From Bythopirellula sp. (lineage in GTDB: Bacteria > Planctomycetota > Planctomycetia > Pirellulales > Lacipirellulaceae): DNA of 64,000 nucleotides. The notes beneath the pieces are model-generated. The model was given only the letters and a program-made list of their open reading frames with translations. It was not told the origin of the DNA and searched no databases. Positions 1-64,000 of this stretch are shown here, one piece after another. The position numbers were made by a program, and so were the translations under genes. Location of the stretch: positions 1,248,001 through 1,312,000 of the forward strand of contig OZ244170.1 in NCBI GenBank assembly GCA_965216565.1, written 5' to 3'. Within the stretch, counting starts at the first letter, position 1. Every line of letters begins with the position of its first letter.

Positions 1-708
1 ACGGCTCGCGACTGGTGGCTTGCAGGGATGTCTGGGTTGTTCTTGGCCATGCACTTTGCCACCTGGATCTACTCTTTGAGTTTTACCTCGGTTGCCATCA
101 GCGTGGTGATGGTGAACACCGCTCCGCTGTGGGTGGCTCTCTTCACTCCTATGGTAACCTCGGATCGAATCTCCGGGCCCATGGCAGTGGCTGTGGGGTG
201 TTCGGTTCTGGGGGCGGCCGTGATTGGTTTTGGCCTCCTCGATCAATCCAGCACCTCCAACAATCTGCTGGGAATTGTATTGGCGACGATGGGTGGAATC
301 GGATTGGCCGGCTACCTGCTTTTTGGGAGAGAACTGCGTAGCAGACACTCGCTGTGTGTGTACGTAACGGTCTGCTACGGAACGGCCGCTGTCCTGACGT
401 GGGCACTCGTCCTTCTGACGGGGCAAAAGGTTACGGGCTTTACCGCAGGGACGTGGAGTGCATTGCTAGGAGTGGCACTCATCAGCCAAGTCTTAGGACA
501 CTCATTGAACAATTGGGCTCTTCGGTTTCTTAGCAGTTCCGTCGTTGCGGTGGCCCTATTGGGCGAACCGGTGCTCTCTTCAATATTTGCCTTCTTTCTA
601 TTTGATGAGGCGATCTCCTTCGTTCAAGTATTTGGAGCAGCGTTGGTACTGATCGGGATCTATCTCGCCACACGGACAAGATCTTGGGCACCCGAGAACC
701 GGCTCTAA
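1..708 (+). CDS. DMT/EamA-family transporter (5'-partial; frame open from base 1)
   Basis: Very hydrophobic, two EamA-like halves; motifs NTAPLWVAL, GHSLNNWAL, LGEPVLS. Confidence 0.85.
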   Translation, partial: TARDWWLAGMSGLFLAMHFATWIYSLSFTSVAISVVMVNTAPLWVALFTPMVTSDRISGPMAVAVGCSVLGAAVIGFGLLDQSSTSNNLLGIVLATMGGIGLAGYLLFGRELRSRHSLCVYVTVCYGTAAVLTWALVLLTGQKVTGFTAGTWSALLGVALISQVLGHSLNNWALRFLSSSVVAVALLGEPVLSSIFAFFLFDEAISFVQVFGAALVLIGIYLATRTRSWAPENRL

Positions 709-1370
709 GTGATTCTTTTTCAGCTGATGACTCAGAGTCTCTAGAAGCCGACGGAGCCGTAGAGGTTCCTCTAGTTTGTCCTCTTAAGAGCCATCACTGT
801 CTCTCAATACCTATCAGGAGCTATTTGTCCCAACTAGTTGCTCAAAGGAGTTGGTGTGATACAGTTGGCATCAATCTTACAGCTAGGGGGTGTCTTCACA
901 CATGCAACTGTATAGGATTCTCTTGGTTGCAAGTCTACAAACTGTTTGATGAATATCTCTCTTAAGCTGTAAGGTGCTTGTTTAGTTTTGTTAGCCTAAT
1001 GGTTGCTAACCCAAAGTGTGGTCATCGCCTTGGCGAATCGGAAGCGTTTGCAACTGCTTTCCGTCAGCTTTAAAGGTGGCGGTGTGCGAAAGCATGGGGA
1101 GATTGTGTTTGAGCTTTGGGACAACTTCCGAGAAATCATTATAAATCGCGTGACGACGATCAATGTTTCTCACCGCGTCGAGTGTAAAGTGAGGGTGGCG
1201 TTGGCTAACCTCGCTATGTTCCCCTAAGGCCGCTATTTCCAAATCGATTGTAGACCATGCATTCTTTTCTCGTGTTCGATGAGATCTTCATCGGGGACGA
1301 CTCTTTTTTCTCGAAGAGGCTAGTTTTGAGCACAATCTGGAGCCTTAAGTGGACGGAAGGAGAACGATGC

Positions 1371-1399
1371 TTGCAATATTTTTATATATCATTTAATAT
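1371..1399 (+). promoter_or_regulatory. Putative sigma70-type promoter (TTGCAA-N17-TAATAT) upstream of the 1509-10388 gene run
   Basis: TTGCAA 1371-1376, 17-nt AT-rich spacer, TAATAT 1394-1399, about 110 nt before ATG 1509. Confidence 0.4.
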
Positions 1400-1508
1400 A
1401 TGGGCTCGTGCTGTGATTATCAGACTATTTTCGTTGCACTATGCATTTATTCCACGCTGCAGACAAAAAGATCACATTCCGGATGGCTGGCCTTAGGGAA
1501 TTGATTTC

Positions 1509-2585
1509 ATGAAAAGAGTAAGGTGGGCCGTATTGGGAGCGGGGGGTATCGCACGTCGAAGAACCATTCCCGAGGGTATTCTCCCAGCCAGAAACGCTGA
1601 GTTGGTTGCTGTTTATTCGCCGCGGAGTGGTGAGGAAGTAGGAGGGCAGTTCGAAGTTCCCGCCGCATCATCGGAAGAACATCTTTTCGAGTTCAACTTC
1701 GACGCAGTCTATGTGGCGAGTCCAGTTGACTGTCACCTTGGCCAAGTTGTGATGGCTTCAAGCGCGCGTAGGCACGTTCTATGCGAAAAGCCACTAGCGT
1801 TGTCCGTAGACGAGTCGCAGCTTATGGAGGATTCATGCGTGAGCAATGGCGTCATCTTGGGAGTAGGGTTTATGATGCGATATCATCCGCTGCACTGCGA
1901 GGCCGCTCGGATAATCCAACGTGGAGAGATTGGTCGCATCATAAGTGCTCGAGCTCAGTTCTCATGCTGGTATCCTCCAAACAGGCTTGCATGGCGTCAA
2001 GTTAAGAGTCGAAGCGGAGGCGGCCCCCTTCCTGACATTGCGACCCATTGTTTTGATCTATTAGAAATGATTCTAGGCCAGCAAATCGTAGAAGTGTTTT
2101 GTGTGGCACGCAACCAGTGCTTTCGCTATGAAGTTGAGGACACCGCAATCGTTACTCTCAGCTTGGATGGAGGAGCAGTTGCTACCGTTGATTGTTCTTT
2201 CGCCCGACCTGACAACGCATCGCAGAATCGTCTGGAGGTCTATGGTTCCCAGGGTGCGGTCATCTTGGAGGATACCTTAGGTCAAGAATCGATTGGATCG
2301 CTCCGCTGGCTACCATCCCCGACGGACGAAAACCCTCTTAGTGGTGCTAGAGAATATGAGAAACTGTCGTCTACAGCTGCACAGAGAGAGGTCGTCAACA
2401 TGTATCAAGCGGAAATCGAAGCATTCGGCGATGCAATACTCCACGGTAGTGATATATCAATTACCGGACGGCAGGGTGTTCACATTCAACAAGTCCTTGC
2501 CGCGTGCTATCAATCCGCACGTGAGAGTTGTATGGTTGCGACAAGCTCTTGTAGCACCGGATCAGCTTCGAATTCCGTTTACTAG
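1509..2585 (+). CDS. Gfo/Idh/MocA-family NAD(P)-dependent oxidoreductase
   Basis: Rossmann GAGGIA, HVLCEKP, GGGPLPDIATHCFD. Confidence 0.9.
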   Translation: MKRVRWAVLGAGGIARRRTIPEGILPARNAELVAVYSPRSGEEVGGQFEVPAASSEEHLFEFNFDAVYVASPVDCHLGQVVMASSARRHVLCEKPLALSVDESQLMEDSCVSNGVILGVGFMMRYHPLHCEAARIIQRGEIGRIISARAQFSCWYPPNRLAWRQVKSRSGGGPLPDIATHCFDLLEMILGQQIVEVFCVARNQCFRYEVEDTAIVTLSLDGGAVATVDCSFARPDNASQNRLEVYGSQGAVILEDTLGQESIGSLRWLPSPTDENPLSGAREYEKLSSTAAQREVVNMYQAEIEAFGDAILHGSDISITGRQGVHIQQVLAACYQSARESCMVATSSCSTGSASNSVY

Positions 2586-2617
2586 TTCACCTGTTTTGTC
2601 TTTAGAAAGGTTAGCCT

Positions 2618-4549
2618 TTGTCCTTCGTACAGCTGAACCAATTGCTGGTGGGTAATGCCGTTCAGTTGCAGGCAGTCGACTGGACGATAATCGCGATTTT
2701 CTTCCTAATCGTGATCTCGATTGGCTTTGTCGCCTCTAAGACGGCGAGCACAAGTTCCTCTGAGTTTTTCTTGGGGGGGCGGGGGATGCCCTGGTGGTTG
2801 TTGGGCATCTCGATGGTGGCGTGTACATTTGCCGCTGATACGCCAAATCTCGTTACCGAAATGGTCCGCAAAGATGGCGTCTCCAAGAATTGGGCCTGGT
2901 GGGCATTCTTGATTACCGGCATGGTGACGGTATTTATCTATGCAAAGCTCTGGCGGCGCAGTGAAGTGACGACAGATTTGGAGTTTTACGAACTTCGCTA
3001 CAGTGGGAAACCGGCTTCGTTCTTACGCGGATTTCGATCTATCTATCTTGGAGTGTTTTTCAATGTGCTGATCATGGCAACCGTCACATTGGCAATCATC
3101 AAGTATGGCTCATTGTTGTTTGGCGCCGAGAAGTGGGAGTGTGTCCTCTATGGCTCGCTCGGGGTAGTCATCTACGCCACCCTGGGCGGACTGAAAGCGT
3201 GCATTTGGGCTGACTTTTTTCAGTATAGTGTAGCGATGTTTGGTGCGGTGTATGCCGCGATCTTTGCTGTCACAGAGGCAGGCAGATCAGCCGCTTCCAA
3301 GGCAATCGAATTGGGCACGCTAACGTCAGATCAGGCCGCTGATTTTGTGCGTGACTACTCGATGAGTGACCTGCTGCAGGAAGCAGATGTTGCCTCGAAA
3401 ATCAGTATTTTTCCAGACTTTTCTGATCCCAGCCAGTGGGTTCCCCTCCTGTTGATACCGATCGCGGTGCAATGGTGGTCTGTGTGGTATCCCGGTGCTG
3501 AGCCTGGAGGTGGTGGATACATCGCTCAAAGAATGCTCGCTGCAAAAGATGAACAGAACGCTATCGGTGCAACTCTCCTTTTCAATTTTGCCCACTACGC
3601 TCTGCGGCCTTGGCCTTGGATTGTTGTGGCATTGGCTTCTCTGGTTTGTTTCCCAGAGGTCGCGGACATGAAAGCAGCATTCCCACACCTTAGCGAGAGC
3701 GTGCTCGCCCACGACATCGCTTATCCGGCCATGATCTCGAAACTGGGACCCGGATTTCTTGGCGTCGTCATGGCATCGATCATTGCGGCCTATATGTCAA
3801 CAATCGGTACGCACCTCAACTGGGGGTCTTCCTACGTGGTGAACGATTTCTATAAGCGTTTTGTTCGGCCCGAAGCATCTGAAAGAGATTTAGTCAGAAT
3901 GGGTCGCATCTGTACTATTGTTCTCATGCTGTTCGCGGGAGGGCTTTCACTAGTCTTAACAAGCGCGAAGCAAGCGTTCGACATTTTATTGTTGTCGGGG
4001 GCTGGGTCTGGGGCGATCTATTTGTTGCGGTGGTTTTGGTGGCGGATCAATGCGTGGTCAGAGATTCTCGCGATGGCTATCTCAGCAGCGCTTGCTTTTA
4101 CACTCGTGTTGTATGTAAGCGACGAATCTATGGCGCGGGGACCTGTCGACGGTTTTACGATGAAGCTGATGGTCTCTGTTGCAATCACATCGGTGGTTTG
4201 GTTAGCCGGCACTTTTCTCACTCAGCCTGAAGATACAGAAACGCTGCGTCGCTTCTTTCGCAAGTGTCGTCCTGGTGGGCCTGGCTGGGCGAAAGTCGTT
4301 GCGACTGCTCGAGCAGAGGGAGACTACATCGATGACACAATCCACGGCCAAGCCTGGGAAATGCCAGTGCAGTTGCTTTGTGTGTTCCTCGGTTGCATCG
4401 CAATTTACAGTGCCCTCTTCACGATAGGTGGCATTCTCTATGGCCATTGGGTTCAGGTTTCCATCTTGGGGATTATTGCGTTGGTGAGTACTGGTTTTTT
4501 GTTCAAACTGTTTGGTCGGCTTAGAGTGGATCGAACTTCAAACGAGTAG
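2618..4549 (+). CDS. Sodium:solute symporter (SSS) family protein
   Basis: FFLGGRGMPWW, GGLKACIWADFFQ, YIAQRMLAAK, AAYMSTI; many TM helices; TTG start uncertain. Confidence 0.9.
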   Translation: MSFVQLNQLLVGNAVQLQAVDWTIIAIFFLIVISIGFVASKTASTSSSEFFLGGRGMPWWLLGISMVACTFAADTPNLVTEMVRKDGVSKNWAWWAFLITGMVTVFIYAKLWRRSEVTTDLEFYELRYSGKPASFLRGFRSIYLGVFFNVLIMATVTLAIIKYGSLLFGAEKWECVLYGSLGVVIYATLGGLKACIWADFFQYSVAMFGAVYAAIFAVTEAGRSAASKAIELGTLTSDQAADFVRDYSMSDLLQEADVASKISIFPDFSDPSQWVPLLLIPIAVQWWSVWYPGAEPGGGGYIAQRMLAAKDEQNAIGATLLFNFAHYALRPWPWIVVALASLVCFPEVADMKAAFPHLSESVLAHDIAYPAMISKLGPGFLGVVMASIIAAYMSTIGTHLNWGSSYVVNDFYKRFVRPEASERDLVRMGRICTIVLMLFAGGLSLVLTSAKQAFDILLLSGAGSGAIYLLRWFWWRINAWSEILAMAISAALAFTLVLYVSDESMARGPVDGFTMKLMVSVAITSVVWLAGTFLTQPEDTETLRRFFRKCRPGGPGWAKVVATARAEGDYIDDTIHGQAWEMPVQLLCVFLGCIAIYSALFTIGGILYGHWVQVSILGIIALVSTGFLFKLFGRLRVDRTSNE

Positions 4550-4561
4550 GGACTATCAGTC

Positions 4562-5677
4562 ATGCGGACTTTCCTGAGCATCTTCACCTTGGCACTTGCG
4601 CTCCATTTCACACTTGTTAGCGGCAATGCGGCAACTGGGTCCGATTCAAATAACAAAGTGTTCATTGGCTATGTTTCGGGCATGGCAAAAGATATTAATT
4701 ACAAATTGTATACGCATCTCTGCCATGCCTTTGTTGTGGCTGAGAAGGATGGGACGCTTCTGCCACGAGAAAACGTTCCCAACCATGTGCTCTTACGCGA
4801 CGCCCACAAAGCAGGTGTGAAAGTTTTGCTTTCTCTTGGCGGTTGGGGATGGGACGAGAATTTTTCCGCCATGTCACTCGACTTGGCAGCAGAAGATCGA
4901 TACGTGGCCTCGGTAATGGCTATTATTGAAGAATACGACTATGACGGAATCGATTTGGATTGGGAGTATCCCGATACCAACATTGAAATTGTGGGCTTTG
5001 AACGCTTATCTAAGAAGTTTCGTAATTTGCTTGACGCCTTAGGTCGGAAAAAGAAGCGTCCCATGTTGCTTACTATGGCAACCGCCGCGCACCCGACGAC
5101 TCTGGATTGGCTGAGTAACGAGTTCTTGTTGGAGAACATGGATTGGATCAATGTCATGACCTACGATTATTGTGGCAGTTGGTCGACTTTCGCCGGGCAC
5201 CATTCGCCGCTGTTTGCGTCTACAAAGCTCACTGAGAAAGAAGTGCTTTCGACAAAATTGACGATCGACTATCTCATTAAGAATCGCGAGTTTCCAGCAG
5301 ATCGCATCGCACTTGGGCTGCCTCTTTATGGTCGGGGTTTTGCTGTTTCTGAGCCCTACGTCGCCACAACTGGAGCTCCGAAACCATCCAACGATTCGGC
5401 CAATTACAAGCAGATCCCGGATCTAATTCGCAAAGAGAAATGGGTTCGTCACTGGGACGACGAAACCAAGACCCCTTGGCTCGTTTCACCGGATAGCGGA
5501 GACATTATCGGCTACGATGATGCCAAATCGATTTCCATTAAGACCCAATGGGCCATAGACCGAGATTTGCGTGGAGTATTTTTTTGGCAAATCGATGGCG
5601 ACCGTTTGAGAGATGGCAGCAATCCGCTCCAAGAAGCGGCACATAAAACTATTTATGAGAAACGTCCAGGTTCATGA
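4562..5677 (+). CDS. Secreted GH18 chitinase-like glycoside hydrolase
   Basis: Signal peptide; SLGGW; catalytic DGIDLDWEYP (DxxDxDxE); VMTYD; GLPLYGR; GVFFWQ. Confidence 0.93.
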   Translation: MRTFLSIFTLALALHFTLVSGNAATGSDSNNKVFIGYVSGMAKDINYKLYTHLCHAFVVAEKDGTLLPRENVPNHVLLRDAHKAGVKVLLSLGGWGWDENFSAMSLDLAAEDRYVASVMAIIEEYDYDGIDLDWEYPDTNIEIVGFERLSKKFRNLLDALGRKKKRPMLLTMATAAHPTTLDWLSNEFLLENMDWINVMTYDYCGSWSTFAGHHSPLFASTKLTEKEVLSTKLTIDYLIKNREFPADRIALGLPLYGRGFAVSEPYVATTGAPKPSNDSANYKQIPDLIRKEKWVRHWDDETKTPWLVSPDSGDIIGYDDAKSISIKTQWAIDRDLRGVFFWQIDGDRLRDGSNPLQEAAHKTIYEKRPGS

Positions 5678-6870
5678 ACACATCAACTGTTGATCACCAA
5701 ACAAATGTGGCCGACCCGTCACTAGGCACGAACCGCATCGAGCGCATCTTGATTACCGAGGTTATTGTGCCGGCCCGAAGTGGAGCGGTGAATAGCAATG
5801 GAATCAACGAGCCGCTTCATAAACTGCCTGTTGCTGGCGAACCCGCGTGGAATAAACAGTTCGACGAATTGCCGAAAGCAATTATAGAGGTATTCTGTGA
5901 GGATGGGACGGTTGGGCTTGGTGAATTCTACCGGGACCACGATTGGCGGATTCTAGACAACGTAGCGGAAACACTGGTTGGGCAGTCCCTTGCCGATCTT
6001 CCCAGGGCTGGTTTGCCCATTGCCCATTGTCGTGAGTACGACGGATTTGAATGTGCCATCTGGGATGCATTTGCTAAGGTTCACCACTTAAAACTGGTAG
6101 ACCTTCTTGGAGGAAAGGTTCGCGACCAAGTTGTGGTTAGCGCCTGGTCAGGCCATCGTACGGTAGACGACATTCAGCCTGTCGTCGAACAGTTTGATTC
6201 ACAAGGATACAACTGTGTAAAGTTCAAGTGTTCTTTGGAGGACGATGTCGTCGGGTGGTGCCGAAGTATTGCGGATCATGCCCCCGGTATGCAGGTGATT
6301 CTGGATCCCAATGAACGTTGGGAGCGTCCTACCGAGGTAAGAAAAAGAATCGATCAGTTGAGCGAGGTCGGCAATCTGCTCTGCTTGGAAGACCCTCTTC
6401 CACGTTGGATGCTTCACGCGTACTCACAGTTGAAGAATTACTCGAGCGTATCGATAGTGTTGCACGTCTCGCTGCCTTACATTCATCACGGACAGCGCAT
6501 TCACGATGCAATTGCAGCGCTTCAGCTTTCGGCTGTAGACGGTTTTAATTTCAATGGAGGACTGGCCGCGTTTCAGAAACTCGATCATGTGGCCGCGGCT
6601 GCCAATCTCCCCTGCTGGCATGGGTCGGAAATTGATTTAGGCATCCTGGAGGCTATGTATTTGCATCAGTGTGCCGCAGCAGAGAGTTGCCTCTGGCCTT
6701 CGGATATCTTCGGCCGATTGATACGCGAGCACGACTTGCTGACAAAGCCGCTCGACATCCAGCCTCCATACGCCCAATTGCCAAAGGGCCACGGCTTGGG
6801 TGTCGAAATCTGCCGCGAGGCTCTGCAACACTATCAAACCCAAGTGCGTGAGTATCGAATCAGCAAATAG
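5674..6870 (+). CDS. Enolase-superfamily (mandelate racemase/muconate lactonizing enzyme family) protein
   Basis: VGLGE capping domain, AIWDAFAK, KFK motif, ILDPNE, LEDP, PKGHGLGVE; ATGA overlap with upstream GH18. Confidence 0.88.
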   Translation: MNTSTVDHQTNVADPSLGTNRIERILITEVIVPARSGAVNSNGINEPLHKLPVAGEPAWNKQFDELPKAIIEVFCEDGTVGLGEFYRDHDWRILDNVAETLVGQSLADLPRAGLPIAHCREYDGFECAIWDAFAKVHHLKLVDLLGGKVRDQVVVSAWSGHRTVDDIQPVVEQFDSQGYNCVKFKCSLEDDVVGWCRSIADHAPGMQVILDPNERWERPTEVRKRIDQLSEVGNLLCLEDPLPRWMLHAYSQLKNYSSVSIVLHVSLPYIHHGQRIHDAIAALQLSAVDGFNFNGGLAAFQKLDHVAAAANLPCWHGSEIDLGILEAMYLHQCAAAESCLWPSDIFGRLIREHDLLTKPLDIQPPYAQLPKGHGLGVEICREALQHYQTQVREYRISK

Positions 6871-6899
6871 TCTGCCAGCCAACTATTGATAAGAAAAAC

Positions 6900-7295
6900 A
6901 TGTCGAATTCTTTCAAGCAAGTTCCAGAAGGTGCAGCTCAACATCGAAATGCGGGACCGTATTCGCCCGTGTTAGAGGTTCGAGCAGAGAATCTGGTCGT
7001 GATTTCCGGACAGGTGGCAGTAAACCCAGATGGGGAGGTTGTCTCCGATTTGCTTGAAGAGCAAGCAAGATATACCTTGGAAAACTGCCAACGACAGTTG
7101 AAAACGGCAGGATGCTCGTTTGCCGATGTATTCAAAGTAAATGCGTATCTGGTGGACTTGGAACACTGGCCTCGTTTTAATGCAGTCTATGAATCGTACT
7201 TTCCAGAACCTCGTCCTGTTCGCACTGCTATTGGAGCTGCGCTCTTGCCAGGTTTTCTCGTAGAACTAGAAATGTGGGCAACGAAACCGGCATGA
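6900..7295 (+). CDS. RidA/YjgF/UK114-family enamine/imine deaminase
   Basis: GPYSP, ISGQV, FNAVY, PVRT (conserved Arg), VELE. Confidence 0.9.
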   Translation: MSNSFKQVPEGAAQHRNAGPYSPVLEVRAENLVVISGQVAVNPDGEVVSDLLEEQARYTLENCQRQLKTAGCSFADVFKVNAYLVDLEHWPRFNAVYESYFPEPRPVRTAIGAALLPGFLVELEMWATKPA

Positions 7296-8050
7296 TTTGG
7301 CAGGAACTTAATAGTACCGACTTTGCTCGCATAGATAGTCGCACGCCGGTTATTCTGCCAATCACTGCCGTCGAGCAACATGGCCCTCATCTGCCAGTAG
7401 CAACAGATCGCTTGATTGCAGAGCATTTTTCAATGCTGTTACACGAGAAAAATGAAAATGGTGTTTTAATTTTGCCGACGGTTAGCGTTGGTTACTCCGA
7501 GCATCACATGGACTTTGCGGGCAGCATGACGCTGCGACACGAAACGCTCATCGATGTTGCTGAGCAGTATTTGGAATCCGTCGTCCGTCACGGATTTCGG
7601 AACTTTATCGTGCTCAATTCGCATGGTGGGAATCAAGGAGCCTGTCAGGTTTTGCTCGAACGATTTGGCGCTGCGCGTCCTAATTGCCGGGTAGTTGTCG
7701 CAACATGGTGGAATGTGGTGGCTGATCGACTTCTGGGGCTCAATGAAAGCGGACCAGGAGGCATCGGTCATGCCGGTGAGTTTGAGACCTCACTCATGCT
7801 AAACATAGCACCGCACCTTGTGAGAATGGAGGCAGCCCAGCCACGGGCAAACGTGCCAACTTACCCTTGGGCAGAGGGAGACTTAATTCGTGCTCCACGA
7901 GCAAAGCTTTATCAAACGATGAAAGAAATGACACCCAATGGAGCATTCGGCGATGTTTCCAATGCTTCTGCCGAGAAGGGGAAGCAAATTGCAGCCATCG
8001 TTACCGAAGCACTGAGTAAGATTGTGATTGACCTCGCATCGAAAGCATAA
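7292..8050 (+). CDS. Creatininase-family metal-dependent amidohydrolase
   Basis: EQHGPHLPVATD, NSHGGN, HAGEFETS; ATG at 7292 overlaps RidA stop (ATGA). Confidence 0.9.
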   Translation: MIWQELNSTDFARIDSRTPVILPITAVEQHGPHLPVATDRLIAEHFSMLLHEKNENGVLILPTVSVGYSEHHMDFAGSMTLRHETLIDVAEQYLESVVRHGFRNFIVLNSHGGNQGACQVLLERFGAARPNCRVVVATWWNVVADRLLGLNESGPGGIGHAGEFETSLMLNIAPHLVRMEAAQPRANVPTYPWAEGDLIRAPRAKLYQTMKEMTPNGAFGDVSNASAEKGKQIAAIVTEALSKIVIDLASKA

Positions 8051-8137
8051 GAGGTGTGTCGATGAACGTGGACTTTCTTGCAGGCATTTTGGAAGTCTTA
8101 GGATTCTGCAAATCAAATTGAGGAATTGAGTTTCCGA

Positions 8138-8476
8138 ATGGCACTTTCCCAACGAAGCACTAATGGGGAATCGCTCGATTCCACTCCACCGCCCGATATT
8201 GTGTGGATACACAGTCGTCGTGAGGCGTTGATGATTCTTGTGGCAGTCGCGGTTTTTCTATCGTGGACAGTTGGCACATCGTATTACCAGGGCTACGGGG
8301 AAAACGCCGCTACTGATCTTGTCTTGGGAATTCCCGCATGGGTGTTCTGGGGAATCGCGGTTCCTTGGGCAACGGCCGTCGTTGTCTCAATTGTATTTGC
8401 GGTGTGGTTGATCGCAGATGATCCACTAGAAATGGAGAACCCTAAAAACATCGACGAGGACTCCATCGATGTCTGA
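8138..8476 (+). CDS. Small two-TM membrane protein (YhdT/DUF997-like partner of the downstream symporter)
   Basis: Two hydrophobic helices with LGIPAWVFWG; overlaps the SSS gene start, as yhdT does with panF; start uncertain (TTG 8126 or ATG 8138). Confidence 0.65.
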   Translation: MALSQRSTNGESLDSTPPPDIVWIHSRREALMILVAVAVFLSWTVGTSYYQGYGENAATDLVLGIPAWVFWGIAVPWATAVVVSIVFAVWLIADDPLEMENPKNIDEDSIDV

Positions 8477-10388
8477 GCAGTTGGTGGCTGCGGTATCGAT
8501 GTCATCCTCAGGGGCGATATTTGCATTTGTTGGTTACACCGTAGTGGTTCTCGCGCTGGCCTGGCTTTCTCACCGTGTTCGTTCAGGCCGAGCATTTCTC
8601 AACGAATATTATTTGGGTAGTCGAGGACTCACGGTTCTCGCCTTTACGTTCACATTTGGTGCTACCAGTGCCTCAGCCGGTTCGTTTGCAGGGGTTCCTT
8701 CTTTGATCTATGCACACGGATGGAGTGTTGCGCTATGGATATCGAGTTACATGGTGGTGCCGCTGTGTGCCTTGGGGCTGTTGGGTAAAAGGTTAAATCA
8801 AATCTCTCGGAAAACGGGTGCGATTACATTGCCAGACATTCTTCGCGAGAGGTTTAAAAGTCCGCGTATTGCAATCCTCTCGTCTCTTCTTCTCGTGTTT
8901 CTTTTGTCTCTCTATCTAATTCCACAATTCAAGCTGGCAAGCTTAATACTCAATCAATTGCTCTCTGGTTCCGGCATACTAAATGTCCTCAGCGGATGGC
9001 TTAAGTCGCTTCAAACAGAGATTGGATTCGGAGAGAACTTGAATACCGAGTATCTCGTTTGTCTCGTATTTTTCTCTGCGCTCGTGGTCATTTATACTAC
9101 CTTCGGCGGATTCCGAGCGGTTGTTTGGACAGACGTGCTTCAAGGATTCATCATGCTTGCGGGCATTATCGTCCTTCTTTTTTTGACATTACAACAATCA
9201 GGAGGCTTAGCGGCAGCTACTACACTGGTTGGCCAGCAGGTGCCCCCGCGACTTGGATACGTACAGTTTGTGACGGATCAGGTCAGGACCGACGCAGTGG
9301 TGATCCCTTCGGAATCGTGGTTTGAACTCTCTAGCCAAGATGGCCAAATCAAATATTACTGTACGAATGAAACAGCAATCATCACCCCTAGGAAACCTGA
9401 ATCGACACGCATCAAAGCTGTAGAGTTTTCAAGCGCCGAATGGCTTAAAGATTACTTGTCCGATTCCGTTGTTCCGTTACCAGAACACGTATCCCCCGTT
9501 CTTGGGGAGTTTGAAGCCTATGCTTTTGGTGCGAATGAACAGGAGAGCTATCTGCGTTGTCCGGGGCCGAGTCCCGTTAACCCTGTAGGCTTTCTCTCGT
9601 TGGGACTGGCAATCTCAATCTTTGTCTATTGGCCTATTTCCGGGACGGGACAGCCTGGCAACATGGTGCGACTAATGGCATTCCGATCGTCGCTCACGCT
9701 CAAGCGATCGATCATTCTTCTGAGTTTCTATTTCGGCTTTATATACTTCGCACTGATCATCGTCTTTTGCAGTGCACGAGCTATTGTGCCGGGGTTAGAC
9801 CATACGCCAGATCGCATCATGCCGGTCCTATCGTTTCATCTATCAGAGGTAGCTCGAATGCCCTGGTTGGCGGGGCTATTGGTGGCCGCTCCTTTCGCTG
9901 CCGCGATGTCTACGGTCGATAGCTTTATGCTAATGATCTCTTCGTCAGTGGTACGTGACATTTATCAGCGCAACTACAATCCCGCCATATCGGAAAAGCA
10001 AATCAAACGACTCAGCTATCTATGTATGATTCTGATCGGTATTGTGGTGACAGCCGGGGCGGCCAACCCACCACGGTTCATGCAATATCTGATCGTATTT
10101 ACGGGTGGGGGCCTGTCGGTATCATTCTTGATTCCTATGGCAATGGCGCTCTATTGGCCTAGATCAACTGCCAAGGGCGCAACCGCTGCGATGATCTCAG
10201 GATTTCTCGTTTACTTAAGCCTGTACGTTGCCGGATACATTATCAATCACTCTCCACAACCGCTGAATCTCTTGCAGCTCGATCCACTCATATGGGGATT
10301 TGTTGCATCAATTGTGGCTGGGATCCTAGGTAGTTGGGTCGATGGTCCTCCATCGGAAGAATTAGTCGCCAAGTTCTTTCACGCCTAG
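8469..10388 (+). CDS. Sodium:solute symporter (PanF/PutP-like) with a large loop insertion
   Basis: EYYLGSRG, GGFRAVVWTDVLQG, AAAMSTVDS, RDIY; ~130-aa hydrophilic insertion mid-protein. Confidence 0.88.
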   Translation: MSEQLVAAVSMSSSGAIFAFVGYTVVVLALAWLSHRVRSGRAFLNEYYLGSRGLTVLAFTFTFGATSASAGSFAGVPSLIYAHGWSVALWISSYMVVPLCALGLLGKRLNQISRKTGAITLPDILRERFKSPRIAILSSLLLVFLLSLYLIPQFKLASLILNQLLSGSGILNVLSGWLKSLQTEIGFGENLNTEYLVCLVFFSALVVIYTTFGGFRAVVWTDVLQGFIMLAGIIVLLFLTLQQSGGLAAATTLVGQQVPPRLGYVQFVTDQVRTDAVVIPSESWFELSSQDGQIKYYCTNETAIITPRKPESTRIKAVEFSSAEWLKDYLSDSVVPLPEHVSPVLGEFEAYAFGANEQESYLRCPGPSPVNPVGFLSLGLAISIFVYWPISGTGQPGNMVRLMAFRSSLTLKRSIILLSFYFGFIYFALIIVFCSARAIVPGLDHTPDRIMPVLSFHLSEVARMPWLAGLLVAAPFAAAMSTVDSFMLMISSSVVRDIYQRNYNPAISEKQIKRLSYLCMILIGIVVTAGAANPPRFMQYLIVFTGGGLSVSFLIPMAMALYWPRSTAKGATAAMISGFLVYLSLYVAGYIINHSPQPLNLLQLDPLIWGFVASIVAGILGSWVDGPPSEELVAKFFHA

Positions 10389-10395
10389 CCACGCG

Positions 10396-11118
10396 CTATT
10401 TGGGCGAGTATCTGTATCTCGAGGAAAAAGTGTCCGCCACCAGGGAATGCTGCTTTCCCCTCTTATGGAGTTCGTCTACCAGAGAATGAAATGGATCTTG
10501 AACTGAATAGTTTTTCGAAATCTCGATGAATCGGTTGGAATCTGACAGCACAATATGAGCGAGTTCGACTGGAGACAAGTCTAAGGCTGTCTTGGTAGAC
10601 TCTCTTGTTTGAAGCGAGAAGTTGTCCCAATCGTCGACGTTAGCTAAGTGATCGTAGTCTGAGGCGACAGACGGTATAGCTAGCCCAAGATCTGCCAAGC
10701 ATTCTTCTAGGAGAACCTCAAAGTCGTAGACGATAATCAGACCATTCGGATTGCATGCCCTACTTAATTGATCTTCTAGCGACATACTTTTTGCGTAGTA
10801 CAATGATCCGGCGAACGTGACTATGTCAACAGACTGCTCAATAGCGCATTTGCTAAGGCTCTCTGCATTGCCGCAAATATAAGATACCTTTGGATGCTCA
10901 ACCGCATCGGCGAGCATAGCCGAGCTTGGGTCTAGGCCAATTACCTGGTCGCAATAGTTTGCCAAAGCGATGGCGGAGTATCCCGTGCCGCACCCGATGT
11001 CTATGCCGAGAGGGAACTTCTCGCTTTCGTCTAGTACCGTCGCGAGTGTAGGTGCGTGCAAGGGAGGACGAAATTCAGAATAGTGATGTGCCACCAACTC
11101 GTTGTAATGTTCATCCAT
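10396..11118 (-). CDS. Class I SAM-dependent methyltransferase
   Basis: IDIGCGTG motif I, GLDPSSAML, GNAE. Confidence 0.88.
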   Translation of the reverse strand: MDEHYNELVAHHYSEFRPPLHAPTLATVLDESEKFPLGIDIGCGTGYSAIALANYCDQVIGLDPSSAMLADAVEHPKVSYICGNAESLSKCAIEQSVDIVTFAGSLYYAKSMSLEDQLSRACNPNGLIIVYDFEVLLEECLADLGLAIPSVASDYDHLANVDDWDNFSLQTRESTKTALDLSPVELAHIVLSDSNRFIEISKNYSVQDPFHSLVDELHKRGKQHSLVADTFSSRYRYSPK

Positions 11119-11149
11119 GCTTTGCCCGCTAAGCTTCTGCGTGAGCTAT

Positions 11150-12568
11150 CTAGCTTCCAGGATCTCGCTTGCGAATGATCCTACTACGGGAAAAAGCCAG
11201 CCCGCTCAGCAGGATGAAGAGAGAATGTGGCTCGGGAACGGAAGCTAAAGTTTCCAAACTACTGGTTGATGTGAAATTCTGTTGCCATATCAAAAAGTCT
11301 AGGCCGTCTGATCGTCCGTCTTCGTTTGCGTCTGAGTTGGCGTTGATCCCATAGTCACCAGCCCATTGCAGCAAGTCAGCACCATCTACAACTAGATCGC
11401 CATTGAAATCGCCCAAGATAGGATCGACGACTTCGGTAGCATCATGAATAGCCTGAGTTAAGGCTAGGTAGTGAGATCGTCCCAGGCTATCTAGCTGTGT
11501 ATCGAATGTATCCTGTCCCAGTTCCCAGCCGAAAAGGGTGTGCAAGTTTTCTTGACGGATAAAGTCGGCTTTTCCCTGGACGCTTCCCGGACCATCAAAA
11601 CCCCAGCCTTGATAAGTTATTGCAGAGTCGGCCAGCCATTGCCCAGTGTTATTTCTATGAACAGCATCTCGAACTGCATAGGTATCGCTGTTCGAAAACG
11701 GATTCACCAAGGGCCTGGCAAAATACCCAACGCCGATTCCCAGTTTCGATTTATCGAAACCCTGATTGACCCATCCGTTAACGATATTCTGAGCGGCAAC
11801 TAACGAAGTGTGATTCCCGGAAGGGTCTGCGTGGGGGGCGTCATACGTGCCAAGGCGCAATGCATCGATATTGTTGATAATCGCGTTGCCCGAGGTGTAG
11901 CGAAAGTCTTGAATGAATGCCGACTGCGTCTCTTGACCTTGCAAGATGTTTCGAATGGCAGCGGTCAGATTCGCGTAAGACCCTGCATTGTTCTGCATGT
12001 TCGGACAATTGGCTATACTGCAACCGTCTTCCCAATCTAGATCGATACCAGTTAGCTTTCCGCCAGACAGGTCTAAGATTCTACGAACCTGATCAGCAGC
12101 GAACGCGGCCTTTGAACCCGGGCCAGTGCCATCGGTAAAGACGTGAAAGTTGGTGCTGTTTTCCCAGCCACCGATCGTAAACGTCGTGGTTGTCGATGGG
12201 GAAACACTTGCAACCTTGTTGTAGGTATCTACCATCCGACTGACTCGGCTATCGCTCAAGTTGATCGACCAGGTAGAAGAATCGCTCGGATTGGGCATGT
12301 TAAGTACAGCCGAACCCCCGGTCCCGCCCGGGCCATTGTTTCCGACCGCGATGGTTCCGTCGGGGCGGAAACGAAACTCTCCAAAGTAGGTAATTTCGTC
12401 CAGCAGTTGAACTTGGTCCGAAAACGGGCCATTCAGAAAAGCACTACTCGCTCGCCACTGCGGCAAATAGCCTGCCGTATGTATCTGCTGAGCAAATGAG
12501 AGAGAGGCAAAGGAAAACAGAATAATTACGACGCAGACGAATCGGGAACAAGCGTGAGACATGGACAA
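11150..12568 (-). CDS. GH18 glycoside hydrolase + dockerin/EF-hand-like module + PEP-CTERM anchor
   Basis: Signal peptide; TIGGW; GIDLDWED; TYD; FGWELGQD; GDFNGDLVVDGADLLQW; VPEP-TM-basic tail. Confidence 0.85.
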   Translation of the reverse strand: MSMSHACSRFVCVVIILFSFASLSFAQQIHTAGYLPQWRASSAFLNGPFSDQVQLLDEITYFGEFRFRPDGTIAVGNNGPGGTGGSAVLNMPNPSDSSTWSINLSDSRVSRMVDTYNKVASVSPSTTTTFTIGGWENSTNFHVFTDGTGPGSKAAFAADQVRRILDLSGGKLTGIDLDWEDGCSIANCPNMQNNAGSYANLTAAIRNILQGQETQSAFIQDFRYTSGNAIINNIDALRLGTYDAPHADPSGNHTSLVAAQNIVNGWVNQGFDKSKLGIGVGYFARPLVNPFSNSDTYAVRDAVHRNNTGQWLADSAITYQGWGFDGPGSVQGKADFIRQENLHTLFGWELGQDTFDTQLDSLGRSHYLALTQAIHDATEVVDPILGDFNGDLVVDGADLLQWAGDYGINANSDANEDGRSDGLDFLIWQQNFTSTSSLETLASVPEPHSLFILLSGLAFSRSRIIRKRDPGS

Positions 12569-12626
12569 CCAGATTTCTCAGACCAGAGTCTATTCGATTT
12601 GTAAACTACAATAGAAGAGTTGTAAA

Positions 12627-13976
12627 TCAACACGAGGTGAGGCGTTGGCGACTGGCTATCAGCAATGTACCAGCAAGTGCCAGTAGAGCAGAAGTAGGTT
12701 CTGGAACCGAGGCTGAAGCCGCGGCCAGTGATCCTCCGCTGGCATTAGCATTTTGCTGCCATATTAGAAAATCAAGACCATCGGAGTCGCCATCCGTGTC
12801 GGCATCGCTGCCCCCATTGATGCCGTAGTCGCCCTCCCATTGCGAGAGATCATCTCCATCTACAGAGCCATCGTTGTTGAAGTCGCCGGGAGTTGGAGCA
12901 AGACTCGTAAGCTTGTCCGCTGCGACTCTTAGCATGGAATTTGCATTATTGGAGTCTAGGTCTTGTCCCATTTCCCAAATAAAAACGTGCTGTAGCCCTT
13001 CATCGTGGGCTAGCTGAATCCGATCTTCGATCGTGGTTTGATCGGGAATCCAAACTGTCTGTCCAGATATAGAGTAGTAGCCATTTCCCAGTGGAGTCCC
13101 GTTGTTTGCAAGGTCCGCGAAGGTGTAGGCATCGTTGCCAAAAACGTTGCGGCCGTAGAAGGGTAGTCCAACGCCAAGGCTATTGGCCGCAACATCGTTG
13201 CCCCAAGAACTGTTAGTCCACACCCATGGTCGCTGCGAGTTGGCGCTGATAGGATCCGTCCAAGCGTCGACAGCATCTTCTACGTACTCATGTAAAGAAT
13301 GCTCGCCATCGTTGGGGTTGCCAGGGTCGTTCCCCCACCAGCCCATGTCGTAGGTCATCAACGAGATTCCATCTATTGCATCTGGTCCCGATAGTACACT
13401 ATTAGAGATCACCACCGAGGGGGCTACCGTGGCATAGACGCGTTTGTCGGCTCCGACCTCTTGCTTAATCCGTTTGAGTAGTGCCGGATAAGTTGTTGTT
13501 CGTTCTGTGCCTGCGTCGGGATGTTCCCAATCGATATCGACTGCAGTCGCACCCGTTTCGTCGAGTAGATCATCAATATTTTGTGCAAGTGTAGCTCTCA
13601 GTGTCGAACTTGCCGCAATACTTGAAAAGACCGAGTCCACGCTGGCACCCCCCAGCGTGATGTCGAGCCGAGGACGTTCGTGCTCTGGCAAGCTATCGAT
13701 GATACCCTTGATCGTAGCGATGTTGTTTTTCTGTGATGCCACACTTCCCGAGAGAGAGGCAATCTCCCCGCCACTTGTTACACTCAAGCCAAAGTATCGA
13801 ACCTCATCCAGTATCGAAAGCTGGTCCGGGAGGATGTTATTCACGTAGTTGCTGTTAAGCCGATAGTGCGGTACATATCCGACAAGTTCTACCCCTTGCG
13901 AACGACTCGGCAGTATAAGCAAAGCCGTGAGTAGTAACAGGGCTGAAAGCAGTCTCGCGATATTGCTTGAGATCAT
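12627..13976 (-). CDS. GH18 glycoside hydrolase + dockerin/EF-hand-like module + PEP-CTERM anchor
   Basis: Start at MISSNIARLL gives a signal peptide and avoids overlap with GH20; TLGG; VDIDWEHP; LMTYD; GLPFYGR; IWEMGQD; GDFNNDGSVDGDDL; VPEP tail. Confidence 0.88.
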   Translation of the reverse strand: MISSNIARLLSALLLLTALLILPSRSQGVELVGYVPHYRLNSNYVNNILPDQLSILDEVRYFGLSVTSGGEIASLSGSVASQKNNIATIKGIIDSLPEHERPRLDITLGGASVDSVFSSIAASSTLRATLAQNIDDLLDETGATAVDIDWEHPDAGTERTTTYPALLKRIKQEVGADKRVYATVAPSVVISNSVLSGPDAIDGISLMTYDMGWWGNDPGNPNDGEHSLHEYVEDAVDAWTDPISANSQRPWVWTNSSWGNDVAANSLGVGLPFYGRNVFGNDAYTFADLANNGTPLGNGYYSISGQTVWIPDQTTIEDRIQLAHDEGLQHVFIWEMGQDLDSNNANSMLRVAADKLTSLAPTPGDFNNDGSVDGDDLSQWEGDYGINGGSDADTDGDSDGLDFLIWQQNANASGGSLAAASASVPEPTSALLALAGTLLIASRQRLTSC

Positions 13977-14002
13977 CTCTAATCTTTCGCTTTTGTAGGC
14001 TC

Positions 14003-16711
14003 TTAGTTCACCTGAAAGTTTTTTTCGCGCACAGTGCATGGCCGACCAGAGCGGCCATTGCTTGTGAATACACTTATCGTAGCTGTCGAACCTACTTCAA
14101 CTGGTTCGGTATAGATTTTGGAGTCTGTTTGAGGCTCACTCCCATCGGTGGTGTAGCGGAGCGTGAGGCCGGGAAAAGCAACATTTGCTTTTAATACTCC
14201 ATCCTTAATCAATGCACCTGGGTCTGGGATTCGATATTCAAAGCCGCCCAGGATGTGGTCTAGCCTGGGAAGTTCAATTGTTCCCAACTGGCGAGCAAAG
14301 CGGCTCCAAGATTTGTGAAAAGCCAATTGCCAGTCCCTGTCCAGGTCTTCGCTGGCCCAGACTGGCTTTTGCGACCATGCCCTTTCTGCCAAGGCAATAA
14401 GTCTGGGAAAAGCCATGTATTCCAATCTCTCTTGGCCTTTCAGGTTCTCTCCCCACAACTGTCCTTGAATTCCCAGGACATGCTTCTTGCCTTTTTCAGT
14501 TAGTCGCGTTCGCCGGTCAATGTTCTCCGTCGAGATGTCATGGCCAAAAATGTCTTGAGGCGTTCTTGCCAGAAAATTAAGCGGTGCAAATGAGTAGGCT
14601 GTTTTTGTGTCTACAAATCCCGCCCAATAATATCCAGGCTCTTTGGGGTCCTTATTGTAAGCCAAATCAAAATACAAATGGGTAGCGTTGCACAGCACGA
14701 CGTTCACGCCCGAATTGGCTAGACGGTAGGCCATATCCTCCTGCCCCCAACCCCAAACATTGTTCCATACATAACAATGGAAGCGGTCGCTCAAGAACCG
14801 TTGATATGCCGATCCTTGAGCCACTTGGGCTCTTTTCATGTCGTTGAGAAAGACCTCTTCCCAAGCTCCAGCAACAATCTTCTCCTCCGCTGGCAAAAAC
14901 TCCGTAACTCTGGAGAAGAAGTCTGCCATTGCGTCCTTGCCCCTGAACGTTCGATTCTCGTCGCTCGGATAGTGCTGCTTACATTCAGGGGATTCATCCC
15001 ATACGCCTTCGGGCACTTCGTCTCCACCAAGATGAACGGTAGTGAGTCTTGCTCCTGCTTCTGCGTAAATGGTTCGGATATCTGCCAGAACATGCTGAAC
15101 GAAGGAATAAGTTGAATCTTGGCAGACGTTCACCACATTATCGTTCCACATCTGAACCGACTCATAAGCCGAGTTGTCCTGGGGATCATGAAGAAGGAAT
15201 TCCTTGGCCTCTTTCTCCCGACCTTCAGCATGCAATCGTTCGTGACGAACTGCCATTGCCTGGATTGCCGCTCTCGCATGCCCGGGTAAATCTATTTCTG
15301 GGATCACGTCAATGTGACGTTCTGCAGCAAATTGAAGAATCTCAATGAACTCTTCGCGTGAGTAATAGCCACTGCCATGACTATCGGTGGCATCGGGTCC
15401 CGAACCGAAGGAAGGTGGCAAGGCCGTCTTACCATCCTCCGAGAATGCCCTTGTAGATCCGATTTCGGTCAACTCCGGCAACTCAGCGATTTCCAGCCGC
15501 CATCCCTCATCGTCGGTGAGGTGAAAATGAAACTTGTTCAATTTGTAGAACGACATCATCTCCAAGAGACGTTTTACTGCGTCTGGTTCCTGGAAGTTGC
15601 GCGCTACATCTAGGTGCAAGCCACGATAACCAAATCGTGGGGCATCGACGATTGCAACCGCCTCCACGGTTAGTTCGTCCTGAGATTGCTTGTAGGCATC
15701 GACTGCCAGCCAGGCACGGAGAGTTTGAATGCCATAGAATACACCGGTGGGATCGGTGCCCGTTATGGAGATACCAGATTCTTGATCAATGATCAGTTGA
15801 TAGGCATGACTTCCCGACGTTTTGGCATTTCCATCTACACTCAAATCCTGCAACGACAAAACAATGGTGCTTCTGGTCGGTTTCAGAGTGTCTTGGTTCG
15901 TCTGCAATCGGTCTCCCATTAAGGGCTGCAGAGCAGCGGCGAGATAGGCAGCTTCTTGCTCGAGTTGCGGACCTGCCACAATCGCCGTTTGGCTAGTGAT
16001 TGAGAAAGTTCCGGGTCGACGCTCGCAGGAAACGGGCGTCGGCAAAATTCTGTCGCTTTTCTTAACCGGAACTTGAGACAAGCTTTCATTCTCTCGAAAG
16101 CGAGAATGAGCAGTTGGCACTACTATTTGATCATCGCGAGTCCGCATCGTCTGATGTTTACTAGTAATTGGTCCAACAACTGCATCGCCCAGCGATTCGA
16201 CAATTTGTTGACGTCGCACATTGTCGGCACTTACCAAATAGAAACCGCTCGGTGCATCGCTTTCTTTGATAACTGAATAATTGGTGTGAAAACGGATTGC
16301 TCGTTGTGTTCCCGGGCGAAACGGTAGAAAACTTTCTTCTGGCTCAAGACAAAACAAATCGCCGTTGATATGCTTCAGCCGAACCCCTTCTGTGATGCCA
16401 TGAGGAAGAATCTTTCGACAGAAATTGAAATAGATCTGCCAGCCATTATTCCCAAACGTTTGACTGCTATTGTTCTTCAGAACAAGTTCGGAAGTGGAAG
16501 GCCCCGCAGAAGTGCTGGAGCCGTTCTCAATGATTTTCCATGCGATAGAAATCGCTCGTGCTTCAGCGTGAGACGAGCCCGGATTGGCAAACACGCTATA
16601 GGCAGCGAACAATGCGCACGCCACGATAAAGAAACTCATCATGAGGTTCTTGGTCCAATGGTTCGGCTTTGTTGTCAAAAAGAGTACTGCCTTCTTATGC
16701 AGAGTGGTCAT
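14003..16711 (-). CDS. GH20 beta-N-acetylhexosaminidase (chitobiase type, with N-terminal carbohydrate-binding and C-terminal CHB_HEX_C-like domains)
   Basis: RFGYRGLHLDVARNF, HFHLTDDEGWR, IPEIDLPGH, catalytic HLGGDE, GIQGQLWGE, RYTTDGSEP; start uncertain (16780/16711/16642). Confidence 0.93.
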   Translation of the reverse strand: MTTLHKKAVLFLTTKPNHWTKNLMMSFFIVACALFAAYSVFANPGSSHAEARAISIAWKIIENGSSTSAGPSTSELVLKNNSSQTFGNNGWQIYFNFCRKILPHGITEGVRLKHINGDLFCLEPEESFLPFRPGTQRAIRFHTNYSVIKESDAPSGFYLVSADNVRRQQIVESLGDAVVGPITSKHQTMRTRDDQIVVPTAHSRFRENESLSQVPVKKSDRILPTPVSCERRPGTFSITSQTAIVAGPQLEQEAAYLAAALQPLMGDRLQTNQDTLKPTRSTIVLSLQDLSVDGNAKTSGSHAYQLIIDQESGISITGTDPTGVFYGIQTLRAWLAVDAYKQSQDELTVEAVAIVDAPRFGYRGLHLDVARNFQEPDAVKRLLEMMSFYKLNKFHFHLTDDEGWRLEIAELPELTEIGSTRAFSEDGKTALPPSFGSGPDATDSHGSGYYSREEFIEILQFAAERHIDVIPEIDLPGHARAAIQAMAVRHERLHAEGREKEAKEFLLHDPQDNSAYESVQMWNDNVVNVCQDSTYSFVQHVLADIRTIYAEAGARLTTVHLGGDEVPEGVWDESPECKQHYPSDENRTFRGKDAMADFFSRVTEFLPAEEKIVAGAWEEVFLNDMKRAQVAQGSAYQRFLSDRFHCYVWNNVWGWGQEDMAYRLANSGVNVVLCNATHLYFDLAYNKDPKEPGYYWAGFVDTKTAYSFAPLNFLARTPQDIFGHDISTENIDRRTRLTEKGKKHVLGIQGQLWGENLKGQERLEYMAFPRLIALAERAWSQKPVWASEDLDRDWQLAFHKSWSRFARQLGTIELPRLDHILGGFEYRIPDPGALIKDGVLKANVAFPGLTLRYTTDGSEPQTDSKIYTEPVEVGSTATISVFTSNGRSGRPCTVREKNFQVN

Positions 16712-16900
16712 TATAGCACACCGGCAGCGCCTGGTTGCATTGCTGTTAGGACCCGTTTTTGTGCGGCCTGGTCGTGACATGAGAATTGTGGGGATGGCAA
16801 TTATTCAGCCAACTATTGTGGCCAACAACAAAGAGTCACGAGCTGGATAAGCAAATGCGTGACAATCTGGCTTTCGTAGGGCAAGGCACAATCAAGTGGC

Positions 16901-18127
16901 TTAACCTTTGACAAATGTATTACTGCTGGAGCCGTTGCCTGCCCCAGAGAATCTTACATATCCATCAAGGTCGGGCACTAACGAGTCGGTAAGGCAGTTG
17001 ATCACGCTGGCGATTGTGCCATCTAGAATTCCACCACTGGCATGCTCAAACTTGCAACTATTGAAAGATGGCTTGAGTGCGTAATGCTCTGCCTTTTCTA
17101 CAAGCAAGTCGAGCAGTTGAGGGTGTTCCTTAAAAAGACGACCGTAGACATAAAACTTACCTGGATTGACTATGTTGATCACATAGGCAACGCCCAGCGC
17201 CAGATTCTCGCACATTTTTTCAAGTTCGATCTCTACTTGTGTATCACCTGTTCGGTACATCTCGAGGATTTCACTAATCTTGACGGATCTACGCAAGAGA
17301 AGAGACATTCTCGCCTCCAGGGCCCACTCACTAGCCACCGTTTCCAGGCACCCTTTCTTGCCACACGGACAAAGCTCGCCATTGGGAGTGATCGTGATAT
17401 GGCCGAGTTCTCCCGCAAAGCCGTTATCGCCAGTTAGGAATTGGCCATCGATCATCAACCCCAAACCAACTCCGCCACACAGATCTAGCATCGCAAAGCT
17501 TGAATCATTGCCACCGTTCCCATGAAGCCGTTCGGACAATGATAGCGCATGCGAATCGCGAACCACCAAACATTCGAGCCCCAGCAGACTTTGGAGATCT
17601 TTGCCTACTGTCTTGCCGTTGATTAATGGGAGGTTCGCGGATAACACGACCCGCTGATCCTGATAGTCAATAATCGCTGGAACGCTGAGCCCTACTCCTA
17701 GAGTCACTTTGCCATTGGTAGGCATAAGCTTCTTGATATTACTCGTGATGTGAATGAGAAGCGAGTCGTAGGTGGTAGGAGTCGGAAAGCTCAGAGAGCA
17801 GCCTTCGTTGAACTCACCGTTAAGGCTTGCCGAAGCGACTTTGCATTCAGTACCGTCAATTGCAACGCCTATGATCTGAGAGTTTTCGCTGGCAAGGCGT
17901 AGTCGCTTGGCAGGCCGACCCCGCCCTATGGAGGCTTCCTCATACTCTTCCAGCAGCTTGGATTCAAGAAGAGACGAAACAGCCTTGGCAACTGTCGGAA
18001 AGGTGATACCGATCGACTTGGACATTTCGGCACGTGTCGACGGACCTCTCTCTTGGATCATTCTCAGCACAAGACGTTCGTTGATCTTGCTTAGAAGTCT
18101 AGGCTGAATAGGAGATGACTCATTCAT
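16901..18127 (-). CDS. ROK-family (NagC/XylR-like) transcriptional repressor
   Basis: N-terminal wHTH (STRAEMSK...GRGRP), GFAGELGH, CPCGKKGCLE zinc motif. Confidence 0.92.
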   Translation of the reverse strand: MNESSPIQPRLLSKINERLVLRMIQERGPSTRAEMSKSIGITFPTVAKAVSSLLESKLLEEYEEASIGRGRPAKRLRLASENSQIIGVAIDGTECKVASASLNGEFNEGCSLSFPTPTTYDSLLIHITSNIKKLMPTNGKVTLGVGLSVPAIIDYQDQRVVLSANLPLINGKTVGKDLQSLLGLECLVVRDSHALSLSERLHGNGGNDSSFAMLDLCGGVGLGLMIDGQFLTGDNGFAGELGHITITPNGELCPCGKKGCLETVASEWALEARMSLLLRRSVKISEILEMYRTGDTQVEIELEKMCENLALGVAYVINIVNPGKFYVYGRLFKEHPQLLDLLVEKAEHYALKPSFNSCKFEHASGGILDGTIASVINCLTDSLVPDLDGYVRFSGAGNGSSSNTFVKG

Positions 18128-18219
18128 AAGTTTGTCTCATTCTTCCTTGTGTGGTGCTTTCCACGTAACTACTCTTTGGCGTTAAGCGCTAGGCAAAATC
18201 CTCTTGATTCGAGGTACGC

Positions 18220-19236
18220 CTACTGCAAAGCTCCCTCAATTACTTCTTCTCCCGCGATGCTGCTACTAGCTCGCCAGGCAACGATGTCGATCGAATCTAA
18301 GGCAAATCTGACTGATCCATCGCACATGGCTACGTTGACTCCTGCAGGGTGACGACTGCGTGAAGCAGCCCTTGTCAAACTTGCTGGCGATGTCGGTTCG
18401 TTGCATGGAGGATTTGGGAGCTCCGGATTGCACTCCCCCCTTCCATAAAAAACGTCTGGTTCAAAGGAATTTGGGACAGTAAAAGTTTCGAACCCCGTAG
18501 CCCATCCCCACCAAGTCAGTCCGCGATGATCGCGGTTTTGCCCCTGTACTGTTTCCGAAGCCAGCATCGTATTGCTTAGGCCATCCGTTATCTCGCGGTA
18601 CGAAATAACTTTTGTGTCAACGATCTTTCCGACGGTAGCAGAGCCAGTGATAAAGTCGAAGCCAGCGAAGGGGCCACGCAAGTGTTTTACAAACTCAGGG
18701 CTCGCAGGACCGTGGTGATCCAGCCCAAAGTGATTAGTGTTGCCATAATTGGCTACATAATTGTGATAAGTGATTCCTTGATCAAAGATTTGAGGCGAGT
18801 CGCTAGGGCAAGTCAGAGAGGAAAGTCTTGCCTGAGAAACGATGATGTTGTTGATTGTCAGCGAAGTATCAAGCGGAGCGCTAGGCGATTTATTCTCAGA
18901 ATCGTATTTATAGGCACTATCAAAGAACTGAGAGTTCTTCGGCAAAAAAGCGTACAAGTCTCCAAGCTGCGCTTGTTCCATGAAGGGAAGTATCGCCATC
19001 TGCCAAGTTCCCCAACAACAGCTGATGTTTCCAATAGGAAGTTCCCGGTTGGTGTCATGGTAGTTCTGCAATGCCAAGCCAACCTGTTTAAGATTGTTCA
19101 CACACTGCGCACGACGAGCAGCTTCCCGCGCCGCTTGCACAGCAGGCAAAAGCAAGGCTACCAGCGTGCCGATGATGGCAATTACTACCAATAGCTCCAC
19201 GAGTGTGAATCCAGTCTGCGACTTTCTCATTCTCAT
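18220..19236 (-). CDS. DUF1559 prepilin-type N-terminal cleavage/methylation protein
   Basis: [58 protein letters not shown] (H-X9-DG). Confidence 0.95.
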
Positions 19237-19300
19237 TTTTGCGAACTCCTAATTAGTTTCGACCAAGCATCTATTTAGACTATTTAGACTCTCCGCCAAT

Positions 19301-19783
19301 CTATTCGCTGCTAATTTCAAATACGAAGTGGTTGTCACCTTCAGGAGTCAGCTCCACAGTTTCTTCGCTCTTGACATTGTATTTGGCTGGGATCAACTCT
19401 TTTGCAACCGAACCAGCCGGCTTGCCCGATGCGTCTTTTAGAATTATGCGAGGTGCATCATCATCGACGGCAGTGATACTTATGTGGTAAGTCCCTGGCA
19501 AAAGGCCCTTTTCTCTTGGAATGGCATACTTGCCGTCCTTGATCATTGCCCCAGTGGCGGACTGTTTTACACCTTCGGTGGATGAGAGGCGAATTGTCCC
19601 GCGCTCAATGGGCACACCATCCAAAGAGACTTCGCCACTTATTCCCAGCAGTCCAGTGTCGGGACCGCAACCAGTTAGCAAGATTGCAGCGATAGTGATC
19701 CAGAGCCATCTTGTCGAAGCATGCGGAGAAGACCGGCCATCATTCGCACTGACGAATCTCTTATCCAGCTTTTGATGGTGCAT
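19301..19783 (-). CDS. Planctomycete lipoprotein typically paired with DUF1559 (carboxypeptidase-regulatory-like fold)
   Basis: Lipobox LTGC, SGEVSLDGVP, GLLPGTYHISI, IPAKYN. Confidence 0.8.
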   Translation of the reverse strand: MHHQKLDKRFVSANDGRSSPHASTRWLWITIAAILLTGCGPDTGLLGISGEVSLDGVPIERGTIRLSSTEGVKQSATGAMIKDGKYAIPREKGLLPGTYHISITAVDDDAPRIILKDASGKPAGSVAKELIPAKYNVKSEETVELTPEGDNHFVFEISSE

Positions 19784-20028
19784 TTCTTGGTTTCTCAGTT
19801 CTAAATGGGATGGCTGCCGGAGGTTGCCGCCGGAAGTTTTAAGTATCCCTATGGAAGTCTATGCTTAGGCAGCACCTCAGTCCTGCGAGCACTTATCTTA
19901 AACGATATTTATTATTCATGTCAACACTTTGTGGATTATCGGAGGAAGGTAGCCTTTTTATTCAAATTTGTGCCCTTATGGAGGGGTTGCCATCGATCTC
20001 AGTAAGTTTTTTGGATATTTTATTGCAA

Positions 20029-20049
20029 TTATTTTACGTCGTGATATAA
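20029..20049. promoter_or_regulatory. NagC/ROK-like operator palindrome TTATTTTACGTCGTGATATAA
   Basis: 21-bp dyad, 8 of 10 arm pairs symmetric, in the divergent promoter region, directly after TTGCAA (20023-20028). Confidence 0.55.
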
Positions 20050-20246
20050 ATAGTTTCAGTGGTCGTTTGGAGAGCTTGTTGCGCCTGCCATTCCTCTTAA
20101 ACGACTCTACTTGCGTAATTAAGCTGATTAGCAGATTTTCAAGCCCCTTTCAACAGTATAAGGCGTCAGTCGTGTTGTCGCTGCATTGCGGCATCGACAG
20201 CAAGTCTTTCAAGCTAGTCTCAGATTCAAGAAAGGAATTAGACCTG

Positions 20247-21155
20247 ATGAAATTACGTCTCGGTATTAGATCTCAAGACGTCTCGAAGAGATTTACGCGT
20301 TTTGCGTGCTTTGCTGTTGTTCTATTGCCCACGTCGTTTGTTCAAGCCCAGGGGACGCTCGCCTACTCGTTCGAGGCAGACCTTCAAGGCTTTGCCCCTA
20401 ATGGCGGGGGTGTAACCGTTACGCAGGATACCATTGGGGCGACTGACGGAACTCAGTCGTTGAAAATGGATATCGTTCAAGGGGCAACATTTGTGGGAGC
20501 ACTAACCGACGATCTGGATCCTAATATCTTTGGTGATCCTCCTGGGGTCGACTTGGTATTCTTGGATCTCACGATACAGCAGGCTTTCCCCAATGAGCCC
20601 GGAGACTTTGTCGATGCTGGAATTACAGTCTTTGGCATGAATCAAGATGGATCGCTAGAAGGTCTACAGGCACAGTTTCAAAACAATCAAGTCTCCCTTG
20701 GTGATCTAGAGGTGGGAACTCACCAGATTGTGTTTGAGCTAAGCTCCGCGGTTCATCCTCTCACGTTTGCTTCAGACCAGTCGTTCAACGACATTTTCGG
20801 AGTTCTTGGAAGCGGGGCTAACGATGTGATCCCAACTGGATTTCAGTTTTACATCAATAAGTCGAGCACCGCTCCGTGGACAGGGTACATCGACAATATC
20901 CGCTTTGGCCAAGCTATTCCCGGTGATTTTGACAACAACGGCAGTGTCGACGGCCTTGATTTTCTGTTTTGGCAGAGTGGTGGGACCGATCCACCTCTGG
21001 ATCCGAACGACTTGGCTTTGTGGGAAGCAAATTACGCAGGCGGAGGTAGTTTGTCTGGAGCAATTGCTGCAGTCCCCGAGCCAGGGCATGCAATGTTGAT
21101 CATGGCAGGATTGGGAAGCGCTCTGGCGGTACGTCGGAGAGCTTTACTTAAATAA
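20247..21155 (+). CDS. PEP-CTERM surface protein, unknown ~190-aa domain + dockerin-like module
   Basis: AAAGGA RBS before ATG 20247; signal peptide; domain ends YIDNIRF; GDFDNNGSVDGLDFLFWQ; VPEP-TM-RRR. Confidence 0.85.
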   Translation: MKLRLGIRSQDVSKRFTRFACFAVVLLPTSFVQAQGTLAYSFEADLQGFAPNGGGVTVTQDTIGATDGTQSLKMDIVQGATFVGALTDDLDPNIFGDPPGVDLVFLDLTIQQAFPNEPGDFVDAGITVFGMNQDGSLEGLQAQFQNNQVSLGDLEVGTHQIVFELSSAVHPLTFASDQSFNDIFGVLGSGANDVIPTGFQFYINKSSTAPWTGYIDNIRFGQAIPGDFDNNGSVDGLDFLFWQSGGTDPPLDPNDLALWEANYAGGGSLSGAIAAVPEPGHAMLIMAGLGSALAVRRRALLK

Positions 21156-21248
21156 TCCCACTTTCAATGAAATCGTATTCGACTTGTACTTCGCATTCCA
21201 CTTTTGTTTCTTTTCTGTTTTCGTTGCTTTTGCAATAGAGGAGTTCTA

Positions 21249-21974
21249 ATGATGAGAGTTCTTAGTAGATGCCTTCTTGGCGCTGCAGCTGTGGCTGTAG
21301 TCTTGTTTAGTTGTGGTGAAGTTGAAGCCGCGCTTGCATACTCCTTCGAACCCGACCTGGAAGGGTTCGGACCAAATGGTGGCGGAATTTCTGTCACTCA
21401 AGACACAATTGGAGCGACGGACGGCTCCAATTCGATGAAGGTCGATATCGTAACTGGTCCGACCTTTGTTGGTGCTCTAACAGGAAATGTTTCCCCTGTG
21501 ATTGGCGATCCTCCTGGAATCGGAAGACTTCTCTTCGATATGACGATCGACGCAGGTGACGAGCACACAGGGGCTTTCGCTGTTGTCGGTGTCACCATTT
21601 TCGGCGCATCCCAACCCGATCCAAATGGAGTGTCAACCTTCGGTTTGCAAGCTCAGTTCGCTGACTTTGAGAATATCGGTGGCAAGGCTGCAGGAACTTA
21701 CACGGTTGCTATTGACCTCGACTCGGCTACGCATCCCACCACGTTCGCAACGGGCCAGTCGTTCAATGACATTTTTGGCACCCTTGGAAGCGGTCCGGAT
21801 GACGTGATCCCGACTGGCGTACAACTGTTCTTTAATCAGTCGGCAGATGCTCCTGTTACGGTATATATCGACAATATCCGTGCAGTGATTCCTGAACCGG
21901 CTACTGCTCTGTTGTTCGGATTTGGAGTAGTCGCAGCCGGCGTGGTGCGCCGCCGTACTCCTGCTTGTCAGTAA
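21249..21974 (+). CDS. PEP-CTERM surface protein, paralog of 20247-21155 lacking the dockerin-like module
   Basis: GAGGAG RBS; signal peptide; shared blocks AYSFE, VTQDTIGATDG, TFVGALT, QSFNDIFG, YIDNIR; IPEP-TM-RRR. Confidence 0.85.
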   Translation: MMRVLSRCLLGAAAVAVVLFSCGEVEAALAYSFEPDLEGFGPNGGGISVTQDTIGATDGSNSMKVDIVTGPTFVGALTGNVSPVIGDPPGIGRLLFDMTIDAGDEHTGAFAVVGVTIFGASQPDPNGVSTFGLQAQFADFENIGGKAAGTYTVAIDLDSATHPTTFATGQSFNDIFGTLGSGPDDVIPTGVQLFFNQSADAPVTVYIDNIRAVIPEPATALLFGFGVVAAGVVRRRTPACQ

Positions 21975-21996
21975 ACTGTAGAGAGTTGGGGCAGTT

Positions 21997-22049
21997 GGTA
22001 GTGTTGCGGCATTTGCACACGTGCACCTTGCCGCACGCTACCTTTTTTT
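21997..22049 (+). terminator. Intrinsic terminator after the PEP-CTERM pair
   Basis: GGTAG..TGCGGCA..GCAC / GTGC..TGCCGCA..CTACC hairpin followed by a T7 run. Confidence 0.8.
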
Positions 22050-22127
22050 ATGTCCCCTGCGATTGGGCCGTGTGCCAAGATCTATCGCTTTCTTCCGCAC
22101 CATCTGCGAACCGGGTCGAGTGAAAAT

Positions 22128-22889
22128 ATGCCACGATTTCAAGGGTATGCAGCCATAGTGACCGGGGCAACGAGCGGTATGGGGCGAGCAATTGCAGAGC
22201 AACTTGCCGAAGAACAGGCCATGCTAGTTCTGAGTGGCCGTAACGAGCACCGCGGACGAGAACTCCAAGAGAAGCTTCGCGAGTCCAACCCTAAAGTCGT
22301 GTTTCATGCGGGAGATGTCGCTGAAGAGGAGACCAACAGCCAGTTGGTTCATATTGCGATACAAGAATTCGGACGACTCGACCTATTGAGTACAAATGCT
22401 GGCACCCTTGGCCTAGGGTCTGTAACCGAAGTGACTCCCATGGTCTGGAGCGAGACGTTCTCTACCAACTTGTTTTCGGTGTTTTATCTCTGCCGTCTAG
22501 CGATCCCAGAGATGCTGAAGACTGGCGGAGGCAACATCGTAGTGAACGCATCCATCGCAGCTCAGATGAGTTTTCCGAACCACGCCGCGTATTGCAGCTC
22601 GAAGGCCGCATTAGTTGCCTTGGCCAAGCAAATGGCTGCTGAATACGGCCCTGAAATCCGCGTAAATGCAATCTGTCCTGGTCCGGTTGATACCCCCATG
22701 ATTTGGAATTCGGCACAGGCATTTGATGATCCCGATTCGGCCGTTGCATCCGCAGCCGATGCAACGGCCCTGAAAAGATTGGGAACAGTAAACGATATAG
22801 CAAGCCTGACTCTGTTCCTTGCTTCGCAGGAAAGCTCTTGGATCACTGGGGCGAGTATGACTATCGATGGCGGACTTACAATTTACTGA
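22128..22889 (+). CDS. Short-chain dehydrogenase/reductase (SDR)
   Basis: TGATSGMG, NAG, catalytic YCSSK, NAICPGPVDT, IDGG. Confidence 0.92.
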   Translation: MPRFQGYAAIVTGATSGMGRAIAEQLAEEQAMLVLSGRNEHRGRELQEKLRESNPKVVFHAGDVAEEETNSQLVHIAIQEFGRLDLLSTNAGTLGLGSVTEVTPMVWSETFSTNLFSVFYLCRLAIPEMLKTGGGNIVVNASIAAQMSFPNHAAYCSSKAALVALAKQMAAEYGPEIRVNAICPGPVDTPMIWNSAQAFDDPDSAVASAADATALKRLGTVNDIASLTLFLASQESSWITGASMTIDGGLTIY

Positions 22890-22907
22890 ACGACAGTTTG
22901 CATTCTT

Positions 22908-24164
22908 ATGACTCTCCATTTTCGCCCTTGGCGATCACTACTGAAAACAACAGATACTAAACCTGGCAAGGGTTCTCGCGTAGCTAGCCTTCTTCAAAGG
23001 CAATCAAAATCTAGTGCTGGACCTCTTGCTGCCTATGTTGGCACATTTGGTTCCGGTCCTCTCGCTGAGCAGGCAACACAATCGAACCTTCCTTGCGGCA
23101 TACAAGTGTTTCATGCAGATCGCACCAGCGGCGAGTTATCGTCAGCTGGTGTGTTTGAAATGAGTACAAGTCCAAGCTTTCTGGTCACCAATAAGCATGG
23201 GACGCGTCTGTATTCTGCCAACGAGACGGATAGTCTTGGAAGTAGCGGAACAGGATCCGTTAGTGCATTCGCAATTGGGCGAGCTTACGGTGAACTTTCC
23301 TTACTCAATACGGTGTCATCAGGAGGAACTGGGCCAACGCATGTAAGCATACATCCGACAGGTCGGTTTTTGTTTGTTGCAAATTATTCTAATGGCTCTG
23401 TGGCTGTGATCAATATTATGCCGGATGGTTCGCTAGGAGAGATTTTGGATCTCAAGTACAACGAAGTAACGAGAGTGAATGGTGACAGCAACACAATTGC
23501 ATCTGCAGACTTCGAAAGTAACGAGACTTGTCGATCGCACGCGCATATGATTCAAGCAGACTCCACAGGCCGAGTTGTAATCCATGTTGACCTGGGGTCG
23601 GATAAATTGTTTACATGGAAATTCGATGAACAAACCGGATTGTTGACACCAAACGATCCTCCCTTTGTGTCTCTGCCGTCTGGAGTTTCACCAAGACATT
23701 TCTGCTTTCATCCGAATGGACATTGGCTCTATTCAATTCAGGAGGAAGCTTCTTCGGTGACTTTGTTCGAATACTGCACTCAAACAGGTGCGTTAGCAAT
23801 TCGCCAAACGAACTCTACTCTGCCTTCGGAGTACGTGGGTAGCAACTACTGCTCCTCAATTCTTGTTTCGGCTGACGGTAGATTTCTCTACGCGGGAAAC
23901 AGGCTGTACGATTCGATTGCCATTTTCGCAATCGGACAGAGAGGCGAACTCACACGAATTGGTGAAGAATGGGCGAGGGGGAACTATCCGCGTAGCTTCA
24001 ATTTCGATCCTACAGGCAAGTTTCTCTACTGTTGTAATCAGCGTAGCAACAATATTTCTCTGTTCTACGTAGATCGGAACTCTGGGAACCTGAGCTTCAG
24101 TGGCCATTACACCGCAGTAGAGAATCCGGCCGCTATCGAGTTTCTTGACTTATGTGAAGATTGA
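22908..24164 (+). CDS. Lactonase family (6-phosphogluconolactonase/cycloisomerase-2) beta-propeller
   Basis: AYVGT, VANY, SHAH, DLGSD, SPRH, YPRSF; start uncertain. Confidence 0.88.
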   Translation: MTLHFRPWRSLLKTTDTKPGKGSRVASLLQRQSKSSAGPLAAYVGTFGSGPLAEQATQSNLPCGIQVFHADRTSGELSSAGVFEMSTSPSFLVTNKHGTRLYSANETDSLGSSGTGSVSAFAIGRAYGELSLLNTVSSGGTGPTHVSIHPTGRFLFVANYSNGSVAVINIMPDGSLGEILDLKYNEVTRVNGDSNTIASADFESNETCRSHAHMIQADSTGRVVIHVDLGSDKLFTWKFDEQTGLLTPNDPPFVSLPSGVSPRHFCFHPNGHWLYSIQEEASSVTLFEYCTQTGALAIRQTNSTLPSEYVGSNYCSSILVSADGRFLYAGNRLYDSIAIFAIGQRGELTRIGEEWARGNYPRSFNFDPTGKFLYCCNQRSNNISLFYVDRNSGNLSFSGHYTAVENPAAIEFLDLCED

Positions 24165-24385
24165 GGACCACCGCTTTACGTTGACGGTTCTGGATTTATC
24201 GAGGTTTGCAACGATTGGAATCCTCCAGACTTCTGTTCTGCTGTCTTGTTACACGTGTGGTTATCCTTTCTGTTTGCGCTCGCTTCGTGCTGCCTGCATA
24301 TGTATAGACTTAGCCCACTAGTAATTCAATTTCGCAATTGCAAGAATGCATGACGGATCTGGCACCACGTCGAATGGAACCCAGT

Positions 24386-24913
24386 ATGAAACCCGAACCC
24401 CCTCAAAACCCAATCGGACCTTTCACTCCTGCTGTAGATTTCGGACCAGAATACCGAAGTCGATGTATCAACGACCTATCTGCCCTTCCAGGGCAACTGC
24501 GCGAAGCGGTAAGTGAGCTTTCGGGGCAGGAGCTCAACACGAAGTATCGCAATTGGACAATTCGACAAATAGTACACCACATTGCTGATAGTCACGTGAA
24601 TAGTTATGTGCGGTTCAAATGGGCACTTACCGAAGACTCACCCATTATCAAAGCCTATGATGAAGGCCTTTGGTCTCAGCTGACTGAGTCGGCAACGGGA
24701 GACATTGTTCCATCGCTGCAACTACTCGACGGACTCCACGCACGTTGGGTTCAGTTGCTCAACAGCATGAGCGACACAGATTTCGGCCGCACGTTCCTTC
24801 ATTCCGAATCTGGTGAGACCATAGCACTTAATTCTGCACTAGACTACTATCCATGGCACGGCAAGCACCACACAGGACAGATACTGTGGCTGCGTGAGGC
24901 TTACGGTCTCTAA
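24386..24913 (+). CDS. YfiT/DinB-family metal-dependent thiol transferase/hydrolase
   Basis: WTIRQIVHHIADSH, IKAYDE, LHARW, WHGKHH. Confidence 0.88.
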   Translation: MKPEPPQNPIGPFTPAVDFGPEYRSRCINDLSALPGQLREAVSELSGQELNTKYRNWTIRQIVHHIADSHVNSYVRFKWALTEDSPIIKAYDEGLWSQLTESATGDIVPSLQLLDGLHARWVQLLNSMSDTDFGRTFLHSESGETIALNSALDYYPWHGKHHTGQILWLREAYGL

Positions 24914-25067
24914 CTAGTATCGGGTTGATACTGCGAACAGCTTGCTGAATGGTCGGTAGATCGAGTGGACTCTGCGACTGTATTCTTCTGGTCTTCGAAA
25001 AGAGAGGTCATCTCTCGGACTGGGCCAGCAAGGCAGAAGTGGCTACCTCAAGGAGAAATTCCTCTGC

Positions 25068-26069
25068 GTGTTTAGCCCGCTTGTCGATCGGATGCTAGAG
25101 GCTGCAAACCTAGAAGTGTTAGCCGTCACCGGTGCACAGGCTCCCGACTTTGCACCAGGGGTTATACTGAAAAGACTTGGCACTCGACACGACGAATGGT
25201 TGATGCCCGAGCAAATGGATGCTTCCGGTGAGATCCTCTTTTCGGGTGTTGGGAGAGGACAGGGCGTTGAAGCCCATCGTCATGGAAAGACAGTATGGAC
25301 GGCTGACGCGATGGGGGTCTTACGTGTCATTGCGAATAGGCTACCTGTTCCCTCATTTCGAAAGACTTGGATCAGTAGCATCGGTGGTGTACAGCGATTA
25401 GGCCCCAAACTGTATTTATGCGTTGCGGCGATGGACGGTCGCGATGTCCTTTTCGACGATCGCGTGGGGCTTTTCTTGGTACGCGACGGTCATCTCAACC
25501 TGATTATGCAAAATGCGAAGAGGGCACCTGCAGGGTCAAGTTCCAAGAATCTGATCAAGTCGATTGAGGGTATTATGACGTATCAGGGAGGGGCAGTCGT
25601 CTACACAGAAACCATCGACGCGGGGCAAATCGGTGGGGCGGTGTGGCGACTTACCGGCCAAGATTGGTCCATCCTAACGCACGACACGGCTACAGTAACC
25701 GGCTTGTCTAAGTTCCCTTCTTTTTCAAAGTGTGATATTCAGAGCACCAACTCCAAAGGGGACATTGTCCTCCGAGTACTAGGTCGAGAATCAGCCGAAT
25801 CGAACCAGCTGCCAGTAGGAGTTGTGACCTCCTCGGTCAAAGGAGTACTGAATACTATTGCCGCTACGGGTGACAATGCCGAGATTCCAGATGATCAAGA
25901 CGCGGTATTTGATGGGAACTTGAATCAGTACGATGCCGGCATCAATGATGCTGGCAACGTAGCGTTCTCAGGGTCTGCCGCAGATAAGGCAGGCATTCGG
26001 AAGCATACGAGTGAAAGCTTGCAGTTCCTCGGAGCAATCGAATCGCCGATCGATGTGTTCATTGACTGA
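25068..26069 (+). CDS. Hypothetical protein with NxxGxxAF-type repeat remnants (possibly truncated)
   Basis: TGAQAPDFAPGV, TNSKGDIV, INDAGNVAF; no signal peptide or C-terminal anchor. Confidence 0.4.
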   Translation: MFSPLVDRMLEAANLEVLAVTGAQAPDFAPGVILKRLGTRHDEWLMPEQMDASGEILFSGVGRGQGVEAHRHGKTVWTADAMGVLRVIANRLPVPSFRKTWISSIGGVQRLGPKLYLCVAAMDGRDVLFDDRVGLFLVRDGHLNLIMQNAKRAPAGSSSKNLIKSIEGIMTYQGGAVVYTETIDAGQIGGAVWRLTGQDWSILTHDTATVTGLSKFPSFSKCDIQSTNSKGDIVLRVLGRESAESNQLPVGVVTSSVKGVLNTIAATGDNAEIPDDQDAVFDGNLNQYDAGINDAGNVAFSGSAADKAGIRKHTSESLQFLGAIESPIDVFID

Positions 26070-26167
26070 ATTCCGGAGAACGGCAGTACGCGCCGGCAAT
26101 TCAGCCGGAGCACACACAAACCGCCGGATGCATTTCGCCCCTTATCTGTGGCTACTAGGCATTGAAG

Positions 26168-27403
26168 CTATTGCTCAGGTTGGATTTGTTCGGCCTTGGC
26201 CAGGGAAAACGCCTCACAGGCAAGCACTTCGACAAAGCCCTGACTGCTTTGTGGATTGAGACCATCGCTGGCTTCCATCGATGCATCTGCCGGGTTGTAG
26301 AGTGAGGCTGGGCAATCGGTCAGCGATTGGAAGTAAATGTTGCCGCGATACAGACCTGCTTTCACGGTGCCGGTGGCGTGTTTCGCTAAAAGGTCGATTC
26401 CGGCAAGCGCGGCCTGGGCTCCTGGATCATAAAGTCTTGCATCGTAGATCTGCTCCGCGACGAGTCGCGACATCTGATGAAACAGTCCGGTCGCGCGTCG
26501 ATCCATGGTTGCTTGATAAACAAACTGTAGGCACATACCCAATAACTCGAGCCCAGGGGCTTCATAGACACCGCGACTTTTGGTGCCAATGATGCGGTTC
26601 TCAAGCGCGTTACTCAGTCCGATACCGTTTCTACCGGCGATTTCGTTGGCCTGCATCATGGCTTCCAGTGGTGCGACGTCGATCCCATTGATCGAACTGC
26701 AGCGTCCTTGCTCGAATCGGATGGTCACGTCCTCGATGGAATCGGGAGCGTCGTGCGGCCAAACGCACATGGTGGGTTCAACAATTAAACAGGAAGTTTC
26801 TAGACTCTCCAAATCCTCGGCTTCGTGACTTAGCCCAGCGAGATTGGCATCCGTCGAGTAGCGTTTTTGCACTACCTCTGCTTCGATTCCCATATCGCGC
26901 AGGTAAGCCGCCATTTGTTTGCGTCCTGGGAATTCTTCCAGCAGAGTTGGATCTCGCCAGGGAGCATAAACTTTCATGTCCGGTGCCAGCACATTGCTGT
27001 AGCGCTCAAATCGAATCTGATCGTTACCGCGACCTGTCGCTCCATGGACGAGCACCGTGCAACCATGCTTGCGCATACTTTCGATCAAGCCCTTCACCGT
27101 AATCGCTCGCGCGATGCCGGTGGTATTCCAATAGCCACCGTCGTACTTCGCCTGCGAACGTAGCATCATGAAACAGGCTTCGGCCATTTCGGCTTTGAGG
27201 TCGACGATGATCGTCTCAGCGCCCGTTGGCTGCATCTTCTTTCGGACGTCTTCAATATCTTCTTCGTCAGGTTGTCCGAGATCTGCCGTAAAGCAGGTGA
27301 CATCACAACCGGCTTCCATAAGCCGCTTAGTCACCGCCTTGCTATCGAGTCCCCCTGAAACACAAATCCCGAGTTTGTGCCCTGTTAATTCACCTAGTCT
27401 CAT
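26168..27403 (-). CDS. argG: Argininosuccinate synthase
   Basis: SGGLDS PP-loop, HGATGRGNDQIRF, STDANLAGLSHE, ENRIIGTKSRGVYEAPG. Confidence 0.93.
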   Translation of the reverse strand: MRLGELTGHKLGICVSGGLDSKAVTKRLMEAGCDVTCFTADLGQPDEEDIEDVRKKMQPTGAETIIVDLKAEMAEACFMMLRSQAKYDGGYWNTTGIARAITVKGLIESMRKHGCTVLVHGATGRGNDQIRFERYSNVLAPDMKVYAPWRDPTLLEEFPGRKQMAAYLRDMGIEAEVVQKRYSTDANLAGLSHEAEDLESLETSCLIVEPTMCVWPHDAPDSIEDVTIRFEQGRCSSINGIDVAPLEAMMQANEIAGRNGIGLSNALENRIIGTKSRGVYEAPGLELLGMCLQFVYQATMDRRATGLFHQMSRLVAEQIYDARLYDPGAQAALAGIDLLAKHATGTVKAGLYRGNIYFQSLTDCPASLYNPADASMEASDGLNPQSSQGFVEVLACEAFSLAKAEQIQPEQ

Positions 27404-27458
27404 GGCTGCTTTCTAAGAATCAAAGAATACACGTTTTAAAAGATACTACGGCCAGCGC

Positions 27459-28655
27459 TCAGAGCGATTCAACGAACTCCGAATCGTGTGCCACATCCGC
27501 ACTATTGTAGCGTGTAGTGAGGCTTCGCATAACTCCATCAAAAACTGCCAAGCCCGTCGAAAGGACATCGTCGGGAAAGCTGTATTCAGGGTGATGCAGC
27601 CCCATGGCCGTTTCACCAATCCCCAAGCCGAAATGGAGCGTCGGGCAGACTCGCGAGAAATGCGAAAAATCTTCGGACCAACGAAAAGCAGATTGTAGTT
27701 CCTGATACTGGATGTGCAGTTCACCGCAACAGTGTTCGAGCAATTCCACTAGTGAAGGATCGTTTTGGCTGGCAGGAAACCACTCTGCTTTGGCAATTTC
27801 GAGGTCGAGTCCATCGCTTACCGCCGCGTTTCGCACTAACGTTTCGAGTTGCTCGAACAGCATATTGAGAGTCGCTGTGGAAGCCGAACGAAGTGTTGCC
27901 AACAAGGTGGCATTGCCGGGAGTCAATCCGAACGATTCGCCACCCATTTGCACATGAGTCACGGATGCCAGGCGATAGGGATCAGCCTCGACATCACTTA
28001 AACCAGGAATCGCGGTAAGCAGTTGTGCCAGAACATTTCGGGGAGACCTTGCTTCCTCCGGTTCTGCAGCATGAGAATCAATGCCGCGCAGTAAAATGCG
28101 CACTCCACCAGAAGCGCTGGCAAAGGTGCCCGGCCTGCAAACAATGGTATTGAGAGCGAAGCCAGGAAGGTTATGCAACGCTATCGCGTAGTCGGGCTGT
28201 ATGGATGGGAACTGGGGATCGTCGAGGATCCGCAATGCTCCCTCCCCAGTCTCCTCGGCGGGTTGAAAAAGTAATACCACTCGGCCTGAGGCTGGTCGCT
28301 TGCAATGGAGCAAAGGGGCTAACCCCGCCAAGATGGCCATGTGGCCATCGTGTCCGCAGCGATGAGAAGCTTGCTCCGCAAAAGTGGCGGTGCCTTCGGC
28401 GTTTGTTATTGACAGCGCATCCAACTCACTCCGGAACAACAGCGTGGGTCCCTCTTCGTTGCCTTCGAAAACCGCTGCAACCCCATGCCCGCCAAGATTG
28501 GTAAGCAGCGAGTCGGGAGCGTAAGCAAGCAGAAAGTTTGCAATAATCCGCGCGGTAACCACTTCTTGGCCGGCTGGCTCAGCGCACACATGCAAAGTAC
28601 TGCGGAGCGTTCTAAGAATCTCGAGAAGAATAGAATCATTAAGGACGGGCGTCAT
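27459..28655 (-). CDS. M20D-family amidohydrolase
   Basis: RSELDAL, HRCGHDGHM, FQPAEETG, HNLPG, SEDF, LHHPEY. Confidence 0.9.
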   Translation of the reverse strand: MTPVLNDSILLEILRTLRSTLHVCAEPAGQEVVTARIIANFLLAYAPDSLLTNLGGHGVAAVFEGNEEGPTLLFRSELDALSITNAEGTATFAEQASHRCGHDGHMAILAGLAPLLHCKRPASGRVVLLFQPAEETGEGALRILDDPQFPSIQPDYAIALHNLPGFALNTIVCRPGTFASASGGVRILLRGIDSHAAEPEEARSPRNVLAQLLTAIPGLSDVEADPYRLASVTHVQMGGESFGLTPGNATLLATLRSASTATLNMLFEQLETLVRNAAVSDGLDLEIAKAEWFPASQNDPSLVELLEHCCGELHIQYQELQSAFRWSEDFSHFSRVCPTLHFGLGIGETAMGLHHPEYSFPDDVLSTGLAVFDGVMRSLTTRYNSADVAHDSEFVESL

Positions 28656-28708
28656 ACCTTAATTATAGTTCTCTCTGGGGAAATTTCCGAGAATATACCC
28701 CTGCAAGT

Positions 28709-30055
28709 TTAGATTTCTTGGGAGGCCCCGGTTGCAGGAGCTGGACTCTTGCCTTGTAACAGTGCTCCTACCTCTCCTGCCAAGAGAAGCAAGGCAACCA
28801 AATTGGGAATGACGACGAAAGCGTTCAGCAAATCTGCCAAGGCCCAAGTGGCTCGCACCCCGGCCAGAGCTCCACCCGTGATTGCGATGCAGTAAAGTAT
28901 CCGATAGGGCACCTTAGCTCGCGGTCCAAATAGATAGGCAGCACAAGTCTCGCCGTAGAACGCCCATGCAATCAACGTCGACAAGCCGAATAGAACCGAT
29001 GCGATCATCACAGTTGGCGCACCAAGGGGACCAAGTGCTTGTCCCATCGCGTGTGCGGTCAACGCCGCTGAATCGAGTCCAGACTGCCAGGCGCCAGTTA
29101 GTAGTAGTACGAATCCGGTAGCTGTAGCCACAACTAGCGTGTCAATGAACACGCCCAACATCGCGATCTTGCCTTGCGAGATCGGATCGCTCGTTTGAGC
29201 TGAGGCGTGCGCAATCGGCACCGAGCCCGTTCCAGCTTCGTTGGAGTAGACGCCGCGCGCTAAACCGAATCGCATTGCTTGCTGAACGGTCGCACCCAAG
29301 AAACCCCCAGCCCCGGCTGCTGGAGTAAAGGCATGTTCGAACACCAGGCCAAACACTTCGGGAATCCTTGCAGCATAAAGGGCAATGGCAGAACCCGCAG
29401 CAATTAAGTAGATCGCCCCCATCAATGGAGTTAGGATTTCCGAAACTCGCCCAATCGAGTGAACACCTCCCAATATCACGAACGCCGCCACCAGGGCGAC
29501 TAACGAGCAAGTGACAATAGGAGCCCAGCCCAGTTCAGATTGAACCACGGATGCAATCGAGTTGCTCTGCACCGTGGTAGTTGCGACAAGGGTTTTTACT
29601 GCCATAACAAACGCAAAAAAACCAGCTACCTTTGGCCAGCCAAGTCGAGTCTCGAGATAGTACATCGGTCCCCCGGCGTAGAATCCATCCTCTGCTCTAC
29701 GCCGATACCGAACCCCCAGGACCGATTCTGCAAACATGGTTGCCATCCCGACAACGCCAGAAACCCACATCCAGAATAAGGCCCCCGGTCCACCCGCCAT
29801 GATCGCCGTCGCGACACCCGCAATATTCCCATTTCCGACGACTCCCCCGACCGCCGTCATCAGTGCTGCAAAGGAGGAAACGTCTCCTTCCCCCGTTGAG
29901 GCCCGACTTTTCATCACGGCTCGGCAAGCTGGAACAAAGCCCCATACTTGGACAAAGCGATTCTTGAACCCCACGTAGAGACCGACGCCCAGCACCAAGC
30001 TAAGCATCGGCACACCCCAGAGCCATCCACTGGCCGCATCAATCCATGATGTCAT
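28709..30055 (-). CDS. Alanine/glycine:cation symporter (AGCS) family transporter
   Basis: GNGNIAGVA, GGPGALFWMW, GGPMYY, RGVYSNEAGTGS, FIDT. Confidence 0.92.
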   Translation of the reverse strand: MTSWIDAASGWLWGVPMLSLVLGVGLYVGFKNRFVQVWGFVPACRAVMKSRASTGEGDVSSFAALMTAVGGVVGNGNIAGVATAIMAGGPGALFWMWVSGVVGMATMFAESVLGVRYRRRAEDGFYAGGPMYYLETRLGWPKVAGFFAFVMAVKTLVATTTVQSNSIASVVQSELGWAPIVTCSLVALVAAFVILGGVHSIGRVSEILTPLMGAIYLIAAGSAIALYAARIPEVFGLVFEHAFTPAAGAGGFLGATVQQAMRFGLARGVYSNEAGTGSVPIAHASAQTSDPISQGKIAMLGVFIDTLVVATATGFVLLLTGAWQSGLDSAALTAHAMGQALGPLGAPTVMIASVLFGLSTLIAWAFYGETCAAYLFGPRAKVPYRILYCIAITGGALAGVRATWALADLLNAFVVIPNLVALLLLAGEVGALLQGKSPAPATGASQEI

Positions 30056-31535
30056 TGTGAGACTCGATATGGGCGTCGTCTTGCGTTCGATAATCAGCTT
30101 TGTCGAGCTTATGCGATTTCATTTTTCTCAACAGAGTCCGCCGACTGATACCAGCAATTTTTGCAGCCTCTGCCATGAGTCCTTGCGTTTCTTCAAGACA
30201 CCTTTCCAGGTACGCTTGTTCCACGGCCGCCAAGTTTTCTTGAAGCGACTTGGTGGTCTTTACGATTTCATCCAAACCGTTTTGTGGGCTTGGGTGGCGG
30301 ACTCGAACGGCGGGTTTCGGCACATCTCCCCGAAGATTCTGATCTGGAACTAGTTCTTCAAAATCGCTCTTGTTAACACGTTCGCCGCAGTGAGTAAGCA
30401 CCAGTCGCTCAGAAAAGTTTTGCAATTGGCGCACGTTGCCCGGCCAGTGGTAAGCGACCAGAGCATCGAGGAAATCCTCAGTCAAATCGGGACGAGTGAC
30501 GTTGTAGTCCTCAGCCAGCTTACGTGAAAAATGAGCGAAAAGAAACACGATGTCTTCCGGTCGATCCCGCAGCGGAGGTAACTCGAGTCGCATGACATCG
30601 AGCCTGTAGAATAAATCCTCTCGGAATTTGCCGCTTTGCACATGGCTTTCCAAAGCATCGCTAGTTGCTGCTATTACCCGTACATCGACCTTAATCTCTT
30701 CGTGCCCACCAACAGGCCTGACGGCTTCTTCTTGCAAAGCACGCAGCAAATGGTACTGCACGGCGAGCGGTATATTTCCGATCTCATCAAGGAATAAAGT
30801 CCCTCCGTCGGCGTGGCGAAATAGTCCTAGCTTGTCCTTAGTCGCGCCTGTAAATGTACCTTCGACATGGCCGAAAAGTTCAGAGTTGATAAGTGATTCG
30901 TCGATCGCGCCACAGTTTAGCGGGACGAAACGTCCACTCCGTCCCGAGTGTTTGTGTATGGCACGAGCAAGTAGCTCTTTACCGGTACCCGTTTCGCCCA
31001 AGATGAGGACAGTTGCTTCGGAGGTAGAGACTCGCGTTGCGGTGTCGAATAGATCCCACATTGTTTGACTGCGCGAGTACATTCCCTCGAATTCATTGCG
31101 GTCGCTTGTTTGCTCGCCCAATAAGGCAGCCCGTGGCAGGAGTTGCTGAGCATGGACCAACTTGACAACTTCTCTAGCACACGTGGCCACAGAATTGGTC
31201 AACAAGACATCCTTTGCCCCAGCATTAAGCAGATCCCGCACCAGGGGACCGCTCGCTTTCGGCAGCCAGACCACCACGTCGACCATCGGCCAGCGATCGC
31301 GCAATTGCGGGATGACTTCGGTGGCGGGCAGTCCTTTCGTCTCATTGGGGCCTATCAAGATTGCCCTGGCCTGCAGGTCCTCCTTGGGACGCAAGATCTG
31401 GCCCAACCGCCGCACGGTCGACGTTGCCATTCCATGTTCACGGAGCGGACGGCTAAGCTCGGAGCAGCCATATAAGATTAAGAGCGGTTTTTCGATGGGT
31501 GGCGTCATAGCGGTCAATTCTGACCCATTTTGCAT
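30039..31535 (-). CDS. Sigma54-dependent enhancer-binding protein (pseudo-receiver + AAA+ + Fis HTH)
   Basis: GETGTGKE, SELFGH, GTFTGA, LFLDEIG, FREDLFYRL, WPGNVRQL, GISRRTLLRKM; start 31535 or 31508. Confidence 0.92.
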   Translation of the reverse strand: MQNGSELTAMTPPIEKPLLILYGCSELSRPLREHGMATSTVRRLGQILRPKEDLQARAILIGPNETKGLPATEVIPQLRDRWPMVDVVVWLPKASGPLVRDLLNAGAKDVLLTNSVATCAREVVKLVHAQQLLPRAALLGEQTSDRNEFEGMYSRSQTMWDLFDTATRVSTSEATVLILGETGTGKELLARAIHKHSGRSGRFVPLNCGAIDESLINSELFGHVEGTFTGATKDKLGLFRHADGGTLFLDEIGNIPLAVQYHLLRALQEEAVRPVGGHEEIKVDVRVIAATSDALESHVQSGKFREDLFYRLDVMRLELPPLRDRPEDIVFLFAHFSRKLAEDYNVTRPDLTEDFLDALVAYHWPGNVRQLQNFSERLVLTHCGERVNKSDFEELVPDQNLRGDVPKPAVRVRHPSPQNGLDEIVKTTKSLQENLAAVEQAYLERCLEETQGLMAEAAKIAGISRRTLLRKMKSHKLDKADYRTQDDAHIESHNDIMD

Positions 31536-31548
31536 TGCGGGTCAATAA

Positions 31549-31567
31549 TGTCTCACGCAATGAGACA
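31549..31567. promoter_or_regulatory. Inverted repeat TGTCTCA-N5-TGAGACA, candidate enhancer (UAS)
   Basis: Perfect 7-bp arms ~55-70 bp upstream of the -24 element; further dyads TGACCC/GGGTCA (31521-31544) and GACAC/GTGTC (31564-31575). Confidence 0.55.
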
Positions 31568-31619
31568 CTTGTGTCACCTTCCTTCGTGGAGTTCATTTGA
31601 AATCCGCAGTTTCTCTAAA

Positions 31620-31635
31620 CGGCATAGGCTTTGCA
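31620..31635 (+). promoter_or_regulatory. Sigma54 (-24/-12) promoter CGGCATAGGCTTTGCA for the argB operon
   Basis: GG 31621-22, N10, GC 31633-34; TTGCA -12 box; divergent from a bEBP gene. Confidence 0.8.
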
Positions 31636-31863
31636 TTATGGCACCGGCAATAGGAGTCTAGCAATCCATTCTTGGCCTACGTCGGAAAGGAATCCCCAAT
31701 GAAAGACATCTTAAACATAAAACAAGATTAACAATGTTTACTGTCTGAGAGATTACCCAAGGCCGACAAGCAGAGGCACTCCGGTCGCCTACTCGCTCAG
31801 CCTTTTATTGTAATTGTCATCACTACAACCGTACTATCACTGAATCGAAACAAGAGATTACAC

Positions 31864-32622
31864 ATGAACACACAACAGATCCAACTGTTAAAGGTTGGTG
31901 GCGCACTGCTCAATGATACTGATTACTTGGAGCGTCTTGGCAGGCACATACAAACGTTAGTGGATGCCAGCAAACGAGTAGTCCTAGTACACGGTGGAGG
32001 CAAGGAAATTGCTTCCCTTCACGATCGACTTAAGGTCCCCCATCGAAAGGAATTGGGACTGCGCGTTACCTCAGACGCCAGTATGGATCTGGTAACGAAA
32101 GTGCTTTGTGGGCTGGTTAACAAACGCCTAGTAGCTCACTTCAATCGAGCCGGCGTACGATCATTGGGAATTTGTGGCGCCGATCAAGGAGTGATGCATG
32201 CAGAATTCCTCAACCAGGCTCAGCTAGGCCGGGTTGGTGGGCCACCTACTGTTGAGGTAGATGAGATACAATCGCTACTCTTGACGACTCAGGTTTTAGT
32301 GGTCTCTCCCGTGTGCCTCGGGCCAGATGGTGCGTTGCTGAATGTCAATGCCGATCTGGTGGCTCAATCGATGGCAGTCGCTCTCAATACCGAATGCCTC
32401 GATTTTGTTACCGACGTCGATGGTGTGCAAACGGCGGAAGGCACAGCGCGATCGTTAGTTCCCGATCAAATCGAGGAGATGATTCAAAACTCGATTGTTG
32501 AAGGCGGGATGATTCCCAAGCTACAAGCAAGTATTGCCGCACTCGGTGGCGGTGTATCCAAGGTCCGAGTAGGAAACTTGGAGAGCCTAAGCCAAGGGTT
32601 GGCAACGGAGGTGGCGGCTTGA
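31864..32622 (+). CDS. argB: Acetylglutamate kinase (amino-acid kinase family)
   Basis: KVGG, VHGGGKEI, GLRVT, NVNAD, TDVDGV, GGMIPKL. Confidence 0.88.
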   Translation: MNTQQIQLLKVGGALLNDTDYLERLGRHIQTLVDASKRVVLVHGGGKEIASLHDRLKVPHRKELGLRVTSDASMDLVTKVLCGLVNKRLVAHFNRAGVRSLGICGADQGVMHAEFLNQAQLGRVGGPPTVEVDEIQSLLLTTQVLVVSPVCLGPDGALLNVNADLVAQSMAVALNTECLDFVTDVDGVQTAEGTARSLVPDQIEEMIQNSIVEGGMIPKLQASIAALGGGVSKVRVGNLESLSQGLATEVAA

Positions 32623-33188
32623 AAACTGTAGATTCCAACATCTGCTCTAAGATGATATCGCACAACAGCAGGGTCTTTGAAAATCAAGTAGCTAGTAGCA
32701 GTTCCGATGAAACTGCAGCAGTTGACTATGAACTTCAAGCCGCCGAGTTTCAGGATATTCAGTCGCTAATCCAATTATCGAGCGTCAATGTTCCTCACTT
32801 GGCATTAACCACCGTCTGGGGAATTCCTTGGACTTGGAAACATTACACCGTCGCCAAGGACCAATCAGGCAGGCTGCTGGGGGCTGGATCTCTCCTGCCG
32901 CTCGATAATTGTTTGGCTGAGATTCGCGGCTTGGTGGTCGAAAAGTGTCACCGTGATGCCGGGATAGCCTCCAAAATAGTTGAACACATGCTGAGACGAG
33001 CCCGCGTGCTGGAAATGAACGCAGTATGCGTGACACGCAAGCCGAGCTTCTTCCGTAAGTTTGGCTTTCAAGAAACGAATCCCGCTTGGCTCGAAATTCA
33101 ACAGCACCCCAAGCTGAGACGTGGCATTCTCGAAGATTCAGTTTCCCAACCTTTGGCACCACGCATTGCGATGGCCCTAGCCGGGTAG
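32619..33188 (+). CDS. GNAT N-acetyltransferase (short ArgA-like)
   Basis: LAEIRGLVV, RDAGIASKIV, FFRKFGF; TTGA overlap with argB. Confidence 0.75.
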   Translation: MKTVDSNICSKMISHNSRVFENQVASSSSDETAAVDYELQAAEFQDIQSLIQLSSVNVPHLALTTVWGIPWTWKHYTVAKDQSGRLLGAGSLLPLDNCLAEIRGLVVEKCHRDAGIASKIVEHMLRRARVLEMNAVCVTRKPSFFRKFGFQETNPAWLEIQQHPKLRRGILEDSVSQPLAPRIAMALAG

Positions 33189-33286
33189 CTGAAAGGCTTA
33201 CTATTGCAAAGCCAATCATGAAGTCATCACCAGCTAAACAGCCGATTAACAATAAGAACCATTCTTATGGGAGAGAAGGAATAAAT

Positions 33287-33853
33287 ATGAGTACAGCCAC
33301 GATGACAACCACTCGCCGACGGAAGCGTCGAACGAAAGAACAGTTTAAAGTCGTCCCAGCTCGCTGGGAGGATATGAAAAAAGTGGCCAACTTCCTGCGG
33401 TCGACTGCGCACTGGTATCAACCTATCGTCGAGCAGAAAGATATGTCGGAGCACGCAGTCGACAACCAATGGGCTGCAAAAAACTTCCAGCGGAGAGATT
33501 TTTATCTGGGTGTTGTAGAAGGTGAAGCAATCGGGACTATTTCACTGCAATACTTTAACAAGATGGCTTACGTTGGATATATCTATCTTGATGCAGAACA
33601 TGTCGGAAATGGTTATGGTCAGAAACTCATGAAATTCGCTGAGTCTAAAGCACAAAGCAAAGGCATGAAGGGACTCGCACTCTTGGCACATCCCGAGGCC
33701 ACTTGGGCCAAACGTGCTTACTTAAAGTATGGTTTCGAGATCGTGGCTTCCGACAAGGCAGACGTGCTAGCCTGGCAAAACGGCGTCCTGAAACCTTACT
33801 ACGAAGAGGACTTCGAACTCTACCACTTCGATTTCCCCACTGGCCAACGATAG
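33287..33853 (+). CDS. GNAT N-acetyltransferase
   Basis: AAGGA RBS before ATG 33287; motif A VGNGYGQKLM, AYLKYGF. Confidence 0.85.
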   Translation: MSTATMTTTRRRKRRTKEQFKVVPARWEDMKKVANFLRSTAHWYQPIVEQKDMSEHAVDNQWAAKNFQRRDFYLGVVEGEAIGTISLQYFNKMAYVGYIYLDAEHVGNGYGQKLMKFAESKAQSKGMKGLALLAHPEATWAKRAYLKYGFEIVASDKADVLAWQNGVLKPYYEEDFELYHFDFPTGQR

Positions 33854-33985
33854 CCGAACGGCTTCTACGTTGATCCTCTAGACTGCGGGAATGCAGTTGT
33901 ACTAACTCACCTCGGCTCGACGGGTCCGATTCTTTAATGGCCACCGTCGGGTTGTGTCATCCAATAACCACACGAGGCAATCCTG

Positions 33986-35245
33986 ATGTCGAATAACAAA
34001 CAAAATTTGAAAGGAAAAGTTGCTTTACTTGGCTATTGCGTACCAGCCATGGAAGCTTTGGATAAACTTGGACGCCCCTTCGTTTCGGTCGTGCCCCCCG
34101 ACTTCGAGTCTACGATGGAAGAGGCCGATCTCCCTTACGTCTTATGGGAATTCGGCACTGTCAACGAAAAGTCGATGAGCTTAGCGAAAACGCTAGGCGA
34201 TATGGGCGTGACGGTCGCGGTCCCACTCTTCGAAGAAACCGTAGAATGGGCCGGAGCACTGAATGGGCACTTCCGCGAAGATCGTCGACTCTTCACCAAG
34301 TATCTTTTGTTCCGCGACAAAGCGATGATGAAACGCAGGGCTCAAATGAGTGGTATCCGCGTTGGAGTTTTCGAAGAGGCAGAAAGCAAGGAAGACGTAC
34401 ACAGATTCTTCAAACGCGTGAACAAGGCACTCGCCAAAATCGACGGAGATGTTGAAGACCCTGTACATCTCAAACCGTTAGCTGCTGCTGGATGTGTGGG
34501 GCACTGCTTCATACGCTCCGTGGAGGACATCGAAAAACTCACGCACGAAAATTTTCCATGTCTACTTGAAACACATTTGGATGGCCAGGAGTTCTCCTGC
34601 GAGGTCTTCATCCATAACAGGAAAATCCGGTTTCTAAACATCAACGAGTATGTACACTTGGGGCATTCCAACTTTAGTCCTGCCTCGCCAAAACTCGACG
34701 CGTCTCGTGAACTAATCGAAAAAGCAGTTTATGAATTAATCGAGGCCTTCGACATCCAGTACGGAATGATTCATCCAGAGTTTTTCATCACGCCCGACGG
34801 CAAGATCAACTTTGGCGAGGTCGCAGCACGCGTGCCGGGTGGTCACATTTTTGAGTTAATACACAAAGCCTATGGATTCGATCCTTTTGCAGGATTCGTC
34901 TTGTGTGCAGATCCAGAAACATCGGAAGAAGAACTCAACGACTTCTTCCCAGACCCCGCTGACCATCAAGGCTACTCAGGTTGTTTGATGGTTTATCCCA
35001 AGCAGAAGGTCGTCACACGGGTCGCCCTGCCTGAGAAGCTACTGGCTGAGCCTTACTACGAGAAACACAATCTGTTCCAGCCTGTGAATGCAAAAGTTGC
35101 TGAACGGGCCGGGTTCGGCGATCACTACGGGACGGTCTACTTCCAAGGCGATGACGCCGAAGAAATGACCCGCCTGCTGCTCGACTACGAACAAGCAGAA
35201 TTCTACACCAATGACGAAGCTCGCGTTCCCGTGGAACAGGCGTAA
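33986..35245 (+). CDS. ATP-grasp carboxylate-amine (amide/peptide) ligase
   Basis: RDKAMMK, HLKP, LLETHLDGQEFSCE, IHPEFF, FGEVAARVPGG; GAGG RBS. Confidence 0.88.
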   Translation: MSNNKQNLKGKVALLGYCVPAMEALDKLGRPFVSVVPPDFESTMEEADLPYVLWEFGTVNEKSMSLAKTLGDMGVTVAVPLFEETVEWAGALNGHFREDRRLFTKYLLFRDKAMMKRRAQMSGIRVGVFEEAESKEDVHRFFKRVNKALAKIDGDVEDPVHLKPLAAAGCVGHCFIRSVEDIEKLTHENFPCLLETHLDGQEFSCEVFIHNRKIRFLNINEYVHLGHSNFSPASPKLDASRELIEKAVYELIEAFDIQYGMIHPEFFITPDGKINFGEVAARVPGGHIFELIHKAYGFDPFAGFVLCADPETSEEELNDFFPDPADHQGYSGCLMVYPKQKVVTRVALPEKLLAEPYYEKHNLFQPVNAKVAERAGFGDHYGTVYFQGDDAEEMTRLLLDYEQAEFYTNDEARVPVEQA

Positions 35246-35258
35246 TCGAGGAGAATCC

Positions 35259-37256
35259 ATGCCAACGACAGAACTAGCAGGAGCCAAAATCGACGTCGTC
35301 CAACGGCTTGCCGCAAAGCTCGATACTGCCCTGGAAGAACTTACCGCTGCCAAGCCGTACGCAAAGAGTACGTATCAAACCAATGTGTTTCAAATTGCAG
35401 AGACGCTGATGGGTTCCGACGAAGGGCACAAAGCGCTACTCGCACGAGCACATCAGTTCGACCAAGCTGGAGTTTTCGAGGGTGGCCCCTGGGAAGACCC
35501 TACCAAGCTACAACCACCACTGGTTGCTGGTAGTTTGAAAGCCGCTGGAGTCTATCCTGTGGTCGAAACGCTCAGTGAACTGCGGATGCTTGCTATTGCT
35601 CGAGGTAACGGAAACGAACAGTCGAAAGTCTCTCAGCAAGAGGCAACTGACTTTCTCAACGAAGTGATGGCTCTGAATCTGGAATTCATTTTTCCGGCGG
35701 ATACAGAAGAGGAGCGGATCATGGGGGGGCCTCATCGCGACTCGAATCTTCGTCTCTTTGCGCTCATCGCGGAAGAATTGGGCATGGGCTCGCTGTTGGG
35801 CGATGTGGTCACGGAAATCGAACAGATCTGTGCTCAGCGTCCCATCATGACACGACGCGTGCGACGAATGATCGAAATGGCGTCTCGTATTCCCGACGAG
35901 CAATCGAGCCCCGAGATTTCCCAACGTCTGCAAGGATTTACTAAGGCGGTCAATCATCCCAGCCCCCTCAGTCGCGAGCATCCTGAACTCACCGCTTACA
36001 GAAAAGTTGTGCAAGAGTGTGATTACGCCACACTCGAGTCCGAAGCACGTGCGTTTGCGGTGACGTTGACACTCACGGGTCTCACCTCGCCACACCATGC
36101 AGTCCTGCTGCGATGCCTTCGAGCAAAAGAACCCGACTTGATTGGAACAGCGCTCGCGCTGAATGACTTGGGCGAAGCGGAGCTAGGACAGAATCTGGAA
36201 TTCGTCCAGCAGTTGATTCGCATTTGCATTCTGCCCGCGACGGCACAGAGCATCTACGGCTTCGCCAGAATCCTGGAACTGGGGTTATTATCGCGACAGG
36301 AAGTGTCGGCAGGCTTGCGACGCCTTATCGACCTGGATCTTCAATCGGATGTTCGGCGAAATCTGTTGGCTCAGCGACAGGTGCGTGACGGGGTAACGGC
36401 CAATGTTCTTTTGCTAGCCGGAGTCATTAGTGTTTTGGGACAGCCGTTAGGAGTGGGACAAGGAAAAAACCCCACCTGCCAATCAGCCCGTGCAATAAGC
36501 CTCTGGGCGCAACATGCGCACGGTTATCTTTTGGAGCTACTTGTATCAGCCGCTCGCGACGGCGTCATCGAAGTGGATTTCGAAGGAGAAGCTCTCCGCA
36601 CCGATAATCTAAGCGGAGGCGTGGCAACCCAAATAGACTTCGATCTCGATCCGGTATCGATCGTGCTCGTGCCCCATCTCGATGTTCTTTACTCGGCAAT
36701 GATGAAACGCGTTTCGCTTCGTCAAGAAGACGGGCATAAGTGGGTCAATCCCGCGTTCTACGGACGCTGGGTGTCCAGCGGTTTCGCAACGGTGTTTTCA
36801 GCCCTAAATCAAAAAGTCATCTCAGATTACGATGATTTTATTCGGAGATTCTATGCGACACACCATCCCGCGTACAACGAGGGGCATGCCATGATGTACC
36901 CCAGTCCGGTGGGCATATTGGTAACGAATGGTCACGGTGAGTATCTGGGGCCACATGCAATTTCTCTGCAACGCGTCTCGCAAGACAACGATGGCAAACT
37001 TCGTGCCTACTTTTACAATCCTAATAACGAGGGACGTCAGAATTGGGGGCGAGGGGTCGAACCAACCATCAACAGCCATGGTGAGCTAGAGGGTGAATCC
37101 TCACTGCCATTCCATGAATTCGCTACAAGGCTTTACGCGTTTCACTACAACCCGTACGAGGAGGGAGACGCGTACGCAGTACCAGCAGAAGAGATCCAAG
37201 AAATTGAGGAAGCCGCGAAAGCGACCTGGGGCAAAGCTTTCACGTGGTTGAGTTAA
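35259..37256 (+). CDS. Hypothetical protein: helical N-terminus + putative papain/calpain-like cysteine-peptidase domain
   Basis: GAGGAG RBS; GQGKNPTCQS, HAISL, YFYNPNN; ORF certain, function inferred. Confidence 0.7.
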   Translation: MPTTELAGAKIDVVQRLAAKLDTALEELTAAKPYAKSTYQTNVFQIAETLMGSDEGHKALLARAHQFDQAGVFEGGPWEDPTKLQPPLVAGSLKAAGVYPVVETLSELRMLAIARGNGNEQSKVSQQEATDFLNEVMALNLEFIFPADTEEERIMGGPHRDSNLRLFALIAEELGMGSLLGDVVTEIEQICAQRPIMTRRVRRMIEMASRIPDEQSSPEISQRLQGFTKAVNHPSPLSREHPELTAYRKVVQECDYATLESEARAFAVTLTLTGLTSPHHAVLLRCLRAKEPDLIGTALALNDLGEAELGQNLEFVQQLIRICILPATAQSIYGFARILELGLLSRQEVSAGLRRLIDLDLQSDVRRNLLAQRQVRDGVTANVLLLAGVISVLGQPLGVGQGKNPTCQSARAISLWAQHAHGYLLELLVSAARDGVIEVDFEGEALRTDNLSGGVATQIDFDLDPVSIVLVPHLDVLYSAMMKRVSLRQEDGHKWVNPAFYGRWVSSGFATVFSALNQKVISDYDDFIRRFYATHHPAYNEGHAMMYPSPVGILVTNGHGEYLGPHAISLQRVSQDNDGKLRAYFYNPNNEGRQNWGRGVEPTINSHGELEGESSLPFHEFATRLYAFHYNPYEEGDAYAVPAEEIQEIEEAAKATWGKAFTWLS

Positions 37257-37292
37257 TTCAATCGTATTCAGAGCTTGTCCCACAACCGAAAA

Positions 37293-37332
37293 CCCCCTCC
37301 CCTAACCCCTCCCCCGCAGACGGAGGAGAGGG
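37293..37332 (+). repeat. C-rich/G-rich imperfect hairpin resembling a REP-like element
   Basis: CCCCCTCCCCTAACCCCTCCCCCGCAGACGGAGGAGAGGG in an intergenic gap; single copy in the window. Confidence 0.4.
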
Positions 37333-37364
37333 ATTTGGGATAGACACCGGTACACACGACTATC

Positions 37365-38543
37365 ATGAGTTTTGCTTTACCAACTCGACTGAAGGCAATC
37401 GAACCTTCGCAGATTCGTGAAAACATGCGAATCGCCCAAGAGGTTGGGGCGATCAACCTTGCGCAAGGAAGACCCGACTTTAGCACCGCTACGGAAATCA
37501 CGCAGGCCGCGATCGCAGCAATTAAGGCGGGGCACAATCAATACTCAGTGACGTGGGGAATTGAGGAACTTCGGCAAGCGGTTGTCGCTATGTTGACTCG
37601 TCGATTTGCCCTACAGTTCGATCCCGACACAGAATTGACCATCACTTGCGGAGTCACCGAAGCGATCGTAGCTGCCATGCAGGCTCTCGTTGAACCAGGC
37701 GACGAGGTTATCGTCCTGGAGCCTGCCCACGAGAATTACGTCCCTGCGATTCGGTTCGCCGGGGGTGTCCCGAAGTTCGTCACATTGCGACCTCCACAAT
37801 TTGATCTCGATTTGGAGGAACTAAAACAGACGATCAGCTCCAAGACCCGCGCACTAATTCTTAACACTCCGCACAACCCAAGCGGACGAGTCTTTACGGA
37901 AGAAGAGCTAACCGCGATTCTCAGCTTAACAACGGAGCACGGCATCTACGTCGTCACCGATGAGATTTACGATCAGGTGCTCTATCCACCGCATAAACAT
38001 GTTGCCGTAGCAACCGCTGCGCCTGAGCCGAAGATGATAATCACGACAGGTGGCATCTCCAAAACGTATGCCACGACTGGGTGGCGGCTAGGCTACGTTG
38101 CCGCAGAGCCAGAGGTTTCCAGCGCGATTCGAACCGTGCATGACTACTTAACCATTTGTGCACCGACACCTTTCCAATATGCGGCTTTGGCCGCATATCA
38201 GCTACCAGAAAGCTACTATGTGCAGCTTCGCGAAGATTTTTTAGCCCGCCGTAATTGTATGATGGAAGTTTTAGAGCAGAGCGGCTTCAAACCCTATCAA
38301 CCGCAGGGTGCCTACTATCTGATGGCCAGCTTCGACGCGTGGAAGTTCAGCGGCACGTCGCAAGAATTCTCCCGGCAACTGATCACCGAGGCAGGCGTTG
38401 CGGTCGTGCCGGGTACGGCTTTTTACTACCAAGACAAAGAACTTGGCAACAAGCTCGTTCGTTTTGCATTCGCGAAAAATCTCTCTGTACTCGAGCAAGC
38501 AGGGCAACAACTGGCCCTTCGCCAAAAAGAACTTGGATGTTGA
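37365..38543 (+). CDS. PLP-dependent class I aminotransferase (YbdL/kynurenine-methionine aminotransferase-like)
   Basis: INLAQGRPDF, NTPHNPSG, DEIY, ISKTYATTGWRLGY, VVPGTAF, RFAFAK. Confidence 0.92.
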   Translation: MSFALPTRLKAIEPSQIRENMRIAQEVGAINLAQGRPDFSTATEITQAAIAAIKAGHNQYSVTWGIEELRQAVVAMLTRRFALQFDPDTELTITCGVTEAIVAAMQALVEPGDEVIVLEPAHENYVPAIRFAGGVPKFVTLRPPQFDLDLEELKQTISSKTRALILNTPHNPSGRVFTEEELTAILSLTTEHGIYVVTDEIYDQVLYPPHKHVAVATAAPEPKMIITTGGISKTYATTGWRLGYVAAEPEVSSAIRTVHDYLTICAPTPFQYAALAAYQLPESYYVQLREDFLARRNCMMEVLEQSGFKPYQPQGAYYLMASFDAWKFSGTSQEFSRQLITEAGVAVVPGTAFYYQDKELGNKLVRFAFAKNLSVLEQAGQQLALRQKELGC

Positions 38544-38776
38544 AACTATCGACTTCTCGAGTTTTGGTTAACAACACTCGCAGGCATTCTATCAAGGAAG
38601 CCTTGCTCTGCTGGTAAAGAGCATGGTTAGAAATCGGGCCGAGGTATCGAAGCAAGCCCAGAAAGTGTTTGAACTTTCACAACCACAACGTAATAAGTGG
38701 TCTAACGCAAGCTGCTCGATATCGTCTGTCTGAGTTTCTTGTTAGACGACGGAGACCTAGTGCCCACAATAAGAGA

Positions 38777-38802
38777 GCCCTTCGATATTCTCGCCGAAGG
38801 GC
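38777..38802 (-). terminator. Hairpin downstream of tRNA-Pro (probable terminator)
   Basis: GCCCTTCG-N10-CGAAGGGC, 8-bp perfect stem, weak U-tract. Confidence 0.55.
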
Positions 38803-38818
38803 CTTCTGTCCCGTCAAG

Positions 38819-38892
38819 TCGGGCCGACAGGATTTGAACCTGCGACCTTTTGACCCCCAGTCAAACGCGCTACCAGACTGCGCCACGGCCCG
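38819..38892 (-). tRNA. tRNA-Pro (anticodon GGG), CCA not encoded
   Basis: Minus strand CGGGCCGTGGCGCAGTCTGGTAGCGCGTTTGACTGGGGGTCAAAAGGTCGCAGGTTCAAATCCTGTCGGCCCGA forms a cloverleaf. Confidence 0.96.
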
Positions 38893-39503
38893 TACAAGAT
38901 GCTGTAGTATATTGAGTTTCAGGGAGGGTTCCAAGCCCCTAATGTGCGGCGTAGAGAGGCTCTCAATAGTGTCACCCTTCATGCTGCATGGATGAGAGAT
39001 GATCTTGCGGCTCGCACACACTGTGAGAATGATATTTCTAACTGTCTCTTGTCTGGTATGCGGATCGATGGGCGGAGGGGGGCATCTTCTTAATCGTTCG
39101 AAATGTGCGATTGAAGTGCGGGAGGTTGCTAAAGCCATTCGAAAACGCGATGTCCGTGATCTTGTCGTCGATGTCAGTAAGTTGACGACGGGCCGCGGCG
39201 AATCGGATAGAGCTGGCAGTGATTCATCTGCCAGCTTCTTATCCACCCGACGGCATCGAAAAACTAAGGCATGTCGAGGAGAACATATTCACTCATATCC
39301 GCGATGACGATGAGTCTGGTGCAGAAATTGTTTTTGAAAAAATGATGCTGGTGAAGTCGTCCGTATGAAAGAGCATAGCAATTACTGGCCAAAGATTGAT
39401 TAAACTCTTCTTTGTGCTCTCTGCAGAGTAGTCGCCTCTCGATTTAATAATTAGTTGGAACATACAGCAGCAACCCAGTTGAAGTATCCGCAGGGAAATG
39501 TGG

Positions 39504-42209
39504 TTAGGGCTGCAGCTCTGATTCTTGCTCTGGGGTTTTGAGGGAGGCCTCTGCCTGTTTTAGTAATTCACTCAACTCGCTGGCGTTATCTTGCTGAGGG
39601 TCGAGCTCAAGTGTTCGTCTCAAATGATAAATGGCACGCTTAGGTCTGTGGTATTCCGGCATGGCATAGATCGAAGCAACATAGCGATGCACTTTCGCGT
39701 AGTCGGGGTCGACTCGAAGTGCCCGTAGATAGAGGGCTAGTGCTTTGGGAATCTCCTTCCTGTTAAAGTGATGCACGCCCAGATTCGCAAGGGCAATGGC
39801 ATTCGGATAAAACGGCTTCGCAGCAACTGCCGCACGGAAATGCTCGATCGCTTCTTGCTCTTTGCCCTGCAGACGGTAGAGCTGAGCCAAATTGACGTGG
39901 GCAGCATCCTGCCGCGAATCGTACTCGATAGCCAACTTGTAGTGTGTCTCAGCAAGATCTAACTGTTCTCTTCTTCGATATATTAATCCTAGATTGTTAT
40001 GTAGGATGCTAAACTTGGGAGAGACTTTCAGAGCACGCTCTGCAATTTCAAGTGCTTCATCGTGTTCCCCTTTTTGGCTCATTAGGGCAGCCAGAGTTGC
40101 CAGGGCGCGAACTTGGCTGGGGTCGAATTTCAATGCGATTTGCAATTCTCGCATCGCTTGTTCAGTCCTGCCTTGATGGATGAGGATATTGGCCAGTCCA
40201 TCATGAGCAATTCCGTTGAGGCTATCCAACCGGATGGCGTTTTCGAAGGCATCGCGAGCTTCGTCAAACCGACCAAATACCAAGTGCAACATTCCGATCG
40301 CATTATTTGCACTAGGCCCTGTCGTGCCAGGATCCATTTCGAGTGCTTTGCGATAAAGGCTCAATCCTTCATTCGGATCGCCTCCTTGCACTGCGAGCTG
40401 GCCTTGAATCAGATAAGCCTGAGCCGATTCCGGCTCGATTGCAAGAGCCTTTTCCAGTGCCGATTGCGCCTCCTTGAAATCTCTTTGTCTGAGGTGGAGG
40501 CCCGCGATGCTTAGCCACAATCCTTCATTGTTGGGTTCTGTTTCGACCGCAAACTGCAAGTGTGTCATGGCTCGCTCGAGCTCACCCATTTGCTGGTAAG
40601 CATGTGCGAGGATCGATCGAGCGTAAACGTCCCCAGGACTTTCTGCCAAGGCCTGTTCCAAAATTGGGATAGCGCCGAGCGGATCTCCTTCGGCCTTCAA
40701 GTGCATTGCCTTCTGAACCATCTCCCATTGCAGCACTTGGTCTTTTGGGTCGAGTAGATATGCTTCCTCGATCTCGTCGTCGGAAGAAGTTTTGATATAG
40801 CCAAGAGCCGCGAGGCGACGCATCGCTTCGTCGTCGACTTCCATATTCCCCAGGTCGATGCCCCCCTTTTTCGCCAAGTAGGGATCGTCCCCAAGCCAAT
40901 TGGCTAGTTGGTTTCCGAATTCTTTTACAAGGTTAGGACTGTCATCGTGGAGATTGTTTATTTCACCTGGATCTTCTACCAGGTCGTAAAGTTCAGGAGT
41001 AGGAGCCAAGATATATTTGTAGTCATCCCTGCGCACACCGATAAGTGGTGCCCAACCATGCATCGTCATGGTAGCGATTGTTTCGATCAGTACCGATCGT
41101 TCATCCTCAGCGGATTGCTTACATAAGTTGATGCCATCCAACTCTGCTGGGACATCCATACCTAACAAGTGGAGGATTGTGGGTGCGACATCAATGAGGC
41201 ATGTCTGACGCTCAAGGATTTTGCCTGCGGGTAGTCCTCCGGGGGCATGCCAGATCATTGGGACATGCAGAGTAGAATCATAGACAAGAAGCGAGTGTGT
41301 TTGCTCGCCATGCTCACCCAATCCTTCGCCGTGGTCCGAGGTGTAGATCACTAATGTCTTATCACGGACACCCAGATCTTCTAACTGCGACAACAAAACT
41401 CCTATTTGAGAGTCGACATAGGCGATTTCGCCATCGTAGGGATCGTGCTTGTATTGACTGCGAAATGGTTCGGGTGGCAAATAGACGGCGTGGGGATCGA
41501 AGTAGTGGACCCACATGAAAAAGGGTTTGTCGTCCCCAGCATTTTCACGCAACCACTTGGTGGCAGGCTCATTCGTTAGCTCGGCAGCTCGTTCGCGAAA
41601 CATGTTGGCCGAGTACTTCATCCCTTTGGTCAAATCGTCGTGATACAGGTCGAAACCCTGATCTAGCCCGTAGCGGGAATCAAGGACAAAGGCTGATACG
41701 AATGCGCCCGTTTGATAGCCTTCCGCTTTTAGTCGTTCAGCGAGGGTTGTCACATCGTCTTGTAAACGAAAGGTACCATTGGCACGTGCCCCATGATTGT
41801 AAGGATACAATCCGGTCAATAAGGAGCTATGAGCTGGCAAGGTCGAAGGCGAAGGCGTGGTGGCGTGCGCACAAAGTATGCCATCGGCAGCGAGCCGATC
41901 GAGCACAGGGGTTTTCACTCCGCGATTGCCGTAACAACCGATGTGGTCGGCGCGGGTGGTGTCGGTTGTGATTACCAGAATGTTGTAGTCGCTGAGAGCT
42001 CCTAGCTGAGTATCAATGTGGTCTACTTCTTCGGAGTCTAAAGTAATTTCTCCAGTGATCGCTTCGCGTTCAAGCAATTGCTCGTAACGTCGTGCCAGTA
42101 GAGCCCAGAGGGAGGCGAAAAGAAGAACTCCGGCCAGGGCGATCCAGAAACGCTCGGGCCACTTTGACTGCTTACCAGAATTGCTGGCCGGTTGGGCTGA
42201 TTCGGACAT
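39504..42209 (-). CDS. Membrane-anchored sulfatase-like hydrolase/transferase + C-terminal TPR array
   Basis: N-terminal TM; ITTDTTRADH; TLPAHSSLLTG; HYFDPH; SDHGE; ELYDLVEDPGE; RLAALGY; then many TPR-like repeats. Confidence 0.9.
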   Translation of the reverse strand: MSESAQPASNSGKQSKWPERFWIALAGVLLFASLWALLARRYEQLLEREAITGEITLDSEEVDHIDTQLGALSDYNILVITTDTTRADHIGCYGNRGVKTPVLDRLAADGILCAHATTPSPSTLPAHSSLLTGLYPYNHGARANGTFRLQDDVTTLAERLKAEGYQTGAFVSAFVLDSRYGLDQGFDLYHDDLTKGMKYSANMFRERAAELTNEPATKWLRENAGDDKPFFMWVHYFDPHAVYLPPEPFRSQYKHDPYDGEIAYVDSQIGVLLSQLEDLGVRDKTLVIYTSDHGEGLGEHGEQTHSLLVYDSTLHVPMIWHAPGGLPAGKILERQTCLIDVAPTILHLLGMDVPAELDGINLCKQSAEDERSVLIETIATMTMHGWAPLIGVRRDDYKYILAPTPELYDLVEDPGEINNLHDDSPNLVKEFGNQLANWLGDDPYLAKKGGIDLGNMEVDDEAMRRLAALGYIKTSSDDEIEEAYLLDPKDQVLQWEMVQKAMHLKAEGDPLGAIPILEQALAESPGDVYARSILAHAYQQMGELERAMTHLQFAVETEPNNEGLWLSIAGLHLRQRDFKEAQSALEKALAIEPESAQAYLIQGQLAVQGGDPNEGLSLYRKALEMDPGTTGPSANNAIGMLHLVFGRFDEARDAFENAIRLDSLNGIAHDGLANILIHQGRTEQAMRELQIALKFDPSQVRALATLAALMSQKGEHDEALEIAERALKVSPKFSILHNNLGLIYRRREQLDLAETHYKLAIEYDSRQDAAHVNLAQLYRLQGKEQEAIEHFRAAVAAKPFYPNAIALANLGVHHFNRKEIPKALALYLRALRVDPDYAKVHRYVASIYAMPEYHRPKRAIYHLRRTLELDPQQDNASELSELLKQAEASLKTPEQESELQP

Positions 42210-42320
42210 CAAATAAGTTCCCGATCCGTATGATTATTGGAGAGGCGATCTTTGCGAGTCCTTGGTGATGTTCCATTGTAGACTCACCACAGAGCACCGT
42301 CGCCCCGCTTTTGAGTTCAC

Positions 42321-42358
42321 AAAAAAATGAGCCGCAAACTCATTGAGTTGCGGCTCAT
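42321..42358 (-). terminator. Intrinsic terminator after the PEP-CTERM gene
   Basis: ATGAGCCGCAA...TTGCGGCTCAT 11-bp stem with a U run on the minus strand. Confidence 0.8.
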
Positions 42359-42383
42359 GGGATCGTCTGGAATTCTCAGTGAC

Positions 42384-43547
42384 TTAGGCTAGAAGTCGCC
42401 GTTGCCGTCTTGCTCGGAAACCTAATCCCAAGGAAGCAAGGCCACACAACAGCAAAATGGGAGCGGCTGGTTCAGGAACATGCTCGATGCCAATGCTGGC
42501 TGTGGCGAGGAAAGGTACGGCGATTATTTGGCTTCCAGGAATAAAAGCCGTAAAAGTGCTCGCCCAAGTACTGCTCTTTAAGATAACCGTGCTTCCAAGT
42601 CGTCCGACATTGTGGACTAGAGTACTGCTTGCCACTCTATGAACAACGCCTGCCGGAAAGTGAATAAAGTGCCCAGTTGCGGGGTCCACGTTACGAGGAA
42701 TAACGTATGCACTTTGGAAATCGTTTTGGCTGGGATTGGCGTTTGGAAATGGGTTATTGCTATTCGCTTGATGTCCGCCTGCAGTGAGATGCAATCCCTC
42801 TAGATCGTTAATCGACGAAGGCACTAACACACGGTGGCTGTTTGCCCATTGCCACGTAGTTGATCCCGGCGTAGGGACGGGTATCGACGTGCTGCCAGGG
42901 CTGGAGGCAAGGTGAATGGTCGTCGTAGCCGTATTGATTCGTGTATAGACAAACGTTGAATTTGGTTGGTGGTAGATGTCGGCGAACTTCAAATTGATAT
43001 CGATGTCGCTGTTGTTGATGGGATTGGTATTCTTAGCGACCAAATCGAGCGTAATTGCGGGAAACGCGCTACTGGGATTCAGGGTGATACCTGAACCAAA
43101 AGCCGCCGGATGAAACACAGGGAAGATCTCAGCGGTGCTACCTGGTGCAGGGCCACCACCTGGGGTTGCTCCCGATAGGGGGAAGGAATGTGGCTGAGGA
43201 ACGCCGCCTACTTTGACTGCAACGATATCGACTTCCGAGGGATCAGCGAGATGAACTTCTACTAAGACGCCAGCCCAATTGGGTAGCGCAAAACCAGAAG
43301 AATTATGCACGTCGATCGGAATCGAAATCGACTGGCCAGCGGACATCTGGGGAGTCTTAATGTCGGTGATCAAACCGCCATTGGGGTCGGGAAGGCCGCC
43401 AGAAGTTGCGCCGAGTGGAGTTGGGGGCGCTCCGCCTGGACCCGTCAAGAATTGGCCAAGAGCGGATTCTAAATCCAATCCACTGAAAGCTAGGAAACAG
43501 ATTGCGGTCAGAGAAACGAAAACGAATCTATGGTACCCGGACTTCAT
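42384..43547 (-). CDS. PEP-CTERM surface protein, Pro/Gly/Ser/Thr-rich, unknown function
   Basis: GGAGG RBS before MKSGY; signal peptide; HVPEP-TM-RARRQRR. Confidence 0.85.
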   Translation of the reverse strand: MKSGYHRFVFVSLTAICFLAFSGLDLESALGQFLTGPGGAPPTPLGATSGGLPDPNGGLITDIKTPQMSAGQSISIPIDVHNSSGFALPNWAGVLVEVHLADPSEVDIVAVKVGGVPQPHSFPLSGATPGGGPAPGSTAEIFPVFHPAAFGSGITLNPSSAFPAITLDLVAKNTNPINNSDIDINLKFADIYHQPNSTFVYTRINTATTTIHLASSPGSTSIPVPTPGSTTWQWANSHRVLVPSSINDLEGLHLTAGGHQANSNNPFPNANPSQNDFQSAYVIPRNVDPATGHFIHFPAGVVHRVASSTLVHNVGRLGSTVILKSSTWASTFTAFIPGSQIIAVPFLATASIGIEHVPEPAAPILLLCGLASLGLGFRARRQRRLLA

Positions 43548-43846
43548 GAGAGCTATCCTCCAACAAGAGCCGAACATATACGCAGAACGCAACGCAAAGA
43601 ATCTCCCCAGCTCTGTTCCCCTAGAAGTGTGCTAGGTAATACCAAAGCACATCTCTAGAATATCCGAAATCTTGTACCTGATGAAGCTAAAATCAAAAGA
43701 AATTGTCACTATTCCAGACGTCTGATCCTCAAATAGCCAAATGACCTAATCTAGCTAGTAGGATTGATACTCTGGATAAAACAATTGAGATGAAGTCCAA
43801 CTGACTATCCGGGTCAACCTCTTGGCTCGGTCGTGCCCGTAACCTA

Positions 43847-46800
43847 TTGGGCGTTAATACCTTGCGGAACCTATTGATCTATCTAATGTTCTTCATAAGC
43901 GGGGCCACTGGTCTTGTTTACGAAGTAATATGGATGCGGGAGCTGCGTCTCGTACTTGGTAGCTCTGTAGAGGCAGCCTCGACGGTTCTGGCTACCTTCT
44001 TAGGGGGGCTCGCCGTTGGCAGTTTTCTAGGTGCGCGGCTTTCTGTGAAGACGAATCCCCTCCGACGCTATGCGTGGGCAGAGTTGATTGTCGCCATTTC
44101 AGCATTAGGTGTGCTGCTTTGGATAGCCGTTTATCAATCTGTGTATCCAACACTCTATGCGTGGTGCGATGGAAACCCGGCAGCATTAAGGTTGGTCCAA
44201 GTGATGTTGTCGCTGATGGCCATGGGACCGCCAACGATTGCCATGGGGACGACCCTGCCTTTGATCTCTCGCGAGATTGTAAAGAGCATGAATCGTTTCG
44301 CCTGGCATACGGGATTGCTATACGCAGTCAACACGTTGGGCGCAATGTCAGGTGCTTTTCTTGCAGGTTTCTATTTGCCCATCTGGCTGGGGATGCAGGG
44401 CAGTATCTTCGTAGCGGCCACAATTAATGTCTTGGTGGGAATCGCTGCTTGGGTGCTTTCAAATCAAAGTTCCGCTGTTGAGACAAGGCCAGAGGCTCGG
44501 GAGAGCAGAGATTCTTCTTCGACAGTAGCAAGAACAAGTGTAGCATTCCCTTTATTGCTGTTAGCGGGGCTGTCCGGCTTTGGAAGTTTGTCGCTGGAAG
44601 TCGTCTACTTTCGTATGTTGAGCTATCACACAGAAGGTTCGGTCTACAGCTTTTCTTTGATGCTTGTTTTTGTGCTCGGCTTTCTCGCCTTGGCGGCTTT
44701 ATGGGTGGCCCGCACTCTCGACGAACAAGACGCATGGCGGTTCCTGGCGTGGACTCAATGGGCCGTTGTCATGGTGCTGATGATTACGCCACTGGTGTTT
44801 GGCGGCTTACCCTATTTTGCGGGTTACGAGGCTGAAGACACATTTGGCGAGCGGATGATTCGATATGCAGTTACTAGCGCTGCAATTCTCGGGCCATCCA
44901 TGTTACTGATCGGAGTTGTCTTGCCATGCACGTGGAAAATTGCGGCCAAGGAACTTGCGGAGAGTGGGAAGGTGGTTGGCCTACTCACAGGAGTGAACAC
45001 CTTGGCGGCTGTTGCTGGTTCCTTGGTAACAGGATTTCTGATCTTGCCCTTTAGCGGTCTGGGAATAACAACATTTGCGGTGACCTGTATCTATGGATGC
45101 ATCGCAATACTGTCGATGCTTTACGGCTTTCGAGGATTTCGGCGGTGGTTGGGCAGTGGAGTCTGTTTGGCAATGATCGTGGTCTGGTTTCTGATAGGTG
45201 GCTGGCGCGTTCAACTACTAAGACTTGAGCAAGGACAGAAACTTATTAGTTTCAACGATGGGGCCGATGCTACTGTCGCGGTGATTGAGCGAGCCGATGG
45301 ACATCGCGTGCTTAAAGTGAACCACGACTATACCCTCGGCTCCAGTGCCGGTGCAGACCGTGAGGTTCGGCAGGGCCGACTCCCTTTGGTAATGCATCCT
45401 GACCCTAAGCGTATTGCATTTGTGGGAGTTGCTACCGGGATGACCGTAAGTGCGGCATTGGACTTTCCGGTGGATCGCGTTGCTGCTGTGGAACTGCTGC
45501 AAGGAGTCGCCGACGCTTTGCCATCGTTTTCTGAATGGAACGGGAACATAGCGAACCACCCCGATATTGAGATAGTCGTAGAGGATGGCCGTAACTTTCT
45601 GGCAGGAACCAGTGAGCCGTTCGATGTTATCATCAGCGACCTATTTGTTCCCTGGCACGCGGGGACCGGAGATCTCTATAGCGTAGAGAACTATCAGGCG
45701 GCTCGAAATCGATTGGCACCCGGTGGAATATTCGCGCAATCTCTGCCCGGCTATCAGCTCTCGGTCGAAGAGTTACGCAGTATTACGGCTAGCATGCTCC
45801 AAGTGTTCCCGAACATCGTGCTGTGGCGAAATGACTACGACCTCGAGTATCCGATCCTTTGTCTTACAGGTTTTCGCGATGAGCTGTCGCTAGAGCCTGA
45901 GGCAGTCGCGCAACATGCAAAAAGGTTTAGAGCTACTACGCTAACGCCTGCCAAGTTTTTAGCCGACCCCTCTGGTTTGCCTCTGCTGTTTGTCTGTGGC
46001 CCCAAGGAATTGGAAAAGTGGTGCGAAGGGGCTGCTTTGAACACAGACAACTACCCACTAATAGAATTCAGCTCTCCCAAGAGTCTATTTGAGCATAGGC
46101 AACACGAGATGGAGCCCATTCACGATCTATTGGCTGAACTACGTTCCCATCATTGGCCTTTTGCGCAAGAACTGGGAGATAAGCCGGTGCAAGAATTGTT
46201 TCGAATCACAGATCTAGTAGTCGCAGCACAGCAAGCCTTTCGGGAACATAATTTTGAGCGAGAATTTCGTAAGGTTCGAGAGCTCGCACAACTCGCGAGT
46301 GACTCACCCTCTGTGACAGGCTATGTGATGTTTGTGGCGAAGCGTTATCAGAAAAGAAAAATGAATGAGCGTGGCGTTGAGTTGTTGGAACTACTCACCG
46401 AATCGGAAAATCCTCCAATCGCTGTCCAACTCTCGCTTGCTACCGAGCATATATCTATGGGCAATAATGCGAAAGCGATACAACAACTTAAGAAAGCTGC
46501 TGAAAAGGCTCCTGATTCTTACCGAGTGCATAAGAGCCTTGTGGAACTATTGGATCGGGAGAAGGATCATGTAGGAGCGGAGCAGTATCTTCGCAAACTC
46601 ATAGAATTGAAACCTGAGGATCAGTTCTTGAGGATCGATCTCGCTAAGAATCTCCACCAGCAAGGAGATTTTGAAAAAGCACAATCAGAAGTTGGGAAAC
46701 TTATTGAAGAGTGGCGCGGTTCCAACAGTAAGGACGTTTGGAAATATCTGCGAACTTCAGGCCTGGGGCGATACATCGATCGATCAGATCGAGCCAGTTC

Positions 46801-46858
46801 TGAGGACGAACTGGCACCAGCAGAGACAACGACGACGAACCCGGCAGAAAAGAATTGA
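43847..46858 (+). CDS. Fused multi-TM / spermidine-synthase-like SAM-binding domain / TPR protein
   Basis: SGATGLVYEVIW, LYAVNTLGA, GVATGMT, VEDGRNFL, FDVIISD, NTDNYPLIEF; C-terminal TPR-like repeats. Confidence 0.88.
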   Translation: MGVNTLRNLLIYLMFFISGATGLVYEVIWMRELRLVLGSSVEAASTVLATFLGGLAVGSFLGARLSVKTNPLRRYAWAELIVAISALGVLLWIAVYQSVYPTLYAWCDGNPAALRLVQVMLSLMAMGPPTIAMGTTLPLISREIVKSMNRFAWHTGLLYAVNTLGAMSGAFLAGFYLPIWLGMQGSIFVAATINVLVGIAAWVLSNQSSAVETRPEARESRDSSSTVARTSVAFPLLLLAGLSGFGSLSLEVVYFRMLSYHTEGSVYSFSLMLVFVLGFLALAALWVARTLDEQDAWRFLAWTQWAVVMVLMITPLVFGGLPYFAGYEAEDTFGERMIRYAVTSAAILGPSMLLIGVVLPCTWKIAAKELAESGKVVGLLTGVNTLAAVAGSLVTGFLILPFSGLGITTFAVTCIYGCIAILSMLYGFRGFRRWLGSGVCLAMIVVWFLIGGWRVQLLRLEQGQKLISFNDGADATVAVIERADGHRVLKVNHDYTLGSSAGADREVRQGRLPLVMHPDPKRIAFVGVATGMTVSAALDFPVDRVAAVELLQGVADALPSFSEWNGNIANHPDIEIVVEDGRNFLAGTSEPFDVIISDLFVPWHAGTGDLYSVENYQAARNRLAPGGIFAQSLPGYQLSVEELRSITASMLQVFPNIVLWRNDYDLEYPILCLTGFRDELSLEPEAVAQHAKRFRATTLTPAKFLADPSGLPLLFVCGPKELEKWCEGAALNTDNYPLIEFSSPKSLFEHRQHEMEPIHDLLAELRSHHWPFAQELGDKPVQELFRITDLVVAAQQAFREHNFEREFRKVRELAQLASDSPSVTGYVMFVAKRYQKRKMNERGVELLELLTESENPPIAVQLSLATEHISMGNNAKAIQQLKKAAEKAPDSYRVHKSLVELLDREKDHVGAEQYLRKLIELKPEDQFLRIDLAKNLHQQGDFEKAQSEVGKLIEEWRGSNSKDVWKYLRTSGLGRYIDRSDRASSEDELAPAETTTTNPAEKN

Positions 46859-46921
46859 CAAGGCATGCGAGTTTATCTCTTTGCCATCATGAATTGCTTT
46901 TAGAATCTGAAGATAACAATT

Positions 46922-47521
46922 ATGGCTGCTAAAGATTCCTCATTCGTCACGATTATTTCGGGCCTACCTCGTTCCGGTACGTCCATGATGATGCAGATGG
47001 TCGCCGCCGGGGGCATGAAGGTGTTGACTGATCAGGTTCGAGAGGCAGACGATGACAATCTAAAGGGATATTTTGAGTTTGAGCCTGTCAAAGCCACTAA
47101 ACAGGACAACTCTTGGGTTAAGCAGGCAGTGGGCAAGGCGGTGAAAGCTATTTACGCTTTCTTGATCGACTTGCCACCTGAATACGAATATCGAGTAATC
47201 TTTATGAGACGTCCGTTGCAGGAGGCCTTGCGTTCTCAGCAGAAGATGCTTCAAAGACTGGGGCAAAAGGGGGCTACCGCAGACCCGGAGCAATTGACTT
47301 CAATCTTTGAGCGCCAGCTTGCGAAAACTGAAAGATGGCTGGCCGAACAACAAAACTTTCGGTGCCTGGATATGCACTATAGTCACGTTATTCAGGACCC
47401 CCTTGCTGCGGCGAATGCGATTTGTGAGTTCCTCGATACTCCACTCGATACACAAGCCATGTCAGCGGCGGTGGATCCTTCACTCTATCGTCAACGTAGG
47501 CTTGAAACGGAGAAGGAGTGA
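46922..47521 (+). CDS. PAPS-dependent sulfotransferase family protein
   Basis: 5'-PSB SGLPRSGTS; 3'-PB-like MRRPLQEALRSQ. Confidence 0.82.
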   Translation: MAAKDSSFVTIISGLPRSGTSMMMQMVAAGGMKVLTDQVREADDDNLKGYFEFEPVKATKQDNSWVKQAVGKAVKAIYAFLIDLPPEYEYRVIFMRRPLQEALRSQQKMLQRLGQKGATADPEQLTSIFERQLAKTERWLAEQQNFRCLDMHYSHVIQDPLAAANAICEFLDTPLDTQAMSAAVDPSLYRQRRLETEKE

Positions 47522-47648
47522 GGCTACGAATTTGACAGTAGGTATATAGACGATGACAATAGCAAGTGCGTTTTAAGTGGAGACGCTTAAGACTGAGTTG
47601 TGGCCATTGGTCGGTTACGCCATCGCGCAAATACAAGTGTTACGCCAC

Positions 47649-49811
47649 ATGGTTCTTCATCTACTCGCAAGATACCTGCCGTTGCTATTGATTGCTTGTG
47701 CCGTGGTGGGCCCATTGGTTTTCTCTCACGTCGCTGCAGCGCAGACACAAGACGGTAACATCGGCCTCGCTTACATTGGTCCAGGTGCCGGTATTGCACT
47801 GTTCGGGTCGTTCTTGGCGGTGCTGATTGCCATGCTTTCCGCCTTTCTGGCAATTGTCACTTGGCCGGCACGTTGGGCGTGGCGATTTGTCCGAGGTTAT
47901 AAATCAAGAATGAAAGCCAAAGTTCGTAGGGTCGTGATTTTGGGTCTCGACGGGCTCGATCCGGATCTTGTCGATGAATATCTCGAAGAGGGGTTGCTCC
48001 CCAATCTTGCTCAATTGAAAGCGGAGGGAACCTACGCCAGATTGGGCACTACGTGGCCGCCGCTTTCACCCGTTGCCTGGTCGTCGTTCAGCACGGGCTC
48101 CAATCCAGGGAAACACAATATCTTCGATTTTGTATCGATCAATAACTCGACTTATCGTCCGCTAATGTCATCGGTTCGCATTCAACCGCCCCAACGACAT
48201 CTAGGCATAGGCAAGTATCGTATGCCTTTATCAAGACCTCGCATCGATGGGCTCCGGAAGAGCAAGCCATTTTGGAATGTACTGGGAGAGGCAGGAGTTT
48301 TCAGCGCGATCCTGCGAGTGCCGATCACTTTTCCGCCTGACAAATTCTATGGACTTCAATTGTCGGCCATGTGCGTTCCCGACTTGCACGGAACACAAGG
48401 CATGTTTGCCTATTTCTCTGAAGAAGGCAAAGAGGAAACGAACAAGAATGGAGATGCGGAGAGGACAGACCTTTCGGTTCAAAGAGACACTTCTGGCGTA
48501 ACCGGCTACCTGCCCGGCCCCGAGAATCCGCTCCGCAAAGATGGCCAGCAAGTGTCCTTACGTTTTGATGTTAAAAGGAATGCAAAGGGAAAGATCCTAC
48601 TATCAATTGCAGGCCAGTCCATTGAGCTCACTCCCCATGAACACAGCGAATGGGTACAGCTCCGTTTTCCTCTAGCTCCGGGAGTGAAGATCCGAGGGGT
48701 GTGCCGTTTCGTGCTCAAGCGTTTCGAGCCGCCCTTTGAGATGTATTGCACGCCGGTGAATATCGATCCCGACAAGCCAGTCTTGCCAATCTCGCACCCG
48801 AAAGTGTACGCCACCTATCTGGCTAAGCAACAAGGACCCTATGCGACGCTCGGACTGGCGGAAGACACGTCTTCGTTGTCGGAAGAGAAGATCACAGAGG
48901 ATGATTTTTTGGAACAAGCCTACGACATTCACTTAGAACGACAGAAGATGTTCTTTGACTCGCTGCAAAAGGTCCGCCGTGGGTTGATAACATGTGTATT
49001 CGACGGTCCGGACCGCATTCAACACATGTTCTGGAGGTTCATGGATGAGCGCCACCCGGCACGAGGCAGCGATCAAAAGCATCTCGAAAAGCATCGCGGT
49101 ACCATCCAGGAGATGTACTCAAGAATGGATGATTTGGTAGGTCGAACGAGGGAAGCTATCGACGAGAAGACGGCACTCGTGGTGATGTCTGACCATGGTT
49201 TTAAGCCGTTCCGACGTGGAGTTGATTTAAACGCCTGGCTGCTAGAAAACGGCTATCTGAAACTAAAGCAGAATGCAACGAATTCAGCAAACGAGTACCT
49301 GGAAGATGTGGATTGGTCGGAGACGCAAGCCTATGCAATTGGCTTGGCGGGGATATTTATTAATCAACGTGGCAGAGAAGCTGAAGGAATCGTCAAGCCA
49401 GGTACGGAGACGGAGGAGCTTGTCAAACAACTGTGCGAACAGTTAACTGGCTTAGCCGACCCTATGTGCGAAGAAGTAGCCATTCAACAGGCAGTCGCGC
49501 GAGAGGATGTCTACAGCGGCCCCTATGTGGACGCAGCGCCGGACCTGATCGTTGGCTACAACGTAGGCTATCGGGTGAGTTGGGATGCAGCCAATGGCAA
49601 GTGCGGGTCAGCAATATTCTCCGATAATAAGAAGGCCTGGAGCGGCGATCATTGTATCCATCCTGAACTCGTGCCGGGAGTTTTATTCAGCAATATAGAT
49701 CTTCGAAACGAGAAGCCGAACATTGTCGATCTCGCACCGACTGTTCTTGATCTTTTTGGCGTTAGCAAACCCGCTTACATGGATGGAGATTCGTTAGTCG
49801 CCGCGACCTAG
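47649..49811 (+). CDS. Alkaline-phosphatase-superfamily nucleotide pyrophosphatase/phosphodiesterase (membrane-anchored)
   Basis: Signal + AYIGPGAG + TM; LGLDGLD, LSPVAWSSFSTG, DRIQH, SDHGF, SGDH, DLAPT; alternative GTG start 47577. Confidence 0.88.
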   Translation: MVLHLLARYLPLLLIACAVVGPLVFSHVAAAQTQDGNIGLAYIGPGAGIALFGSFLAVLIAMLSAFLAIVTWPARWAWRFVRGYKSRMKAKVRRVVILGLDGLDPDLVDEYLEEGLLPNLAQLKAEGTYARLGTTWPPLSPVAWSSFSTGSNPGKHNIFDFVSINNSTYRPLMSSVRIQPPQRHLGIGKYRMPLSRPRIDGLRKSKPFWNVLGEAGVFSAILRVPITFPPDKFYGLQLSAMCVPDLHGTQGMFAYFSEEGKEETNKNGDAERTDLSVQRDTSGVTGYLPGPENPLRKDGQQVSLRFDVKRNAKGKILLSIAGQSIELTPHEHSEWVQLRFPLAPGVKIRGVCRFVLKRFEPPFEMYCTPVNIDPDKPVLPISHPKVYATYLAKQQGPYATLGLAEDTSSLSEEKITEDDFLEQAYDIHLERQKMFFDSLQKVRRGLITCVFDGPDRIQHMFWRFMDERHPARGSDQKHLEKHRGTIQEMYSRMDDLVGRTREAIDEKTALVVMSDHGFKPFRRGVDLNAWLLENGYLKLKQNATNSANEYLEDVDWSETQAYAIGLAGIFINQRGREAEGIVKPGTETEELVKQLCEQLTGLADPMCEEVAIQQAVAREDVYSGPYVDAAPDLIVGYNVGYRVSWDAANGKCGSAIFSDNKKAWSGDHCIHPELVPGVLFSNIDLRNEKPNIVDLAPTVLDLFGVSKPAYMDGDSLVAAT

Positions 49812-49850
49812 TGGCTCCGGCGAGAACTTACTTCTTCAAGGTAATAATCT

Positions 49851-51905
49851 ATGCAGCGTCGCCAGTTTGTCAAAGTCTGTGCAACATCGGCTAGCGCTGC
49901 AATGCTTTCGTCGTGTAGTACCAACAGTCAGCAACGTTCAGAACGAAAGAAGCGAGTTCTGGTGCTGGCCTTCGACGGGTTGGATCCCCGCATTGTGGAG
50001 CAACTGATCGAATCTAAGCGACTGCCAAATTTCGATAGGCTTGCCCAGCAGGGTTCGATGGTGCGAATTGCCACGACCACCCCGCCGCATACTCCGGTAG
50101 CATTCTCCAGCATTATTACTGGCACAGATCCTGGCTCGCACCAGATATTCGATTTTATTCATCGCGATCCGAATCCTGTAAACGGTTTGCCGTTGCGTCC
50201 TTACTTATCTACGGCAGAGACTTCGGAGACCAACTATACACCTTCGGTTGGTGGATGGCGTTTGCCGTATTCTGGCGGCGAGACGCGGTTGATGCGAAAG
50301 GGCAAGCCCTATTGGGATCATCTGGTAGCAGCGGGTATCGATGCCGATGTGTATTATTTACCCGCAAATTTCCCCACCCAACCGCCGAGTGGGCCGGGAC
50401 GCTTTCGCTCGATCAGCGGAATGGGAACTCCCGACCTGCTGGGCAGCTATGGCGAGTTTACCGTATTCACTCCAAATGTTTCGCGGAGGGGACGTACCGT
50501 TGGTGGTGGTAGATTTGTTCGCTTGGCGCTACGTAATCATCGAGGATCTGCTGAGTTAACAGGACCGCCCAACCCACTATTGAAACCAAATGCCGCTGGA
50601 GTTTCGGAGCCGCTGAAAGTTGCATTGAATGTAGTGCGTGATCCAGAACACCCGGTTGCCAGAGTGAAGCTGGGCGGCAGCGTACAGTTGATCGCAGAAA
50701 ATGAATGGAGCGATTGGCTGCCGGTTGATTTTCCTACGGATCTGCCGGGCACAACGGTTCTCTCAAGCCTCGGTGCGCAACCGTCTGTTCGCGGCATGGT
50801 GAGAATTTTTGCCAAGCAAATTCATCCTCGACTGGAACTCTATGTGTCGCCGATCAATATCGATCCACTGCACCCTGTCGTACCAATTACCGTACCCGCA
50901 GCTTTTTCTCAAGAATTGGTTCGTCAGCATGGTCGCTTTCATACGCTTGGCATTCCCGAAGATACCAAAGCACTCAGCAGAGGTGCATTGTCAGAGGAAC
51001 AATTTTTGACGCAGGCGAAAACTGTGATGGCTGAACGAGTGGGCCAGTTTAGACATGCGTTATCCTCGTTCCAAAGTGGCTGTTTGTTTTTCTACTTTGG
51101 AGAGACAGATCTGGTGCAGCACATGTTTTGGCGTGACCGAGATCCAGAACACCCCGCCTTCGACAAAGAAGAATCTCAGCAGTTTGGTAAAGTTGTAGAA
51201 GACGTCTATTTGGGAGCCGATCGACTCGTTGGTGAGGCACTCGCCAAGCTAGGGCCGGACGATACCCTGATGGTTCTCTCCGATCATGGCTTCACTTCGT
51301 TCCGCCGCGGATTCAATCTCAATACTTGGTTACTGGAAAACGGCTATATTGATTTAATTGATCCGAAGCGTCAGGGAGAACAAGAACTGTTTCAGAATGT
51401 CGCCTGGGACAATACCAAGGCCTATGGTTTGGGGATGAATGGAGTTTATATCAATGCGATCGGTCGAGAAAAAGCGGGGGCCGTTTCAGAGAAAGAGTCT
51501 CAACGGTTGTTGAATGAAATTAGCGAACGTCTATTGGAGGTACGCGACCACAACGGCAGCCACGTCATAGAGTCGGTCCATAAGGTGGAAGACTTGTATC
51601 CGGAAGCTGATAGGAGCATCGCGCCAGATATGATAGTTGGTTACAATGATTCTTACCGGGCTAGTTGGGAAACCGTCCTAGGTAAAATGCCCTCTCAGCT
51701 ATTAGTTGATAACACGGATCGATGGAGTGGGACCCACCTGATTTCGGCAGATTTGATTCCTGGAGTGTTTCTCAGTAACAGAAAAGTCGAGAAGGACCAT
51801 TCCTCCATCTGTGATATCGCTCCTACCATCCTCGCTGAGTTCGGTATCGAGACTCCTACGGAGATGAATGGCGGACCTCTATTTTCAAAGGCATCAGATG
51901 TTTAA
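49851..51905 (+). CDS. Alkaline-phosphatase-superfamily NPP/phosphodiesterase, Tat-exported lipoprotein; paralog of the upstream gene
   Basis: QRRQFVK twin-arginine + LSSC; FDGLD, HTPVAFSSIITG, DLVQH, SDHGF, SGTH. Confidence 0.88.
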   Translation: MQRRQFVKVCATSASAAMLSSCSTNSQQRSERKKRVLVLAFDGLDPRIVEQLIESKRLPNFDRLAQQGSMVRIATTTPPHTPVAFSSIITGTDPGSHQIFDFIHRDPNPVNGLPLRPYLSTAETSETNYTPSVGGWRLPYSGGETRLMRKGKPYWDHLVAAGIDADVYYLPANFPTQPPSGPGRFRSISGMGTPDLLGSYGEFTVFTPNVSRRGRTVGGGRFVRLALRNHRGSAELTGPPNPLLKPNAAGVSEPLKVALNVVRDPEHPVARVKLGGSVQLIAENEWSDWLPVDFPTDLPGTTVLSSLGAQPSVRGMVRIFAKQIHPRLELYVSPINIDPLHPVVPITVPAAFSQELVRQHGRFHTLGIPEDTKALSRGALSEEQFLTQAKTVMAERVGQFRHALSSFQSGCLFFYFGETDLVQHMFWRDRDPEHPAFDKEESQQFGKVVEDVYLGADRLVGEALAKLGPDDTLMVLSDHGFTSFRRGFNLNTWLLENGYIDLIDPKRQGEQELFQNVAWDNTKAYGLGMNGVYINAIGREKAGAVSEKESQRLLNEISERLLEVRDHNGSHVIESVHKVEDLYPEADRSIAPDMIVGYNDSYRASWETVLGKMPSQLLVDNTDRWSGTHLISADLIPGVFLSNRKVEKDHSSICDIAPTILAEFGIETPTEMNGGPLFSKASDV

Positions 51906-52092
51906 CTCCAAGAAAATCAGCATCGGCAAAGGGCTCTACGAAAAGCTCGCCAGTGGAGCCGAACAATCAGGATACTCCTCCACGGATGAGTACATTAGAC
52001 ACCTGCTGGAGAAGGAAGTGGCAAAGCTAGGCGACGATCAAGACCAGAAACTGGCCGAGGACCAACTCCGGGGCTTAGGGTATCTGGAATAG
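51898..52092 (+). CDS. Small CopG/RHH-like protein ending in LRGLGYLE
   Basis: KISIGKGLYEKL...GYSSTDEYIRHLLEK ribbon-helix-helix pattern; overlaps upstream stop. Confidence 0.7.
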   Translation: MFNSKKISIGKGLYEKLASGAEQSGYSSTDEYIRHLLEKEVAKLGDDQDQKLAEDQLRGLGYLE

Positions 52093-52122
52093 CCAAACAA
52101 CCATGGTGCGCTTCTTCCACGT

Positions 52123-52956
52123 ATGGATTCATTCAACACACTTCTCTGTAATATTACGAGCGCCGTTCTGTCGCCGCTTTCAAGCAGGTCGCCACTGTTG
52201 GCTTTGGTTCTTGTTTCAGCGTTCTTCGGTGTCGCGGTTGCCCTAGTATTTAAGTGGACGTCGAATCAAACAAAACTTCGTCACACAGTGGACCTATGCC
52301 GTGCACAAATATTGGCAATTAAGCTCTTTAAGGATGAGCCTAAAACGATTGTTGTTTCTCTAGGGAGACTAATGCTCTATACGCTTCAACGAATTTGGTA
52401 TTTAGTTCCTTCGGTAATAGCGATACTCGTTCCCACTATTGTGTTACTGATTCAGTTGGCTACCTGGTACGAGTACCGGCCTTTGGTTGAAGGTGAATCG
52501 GCAGTTGTGGAAATTCAGTTGACCGGTGATGCTTGGAATCATTATTCGGATATCCAACCTAAGACTCCCAGTCAGCTTGAGAACGAAACTCCGTCACTGC
52601 GAGATCGTGAACAGAAATCGGTTTCTTGGCGGATTCGCGCTGTAGAATCCGCACCTGCTGTGCTCGTGTGGCAACTTGGGGCCGAGACTATTGAGAAGGA
52701 AGTTGCGATCACTGATCGACCTGAGATGCTATCGCCGGTAAGTGTACGTCGCCCTTCATCCGGCTGGTTCGATCGTCTGTTGAATCCTGTGGAACGACCA
52801 CTAGCTAAGCAATGCCCCGCGGTTGGGATCGCGGTTCATCATCCTAAGCGGTCGACGCTAGTTTTCGGCTGGGACATTCCTTGGTGGCTGACAATGCTGG
52901 TCGTTTCGATGGTTGCAGCAATTCTGGTGAGGCCAGTCTTCAAAGTTCAGTTCTGA
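52123..52956 (+). CDS. Membrane protein, TM-helical hairpin-TM-soluble domain-TM (DUF106/EMC3/TMCO1-like)
   Basis: Three hydrophobic helices; C-terminal GWDIPWWLTMLVVSMVAAILVRPVFKV. Confidence 0.6.
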   Translation: MDSFNTLLCNITSAVLSPLSSRSPLLALVLVSAFFGVAVALVFKWTSNQTKLRHTVDLCRAQILAIKLFKDEPKTIVVSLGRLMLYTLQRIWYLVPSVIAILVPTIVLLIQLATWYEYRPLVEGESAVVEIQLTGDAWNHYSDIQPKTPSQLENETPSLRDREQKSVSWRIRAVESAPAVLVWQLGAETIEKEVAITDRPEMLSPVSVRRPSSGWFDRLLNPVERPLAKQCPAVGIAVHHPKRSTLVFGWDIPWWLTMLVVSMVAAILVRPVFKVQF

Positions 52957-53080
52957 GTATTCGCATACGTTACGGCGCTCAGTTATCAACGAAAAACAGG
53001 ATTGGCATGCATTTAAACAGCGAATTCTAGCAGCCCAGTAAATCTAGTTCCGTGTTTGGTTTGCAGGGTGGTTATCCGTC

Positions 53081-54058
53081 TCAACAGTTGAAGTGCTTCT
53101 TGTAGACGTTCCAGGTCGTTTCGATAATTGTCTTCAAATCGCTATGCTGCGCCTTCCAATCTAAGGTCGATTCGATCTTTTTCGACTCTGCGTAGAGCTG
53201 AGAGGGATCGCCAGGCCGTCGATCGGTAAACTCCGCTGGAATTTCTTTGCCGGTTATTTCCCGAGTAAGTTCGAGAACTTCCAAAACACTGGTGCCCTGG
53301 GCAGTTCCCAGATTAAAGATATTACTCTGGTCATGTGTTACAAGATGATTCATCGCGCTGACATGAGCCGTTGCCAAGTCGCTGACGTGAATGAAGTCTC
53401 TGATACACGATCCGTCCTTCGTGTCGTAGTCTGTCCCGAAAATCTGCACCTGTGGTCGTTTGCCAACAGCAACTTCCATTAGCACTGGGATAAGATTGGT
53501 GGTTATTTGCTCGATGCCGGTTACTCTTCCCTGGACGTCGTAGCCCGATGCATTGAAGTAGCGCAGAGCAGAGTAGCGAATGCCCTTCAGCTTGTCGTAC
53601 CAATCCATCAAGCGTTCCATTTCCAGCTTGGTATAGCCATAGAAGCTTTCAGGGTTTGTCGAGTGCTGCTCGTCCAGGGGTAAGTACGTTGGCTCGCCAA
53701 AAACGCCGGCACTGGAGGAAAATACAATATTGCGAACACCATGTTCAATCATGGCGTTGAGAACATGGATCGTACCAGAGATATTGTTGACCGCGAACGA
53801 ACCGGGCTCTTCCATTGAGAGTCCGACATGTTTGAAGGCGGCTAGGTGGACGATACCTTCAATTCCTTCGGACATCGCGGAACTAATCTCGTCCGCTTTG
53901 CGAATGTCACCTTTGACAAATACTTCCTCTGGAAAAATGTTCTCTTCCACTCCAGAGGACATATCATCGAACACGGTCACTTGATGGCCCTGATCGAGAA
54001 ATTCACGGGCCACATGCGAGCCTATATATCCAGCACCGCCGATGACTAAGATATTCAT
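53081..54058 (-). CDS. galE: UDP-glucose 4-epimerase
   Basis: GGAGYIGSH, FSSSA, YGYTK, LRYFN, DGSCIRDFIHVSDLA, RRPGD. Confidence 0.93.
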   Translation of the reverse strand: MNILVIGGAGYIGSHVAREFLDQGHQVTVFDDMSSGVEENIFPEEVFVKGDIRKADEISSAMSEGIEGIVHLAAFKHVGLSMEEPGSFAVNNISGTIHVLNAMIEHGVRNIVFSSSAGVFGEPTYLPLDEQHSTNPESFYGYTKLEMERLMDWYDKLKGIRYSALRYFNASGYDVQGRVTGIEQITTNLIPVLMEVAVGKRPQVQIFGTDYDTKDGSCIRDFIHVSDLATAHVSAMNHLVTHDQSNIFNLGTAQGTSVLEVLELTREITGKEIPAEFTDRRPGDPSQLYAESKKIESTLDWKAQHSDLKTIIETTWNVYKKHFNC

Positions 54059-54479
54059 TCAATCCTGCATTTCGTTTTAGTAGCTACGGACTGTTGTTCG
54101 TTGATATTCAGTTCGCTTCTAGGACGTTCTGCGGCTTGCGGGGAGTTCTTATTGCTTACTGCCACGCACCGTCGAGAAGCCCGTCGCCGAACTGGAATAG
54201 ACCAGCGATTCATAGAATTATAAAGACCCAACCAATAGATGGGGAGGCCCTCAACCTGAACGCTAAATGTTCTGTGAGCGTCGGGGCAGGGCAGGGGAGA
54301 GCGAGATTCTGATGGTTCAGTATTCAAGTTTCCATAGCATCCCTCGTACTTTTCGATCTGCTGTAAGAAGGCTTCAGCAGGCAAGTAACAAGAACGCGAT
54401 TCCATGAGTCGGTCTTCTTCAGACTAAGCCTACGACGTCAGTCATAATCAAGATTAGGGAGAATGAAGCCGTCTGAATC

Positions 54480-54625
54480 CAAGTGGCAAGAAGCAGCGTT
54501 CGTCGGCGTTTAGAATTAGAACCGCAAATGGCCATGCTGGTCGTCATCGATGAGTTTACACGCGAGAACTTGGCCATCTGTGCGGGTCAGCTGATGATGA
54601 TGATGTGGCAGTGACCTTGGAATCG
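54480..54625 (+). pseudogene. Degenerate IS3-family transposase fragment
   Basis: 54534-54578 reads MLVVIDEFTRENLAI (integrase-core segment), then DDVAVTLE after a frameshift; QVARSSVR upstream. Confidence 0.45.
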
Positions 54626-54785
54626 AATGCGAACTGACGGAAGACACCGCTATCAATTCGGGTCCCGTCATCGTGACGTCGAATTACGTCAAGCTGGCGT
54701 CTATCACCAAGCCAACCTTCTTTGCAGTTCTCAAATAGTCGCAATACAGACGCGGCCATCTTGCTACCGCGTTATTGGTGAACTG

Positions 54786-54801
54786 TGGCATACGCTTTGC
54801 A
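54786..54801 (+). promoter_or_regulatory. Sigma54 promoter TGGCATACGCTTTGCA for the PRC-barrel gene
   Basis: GG 54787-88, N10, GC 54799-800; near-consensus; dyad TGACGT-N6-ACGTCA at 54674-54691. Confidence 0.82.
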
Positions 54802-54877
54802 CCTGCAAGTTCCTAGGCCTCATCGATGGGATAGAGGCAATAATTTCTTCAAGCACCCCAAAGAAAGGGAACTACCT

Positions 54878-55450
54878 ATGAAGATTCAAAAGTTTCATGT
54901 TTTGTCAGCTTGCATTGCAGCAACAGCGTTGATCTGTTTTGCAGCATCGGTCGATGCGGAGCACCATGCAACCAAGGATAAGGACCACAACTCGACACAG
55001 CACAGTCAGGATGGGAGCCATACCCGCTCCGGACGGCTAGGGAATTTAGATAGCACGGTTTCTGGTTCAAATATTCGTGTGAGTGAACTCATCGGCATGA
55101 ACATCCAAAACCAGCAGGGCGAAAGTGTTGGCGAAATCAATGACTTGGTTCTCAATGGGAACTCGGGAAAAATCCGCTATGCTGCCGTCACTTATGGTGG
55201 TTTCCTGGGAATGGGAGACAAAATGTTTGCTGTGCCGTTTGAGTCGTTTCGAGTGCAGACTCAAGAGGACGACCATGACGATCACGTTCTGGTCCTGAAT
55301 GTGAACGAAAAGCAGCTCGAGGGAGCCCAGGGTTTCGACCAAGACAACTGGCCAGACTTTGCTAACAAGGATTTCACAAGCGATGTTGATCGTCGATTTG
55401 GAGTTGACCGTAATCGCAAGAAGGATGACCATCGGTCTTCGAACCGCTAA
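54878..55450 (+). CDS. Secreted PRC-barrel domain protein
   Basis: AAAGGGA RBS; signal peptide; SELIGMNIQNQQGESVGEINDLV, GGFLGMGDKMFAVP. Confidence 0.88.
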   Translation: MKIQKFHVLSACIAATALICFAASVDAEHHATKDKDHNSTQHSQDGSHTRSGRLGNLDSTVSGSNIRVSELIGMNIQNQQGESVGEINDLVLNGNSGKIRYAAVTYGGFLGMGDKMFAVPFESFRVQTQEDDHDDHVLVLNVNEKQLEGAQGFDQDNWPDFANKDFTSDVDRRFGVDRNRKKDDHRSSNR

Positions 55451-55535
55451 CGTGGGCTACACCTGTTAAGTTTGGCAATGTGTGGCATCGCGCCCTATCG
55501 CTATCAATTGCGGGTGTGGTAACCAAGGTCTTTAT

Positions 55536-55571
55536 TGAGCCGTCGCAGGTTGAACAACTTGCGGCGGCTCA
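55536..55571. terminator. Long hairpin after the PRC-barrel gene (terminator or REP-like)
   Basis: TGAGCCGTCGCAGGTTG-AA-CAACTTGCGGCGGCTCA, ~17-bp stem with G-U pairs; no clear U tract. Confidence 0.5.
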
Positions 55572-55857
55572 TCGTATGTTGCCAGGTTTCAATTTTGTCC
55601 TAGCCTAGACTTCAACACATGTACACAGTCAGAAATCGAAGTAACTCGGTTCACCTAGATGCCTGACCAAGTGTATCCGGCGGCTGAGATCATGGTATTG
55701 CCTTAGTCCGAATCCTCGGATTGTCATCTCACCCGCCGTATCCAGGTAAAAGCAATCAAGAGTTTGCTGCTGAGGACCTGCACTTCAGAAATATCTGGAA
55801 TTGGTGGGTGCACCGACTTCTAACCTACTCCTCAATATGAGAAAATCCCTGGCTACT

Positions 55858-57438
55858 ATGAAGAAGATCTTACTAATAGTCATCGATGCTCTTGCTTCCA
55901 GAATTATCAATCCGGCGATTGAACGAGGGAGCTTGCCCACCTTCCACGCCTTAATTCAGAAAGGCGTCTTTCGCCCTGAGTGCACTTCCATTTTCCCATC
56001 GATCACTCCTGCCGCGACTGCCTCGATTGCAACAGGAATGTACCCCACGGATCATCACATCGCGGGTGCATTCTGGTTTAACCGCGAAGAAGAGTGCGTC
56101 GCCTACTACGGAGATGACTTCTGGGTGATGCTCGAGGAGGGAATGCAGGAATTCTTCGATGAATTCCTGAACCATCTGAATCATAAACGACTTCACGCTG
56201 ATACCGTCTACCAGCGAATTGAGCGTCACGGAATGACCTCCGCGGTTCTAAATTTCATCTGGTTCCGGGGCGAAACGCGTCACGATGTTAATGTTCCCCT
56301 GCTGTTGAAATTGTTTCCCGGTGACGAGTTTTCGCCCCAAATATACGGGCCTAGAGTTCTGGGCTTGGCCGACTTTGCGAGTTCAGCCATTCCCGGCCGC
56401 GAAGAGAAGTTGCAGGCGACAGGTGGTATAACTCGGCGATTCGGTTTCCATGACGAAACAACAGCAGAGTACTTACTTCATTTGAGCACAGCCGAACCGT
56501 TTCCTGACTTCACGCTTGCCTATTTTCCGAACAACGACTATGCCAGCCACCAAGAGGGCCCTGCCGAGGCTCTGAAAGAGGTGCAAAAGGTTGACGACCA
56601 CCTTGCCGAGTTCATTGAAAGCCGTGGCGGAATAGATTCTTTCTTGAATGAATTTACCATCATCATATTGGGAGATCATTCCCAGTGCGACTTGAAAAAA
56701 GACGCCAGCGCTCGTGGAATCGATTTGAACGAAATGTTCAAGGACTATCAGATTGCCAAACCTGGTTCGCCTTGGAACGAAGAAGACGACCTGATGGTTT
56801 GCCCCAACATGCGTGCTTGTCATATTTACTTGCAAGACCGGTCCTCGTCTGCGAGAGACAGAGTCGTATCCCGCTTGCTTCAAAATTCTCGCGTCGATCA
56901 GGTTTTGTGGCGAGAGAGCGCTTGGGATCATGGTCAGGTAGAAAAAATAACCGATCTTACGACGGACAGATTCCATGTCCAAACTGAAGAGGACGATCTG
57001 AAATTCTGGTTCGCGGAGTCCGAGGATGCGATTTCCGGACGAGATATTTATGGAAATTCGTGGAGTTGGGAAGGCAGTCTGGCAGGTATCGACGCGAGCG
57101 TGAATGCTCAAGGCGTAATCGAATATGAGGGGTATCCCAATGCACTGGAGCGTATCGCAACGAGCTTTAGTCAATTGGCAAGTGATTTATGGGTTACGGC
57201 AAAGATCGGTTGCGAGTTTGAACTCAAGGAGACATCGATCCACGAGAGCGGATCACATGGTGCTTTGAATAGAGACGATTCTACAGCTCCTCTAATCATT
57301 GCAGGCCTGCCTGATGCGATTGATATACCAGAATGTCCGCGGGCCATCGATATTGCACCACTCTGCCTGCAAGCACTTGGCCTCCAAGACGAGGCAGCGC
57401 AACTTATCGAACAACGAGTCGCAGGCAAACCACGTTAG
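55858..57438 (+). CDS. Alkaline-phosphatase-superfamily type I phosphodiesterase/NPP
   Basis: IVIDAL, FPSITPAATASIATG, NDYASH, GDHSQ, GSHGAL. Confidence 0.85.
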   Translation: MKKILLIVIDALASRIINPAIERGSLPTFHALIQKGVFRPECTSIFPSITPAATASIATGMYPTDHHIAGAFWFNREEECVAYYGDDFWVMLEEGMQEFFDEFLNHLNHKRLHADTVYQRIERHGMTSAVLNFIWFRGETRHDVNVPLLLKLFPGDEFSPQIYGPRVLGLADFASSAIPGREEKLQATGGITRRFGFHDETTAEYLLHLSTAEPFPDFTLAYFPNNDYASHQEGPAEALKEVQKVDDHLAEFIESRGGIDSFLNEFTIIILGDHSQCDLKKDASARGIDLNEMFKDYQIAKPGSPWNEEDDLMVCPNMRACHIYLQDRSSSARDRVVSRLLQNSRVDQVLWRESAWDHGQVEKITDLTTDRFHVQTEEDDLKFWFAESEDAISGRDIYGNSWSWEGSLAGIDASVNAQGVIEYEGYPNALERIATSFSQLASDLWVTAKIGCEFELKETSIHESGSHGALNRDDSTAPLIIAGLPDAIDIPECPRAIDIAPLCLQALGLQDEAAQLIEQRVAGKPR

Positions 57439-57488
57439 TGGATGAACCCACGATGATTGCCGCATCACGCATTCGAGCCTTCTAGCGC

Positions 57489-58175
57489 CTATCCGAGTAG
57501 TGCGGCATCGAATCTCTTGTCGAATTCCGTGAACAATTCGAGGATATCGGGCCGATCCAACGCTTGCTGCACTTCATCAGCACTTGATTCCACTTTTGCC
57601 GAGGTTTTCAATTCACTTGGGGGTAGCTCAGACTTCGCCGTACTTTTCACATCCGACTGAGCTGCCTTCTTCCAGTGATCGATATGCGACAGAGCATCTC
57701 TTACTGCCGCGGTCACCGCCCGGAAGTCCATGCGGCGGAATGAACTATCAAATGCGTCTTTCATCTGTTTCGCTCGTCGAGAGTCGATCTCATCTCCACG
57801 GGCCAAGCAACGGTCAAGTGTCCGACCAAGTAGAACTGTCTTGGTGATTTCCTTAGGGATACTCCGAACAACAGTAAGAACGGAAATTATCTTGCGGAAA
57901 GGAAAGAGCAATAGTTTTATCGGTGCTTTCACGATGGCCGTCAAGCAACCACTGAGCCATCCGGTGCTGTCGGTATAGTAAGGCTCATACTGGTCCAATT
58001 GGCTATCGATGCCATGGGCCGCTAAGGTCTTGGAAACAACGAACTTCCTACACCGTTCAATCATTAAATCGTCAAGAAACGGAACGGGGACGTATCGCGA
58101 GCTTGCTGCAAGAATCCCTGCTGCAATCCATTGATGCATCAGCCATCCTTTTAAATTCTGCTCAGATTGGGGCAT
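57489..58175 (-). CDS. Hypothetical protein
   Basis: 228-aa ORF co-oriented with the AI-2E gene; VPVPFLDD motif. Confidence 0.65.
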   Translation of the reverse strand: MPQSEQNLKGWLMHQWIAAGILAASSRYVPVPFLDDLMIERCRKFVVSKTLAAHGIDSQLDQYEPYYTDSTGWLSGCLTAIVKAPIKLLLFPFRKIISVLTVVRSIPKEITKTVLLGRTLDRCLARGDEIDSRRAKQMKDAFDSSFRRMDFRAVTAAVRDALSHIDHWKKAAQSDVKSTAKSELPPSELKTSAKVESSADEVQQALDRPDILELFTEFDKRFDAALLG

Positions 58176-58245
58176 GATGCTAGGATGGGTGGCTTTGCTA
58201 GTGTCTTTGGGATGCGGTGCGGCTCTCGACTTTTCTTGTTTGCCG

Positions 58246-59445
58246 TCAGTCTTCCAAGAAGTCCTTTACATAAGCCTCTTCGACCCCCACCTTGGTGGCG
58301 GCCAAGAGTGGCGAAGCAACTGCCGCACCTAGAAACCCGAAAACCACCCCCATGATTGCTTGGAACGAAATCAACAAAGCCGGCGGCAGCGACACTTGTC
58401 TTTGCTGGATAAGAGGGGTGACAACATAACTTTCAATAATTTGCAATCCGAGATATCCAATAACCACCAGAAACACGACTGTGCCCCCTTTGGGCAGCGC
58501 GAACAGCACGGCCAATACTAGTGCGATCACTCCGCCAATATTTGGAATGAAAGTGAGCAGCGCGGTGACTATTCCTAGTGTAATCGCCATAGGTACTTGC
58601 AGCAGTAGTAACAACAGGCCAGCACCAGAACCTGTAATCATCATGGTTGCAAATCGGCCCACTAGCCAATTCCATAGTGCCTCGCCCATGAGATCCAGAA
58701 TCTCGCGAGTTCGCTCTCGACGGTCGACAGGAAACAGCTTTACCAAGCCATCTCGATATGTGTGTGGAGAGGTCGCCAGGAACAGACCGACGAAGAAAAT
58801 TAGTGCACTATTCACTAACAGTCCGAACGTGGTCTTAAACACGCCGGCCAAAGCAGACGCTCCTTTTTGGACGGTATTTCGCAGTGCAGACTGCTGGGCA
58901 GCTTTTGCACGATCCTGAGACGAATTGCTGCTCTGTTCGTCACTGTTTGCATTCTCGCTGTCTTCATTAGATGTGGGTTCATTCTTCGTCTCAGAATCTT
59001 TTCCCTCGTTGCTTTTCTGACTAGACGATTGTTCCTCGGGATCGGTGCCTGAAACTATTTCTCGTATAAAAGGAGTGGATCGCAGTACGGTGTTTAGAGA
59101 AGGATATCTATTAGCAAGTTCTCGAATGCGCTGAACTCCGTCGTCGGCCTGTTGGCTGGCTTGTTCAAACTGGTTATCTACTTGAACACCGAACATGCCG
59201 ACTAGCGAAACCGTGGCCAGTAATAAAGTAGCCGTGACGATTCCCAAGTTCCAAGCATAGTCCAGTGAAGTCAGCCTACCGAGCATTTGGCTGGTTCCTG
59301 ACAGAAAAACTCCAAACAAGACACTCAAGAACAGTATGAGGAAGAGTTCAGTGGCAATACTCATCGCAGCCCCGAACACCGTCAGGCAGGTGAGTAGGCC
59401 GACAGCGAGGAATATTAGCCTGGTAGGTGTCGAGGAAGTGCTCAT
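58246..59445 (-). CDS. AI-2E family transporter
   Basis: FIPNIGG, QIIESYVVTPLIQ, LPPAL, GFLGAAVASPL. Confidence 0.88.
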   Translation of the reverse strand: MSTSSTPTRLIFLAVGLLTCLTVFGAAMSIATELFLILFLSVLFGVFLSGTSQMLGRLTSLDYAWNLGIVTATLLLATVSLVGMFGVQVDNQFEQASQQADDGVQRIRELANRYPSLNTVLRSTPFIREIVSGTDPEEQSSSQKSNEGKDSETKNEPTSNEDSENANSDEQSSNSSQDRAKAAQQSALRNTVQKGASALAGVFKTTFGLLVNSALIFFVGLFLATSPHTYRDGLVKLFPVDRRERTREILDLMGEALWNWLVGRFATMMITGSGAGLLLLLLQVPMAITLGIVTALLTFIPNIGGVIALVLAVLFALPKGGTVVFLVVIGYLGLQIIESYVVTPLIQQRQVSLPPALLISFQAIMGVVFGFLGAAVASPLLAATKVGVEEAYVKDFLED

Positions 59446-59706
59446 AGGTTGCGATGGATAGGTTTAGAAGGTTGTCCAATTGGTGTAGAGTGAAAAGAAT
59501 ATCCCTTAATCGTACCTGCTGAGCATACTGGACGATATAGTTAGCAAACGGGGCGACAAAATGTCATTCTGGCAACAAGAAATTGCGAAACATTGCTTAG
59601 AAGTTCCGTTGAACAATCTTAGAACGCGCCTAGAATCCCAGGACCGCGCTACTTTATATTTGTGGTTCTTCTGATATTCCTCTCATTTGCAATGGAGCAA
59701 CATGCA

Positions 59707-60231
59707 ATGGCCAATTCACAGGGTGATCCCAAATCGATTCGAATCGGGGTTTTTGACACTGTAGAGAATGCGGACCGCGCTCTTAGTTCGCTGCAGCAAG
59801 CGGGCTTCGGCGAGAATGAACTCTCGGTGCTCTGCAGTAATGAGACTCAAGCAAAACATTTCCCTCCTTCTCTGGTCGACGGAGAAGACGGCGACACAGC
59901 TAAAGCTTCTGCTGCGGGCAGTGTGATTGGTGCTCTTATTGCTGGGGCCGGCGTCGGTGCAGCGGGCTTAGCTACAACGGCTGGACTGCCGGTCATTGCC
60001 ATTGGCGCTATGGGTGCGGCAATGGCTGGGGGTGTTGCCGGCGGATTGACGGGGGCCATGGCCGAAAGAGGTTTTGAACCCCAATCAGCAGATTATTTCG
60101 ACCAAGCTGTAACTGAGGGCAAGATTCTGATTTCCGTTGAATCTGAGAATTCAGACCCGGCCCGCTTAAAGTTGGCAAGCGAGATTCTCAGAGATGCAGG
60201 TGCTGAACCAATCTCCCTGCTTGAAACGTAG
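59707..60231 (+). CDS. General-stress-protein-like small protein with a glycine-zipper membrane segment
   Basis: IGVFDTVENADRALSSLQQAGF...LSVL, Gly/Ala-rich hairpin, GKILISV. Confidence 0.7.
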   Translation: MANSQGDPKSIRIGVFDTVENADRALSSLQQAGFGENELSVLCSNETQAKHFPPSLVDGEDGDTAKASAAGSVIGALIAGAGVGAAGLATTAGLPVIAIGAMGAAMAGGVAGGLTGAMAERGFEPQSADYFDQAVTEGKILISVESENSDPARLKLASEILRDAGAEPISLLET

Positions 60232-60240
60232 CAATTGGCT

Positions 60241-61413
60241 ATGAACTCTGAAGATCAATCTTGGAAGGTTGAATTGAAGGACTTGCTCGCCAAAGGTGCG
60301 TCGTCAGTTGACGATTTTATCGATATTCGCTGGCGAAAATTGCGAAGTCGATTCGGCTTGCAGGGCGTCCCTCAGATTCAGCCCTATATCGGGTATGCGA
60401 ACAGGGATCATGTGTGGTTACATGGGCGAGTGCTTGAGAATCCTCCAGAGGAGATGCCGGCGGACGATGCCAACTGGTGGGATAATGTGGGAGATATGTA
60501 TCGGCGCTTTGCCAGCAAAGAGGTCCCTGATGCGGCTATTTGCATTTCGATAGGGGCCGAAACATTTACGACAAAGTCTGACAAAGAAGGTTACTTTCAC
60601 CTTCAGGCGAACTACGCCCGATCGTCCGGAAGCGAGCTTTGGTCCACGGCCAGTTACCAGATTATTGACGGCTCAAATCAAGCAGCGGAGCATTCCTCGG
60701 TTCTAGGCCGGTTTCTAACGGTTCCCAACTCGGCACGATTCGGCATTATCAGTGATGTCGACGACACGATCATGCATACGAGTGCCACGCAGTTGTTGAC
60801 CGTGCTTAAGCTTACCTTCATGAGCAATGCTAAGACGCGCAAGCCACTAGATGGTGTCGCGGGACTCTACCAAGCTCTGCAAAATGGATCCAGCGAGGTC
60901 TCGGAACAGAACCCAATATTCTACGTCTCTAGCTCCCCCTGGAATCTTTTTGATGTATTGGAAGATTTCATCGATCTCAACGCAATTCCACTGGGGCCCT
61001 TATTATTGAGGGATCTCGGATTCGACGAAGACAAGCTTCTGGCAGAAGGTCACGGTCATAAGCTGGAAAAGACACGTCGTATCTTGAGGGCATATCCCGA
61101 GCTCCCGTTCCTCTTAGTGGGAGACGCCGGTCAAGACGATGCTGAGATATACGCCACGGCGGCGGCTGAGTTCGGCGACCAAGTGTGTGGTATCGTCATT
61201 CGGGACATCGACCCTGGTGCTTCGAGTAACTACGACCAGGCAGTCGGCCAATGGATTGAGCGGGCTCGAGCCAATGGCACGTCAATGCGACTTGTGGAAG
61301 ATAGCACTGAGGCTGCAGACTTAGCCATTGAGTTGGGATTAATAGGTCGCGATAGTCTTGAATCGATTTCCCGGGCAACACGCGCCGATCGGGAAAGGTC
61401 GGTCTTAATTTAA
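60241..61413 (+). CDS. App1/DUF2183-family phosphatidate-phosphatase-like HAD protein
   Basis: IISDVDDT, FYVSSSPWN, GPLLLRD, LVGDAGQDDAEIY. Confidence 0.88.
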   Translation: MNSEDQSWKVELKDLLAKGASSVDDFIDIRWRKLRSRFGLQGVPQIQPYIGYANRDHVWLHGRVLENPPEEMPADDANWWDNVGDMYRRFASKEVPDAAICISIGAETFTTKSDKEGYFHLQANYARSSGSELWSTASYQIIDGSNQAAEHSSVLGRFLTVPNSARFGIISDVDDTIMHTSATQLLTVLKLTFMSNAKTRKPLDGVAGLYQALQNGSSEVSEQNPIFYVSSSPWNLFDVLEDFIDLNAIPLGPLLLRDLGFDEDKLLAEGHGHKLEKTRRILRAYPELPFLLVGDAGQDDAEIYATAAAEFGDQVCGIVIRDIDPGASSNYDQAVGQWIERARANGTSMRLVEDSTEAADLAIELGLIGRDSLESISRATRADRERSVLI

Positions 61414-61455
61414 AACAGATTCGCATTCCGTCCCGCAATTTGAAGAGCGGTACGC

Positions 61456-62601
61456 TTAGGACTTGTTCCCGGCGGCTAAGAAGTTTCCCAACGGTGTGAG
61501 GGTTTGTGAGTGTTCTAACGTGATTTTCAGAATCACGAGCAAGGGAACTGCTAGAAGCACGCCTCCGATTCCCCAAATCCATCCCCAGAAGAAGACGGAC
61601 AAAATAATCATGACCGGATTGAGACTCACCGACTTGCTTAGCAATGCCGGAGTGATGAAGTTGGCTTCTAAAATGTTCAGACTGACATAAATCAATGGTG
61701 CCAGAGCAGCCTGCTCTAGGGAACTGAAATCGGCAAGTCCCACGACAAAGACTAACACGGCTCCGGTGGCAAGACCGGCAAAGGGGATGAAATTCAGCAA
61801 TCCGGCAGCAACTCCCCACAGAGCCGGATTGCTAAGACCGATCAACCACATTCCAATTCCGATTGCGAGCCCCAACAGCACATTGATAGCCGTAATCGTG
61901 AATAGATAAGACGAGATTCGATTTTGGATTTCTCTGGAAAGATCTACGACACGACGCTTTTCTCCCCAAGTCGGCATCAGTTCGACCAGCTTCAAAAGAA
62001 ACTGATCGCCTGCTGCGAGAAGGAAGAATAGCAAGATCAACATGATCGCCAAGCCGCCGAACACACCCCAAGTTGAGTTTACTAATGAGCCAAGTCTAGG
62101 TTGATCGATCTGTACTTCAATTGGCTCTTCGCCCGCCCTACTAGCAGTAAGGCTTTCGATTTTTTCGCTCGCCCTTTCAAGCTCTTCGAGGGGCTTTTGC
62201 ACTGGTTTGAGTTTCTCGCCGATGCTTTCGAAATACCCCGGTTCGGTGATAGTCGCAAACCAATGATTCGCAGGTTCCCAGAGTGCATCAATTCCTACTA
62301 AGGCAATTCCTCCAAAAGAACAGAATACCAGCGTGGCACTAATAGAGTGCGGAATTCGCAATTTTTCCAGCCACAGAACAATGGGCTTGAAGACGAGATT
62401 CAAGATCAAAGCCAAAGTGACAGGAAGCAGCAGCGAGCGAGTAAAATAGATCGTGTAAAAAGTCGCCAGCATGAGTAGGCAGGAGAGCAAGACATCCCTT
62501 CGCTCCCAGCCACCGGCTTCTTCAGCCAGGGCACACGGTTCCGCGAGTGACTCAGCTTTGTCTGCGGTTGCAGTCGTGTCCGCTGGTGGGTTGCTTTTCA
62601 C
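61456..62601 (-). CDS. AI-2E family transporter
   Basis: YLFTITAIN, NFIPFAG, EANFITP, WGWIWGIGGVLLAVP; GTG start. Confidence 0.88.
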   Translation of the reverse strand: MKSNPPADTTATADKAESLAEPCALAEEAGGWERRDVLLSCLLMLATFYTIYFTRSLLLPVTLALILNLVFKPIVLWLEKLRIPHSISATLVFCSFGGIALVGIDALWEPANHWFATITEPGYFESIGEKLKPVQKPLEELERASEKIESLTASRAGEEPIEVQIDQPRLGSLVNSTWGVFGGLAIMLILLFFLLAAGDQFLLKLVELMPTWGEKRRVVDLSREIQNRISSYLFTITAINVLLGLAIGIGMWLIGLSNPALWGVAAGLLNFIPFAGLATGAVLVFVVGLADFSSLEQAALAPLIYVSLNILEANFITPALLSKSVSLNPVMIILSVFFWGWIWGIGGVLLAVPLLVILKITLEHSQTLTPLGNFLAAGNKS

Positions 62602-62813
62602 AGACTCTTCCAGTTTTTTGGGGGGCTGTGTTCAAATATTTCTTGCGGATTGGTCAAAGAATCTACCGCCAATCTATGCAGGTGCGACAATCCGACCGTT
62701 GTTTCCAGCTAAAACGTCAAATTGTCACCACCTATTTTTCGGTTGATTTCCAACATAAAATCAATCCAAGACTTATACTTGGAAAAACCCTGGAGTAACG
62801 CGACTTTCCCAAT

Positions 62814-62829
62814 CGGCACGCGGGTTGCT
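62814..62829 (+). promoter_or_regulatory. Sigma54 promoter CGGCACGCGGGTTGCT for the CsbD-like operon
   Basis: GG 62815-16, N10, GC 62827-28; GGCACG -24 box. Confidence 0.78.
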
Positions 62830-63007
62830 CTCATTCATAGGTGAGTTGAAGTTGAACCGCAAGTTAATGAGCAATTTGCGTACCGGGTCGAAAGACTATT
62901 CCTAAGATCTGAGTAGAACCGATGGCGCACTTTAGCGGTGAAGAGTGCTTTTTTGAAACATCTTCAAAACACTCATTAGTAGCGCCTGATCAATTAAGGA
63001 GATTGAG

Positions 63008-63415
63008 ATGATTACTGAAGAACAAATGACCGGGAATTGGAATCAACTAAAAGGTTTGATTCGAGAGAAGTGGGGTCAAATCACCGACGACGAACTCCAA
63101 GAAGTGCAGGGAGAATTTGGTCAATTGGTCGGTATGATTCAGCAGAAAACCGGTGAGGCTCGTCACGAGATCGAAAGAACCTTAGACCGACTTAGTCAAG
63201 AGTCGGGAAGCCTAATCGACTCAGCTCATGATTACTTCAATCAAGCGAGTGAATCAGTCCGAGCGGCTGCTGGTGAAGTTGGCGACCGCGTCAGGTCTGG
63301 TTATTCCAATGCAGAACAGATGGTTAAGCAACGACCAGCCGAGTCGGTGGCAGTGGCTTTTGGCACAGGGTTGATTGCAGGAGTGATTGTTGGGTTGGTA
63401 CTGCGTTCGAAATAG
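63008..63415 (+). CDS. CsbD-family protein fused to a DUF883/ElaB-like C-terminal membrane anchor
   Basis: TAAGGAG RBS; GNWNQLKGLIREKWGQITDD; RPAESVAVAFGTGLIAG. Confidence 0.88.
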   Translation: MITEEQMTGNWNQLKGLIREKWGQITDDELQEVQGEFGQLVGMIQQKTGEARHEIERTLDRLSQESGSLIDSAHDYFNQASESVRAAAGEVGDRVRSGYSNAEQMVKQRPAESVAVAFGTGLIAGVIVGLVLRSK

Positions 63416-63530
63416 CCACGAGCATTTCAAGGTTTGCAGTAAACGCAATAATTCATCCCCTGCAGATGCGGTTCTAATGGCGAAGTACATTAGTAATCGT
63501 AATGCATCCGCCTAAAAGGAATATCGAGCA

Positions 63531-63857
63531 ATGGCTACACAAAGTTACCCAGAGAAAAAGTCGTTTGACGACCAATTCTATAACAGCACTTCCGGTGAAT
63601 ACGACTACGAACAGTATATGGAACGTGGCAAAGACCAACTGCGAGAAATCATGCAGGACAATGCGGGGCGAACTGTTCTCATTTCCTTAGCAGCAGGCTT
63701 TGGACTTGGATTGGTCATTGGTCAAGCGCTCGGTGGCTCCCCCAGGTCGTCCTCAAAGTGGAGCGATCGGATCGCAGCTGAAGGGTTGGGGCGAAAGCTC
63801 ATGGAAGGTGTCGAGGGGATCTTGCCCGATGCTGTTAGCAAGCACCTTAACAGTTAG
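63531..63857 (+). CDS. Small hypothetical membrane protein (DUF883-like)
   Basis: AAAGGA RBS; TVLISLAAGFGLGLVIG hydrophobic segment. Confidence 0.7.
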   Translation: MATQSYPEKKSFDDQFYNSTSGEYDYEQYMERGKDQLREIMQDNAGRTVLISLAAGFGLGLVIGQALGGSPRSSSKWSDRIAAEGLGRKLMEGVEGILPDAVSKHLNS

Positions 63858-63881
63858 TTGCGTTGGGAGCTAAACTCGCTT

Positions 63882-64000
63882 ATGTCAAAGAACCCCAAGA
63901 ATGCTGATGAACTGCGGCGCCGGATGGATACCGTACGTTGTCATCTGAACGAAGATGTCGAACAGGTGGCTTCAAGCGTGCGTGTTAAGACCGACTGGCG
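63882..64000 (+). CDS. Hypothetical protein, 3'-partial (MSKNPKNADELRRRMDTVRCHL...)
   Basis: GGGAG RBS, open to window end, co-oriented with the upstream stress genes. Confidence 0.55.
   Translation, partial: MSKNPKNADELRRRMDTVRCHLNEDVEQVASSVRVKTDW

Follow-up and report, generated by a model that had tools for sequence, protein, structure and literature searches.

The question raised by this locus is what a divergent cluster of ten genes in Bythopirellula sp. makes or breaks down, and whether all ten belong to one pathway. The window is the whole stretch of 64,000 nucleotides that was analysed, and the cluster occupies positions 26168..38543. As a sequence-only reading of this DNA had described, the ten open reading frames form two divergent arms, and every one of them is there and intact. 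The features are as follows.

26168..27403, minus strand: argG, argininosuccinate synthase of a foreign type (TIGR00032, 323.6 against a cut-off of 268.2)
27459..28655, minus strand: M20D amidohydrolase (TIGR01891 above cut-off; metal motifs present)
28709..30055, minus strand: AGCS sodium:amino-acid symporter, accessory (TIGR00835 above cut-off; PF01235)
30039..31535, minus strand: sigma54 enhancer-binding activator (PF00158, Sigma54_activat, above cut-off; HTH_8)
31549..31567, no strand: perfect inverted repeat TGTCTCA-n5-TGAGACA, read from the sequence
31620..31635, plus strand: predicted sigma54 -24/-12 promoter CGGCATAGGCTTTGCA, GG-N10-GC (sequence pattern, cross-locus comparison)
31864..32622, plus strand: second-copy argB, acetylglutamate kinase (TIGR00761 above cut-off; KVGG at residue 10)
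32619..33188, plus strand: GNAT1, short and ArgA-like (PF00583 above cut-off; weak PRK07757 and PRK07922 matches below cut-off)
33287..33853, plus strand: GNAT2, of a small family tied to the ligase (PF00583 above cut-off)
33986..35245, plus strand: core gene 1, predicted ATP-grasp enzyme of L-amino-acid-ligase fold (model pLDDT 88, fold matches, ATP-grasp motifs)
35259..37256, plus strand: core gene 2, 665-aa protein (model pLDDT 94; fold matches at 396-630)
37289..37336, no strand: dispersed intergenic repeat (9 genome matches)
37365..38543, plus strand: class I PLP aminotransferase, accessory (PF00155 above cut-off)
38818..38892, minus strand: tRNA-Pro(GGG), flanking the cluster

Two genes form the conserved core, the ligase and the 665-aa protein. 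The cluster had been called a self-contained unit, which it is in this genome and in genome G009, but elsewhere only this pair is widely conserved. The view of ten genes as one pathway likewise stands for the core pair and not for its surroundings: of the 16 GNAT2 loci, 2 have the AGCS symporter, 3 the PLP enzyme, 4 the M20 enzyme and 5 argG. A neighbourhood survey seeded with the ligase and the 665-aa protein, as the sequence-only reading had proposed, found the pair together in several phyla, in many organisms with salt-associated names, but the left arm mostly accessory; yet the argG of that arm has replaced the genus's own. Of the PLP aminotransferase, all NCBIfam models among the matches listed were below cut-off. 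The dispersed repeat is not part of the cluster function, and it also breaks contigs. The cluster is patchily spread (2 of 61 relatives). The tRNA-Pro(GGG) is possibly its old insertion site, and no duplicated tRNA-Pro 3' end was found near the cluster.

Of 80 loci retrieved by the 665-aa profile, 60 have the ligase within 10 kb; in all 17 tested cases where it was not nearby, it lies elsewhere in the genome. Since the loci are related and most were retrieved with one or the other gene of the pair as seed, these and the other locus counts are not independent. The trees of the two proteins are largely congruent, with an identity correlation of rho 0.67 over 52 pairs. When Actinobacteria are compared with Gammaproteobacteria, the ligase is 85-89% identical and its partner 63-67%. 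The two genes have been inherited together in several phyla. Salt-associated names dominate among the organisms that carry them, and the link to salt is one of organism names. In the Halobacillus family, 31 of 56 genomes encode the ligase; of 51 genomes with the pair, only 23 have ectC. In most loci the pair has no recognised GNAT or arg neighbour, for example in all nine actinobacterial loci L139-L147. Alanine- and ornithine-racemase-like genes adjoin the pair in L044, L046 and L078.

For the ligase, the score against PF13535 is 26.5, just below the cut-off of 27, and its assignment comes from the structural model, which has the domain layout of an LAL-type ATP-grasp enzyme. The closest structure is RizA (E 3.3e-26), with BL00235 and BacD also among the top four. 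The fold is alike over the whole protein (TM 0.69-0.74 on the query against RizA, 4wd3; BL00235, 3vot; and BacD/YwfE, 3vmm), and RizA, an arginine ligase, shares the E-x-A-x-R motif. The ATP- and metal-binding residues are in place, as K112, K163, E195, E265, E278 and R282 are invariant in sets of 80 and of 52 sequences. The enzyme is predicted to join free amino acids into a dipeptide at the expense of ATP. It differs from the known L-amino-acid ligases in having only 15-19% identity to them and in being tightly paired with a papain-fold enzyme.

That partner consists of a helical N-terminal part of about 390 aa and a papain/calpain-fold domain with Q401, C407, H566 and N587. The Q, C and H are kept in all 98 homologs and the N in 97 of them. 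In the model, C407 opens the helix 407-419, and H566 and N587 lie on or beside strands; a cysteine at a helix start, a sheet with His and Asn/Asp and a glutamine for the oxyanion are the marks of papain-like clan CA. The papain-like call made from the letters was correct for the C-terminal domain, as far as the modelled structure goes, and the protein is predicted to be a hydrolase or transferase of this clan. The protein had no Pfam or NCBIfam match; in 46 diverse members of its family, neither Pfam as a whole nor the Peptidase_C2 profile gave a match, and hhalign of the family against one bacterial C2 member gave E 0.3. The nearest clan CA enzymes by fold are calpain (C2), C39, staphopain and the phytochelatin synthase Alr0975; the calpain core has a Foldseek probability of 0.9-0.95 with E above 0.05, tied with the other three. 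Unlike these enzymes, the 665-aa protein carries the 390-aa helical part, without a Pfam match. The family is closed, with 291 representatives.

Around this pair, acetyltransferases recur in several forms. Of 89 loci, 16 have GNAT2 near the ligase, 11 an AblB-type GNAT and 10 a GNAT of a third type; a fourth type occurs in L115 and L116, and the four types are mutually unrelated. GNAT2 has 106 homologs. In the order of G378 (73 genomes), all four of its matches stand directly before the ligase. It likely acetylates a basic amino acid; it has no detectable relationship to AblB (E 0.3), and the regiochemistry is therefore a guess. GNAT1 is likely a glutamate N-acetyltransferase, and its nine loci all carry GNAT2 as well, eight of them also argB, argC or argJ. 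The M20D amidohydrolase, whose best named model is the DoeB2 deacetylase (below cut-off), is likely an N-acetyl deacetylase for recycling; M20D enzymes mostly cut N-alpha-acyl groups. No locus has both an M20D gene (seen in 4) and an HDAC-family gene (seen in 6, and in L069, L115 and L116). HDAC-family genes are also found near orphan 665-aa paralogs.

Different lineages carry ornithine- or arginine-supply genes beside the pair, varying from locus to locus; in L010, argC, argB, argD, GNAT1, argJ, GNAT2, the ligase and the 665-aa protein form one run. The argB of the cluster lacks the N-terminal helix, an extension that the native argB at C1:17639 has, and its product is predicted to be arginine-insensitive. 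A duplicate argB without the regulatory helix, placed first behind the promoter, fits added flux. The cluster argG has the ATP and substrate motifs of an argininosuccinate synthase. It is the sole tblastn match in the genome and hence has a housekeeping role. Its product is 39% identical to the genus-type ArgG, and the native argG locus has collapsed, from which we infer that the cluster gene displaced it. The recurrence of argG from two origins among the GNAT2 loci and RizA as the nearest structure of the ligase both point to arginine.

The -24/-12 promoter that had been claimed before the right arm was confirmed. The strict pattern has 24 occurrences on both strands of the 5.2-Mb genome, and a looser pattern lies between activator and operon in 7 of the 14 activator-bearing loci, against a background of 0-2 matches per whole 6-22 kb locus on the same strand. 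In L083 the site is aligned in position. With a GG-N10-GC promoter and an adjacent activator, the operon is predicted to be sigma54-dependent. The activator gene occurs in 14 of the 16 GNAT2 loci. Its motif is GTFTGA, a variant of the GAFTGA found in 11 of 13 homologs among those listed, and its N-terminal region matched no receiver model (no Response_reg in Pfam). The inverted repeat, partly kept in L083, is a candidate activator-binding site.

Taking together the gene content, the folds with their catalytic residues, the promoter motif, the shared inheritance of the pair and the pattern of its neighbours, we tentatively favour, at somewhat below an even chance, that the pair makes and turns over a short N-acetylated peptide containing ornithine or arginine, which would serve as osmolyte or nitrogen reserve. 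Together with the native argC/D/J/F/H, GNAT1 and the ArgB that lacks the helix would drive glutamate towards ornithine and escape feedback control, and ArgG would extend the route to arginine. GNAT2 would acetylate the basic amino acid, with N-delta-acetylornithine as the most likely product; the ligase would couple it to a second amino acid via an acyl-phosphate, and the 665-aa enzyme would cut the peptide or lengthen it by transpeptidation. M20D would strip the acetyl group for recycling, and the symporter would import substrate. Synthesis and turnover of an N-acylated peptide, as proposed earlier, is supported by folds, co-inheritance and the recurrent acetyltransferases and deacetylases, but not as a conserved pathway of ten genes. 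Set against this reading are the N-alpha-acyl habit of the M20D family, the finding of N-delta-acetylornithine, as of 2008, only in aerobic Firmicutes, the lack of a detectable relationship between GNAT2 and AblB, the two pointers to arginine, the name-based salt link with ectC in a minority of the pair-bearing genomes, and the pair standing alone in most loci.

Several known systems share parts of this logic. Cyanophycin is made by CphA, an ATP-grasp enzyme with a Mur domain, and degraded by CphB. The likeness lies in ATP-grasp synthesis, a dedicated degrading enzyme and arginine supply; the cluster, however, has a single 419-aa LAL-type enzyme without a Mur domain and a cysteine, not serine, hydrolase, and neither CphA nor CphB was matched in its ten genes by Pfam or NCBIfam. 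The NAGGN pathway comprises the AsnO amidotransferase and the fused GNAT-ligase Ngg (asnO-ngg), and it too combines acetyltransferase, ligase and peptidase for a neutral acetylated peptide. In the cluster, by contrast, the GNAT is not fused and the supply is ornithine/arginine, not the glutamine of NAGGN; neither an AsnO-type amidotransferase nor a fused Ngg was found in the ten genes (Pfam, NCBIfam). The NAGGN dipeptide belongs to a known osmolyte class (PMC1224877). AblA/AblB (YodP/KamA) form the N-epsilon-acetyl-beta-lysine pathway (PMC9049628). The 11 loci with an AblB-type GNAT near the pair are in Bacilli, but the GNATs of the Bythopirellula cluster are not AblB, with no match of either to TIGR03827. 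AblA (TIGR03820) was over cut-off in one of the five Bacilli genomes tested, the other four with an AblB-type GNAT having none. The hmrA-ldmS operon of ligase and amidohydrolase is among the closest known systems (PMC9486568). No description of the pair was found in the literature searched, nor any matching characterised pathway, in agreement with the earlier remark that none was recognised.

Could the product instead be a nitrogen store like cyanophycin, with no role in salt? The ligase would then make an Arg-X dipeptide, the papain-fold enzyme would polymerise or depolymerise it, and acetylation would be incidental or regulatory. We regard this as unlikely, given the repeated recruitment of GNATs and deacetylases, the dominance of salt-associated names among carriers and the lack of a cyanophycin synthetase family match in the ten genes (Pfam, NCBIfam). 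Slightly less probable is another small amide, handled in a protecting-group cycle or in a route that salvages acetylated amines or D-amino-acid peptides; the arg genes would then be passengers. The racemase-like genes, the HDAC-family genes near orphan paralogs and the housekeeping nature of argG would suit it, but the duplicate argB and its position behind the promoter would not.

Reversible protein tagging, in which the ligase adds an amino-acid tag and the calpain-like enzyme removes it, was part of the original proposal. The ligase being better conserved than its partner, and the large helical domain of the latter, argue for it; it is less favoured, and in our view rather improbable, since the genes that recur beside the pair serve to supply and recycle small molecules. 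The ligase fold is also LAL-like, with no RimK-type structure among the matches listed, and no conserved substrate gene was seen in the loci read. Least probable, and in fact very unlikely, is a dipeptide that acts, like mangotoxin or phaseolotoxin, as an antimetabolite of arginine biosynthesis, against which the arg copies would protect the producer. ATP-grasp ligases build such peptides (PMC13725569), and the displaced argG and the patchy spread would agree. On the other hand, no warhead-forming oxidase or exporter was found in the cluster (Pfam, NCBIfam), the arg genes differ between loci as supply genes would, and the pair is alone in most genomes.

The favoured acetylated peptide leads to Halobacillus, where the pair (CCG46217/46218 in H. 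halophilus) follows an AblB-type acetyltransferase gene. H. halophilus makes N-delta-acetylornithine and N-epsilon-acetyllysine, and a 2013 review called the enzyme for the former unidentified (PMC4187189). At the matching locus of H. alkaliphilus, a potassium channel gene lies four genes away from the GNAT that precedes the ligase. The same spacing separates Hbhal_3877 from Hbhal_3881, and by this gene counting the GNAT next to the pair is likely Hbhal_3877 of H. halophilus, whose assignment in the review was itself deduced from the genome (PMC4187189). The cluster may thus point to the enzyme that makes the osmolyte N-delta-acetylornithine, which as of 2008 was seen only in aerobic Firmicutes (PMC2329653). 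A bolder and rather doubtful extension is a reversible osmolyte bank: the ligase, working with a transpeptidase like phytochelatin synthase, would store N-delta-acetylornithine (from GNAT2, or from the AblB-type Hbhal_3877 in Halobacillus) as an osmotically silent peptide polymer and set it free again when salinity rises.

The pair has no family model and no product described in the literature searched, and it adds an unclassified family to the papain clan. Cultured, tractable halophiles (Halobacillus, Planococcus, Halomonas, Marinobacter, Methylotuvimicrobium) commonly carry it, as do actinomycetes, and the supply genes of the Bythopirellula cluster name candidate substrates. The locus is also a case in which an acquired cluster became fixed by taking the place of a housekeeping gene, argG. 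The question of which enzyme makes N-delta-acetylornithine becomes directly testable, and the reversible bank, if true, would mean a new storage polymer found across many phyla and would give a name to the missing ornithine N-delta-acetyltransferase.

The ten open reading frames at 26168-38543 are intact and divergently arranged, as the sequence-only reading had claimed, and family matches bear out the gene identities it gave for argG, the M20D amidohydrolase, the AGCS symporter, the sigma54 activator, argB, two GNATs and the class I aminotransferase. The ATP-grasp ligase scored 26.5 against PF13535 (cut-off 27), and the family-model search gave no family for the 665-aa papain/calpain-fold protein, hereafter the partner. 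The features concerned are as follows.

19968-21974 and 42384-43592: three ORFs with PEP-CTERM-like tails (VPEP/IPEP plus a hydrophobic and basic end), by sequence reading alone
25068-26069: DUF7453 / NxxGxxAF-repeat ORF left of argG; profile matched in part only, looks truncated
26168-27403: argG
31549-31567: inverted repeat
31620-31635: -24/-12 promoter, CGGCATAGGCTTTGCA
32619-33188, +: GNAT1, short ArgA-like acetyltransferase
33287-33853, +: GNAT2, second acetyltransferase
33986-35245, +: ligase
35259-37256, +: partner
37289-37336: 48-bp dispersed repeat between the partner and aminotransferase genes; 9 genome matches

The promoter claimed earlier is a correct GG-N10-GC site, and both it and part of the inverted repeat align in position with L083, a locus from another genome. 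The strict sigma54 pattern occurs 24 times genome-wide and 3 times in the window, the two further matches lying on the + strand at 54786 and 62814; a looser pattern precedes the operon in 7 of the 14 loci with an activator. In runs X5 and X6, near-identical DNA covers most of the cluster to the right of about 26060 and little of the sequence on its other side, in keeping with the left edge; left of this point, at the DUF7453 ORF, the near-identical strains diverge. A contig of run X3, which may be the window's own source, equals 23000-37323 with zero differences.

The synteny looked for in other genomes holds for the ligase and partner, which are adjacent and co-oriented in 79 of 89 ligase loci (duplicates such as L003 and short flank loci removed), but not for the accessory genes, which vary and are absent in many loci. 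The relatives search placed the partner gene in 2 of its 61 genomes, one of them the window's own; for the ligase the figures are 6 of 301 genomes across the phylum, 31 of 56 in the Halobacillus family and 10 of 121 in the family of genome G415. The best 80 of at least 544 confirmed partner matches come from Myxococcota, Planctomycetota, Nitrospirota, Bacilli, Gammaproteobacteria, Actinobacteria and Bacteroidota, with frequent salt-associated organism names, from which the salt habitat is read. At 60 of these 80 loci the ligase lies within 10 kb; among the remaining 20, a contig edge ends 3, and the ligase is elsewhere in the genome in 17 of 17 tested. The two trees are mostly congruent (rho 0.67, 52 pairs). 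The counts in this survey are not mutually independent. Between Gammaproteobacteria (L107-L113) and Actinobacteria (L139-L147) the ligases are 85-89% identical and the partners 63-67%, and one 90% cluster of 1185 sequences mixes both groups. At L009:8756-11956 a frameshift, from either misassembly or gene decay to a pseudogene, makes the ligase gene read on into the partner frame as one ORF of 1066 aa. A second, shorter partner paralog (603-653 aa, catalytic residues intact) stands in tandem in Bacilli (L023, L024, L028, L032, L037, L043, L048; about 12200-14600), and many halophiles carry an orphan paralog elsewhere in the genome. Since the 573-aa protein P0381 joins the papain-fold domain to a different N-terminal region, this domain is mobile.

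Where accessory genes are present near the pair, they interchange by function. Four mutually unrelated GNAT types occur: GNAT2 (16 of 89 ligase loci), an AblB-type (11 of 89; above the TIGR03827 cut-off in the single member scanned), a third that we take to be YjbC-like (10 of 89), and a fourth at L115 and L116, accompanied by an HDAC-family gene. M20D genes (4 loci) never share a locus with genes for HDAC-family deacetylases, which were counted in 6 loci at the threshold used. The 16 GNAT2 loci contain the activator (14), GNAT1 (9), argC (6), argG (5), argB (4), argJ (3) and argD (1), and L010 holds argC, argB, argD, GNAT1, argJ, GNAT2, ligase and partner in a single run. All 9 actinobacterial loci and many others have the pair without a recognised accessory gene. 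Racemase genes lie near the pair at L044, L046 and L078, and ectC at L035 and L069; as ectC is present in just 23 of the 51 pair-bearing genomes, ectoine is not required. In four Nitrospirales loci (L045, L047, L049, L050) further genes follow the pair: a conserved ORF of 90-110 aa that belongs to no family, one for an SDF symporter, and an argG of a different type. In two gammaproteobacterial loci a Peptidase_Mx zinc metallopeptidase gene is immediately 5' of the ligase (L076:7469-8557; L114:6358-7374).

The native argB/D/F, argC/J and argH of the window's genome lie outside the cluster. The cluster argB is a duplicate without the N-terminal helix of the native copy, and acetylglutamate kinases without this helix escape inhibition by arginine. 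No argG besides that of the cluster was found here or in G009, the other cluster-bearing genome; these two genomes match PF00764 with E-values of 1e-35 and 1e-33, against 1e-51 or better for full-length matches elsewhere, and a genus-type ArgG query found only the cluster gene (39%). In this genome 598 bp separate the genes that flank the argG block of genomes G012 and G008 (G000:C1:2585656-2586254). Because a foreign-type argG is the sole copy and the native block is missing between two conserved neighbours, the native argG has been displaced by the acquired, xenologous one, which would help the cluster to become fixed.

A link to known solutes comes from Halobacillus. According to published reports, H. 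halophilus makes N-delta-acetylornithine and N-epsilon-acetyllysine, its ornithine N-delta-acetyltransferase is called unidentified, Hbhal_3877 is proposed on genome alone as a lysine acetyltransferase, and Hbhal_3837 and Hbhal_3881 are potassium channels (PMC4187189); ornithine and lysine become zwitterionic solutes on acetylation (PMC9049628), and as of 2008 N-delta-acetylornithine had been reported solely from aerobic Firmicutes (PMC2329653). At L040 (H. alkaliphilus) the ligase and partner fall into 90% clusters with CCG46218 and CCG46217 of H. halophilus, and the gene order at this locus is potassium channel, thioredoxin, M42 peptidase, 72-aa ORF, AblB-type GNAT, ligase, partner. Counted in the direction in which the accession numbers run, this GNAT is the fourth gene on from the channel, so its H. 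halophilus counterpart is probably Hbhal_3877, provided that gene order is conserved, the 72-aa ORF has been annotated and Hbhal_3881 is this channel. AblA exceeded its cut-off in only 1 of 5 tested genomes with the AblB-type GNAT, a set that does not list H. halophilus by name, which makes beta-lysine an improbable substrate in such genomes.

Our leading but tentative proposal, whose chemical steps are all inferred, is that the cluster makes an acetylated, ligated ornithine/arginine short peptide as an osmolyte or osmolyte-nitrogen reserve. Ornithine or arginine would be overproduced and N-acetylated by GNAT2, the ligase would form a short peptide from the product, the partner may release or extend it, and M20D would deacetylate. 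Against this count the frequent occurrence of the pair without accessory genes, the preference of M20D enzymes for N-alpha-acyl groups, the derivation of the salt habitat from organism names, and the finding by sequence comparison that GNAT2 is not related to AblB; argG and the likeness of the ligase to RizA, an L-amino-acid ligase and its closest structural match, point to arginine and count likewise. A cyanophycin-like store is an unlikely product, protein tagging or another amide cycle is each somewhat less probable still, and an arginine-pathway antimetabolite (cf. PMC13725569) is improbable.

No description of the pair appeared among the papers listed by the literature searches, and its enzyme families and their combination are unclassified. 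The ligase/acetyltransferase/peptidase logic is already known from NAGGN, a dipeptide osmolyte of the solute class covered in PMC1224877, and from hmrA-ldmS (PMC9486568). This analysis adds the convergent recruitment of GNATs and deacetylases, the argG displacement and the Hbhal_3877 lead.

Follow-up and report, generated by a model that had tools for sequence, protein, structure and literature searches.

In the window, by which we mean the whole 64-kb stretch of DNA that was analysed, two genes lie in tandem on the forward strand. The first encodes an ATP-grasp ligase of 419 aa identified by Pfam (33986–35245; hereafter G), and the second, 13 nt downstream, encodes a protein of 665 aa (35259–37256; P0001, hereafter T). 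The start codon of T is the ATG at 35259, with GAGGAG located 5 nt upstream. Its open reading frame, a structural model and fold searches describe a helical N-terminal part followed by a C-terminal domain with a predicted papain/calpain fold.

Three further genes precede G on the same strand. Immediately upstream is a GNAT acetyltransferase (33287–33853; Pfam), homologs of which occur beside G or T in loci of Myxococcota, Planctomycetota and Nitrospirota. It is preceded by an ArgA-like GNAT (32619–33188), which resembles amino-acid N-acetyltransferases and scores below the NCBIfam cut-offs, and by the acetylglutamate kinase gene argB (31864–32622), which scores over the TIGR00761 cut-off and has a 30%-identical homolog elsewhere in the genome. 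Facing argB on the reverse strand is a divergent sigma-54 enhancer-binding activator (30039–31535), assigned by Pfam and found in our locus survey to recur beside the cassette. Beyond the activator, also on the reverse strand, are a Na+/alanine-family amino-acid carrier (AgcS; 28709–30055; Pfam and NCBIfam), an M20 amidohydrolase (27459–28655) whose best named match, below cut-off, is the deacetylase DoeB2, and the argininosuccinate synthase gene argG (26168–27403; NCBIfam), the sole copy found in the genome. Both argC and the other argB homolog are located away from the window cassette, and argG follows T in four Nitrospirota loci.

A consensus scan identified a candidate sigma-54-type -24/-12 element upstream of argB on the forward strand (31620–31635). 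The window contains three such matches against 0.45 expected; the other two are at 54786–54801, nearly identical to that at 31620, and at 62814–62829. Just 2 of the 13 other activator-bearing loci have a sigma-54 box. On the other side of the cassette, a C-rich and then G-rich stretch (37280–37345), which may form a hairpin, separates T from a class I aminotransferase gene (37365–38543); a related aminotransferase lies near the G-T pair in a few other loci.

Predicted catalytic residues of T

The initial annotation had proposed a calpain-like Gln/Cys/His/Asn set in T, with Gln six residues ahead of the Cys encoded at 36477, 159 aa from Cys to His and 21 aa from His to Asn. Translation confirmed these codon positions and both spacings. 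The residues, all read on the forward strand, are Q401, the predicted oxyanion-hole Gln (CAA, 36459–36461); C407, the predicted nucleophile (TGC, 36477–36479); H566, the predicted catalytic His (CAT, 36954–36956); and N587, the predicted third member of the triad (AAT, 37017–37019). The motif YFYNP had been placed at 37017, which is where the Asn codon lies, while the motif itself begins at 37008. The spacing of the motifs alone is weak evidence, since the loose pattern Q-x5-C-x120-200-H-x15-25-N also matches 144 of the 2425 open frames of at least 300 aa in the genome. A stricter pattern (QG..C / HA / NP), written post hoc, matched T only among the same open frames.

The four residues are strongly conserved. 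C407 was found in 120/120 and H566 in 119/120 close T sequences, and the complete set in all 87 T sequences from the first 80 loci, a set in which the paralog stood in for one main copy. The survey was then extended to 137 loci with 128 T copies, among them close kin and some duplicates; every copy has Q, C and H, and 127 have N. We also compared 48 full-length representatives with 21–62% identity to T, which were taken from 151 rows by 50% clustering and a minimum length of 540 aa, two partial matches being dropped. Q was retained in 48 of these, C in 47, H in 46 and N in 45, and all exceptions were confined to three remote proteins, P0269, P0296 and P0311. The other four cysteines of T are poorly kept, in 10/48 representatives at most. 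However, 72 positions of T, including H493 and H629, are at least 97% conserved in the 87-sequence set, and the predicted fold was therefore needed for choosing the triad.

Four remote members of the family, P0269, P0296, P0311 and P0329, have lost one or more catalytic residues and are possible pseudo-enzymes as far as their sequences indicate. Another N-terminus is common to P0271, P0296, P0311 and P0329.

Predicted fold of T

The AlphaFold model of the whole protein has a pLDDT of 93.7 and is helical up to about residue 435. Residues 1–374 (35259–36380, forward strand) are all-helical, as had been expected of the long stretch that precedes the domain. Conserved polar residues in this region are W78, R109, E150, R153, Q193-R194-P195 and E262, and in the fold search, where it was part of the whole-protein model, it gave unspecific bundle matches only. 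No hydrophobic N-terminal stretch was detected (Kyte-Doolittle-19 maximum of 0.49 in the first 30 windows), which agrees with the proposed lack of a signal peptide; we regard the cytoplasmic location of T as borne out at the level of prediction.

The C-terminal part, residues 375–665 (36381–37253, forward strand), was modelled with a pLDDT of 90.5 as a papain-like domain resembling the calpain core. With the whole model, the top 12 Foldseek ranks were calpain cores, the best at E 0.012. With the domain model, four matches reached E ≤ 1e-3, all of them calpains, and the best was calpain-1 (E 3.6e-4, TM 0.41). A Foldseek-independent search placed calpain-9 first (Z 7.7, rmsd 4.6, 198 residues aligned), tied with C39 domains (122 aligned), and next came staphopain, phytochelatin synthase and further cysteine-proteinase folds. 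A second structure comparison (VIA) gave calpain-3 (Z 8.2, rmsd 4.7, 200 aligned). The alignments with calpains extend over about 195–200 residues, versus 120–150 for C39, staphopain and phytochelatin synthase. Judged in part by title, nearly all of the 50 fold matches listed for the domain are cysteine-proteinase folds. Values of Z 7–8, TM about 0.41 and rmsd 4–5 Å between the model and the calpains are middling, and their weight comes from the agreement among the searches and with the motifs.

The arrangement of the predicted active site is that of a papain-like (clan CA) enzyme. The model contains the core helix and the antiparallel sheet; C407 is the first residue of helix 407–419, H566 lies on strand 562–575, and N587 is just past the adjacent strand 581–586, with the conserved oxyanion Gln six residues before the Cys. 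According to PMC10318531, the catalytic Cys of papain-like enzymes is always at a helix N-terminus, and the layout of C407, H566 and N587 in the T model matches the arrangement described there.

Thus the calpain-like Gln/Cys/His/Asn set of the initial annotation is supported by conservation, by the topology of the model and by the fold searches, and T, with these conserved residues, is very probably an active cysteine enzyme. It could be argued that T is catalytically dead or incidental and serves as a scaffold or regulator of G, since its four residues are not uniquely conserved among the 72 positions, other residues stand where calpains have Trp next to Cys and next to Asn-Pro, and the three remote representatives lack one or more triad residues. 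We consider this highly improbable: the full set occupies fold-required positions in 127 of the 128 locus copies, and is also complete in all 33 copies that lie apart from G.

Relationship to the calpain family

The calpain core (MEROPS C2, PF00648; PDB 7w7o, 6bkj and 2p0r) is the best fold match of T, covering about 200 residues, and calpains both rank first and align longest. The motifs P-x4-QG-x4-C, HA and NP occur in T in identical order, and the distances in the calpain-9 chain (Q-C 6, C-H 157) are close to those in T (6 and 159). In contrast, T has an identity of 12–15% and no PF00648 match, lacks the calpain III and EF-hand domains, carries a 375-aa helical region ahead of the core, and is tied to a ligase gene. 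It also has Cys-Gln and NPN instead of the Cys-Trp and NPW that carry the DCW and NPW tryptophans of C2; Q408 is found in 45/48 and N589 in 44/48 representatives, with no Trp among the residues listed at these positions.

Sequence comparison gave no assignment to a known family. There is no Pfam or NCBIfam family for T (0 Pfam matches at E ≤ 0.1) and no sequence relative in the PDB, where the domain profile finds no chain at E ≤ 10. The hhalign comparison with a bacterial PF00648 protein was not significant (E 0.72), its sole aligned block setting Cys on Cys. An ESM Atlas search with T returned unnamed clusters only, and one cluster that bears PF00648 and scored 0.75 is no more than a lead. 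Because the fold matches calpain and the sequence link fails, we place T as a clan-CA-like enzyme with a calpain-like core, yet outside C2.

The nearest neighbouring family is that of P0355, a weak HMM match to T (E 9.8e-5 among 1.84 billion proteins). In hhalign, P0355 matched the T domain with 96% probability, its Q, C, H and N lining up with those of T, and the family-to-family comparison gave 93%. The same family reached 24% probability against the bacterial C2 protein and E values of at least 0.15 against the PDB; since these links stay weak, there is no firm transitive sequence chain from T to calpain. Members of this unannotated sister family (P0355, P0359–P0366) have papain-fold domains with the motifs QGxxGTC / H / RVYFRNPWG, variable N-termini and no good Pfam match for the domain. 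Several carry the calpain-type NPWG, and the named ones come from Myxococcaceae and Peregrinibacteria.

Distribution of T

T belongs to a large family, with at least 1944 homologs at 90% clustering that are called hypothetical wherever they are named. An HMM search of 1.84 billion representatives yielded 150 T-family clusters at 50%. The closest genome match (83%) is a Bythopirellula MAG, and T is present in 4 of the 301 genomes of the window's phylum. In a FastTree tree, the window T groups with Myxococcota copies. This rarity and the tree grouping hint at a possible lateral transfer of T. At least eight bacterial phyla contain the G-T pair itself; many hosts are halophilic or marine by name, and the loci include the culturable genera Planococcus, Halobacillus, Rossellomorea, Marinobacter and Halomonas. 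No T match was found in a phage collection, and a plasmid collection gave one unannotated record. A 4260-nt contig (L069) assigned to a Thermoplasmatota MAG carries a T homolog, and a second small contig carries G; this may be a binning error.

Genomes carry up to five T paralogs versus up to three G, the extra copies being apart from G. In 7 of the 80 loci (L021, L022, L026, L030, L035, L041 and L046), all from Bacillota, a shorter T paralog of about 605 aa, without the C-terminal ~35 residues, lies about 300–900 nt downstream of T. It keeps the full triad and has its own branch in the tree.

Pairing of T with the ligase G

The nearest solved relatives of G are L-amino acid ligases (PDB 4wd3, E 1.6e-5, and 3vot, E 0.044), a group that includes RizA and BacD. 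The similarity is remote; the conserved ATP-grasp catalytic residues are common to both. G has an ATP-grasp fold in which the residues for nucleotide, metal and catalysis are conserved; K112, K163, E195, H263, E265, E278 and R282 are kept in 105/105 copies.

The initial annotation had named T the partner of the ATP-grasp ligase, and the co-occurrence of the two genes bears this out. Of the first 80 T loci, 60 contain a G homolog, which in 59 immediately precedes T on the same strand, and 19 of the 20 genomes without G at the locus carry it elsewhere, often beside another T copy. We then counted both genes across two orders that were picked because they carry the pair, and whose genomes, being kin, are not independent. 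In the order of G311 (a Halomonas MAG), T is present in 21/201 genomes and a close G in exactly these; a single further match in the G search was a remote ATP-grasp protein (E 3e-22). In the order of G303 (a Bacillaceae genome), the identical 18/151 genomes hold both. Thus two distant orders agree, and none of the 352 genomes has G without T or T without G. The distance matrices of 75 tandem pairs correlate with r 0.87, a value inflated by kinship. T and G probably act on a shared substrate.

RNA contigs that are 85–100% alike to a Rossellomorea locus (two runs of one study) cover G, T and an upstream yebC-family gene. One of them bridges the G-T junction and the flanks lack cover, although such contigs cannot prove transcription or a single transcript. 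Two apparent G-T fusions, in L007 and L044, were rejected as a frameshift and a chance open frame, respectively. No full-length fused T stood out among 150 representatives, the longest of which is 745 aa, in a whole-protein search that covered up to 1164 aa.

Genes surrounding T in related loci

Within 5 kb of T in the first 80 loci, using queries drawn from neighbours already observed, we found GNAT genes of four subfamilies in 33 loci, a transporter in 18, a deacylase or amidohydrolase in 15, the activator in 12, ornithine-pathway genes in 9, and a racemase and argG in 4 each. For the query set used, 37/80 loci have neither a GNAT nor a deacylase. The ornithine genes flank one clade only (the same 9/80 loci). 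Related loci bear argC, argB, argD, an argA-like gene and argJ, with all five in L008, and a scan of 57 ORFs in such loci gave no match to ArgF or ArgH at E ≤ 1e-30. Across the 137 loci, for which ORFs of 90–100 aa upward were considered, neither a conserved target gene nor a short precursor gene was recurrent.

HDAC-family amidohydrolase genes, some accompanied by a GNAT, are near G or T in L120, L121, L183, L187, L193, L196, L067 and L178, and in L003, L004, L007 and L049. They occur in Gammaproteobacteria and in the window's clade, in differing arrangements.

Proposed function of the G-T pair

We favor, at a probability of roughly 45%, the reading that T, predicted to be a cytoplasmic cysteine enzyme with a papain fold, hydrolyses the amide made by G, the two forming a split synthetase/amidase couple. 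G would spend ATP in joining one amino acid, which in the window's clade likely belongs to the ornithine/arginine family, to a second amino acid or an amine. This would yield a small peptide or oligomer, which the adjacent GNAT may N-acetylate and which the cell would retain to store nitrogen or as a stress solute. In T, C407, activated by H566 that N587 orients, would attack the carbonyl while Q401 holds the oxyanion, and water would resolve the acyl-thioester on C407, so that T would free the parts of the G product. The mechanism assigned here to Cys, His, Asn and Gln is established papain chemistry. The conserved helical N-terminal part may bind the substrate or the ligase, or may gate activity.

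A breakdown role of T is favored because stand-alone T paralogs adjoin amidohydrolases and a permease. The calpain-like fold, the co-occurrence of G and T, and the GNAT, deacylase, transporter and ornithine neighbours also count for the couple. There is a precedent, by analogy, in trypanothione synthetase-amidase, which, as described in PMC2427367, combines a papain-like amidase with an ATP-grasp ligase that has the opposite activity. However, the amidase of GspS/TryS is a CHAP domain, unlike calpain. The ornithine genes of a single clade, the 37 loci that lack both GNAT and deacylase, and the rarity of the sigma-54 box beside the activator in other loci also count against the couple. A conserved helical region of 375 residues is unusual for a small-molecule amidase and weighs in the same direction.

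An obligatory transfer step in biosynthesis would account equally well for the strict co-occurrence in both directions, and a pure hydrolase might be expected in some non-producers; no such case was seen among the 352 genomes. The main rival reading is accordingly that T is a transpeptidase or transacylase working in the biosynthetic direction, as phytochelatin synthase does with glutathione: an acyl-enzyme formed from a G dipeptide would be passed to an amine to give an oligomer, a polymer or a finished amide. The fold searches with T also gave the phytochelatin synthase Alr0975 (Z 6.7–6.8), a growing chain could be accommodated by the large conserved helical region, and the dedicated supply of precursors in L008 suggests high flux. 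We nevertheless regard a transfer role as rather unlikely, because the closest fold is that of calpain, a hydrolase, and the extra T paralogs away from G, which in some cases have amidohydrolases (M20 or HDAC-like) and a permease as neighbours, look catabolic. Still more doubtful is a bolder version, in which G and T are an obligate two-enzyme machine. It would build a hitherto undescribed peptide, based on ornithine/arginine, that serves as a solute or storage polymer, and the calpain-fold enzyme would have been repurposed as a transpeptidase or polymerase that needs neither tRNA nor a carrier.

A protein substrate has to be considered as well. G might add amino acids to a protein target, with T as the eraser or processing protease and the helical region recognising the target. 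A calpain-like core with a long helical region suits protein substrates, the sister-family proteins around P0355 resemble ordinary proteases, and the GNAT and HDAC-like neighbours could act on proteins too. This reading seems improbable to us, since the closest solved relatives of G are ligases of free L-amino acids, the 137 loci show no recurrent target or short precursor gene, and the transporters, racemases and ornithine genes indicate small molecules.

Comparison with known systems

The split couple that we favor resembles glutathionylspermidine/trypanothione synthetase-amidase (PMC2427367) in coupling an ATP-grasp C-N ligase to a papain-like Cys/His enzyme. The known enzyme is a single chain whose N-terminal part is a CHAP domain, whereas here an L-amino-acid-ligase-like G and a calpain-like T are encoded by separate ORFs with no CHAP or GSP Pfam match. 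No GspS/TryS chain was among the sequence or fold matches listed for T, which excludes nothing. Phytochelatin synthase (C83, PF05023; Alr0975, PDB 2btw/2bu3) shares the papain fold and acts on a small peptide made by a ligase. Its alignment with T is shorter (143–153 residues), T has no match to PF05023 or to another family, and glutathione genes were not recurrent in the T neighbourhoods examined.

The 2023 classification of PMC10318531, by its own description, covers entries of Pfam, MEROPS, COG/KOG and the PDB, and no sequence match to T was found in Pfam or the PDB. In the literature that we searched, which mostly left subscription journals outside its coverage, we found no description of the G-T pair or of a calpain-fold partner strictly co-occurring with an L-amino acid ligase. 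The fold and chemistry of T are known in kind; its family, its architecture and its obligate pairing with a ligase are absent from the libraries and literature searched. T defines an unclassified papain-clan family whose partner is fixed and whose predicted active site is precise. That the two genes are so strictly paired suggests an intracellular amide metabolite or polymer in roughly one tenth of the genomes sampled from the two orders, and, if our reading is true, a calpain-like core is employed in small-molecule metabolism.

Some loci may differ in substrate. An alanine-racemase-family gene directly follows T in four loci (L042, L044, L060 and L076). L042 (1179–8638) adds an ornithine-racemase-like gene scoring below cut-off, a sodium/solute symporter and part of argJ, a gene content hinting at D-amino-acid substrates in that clade.
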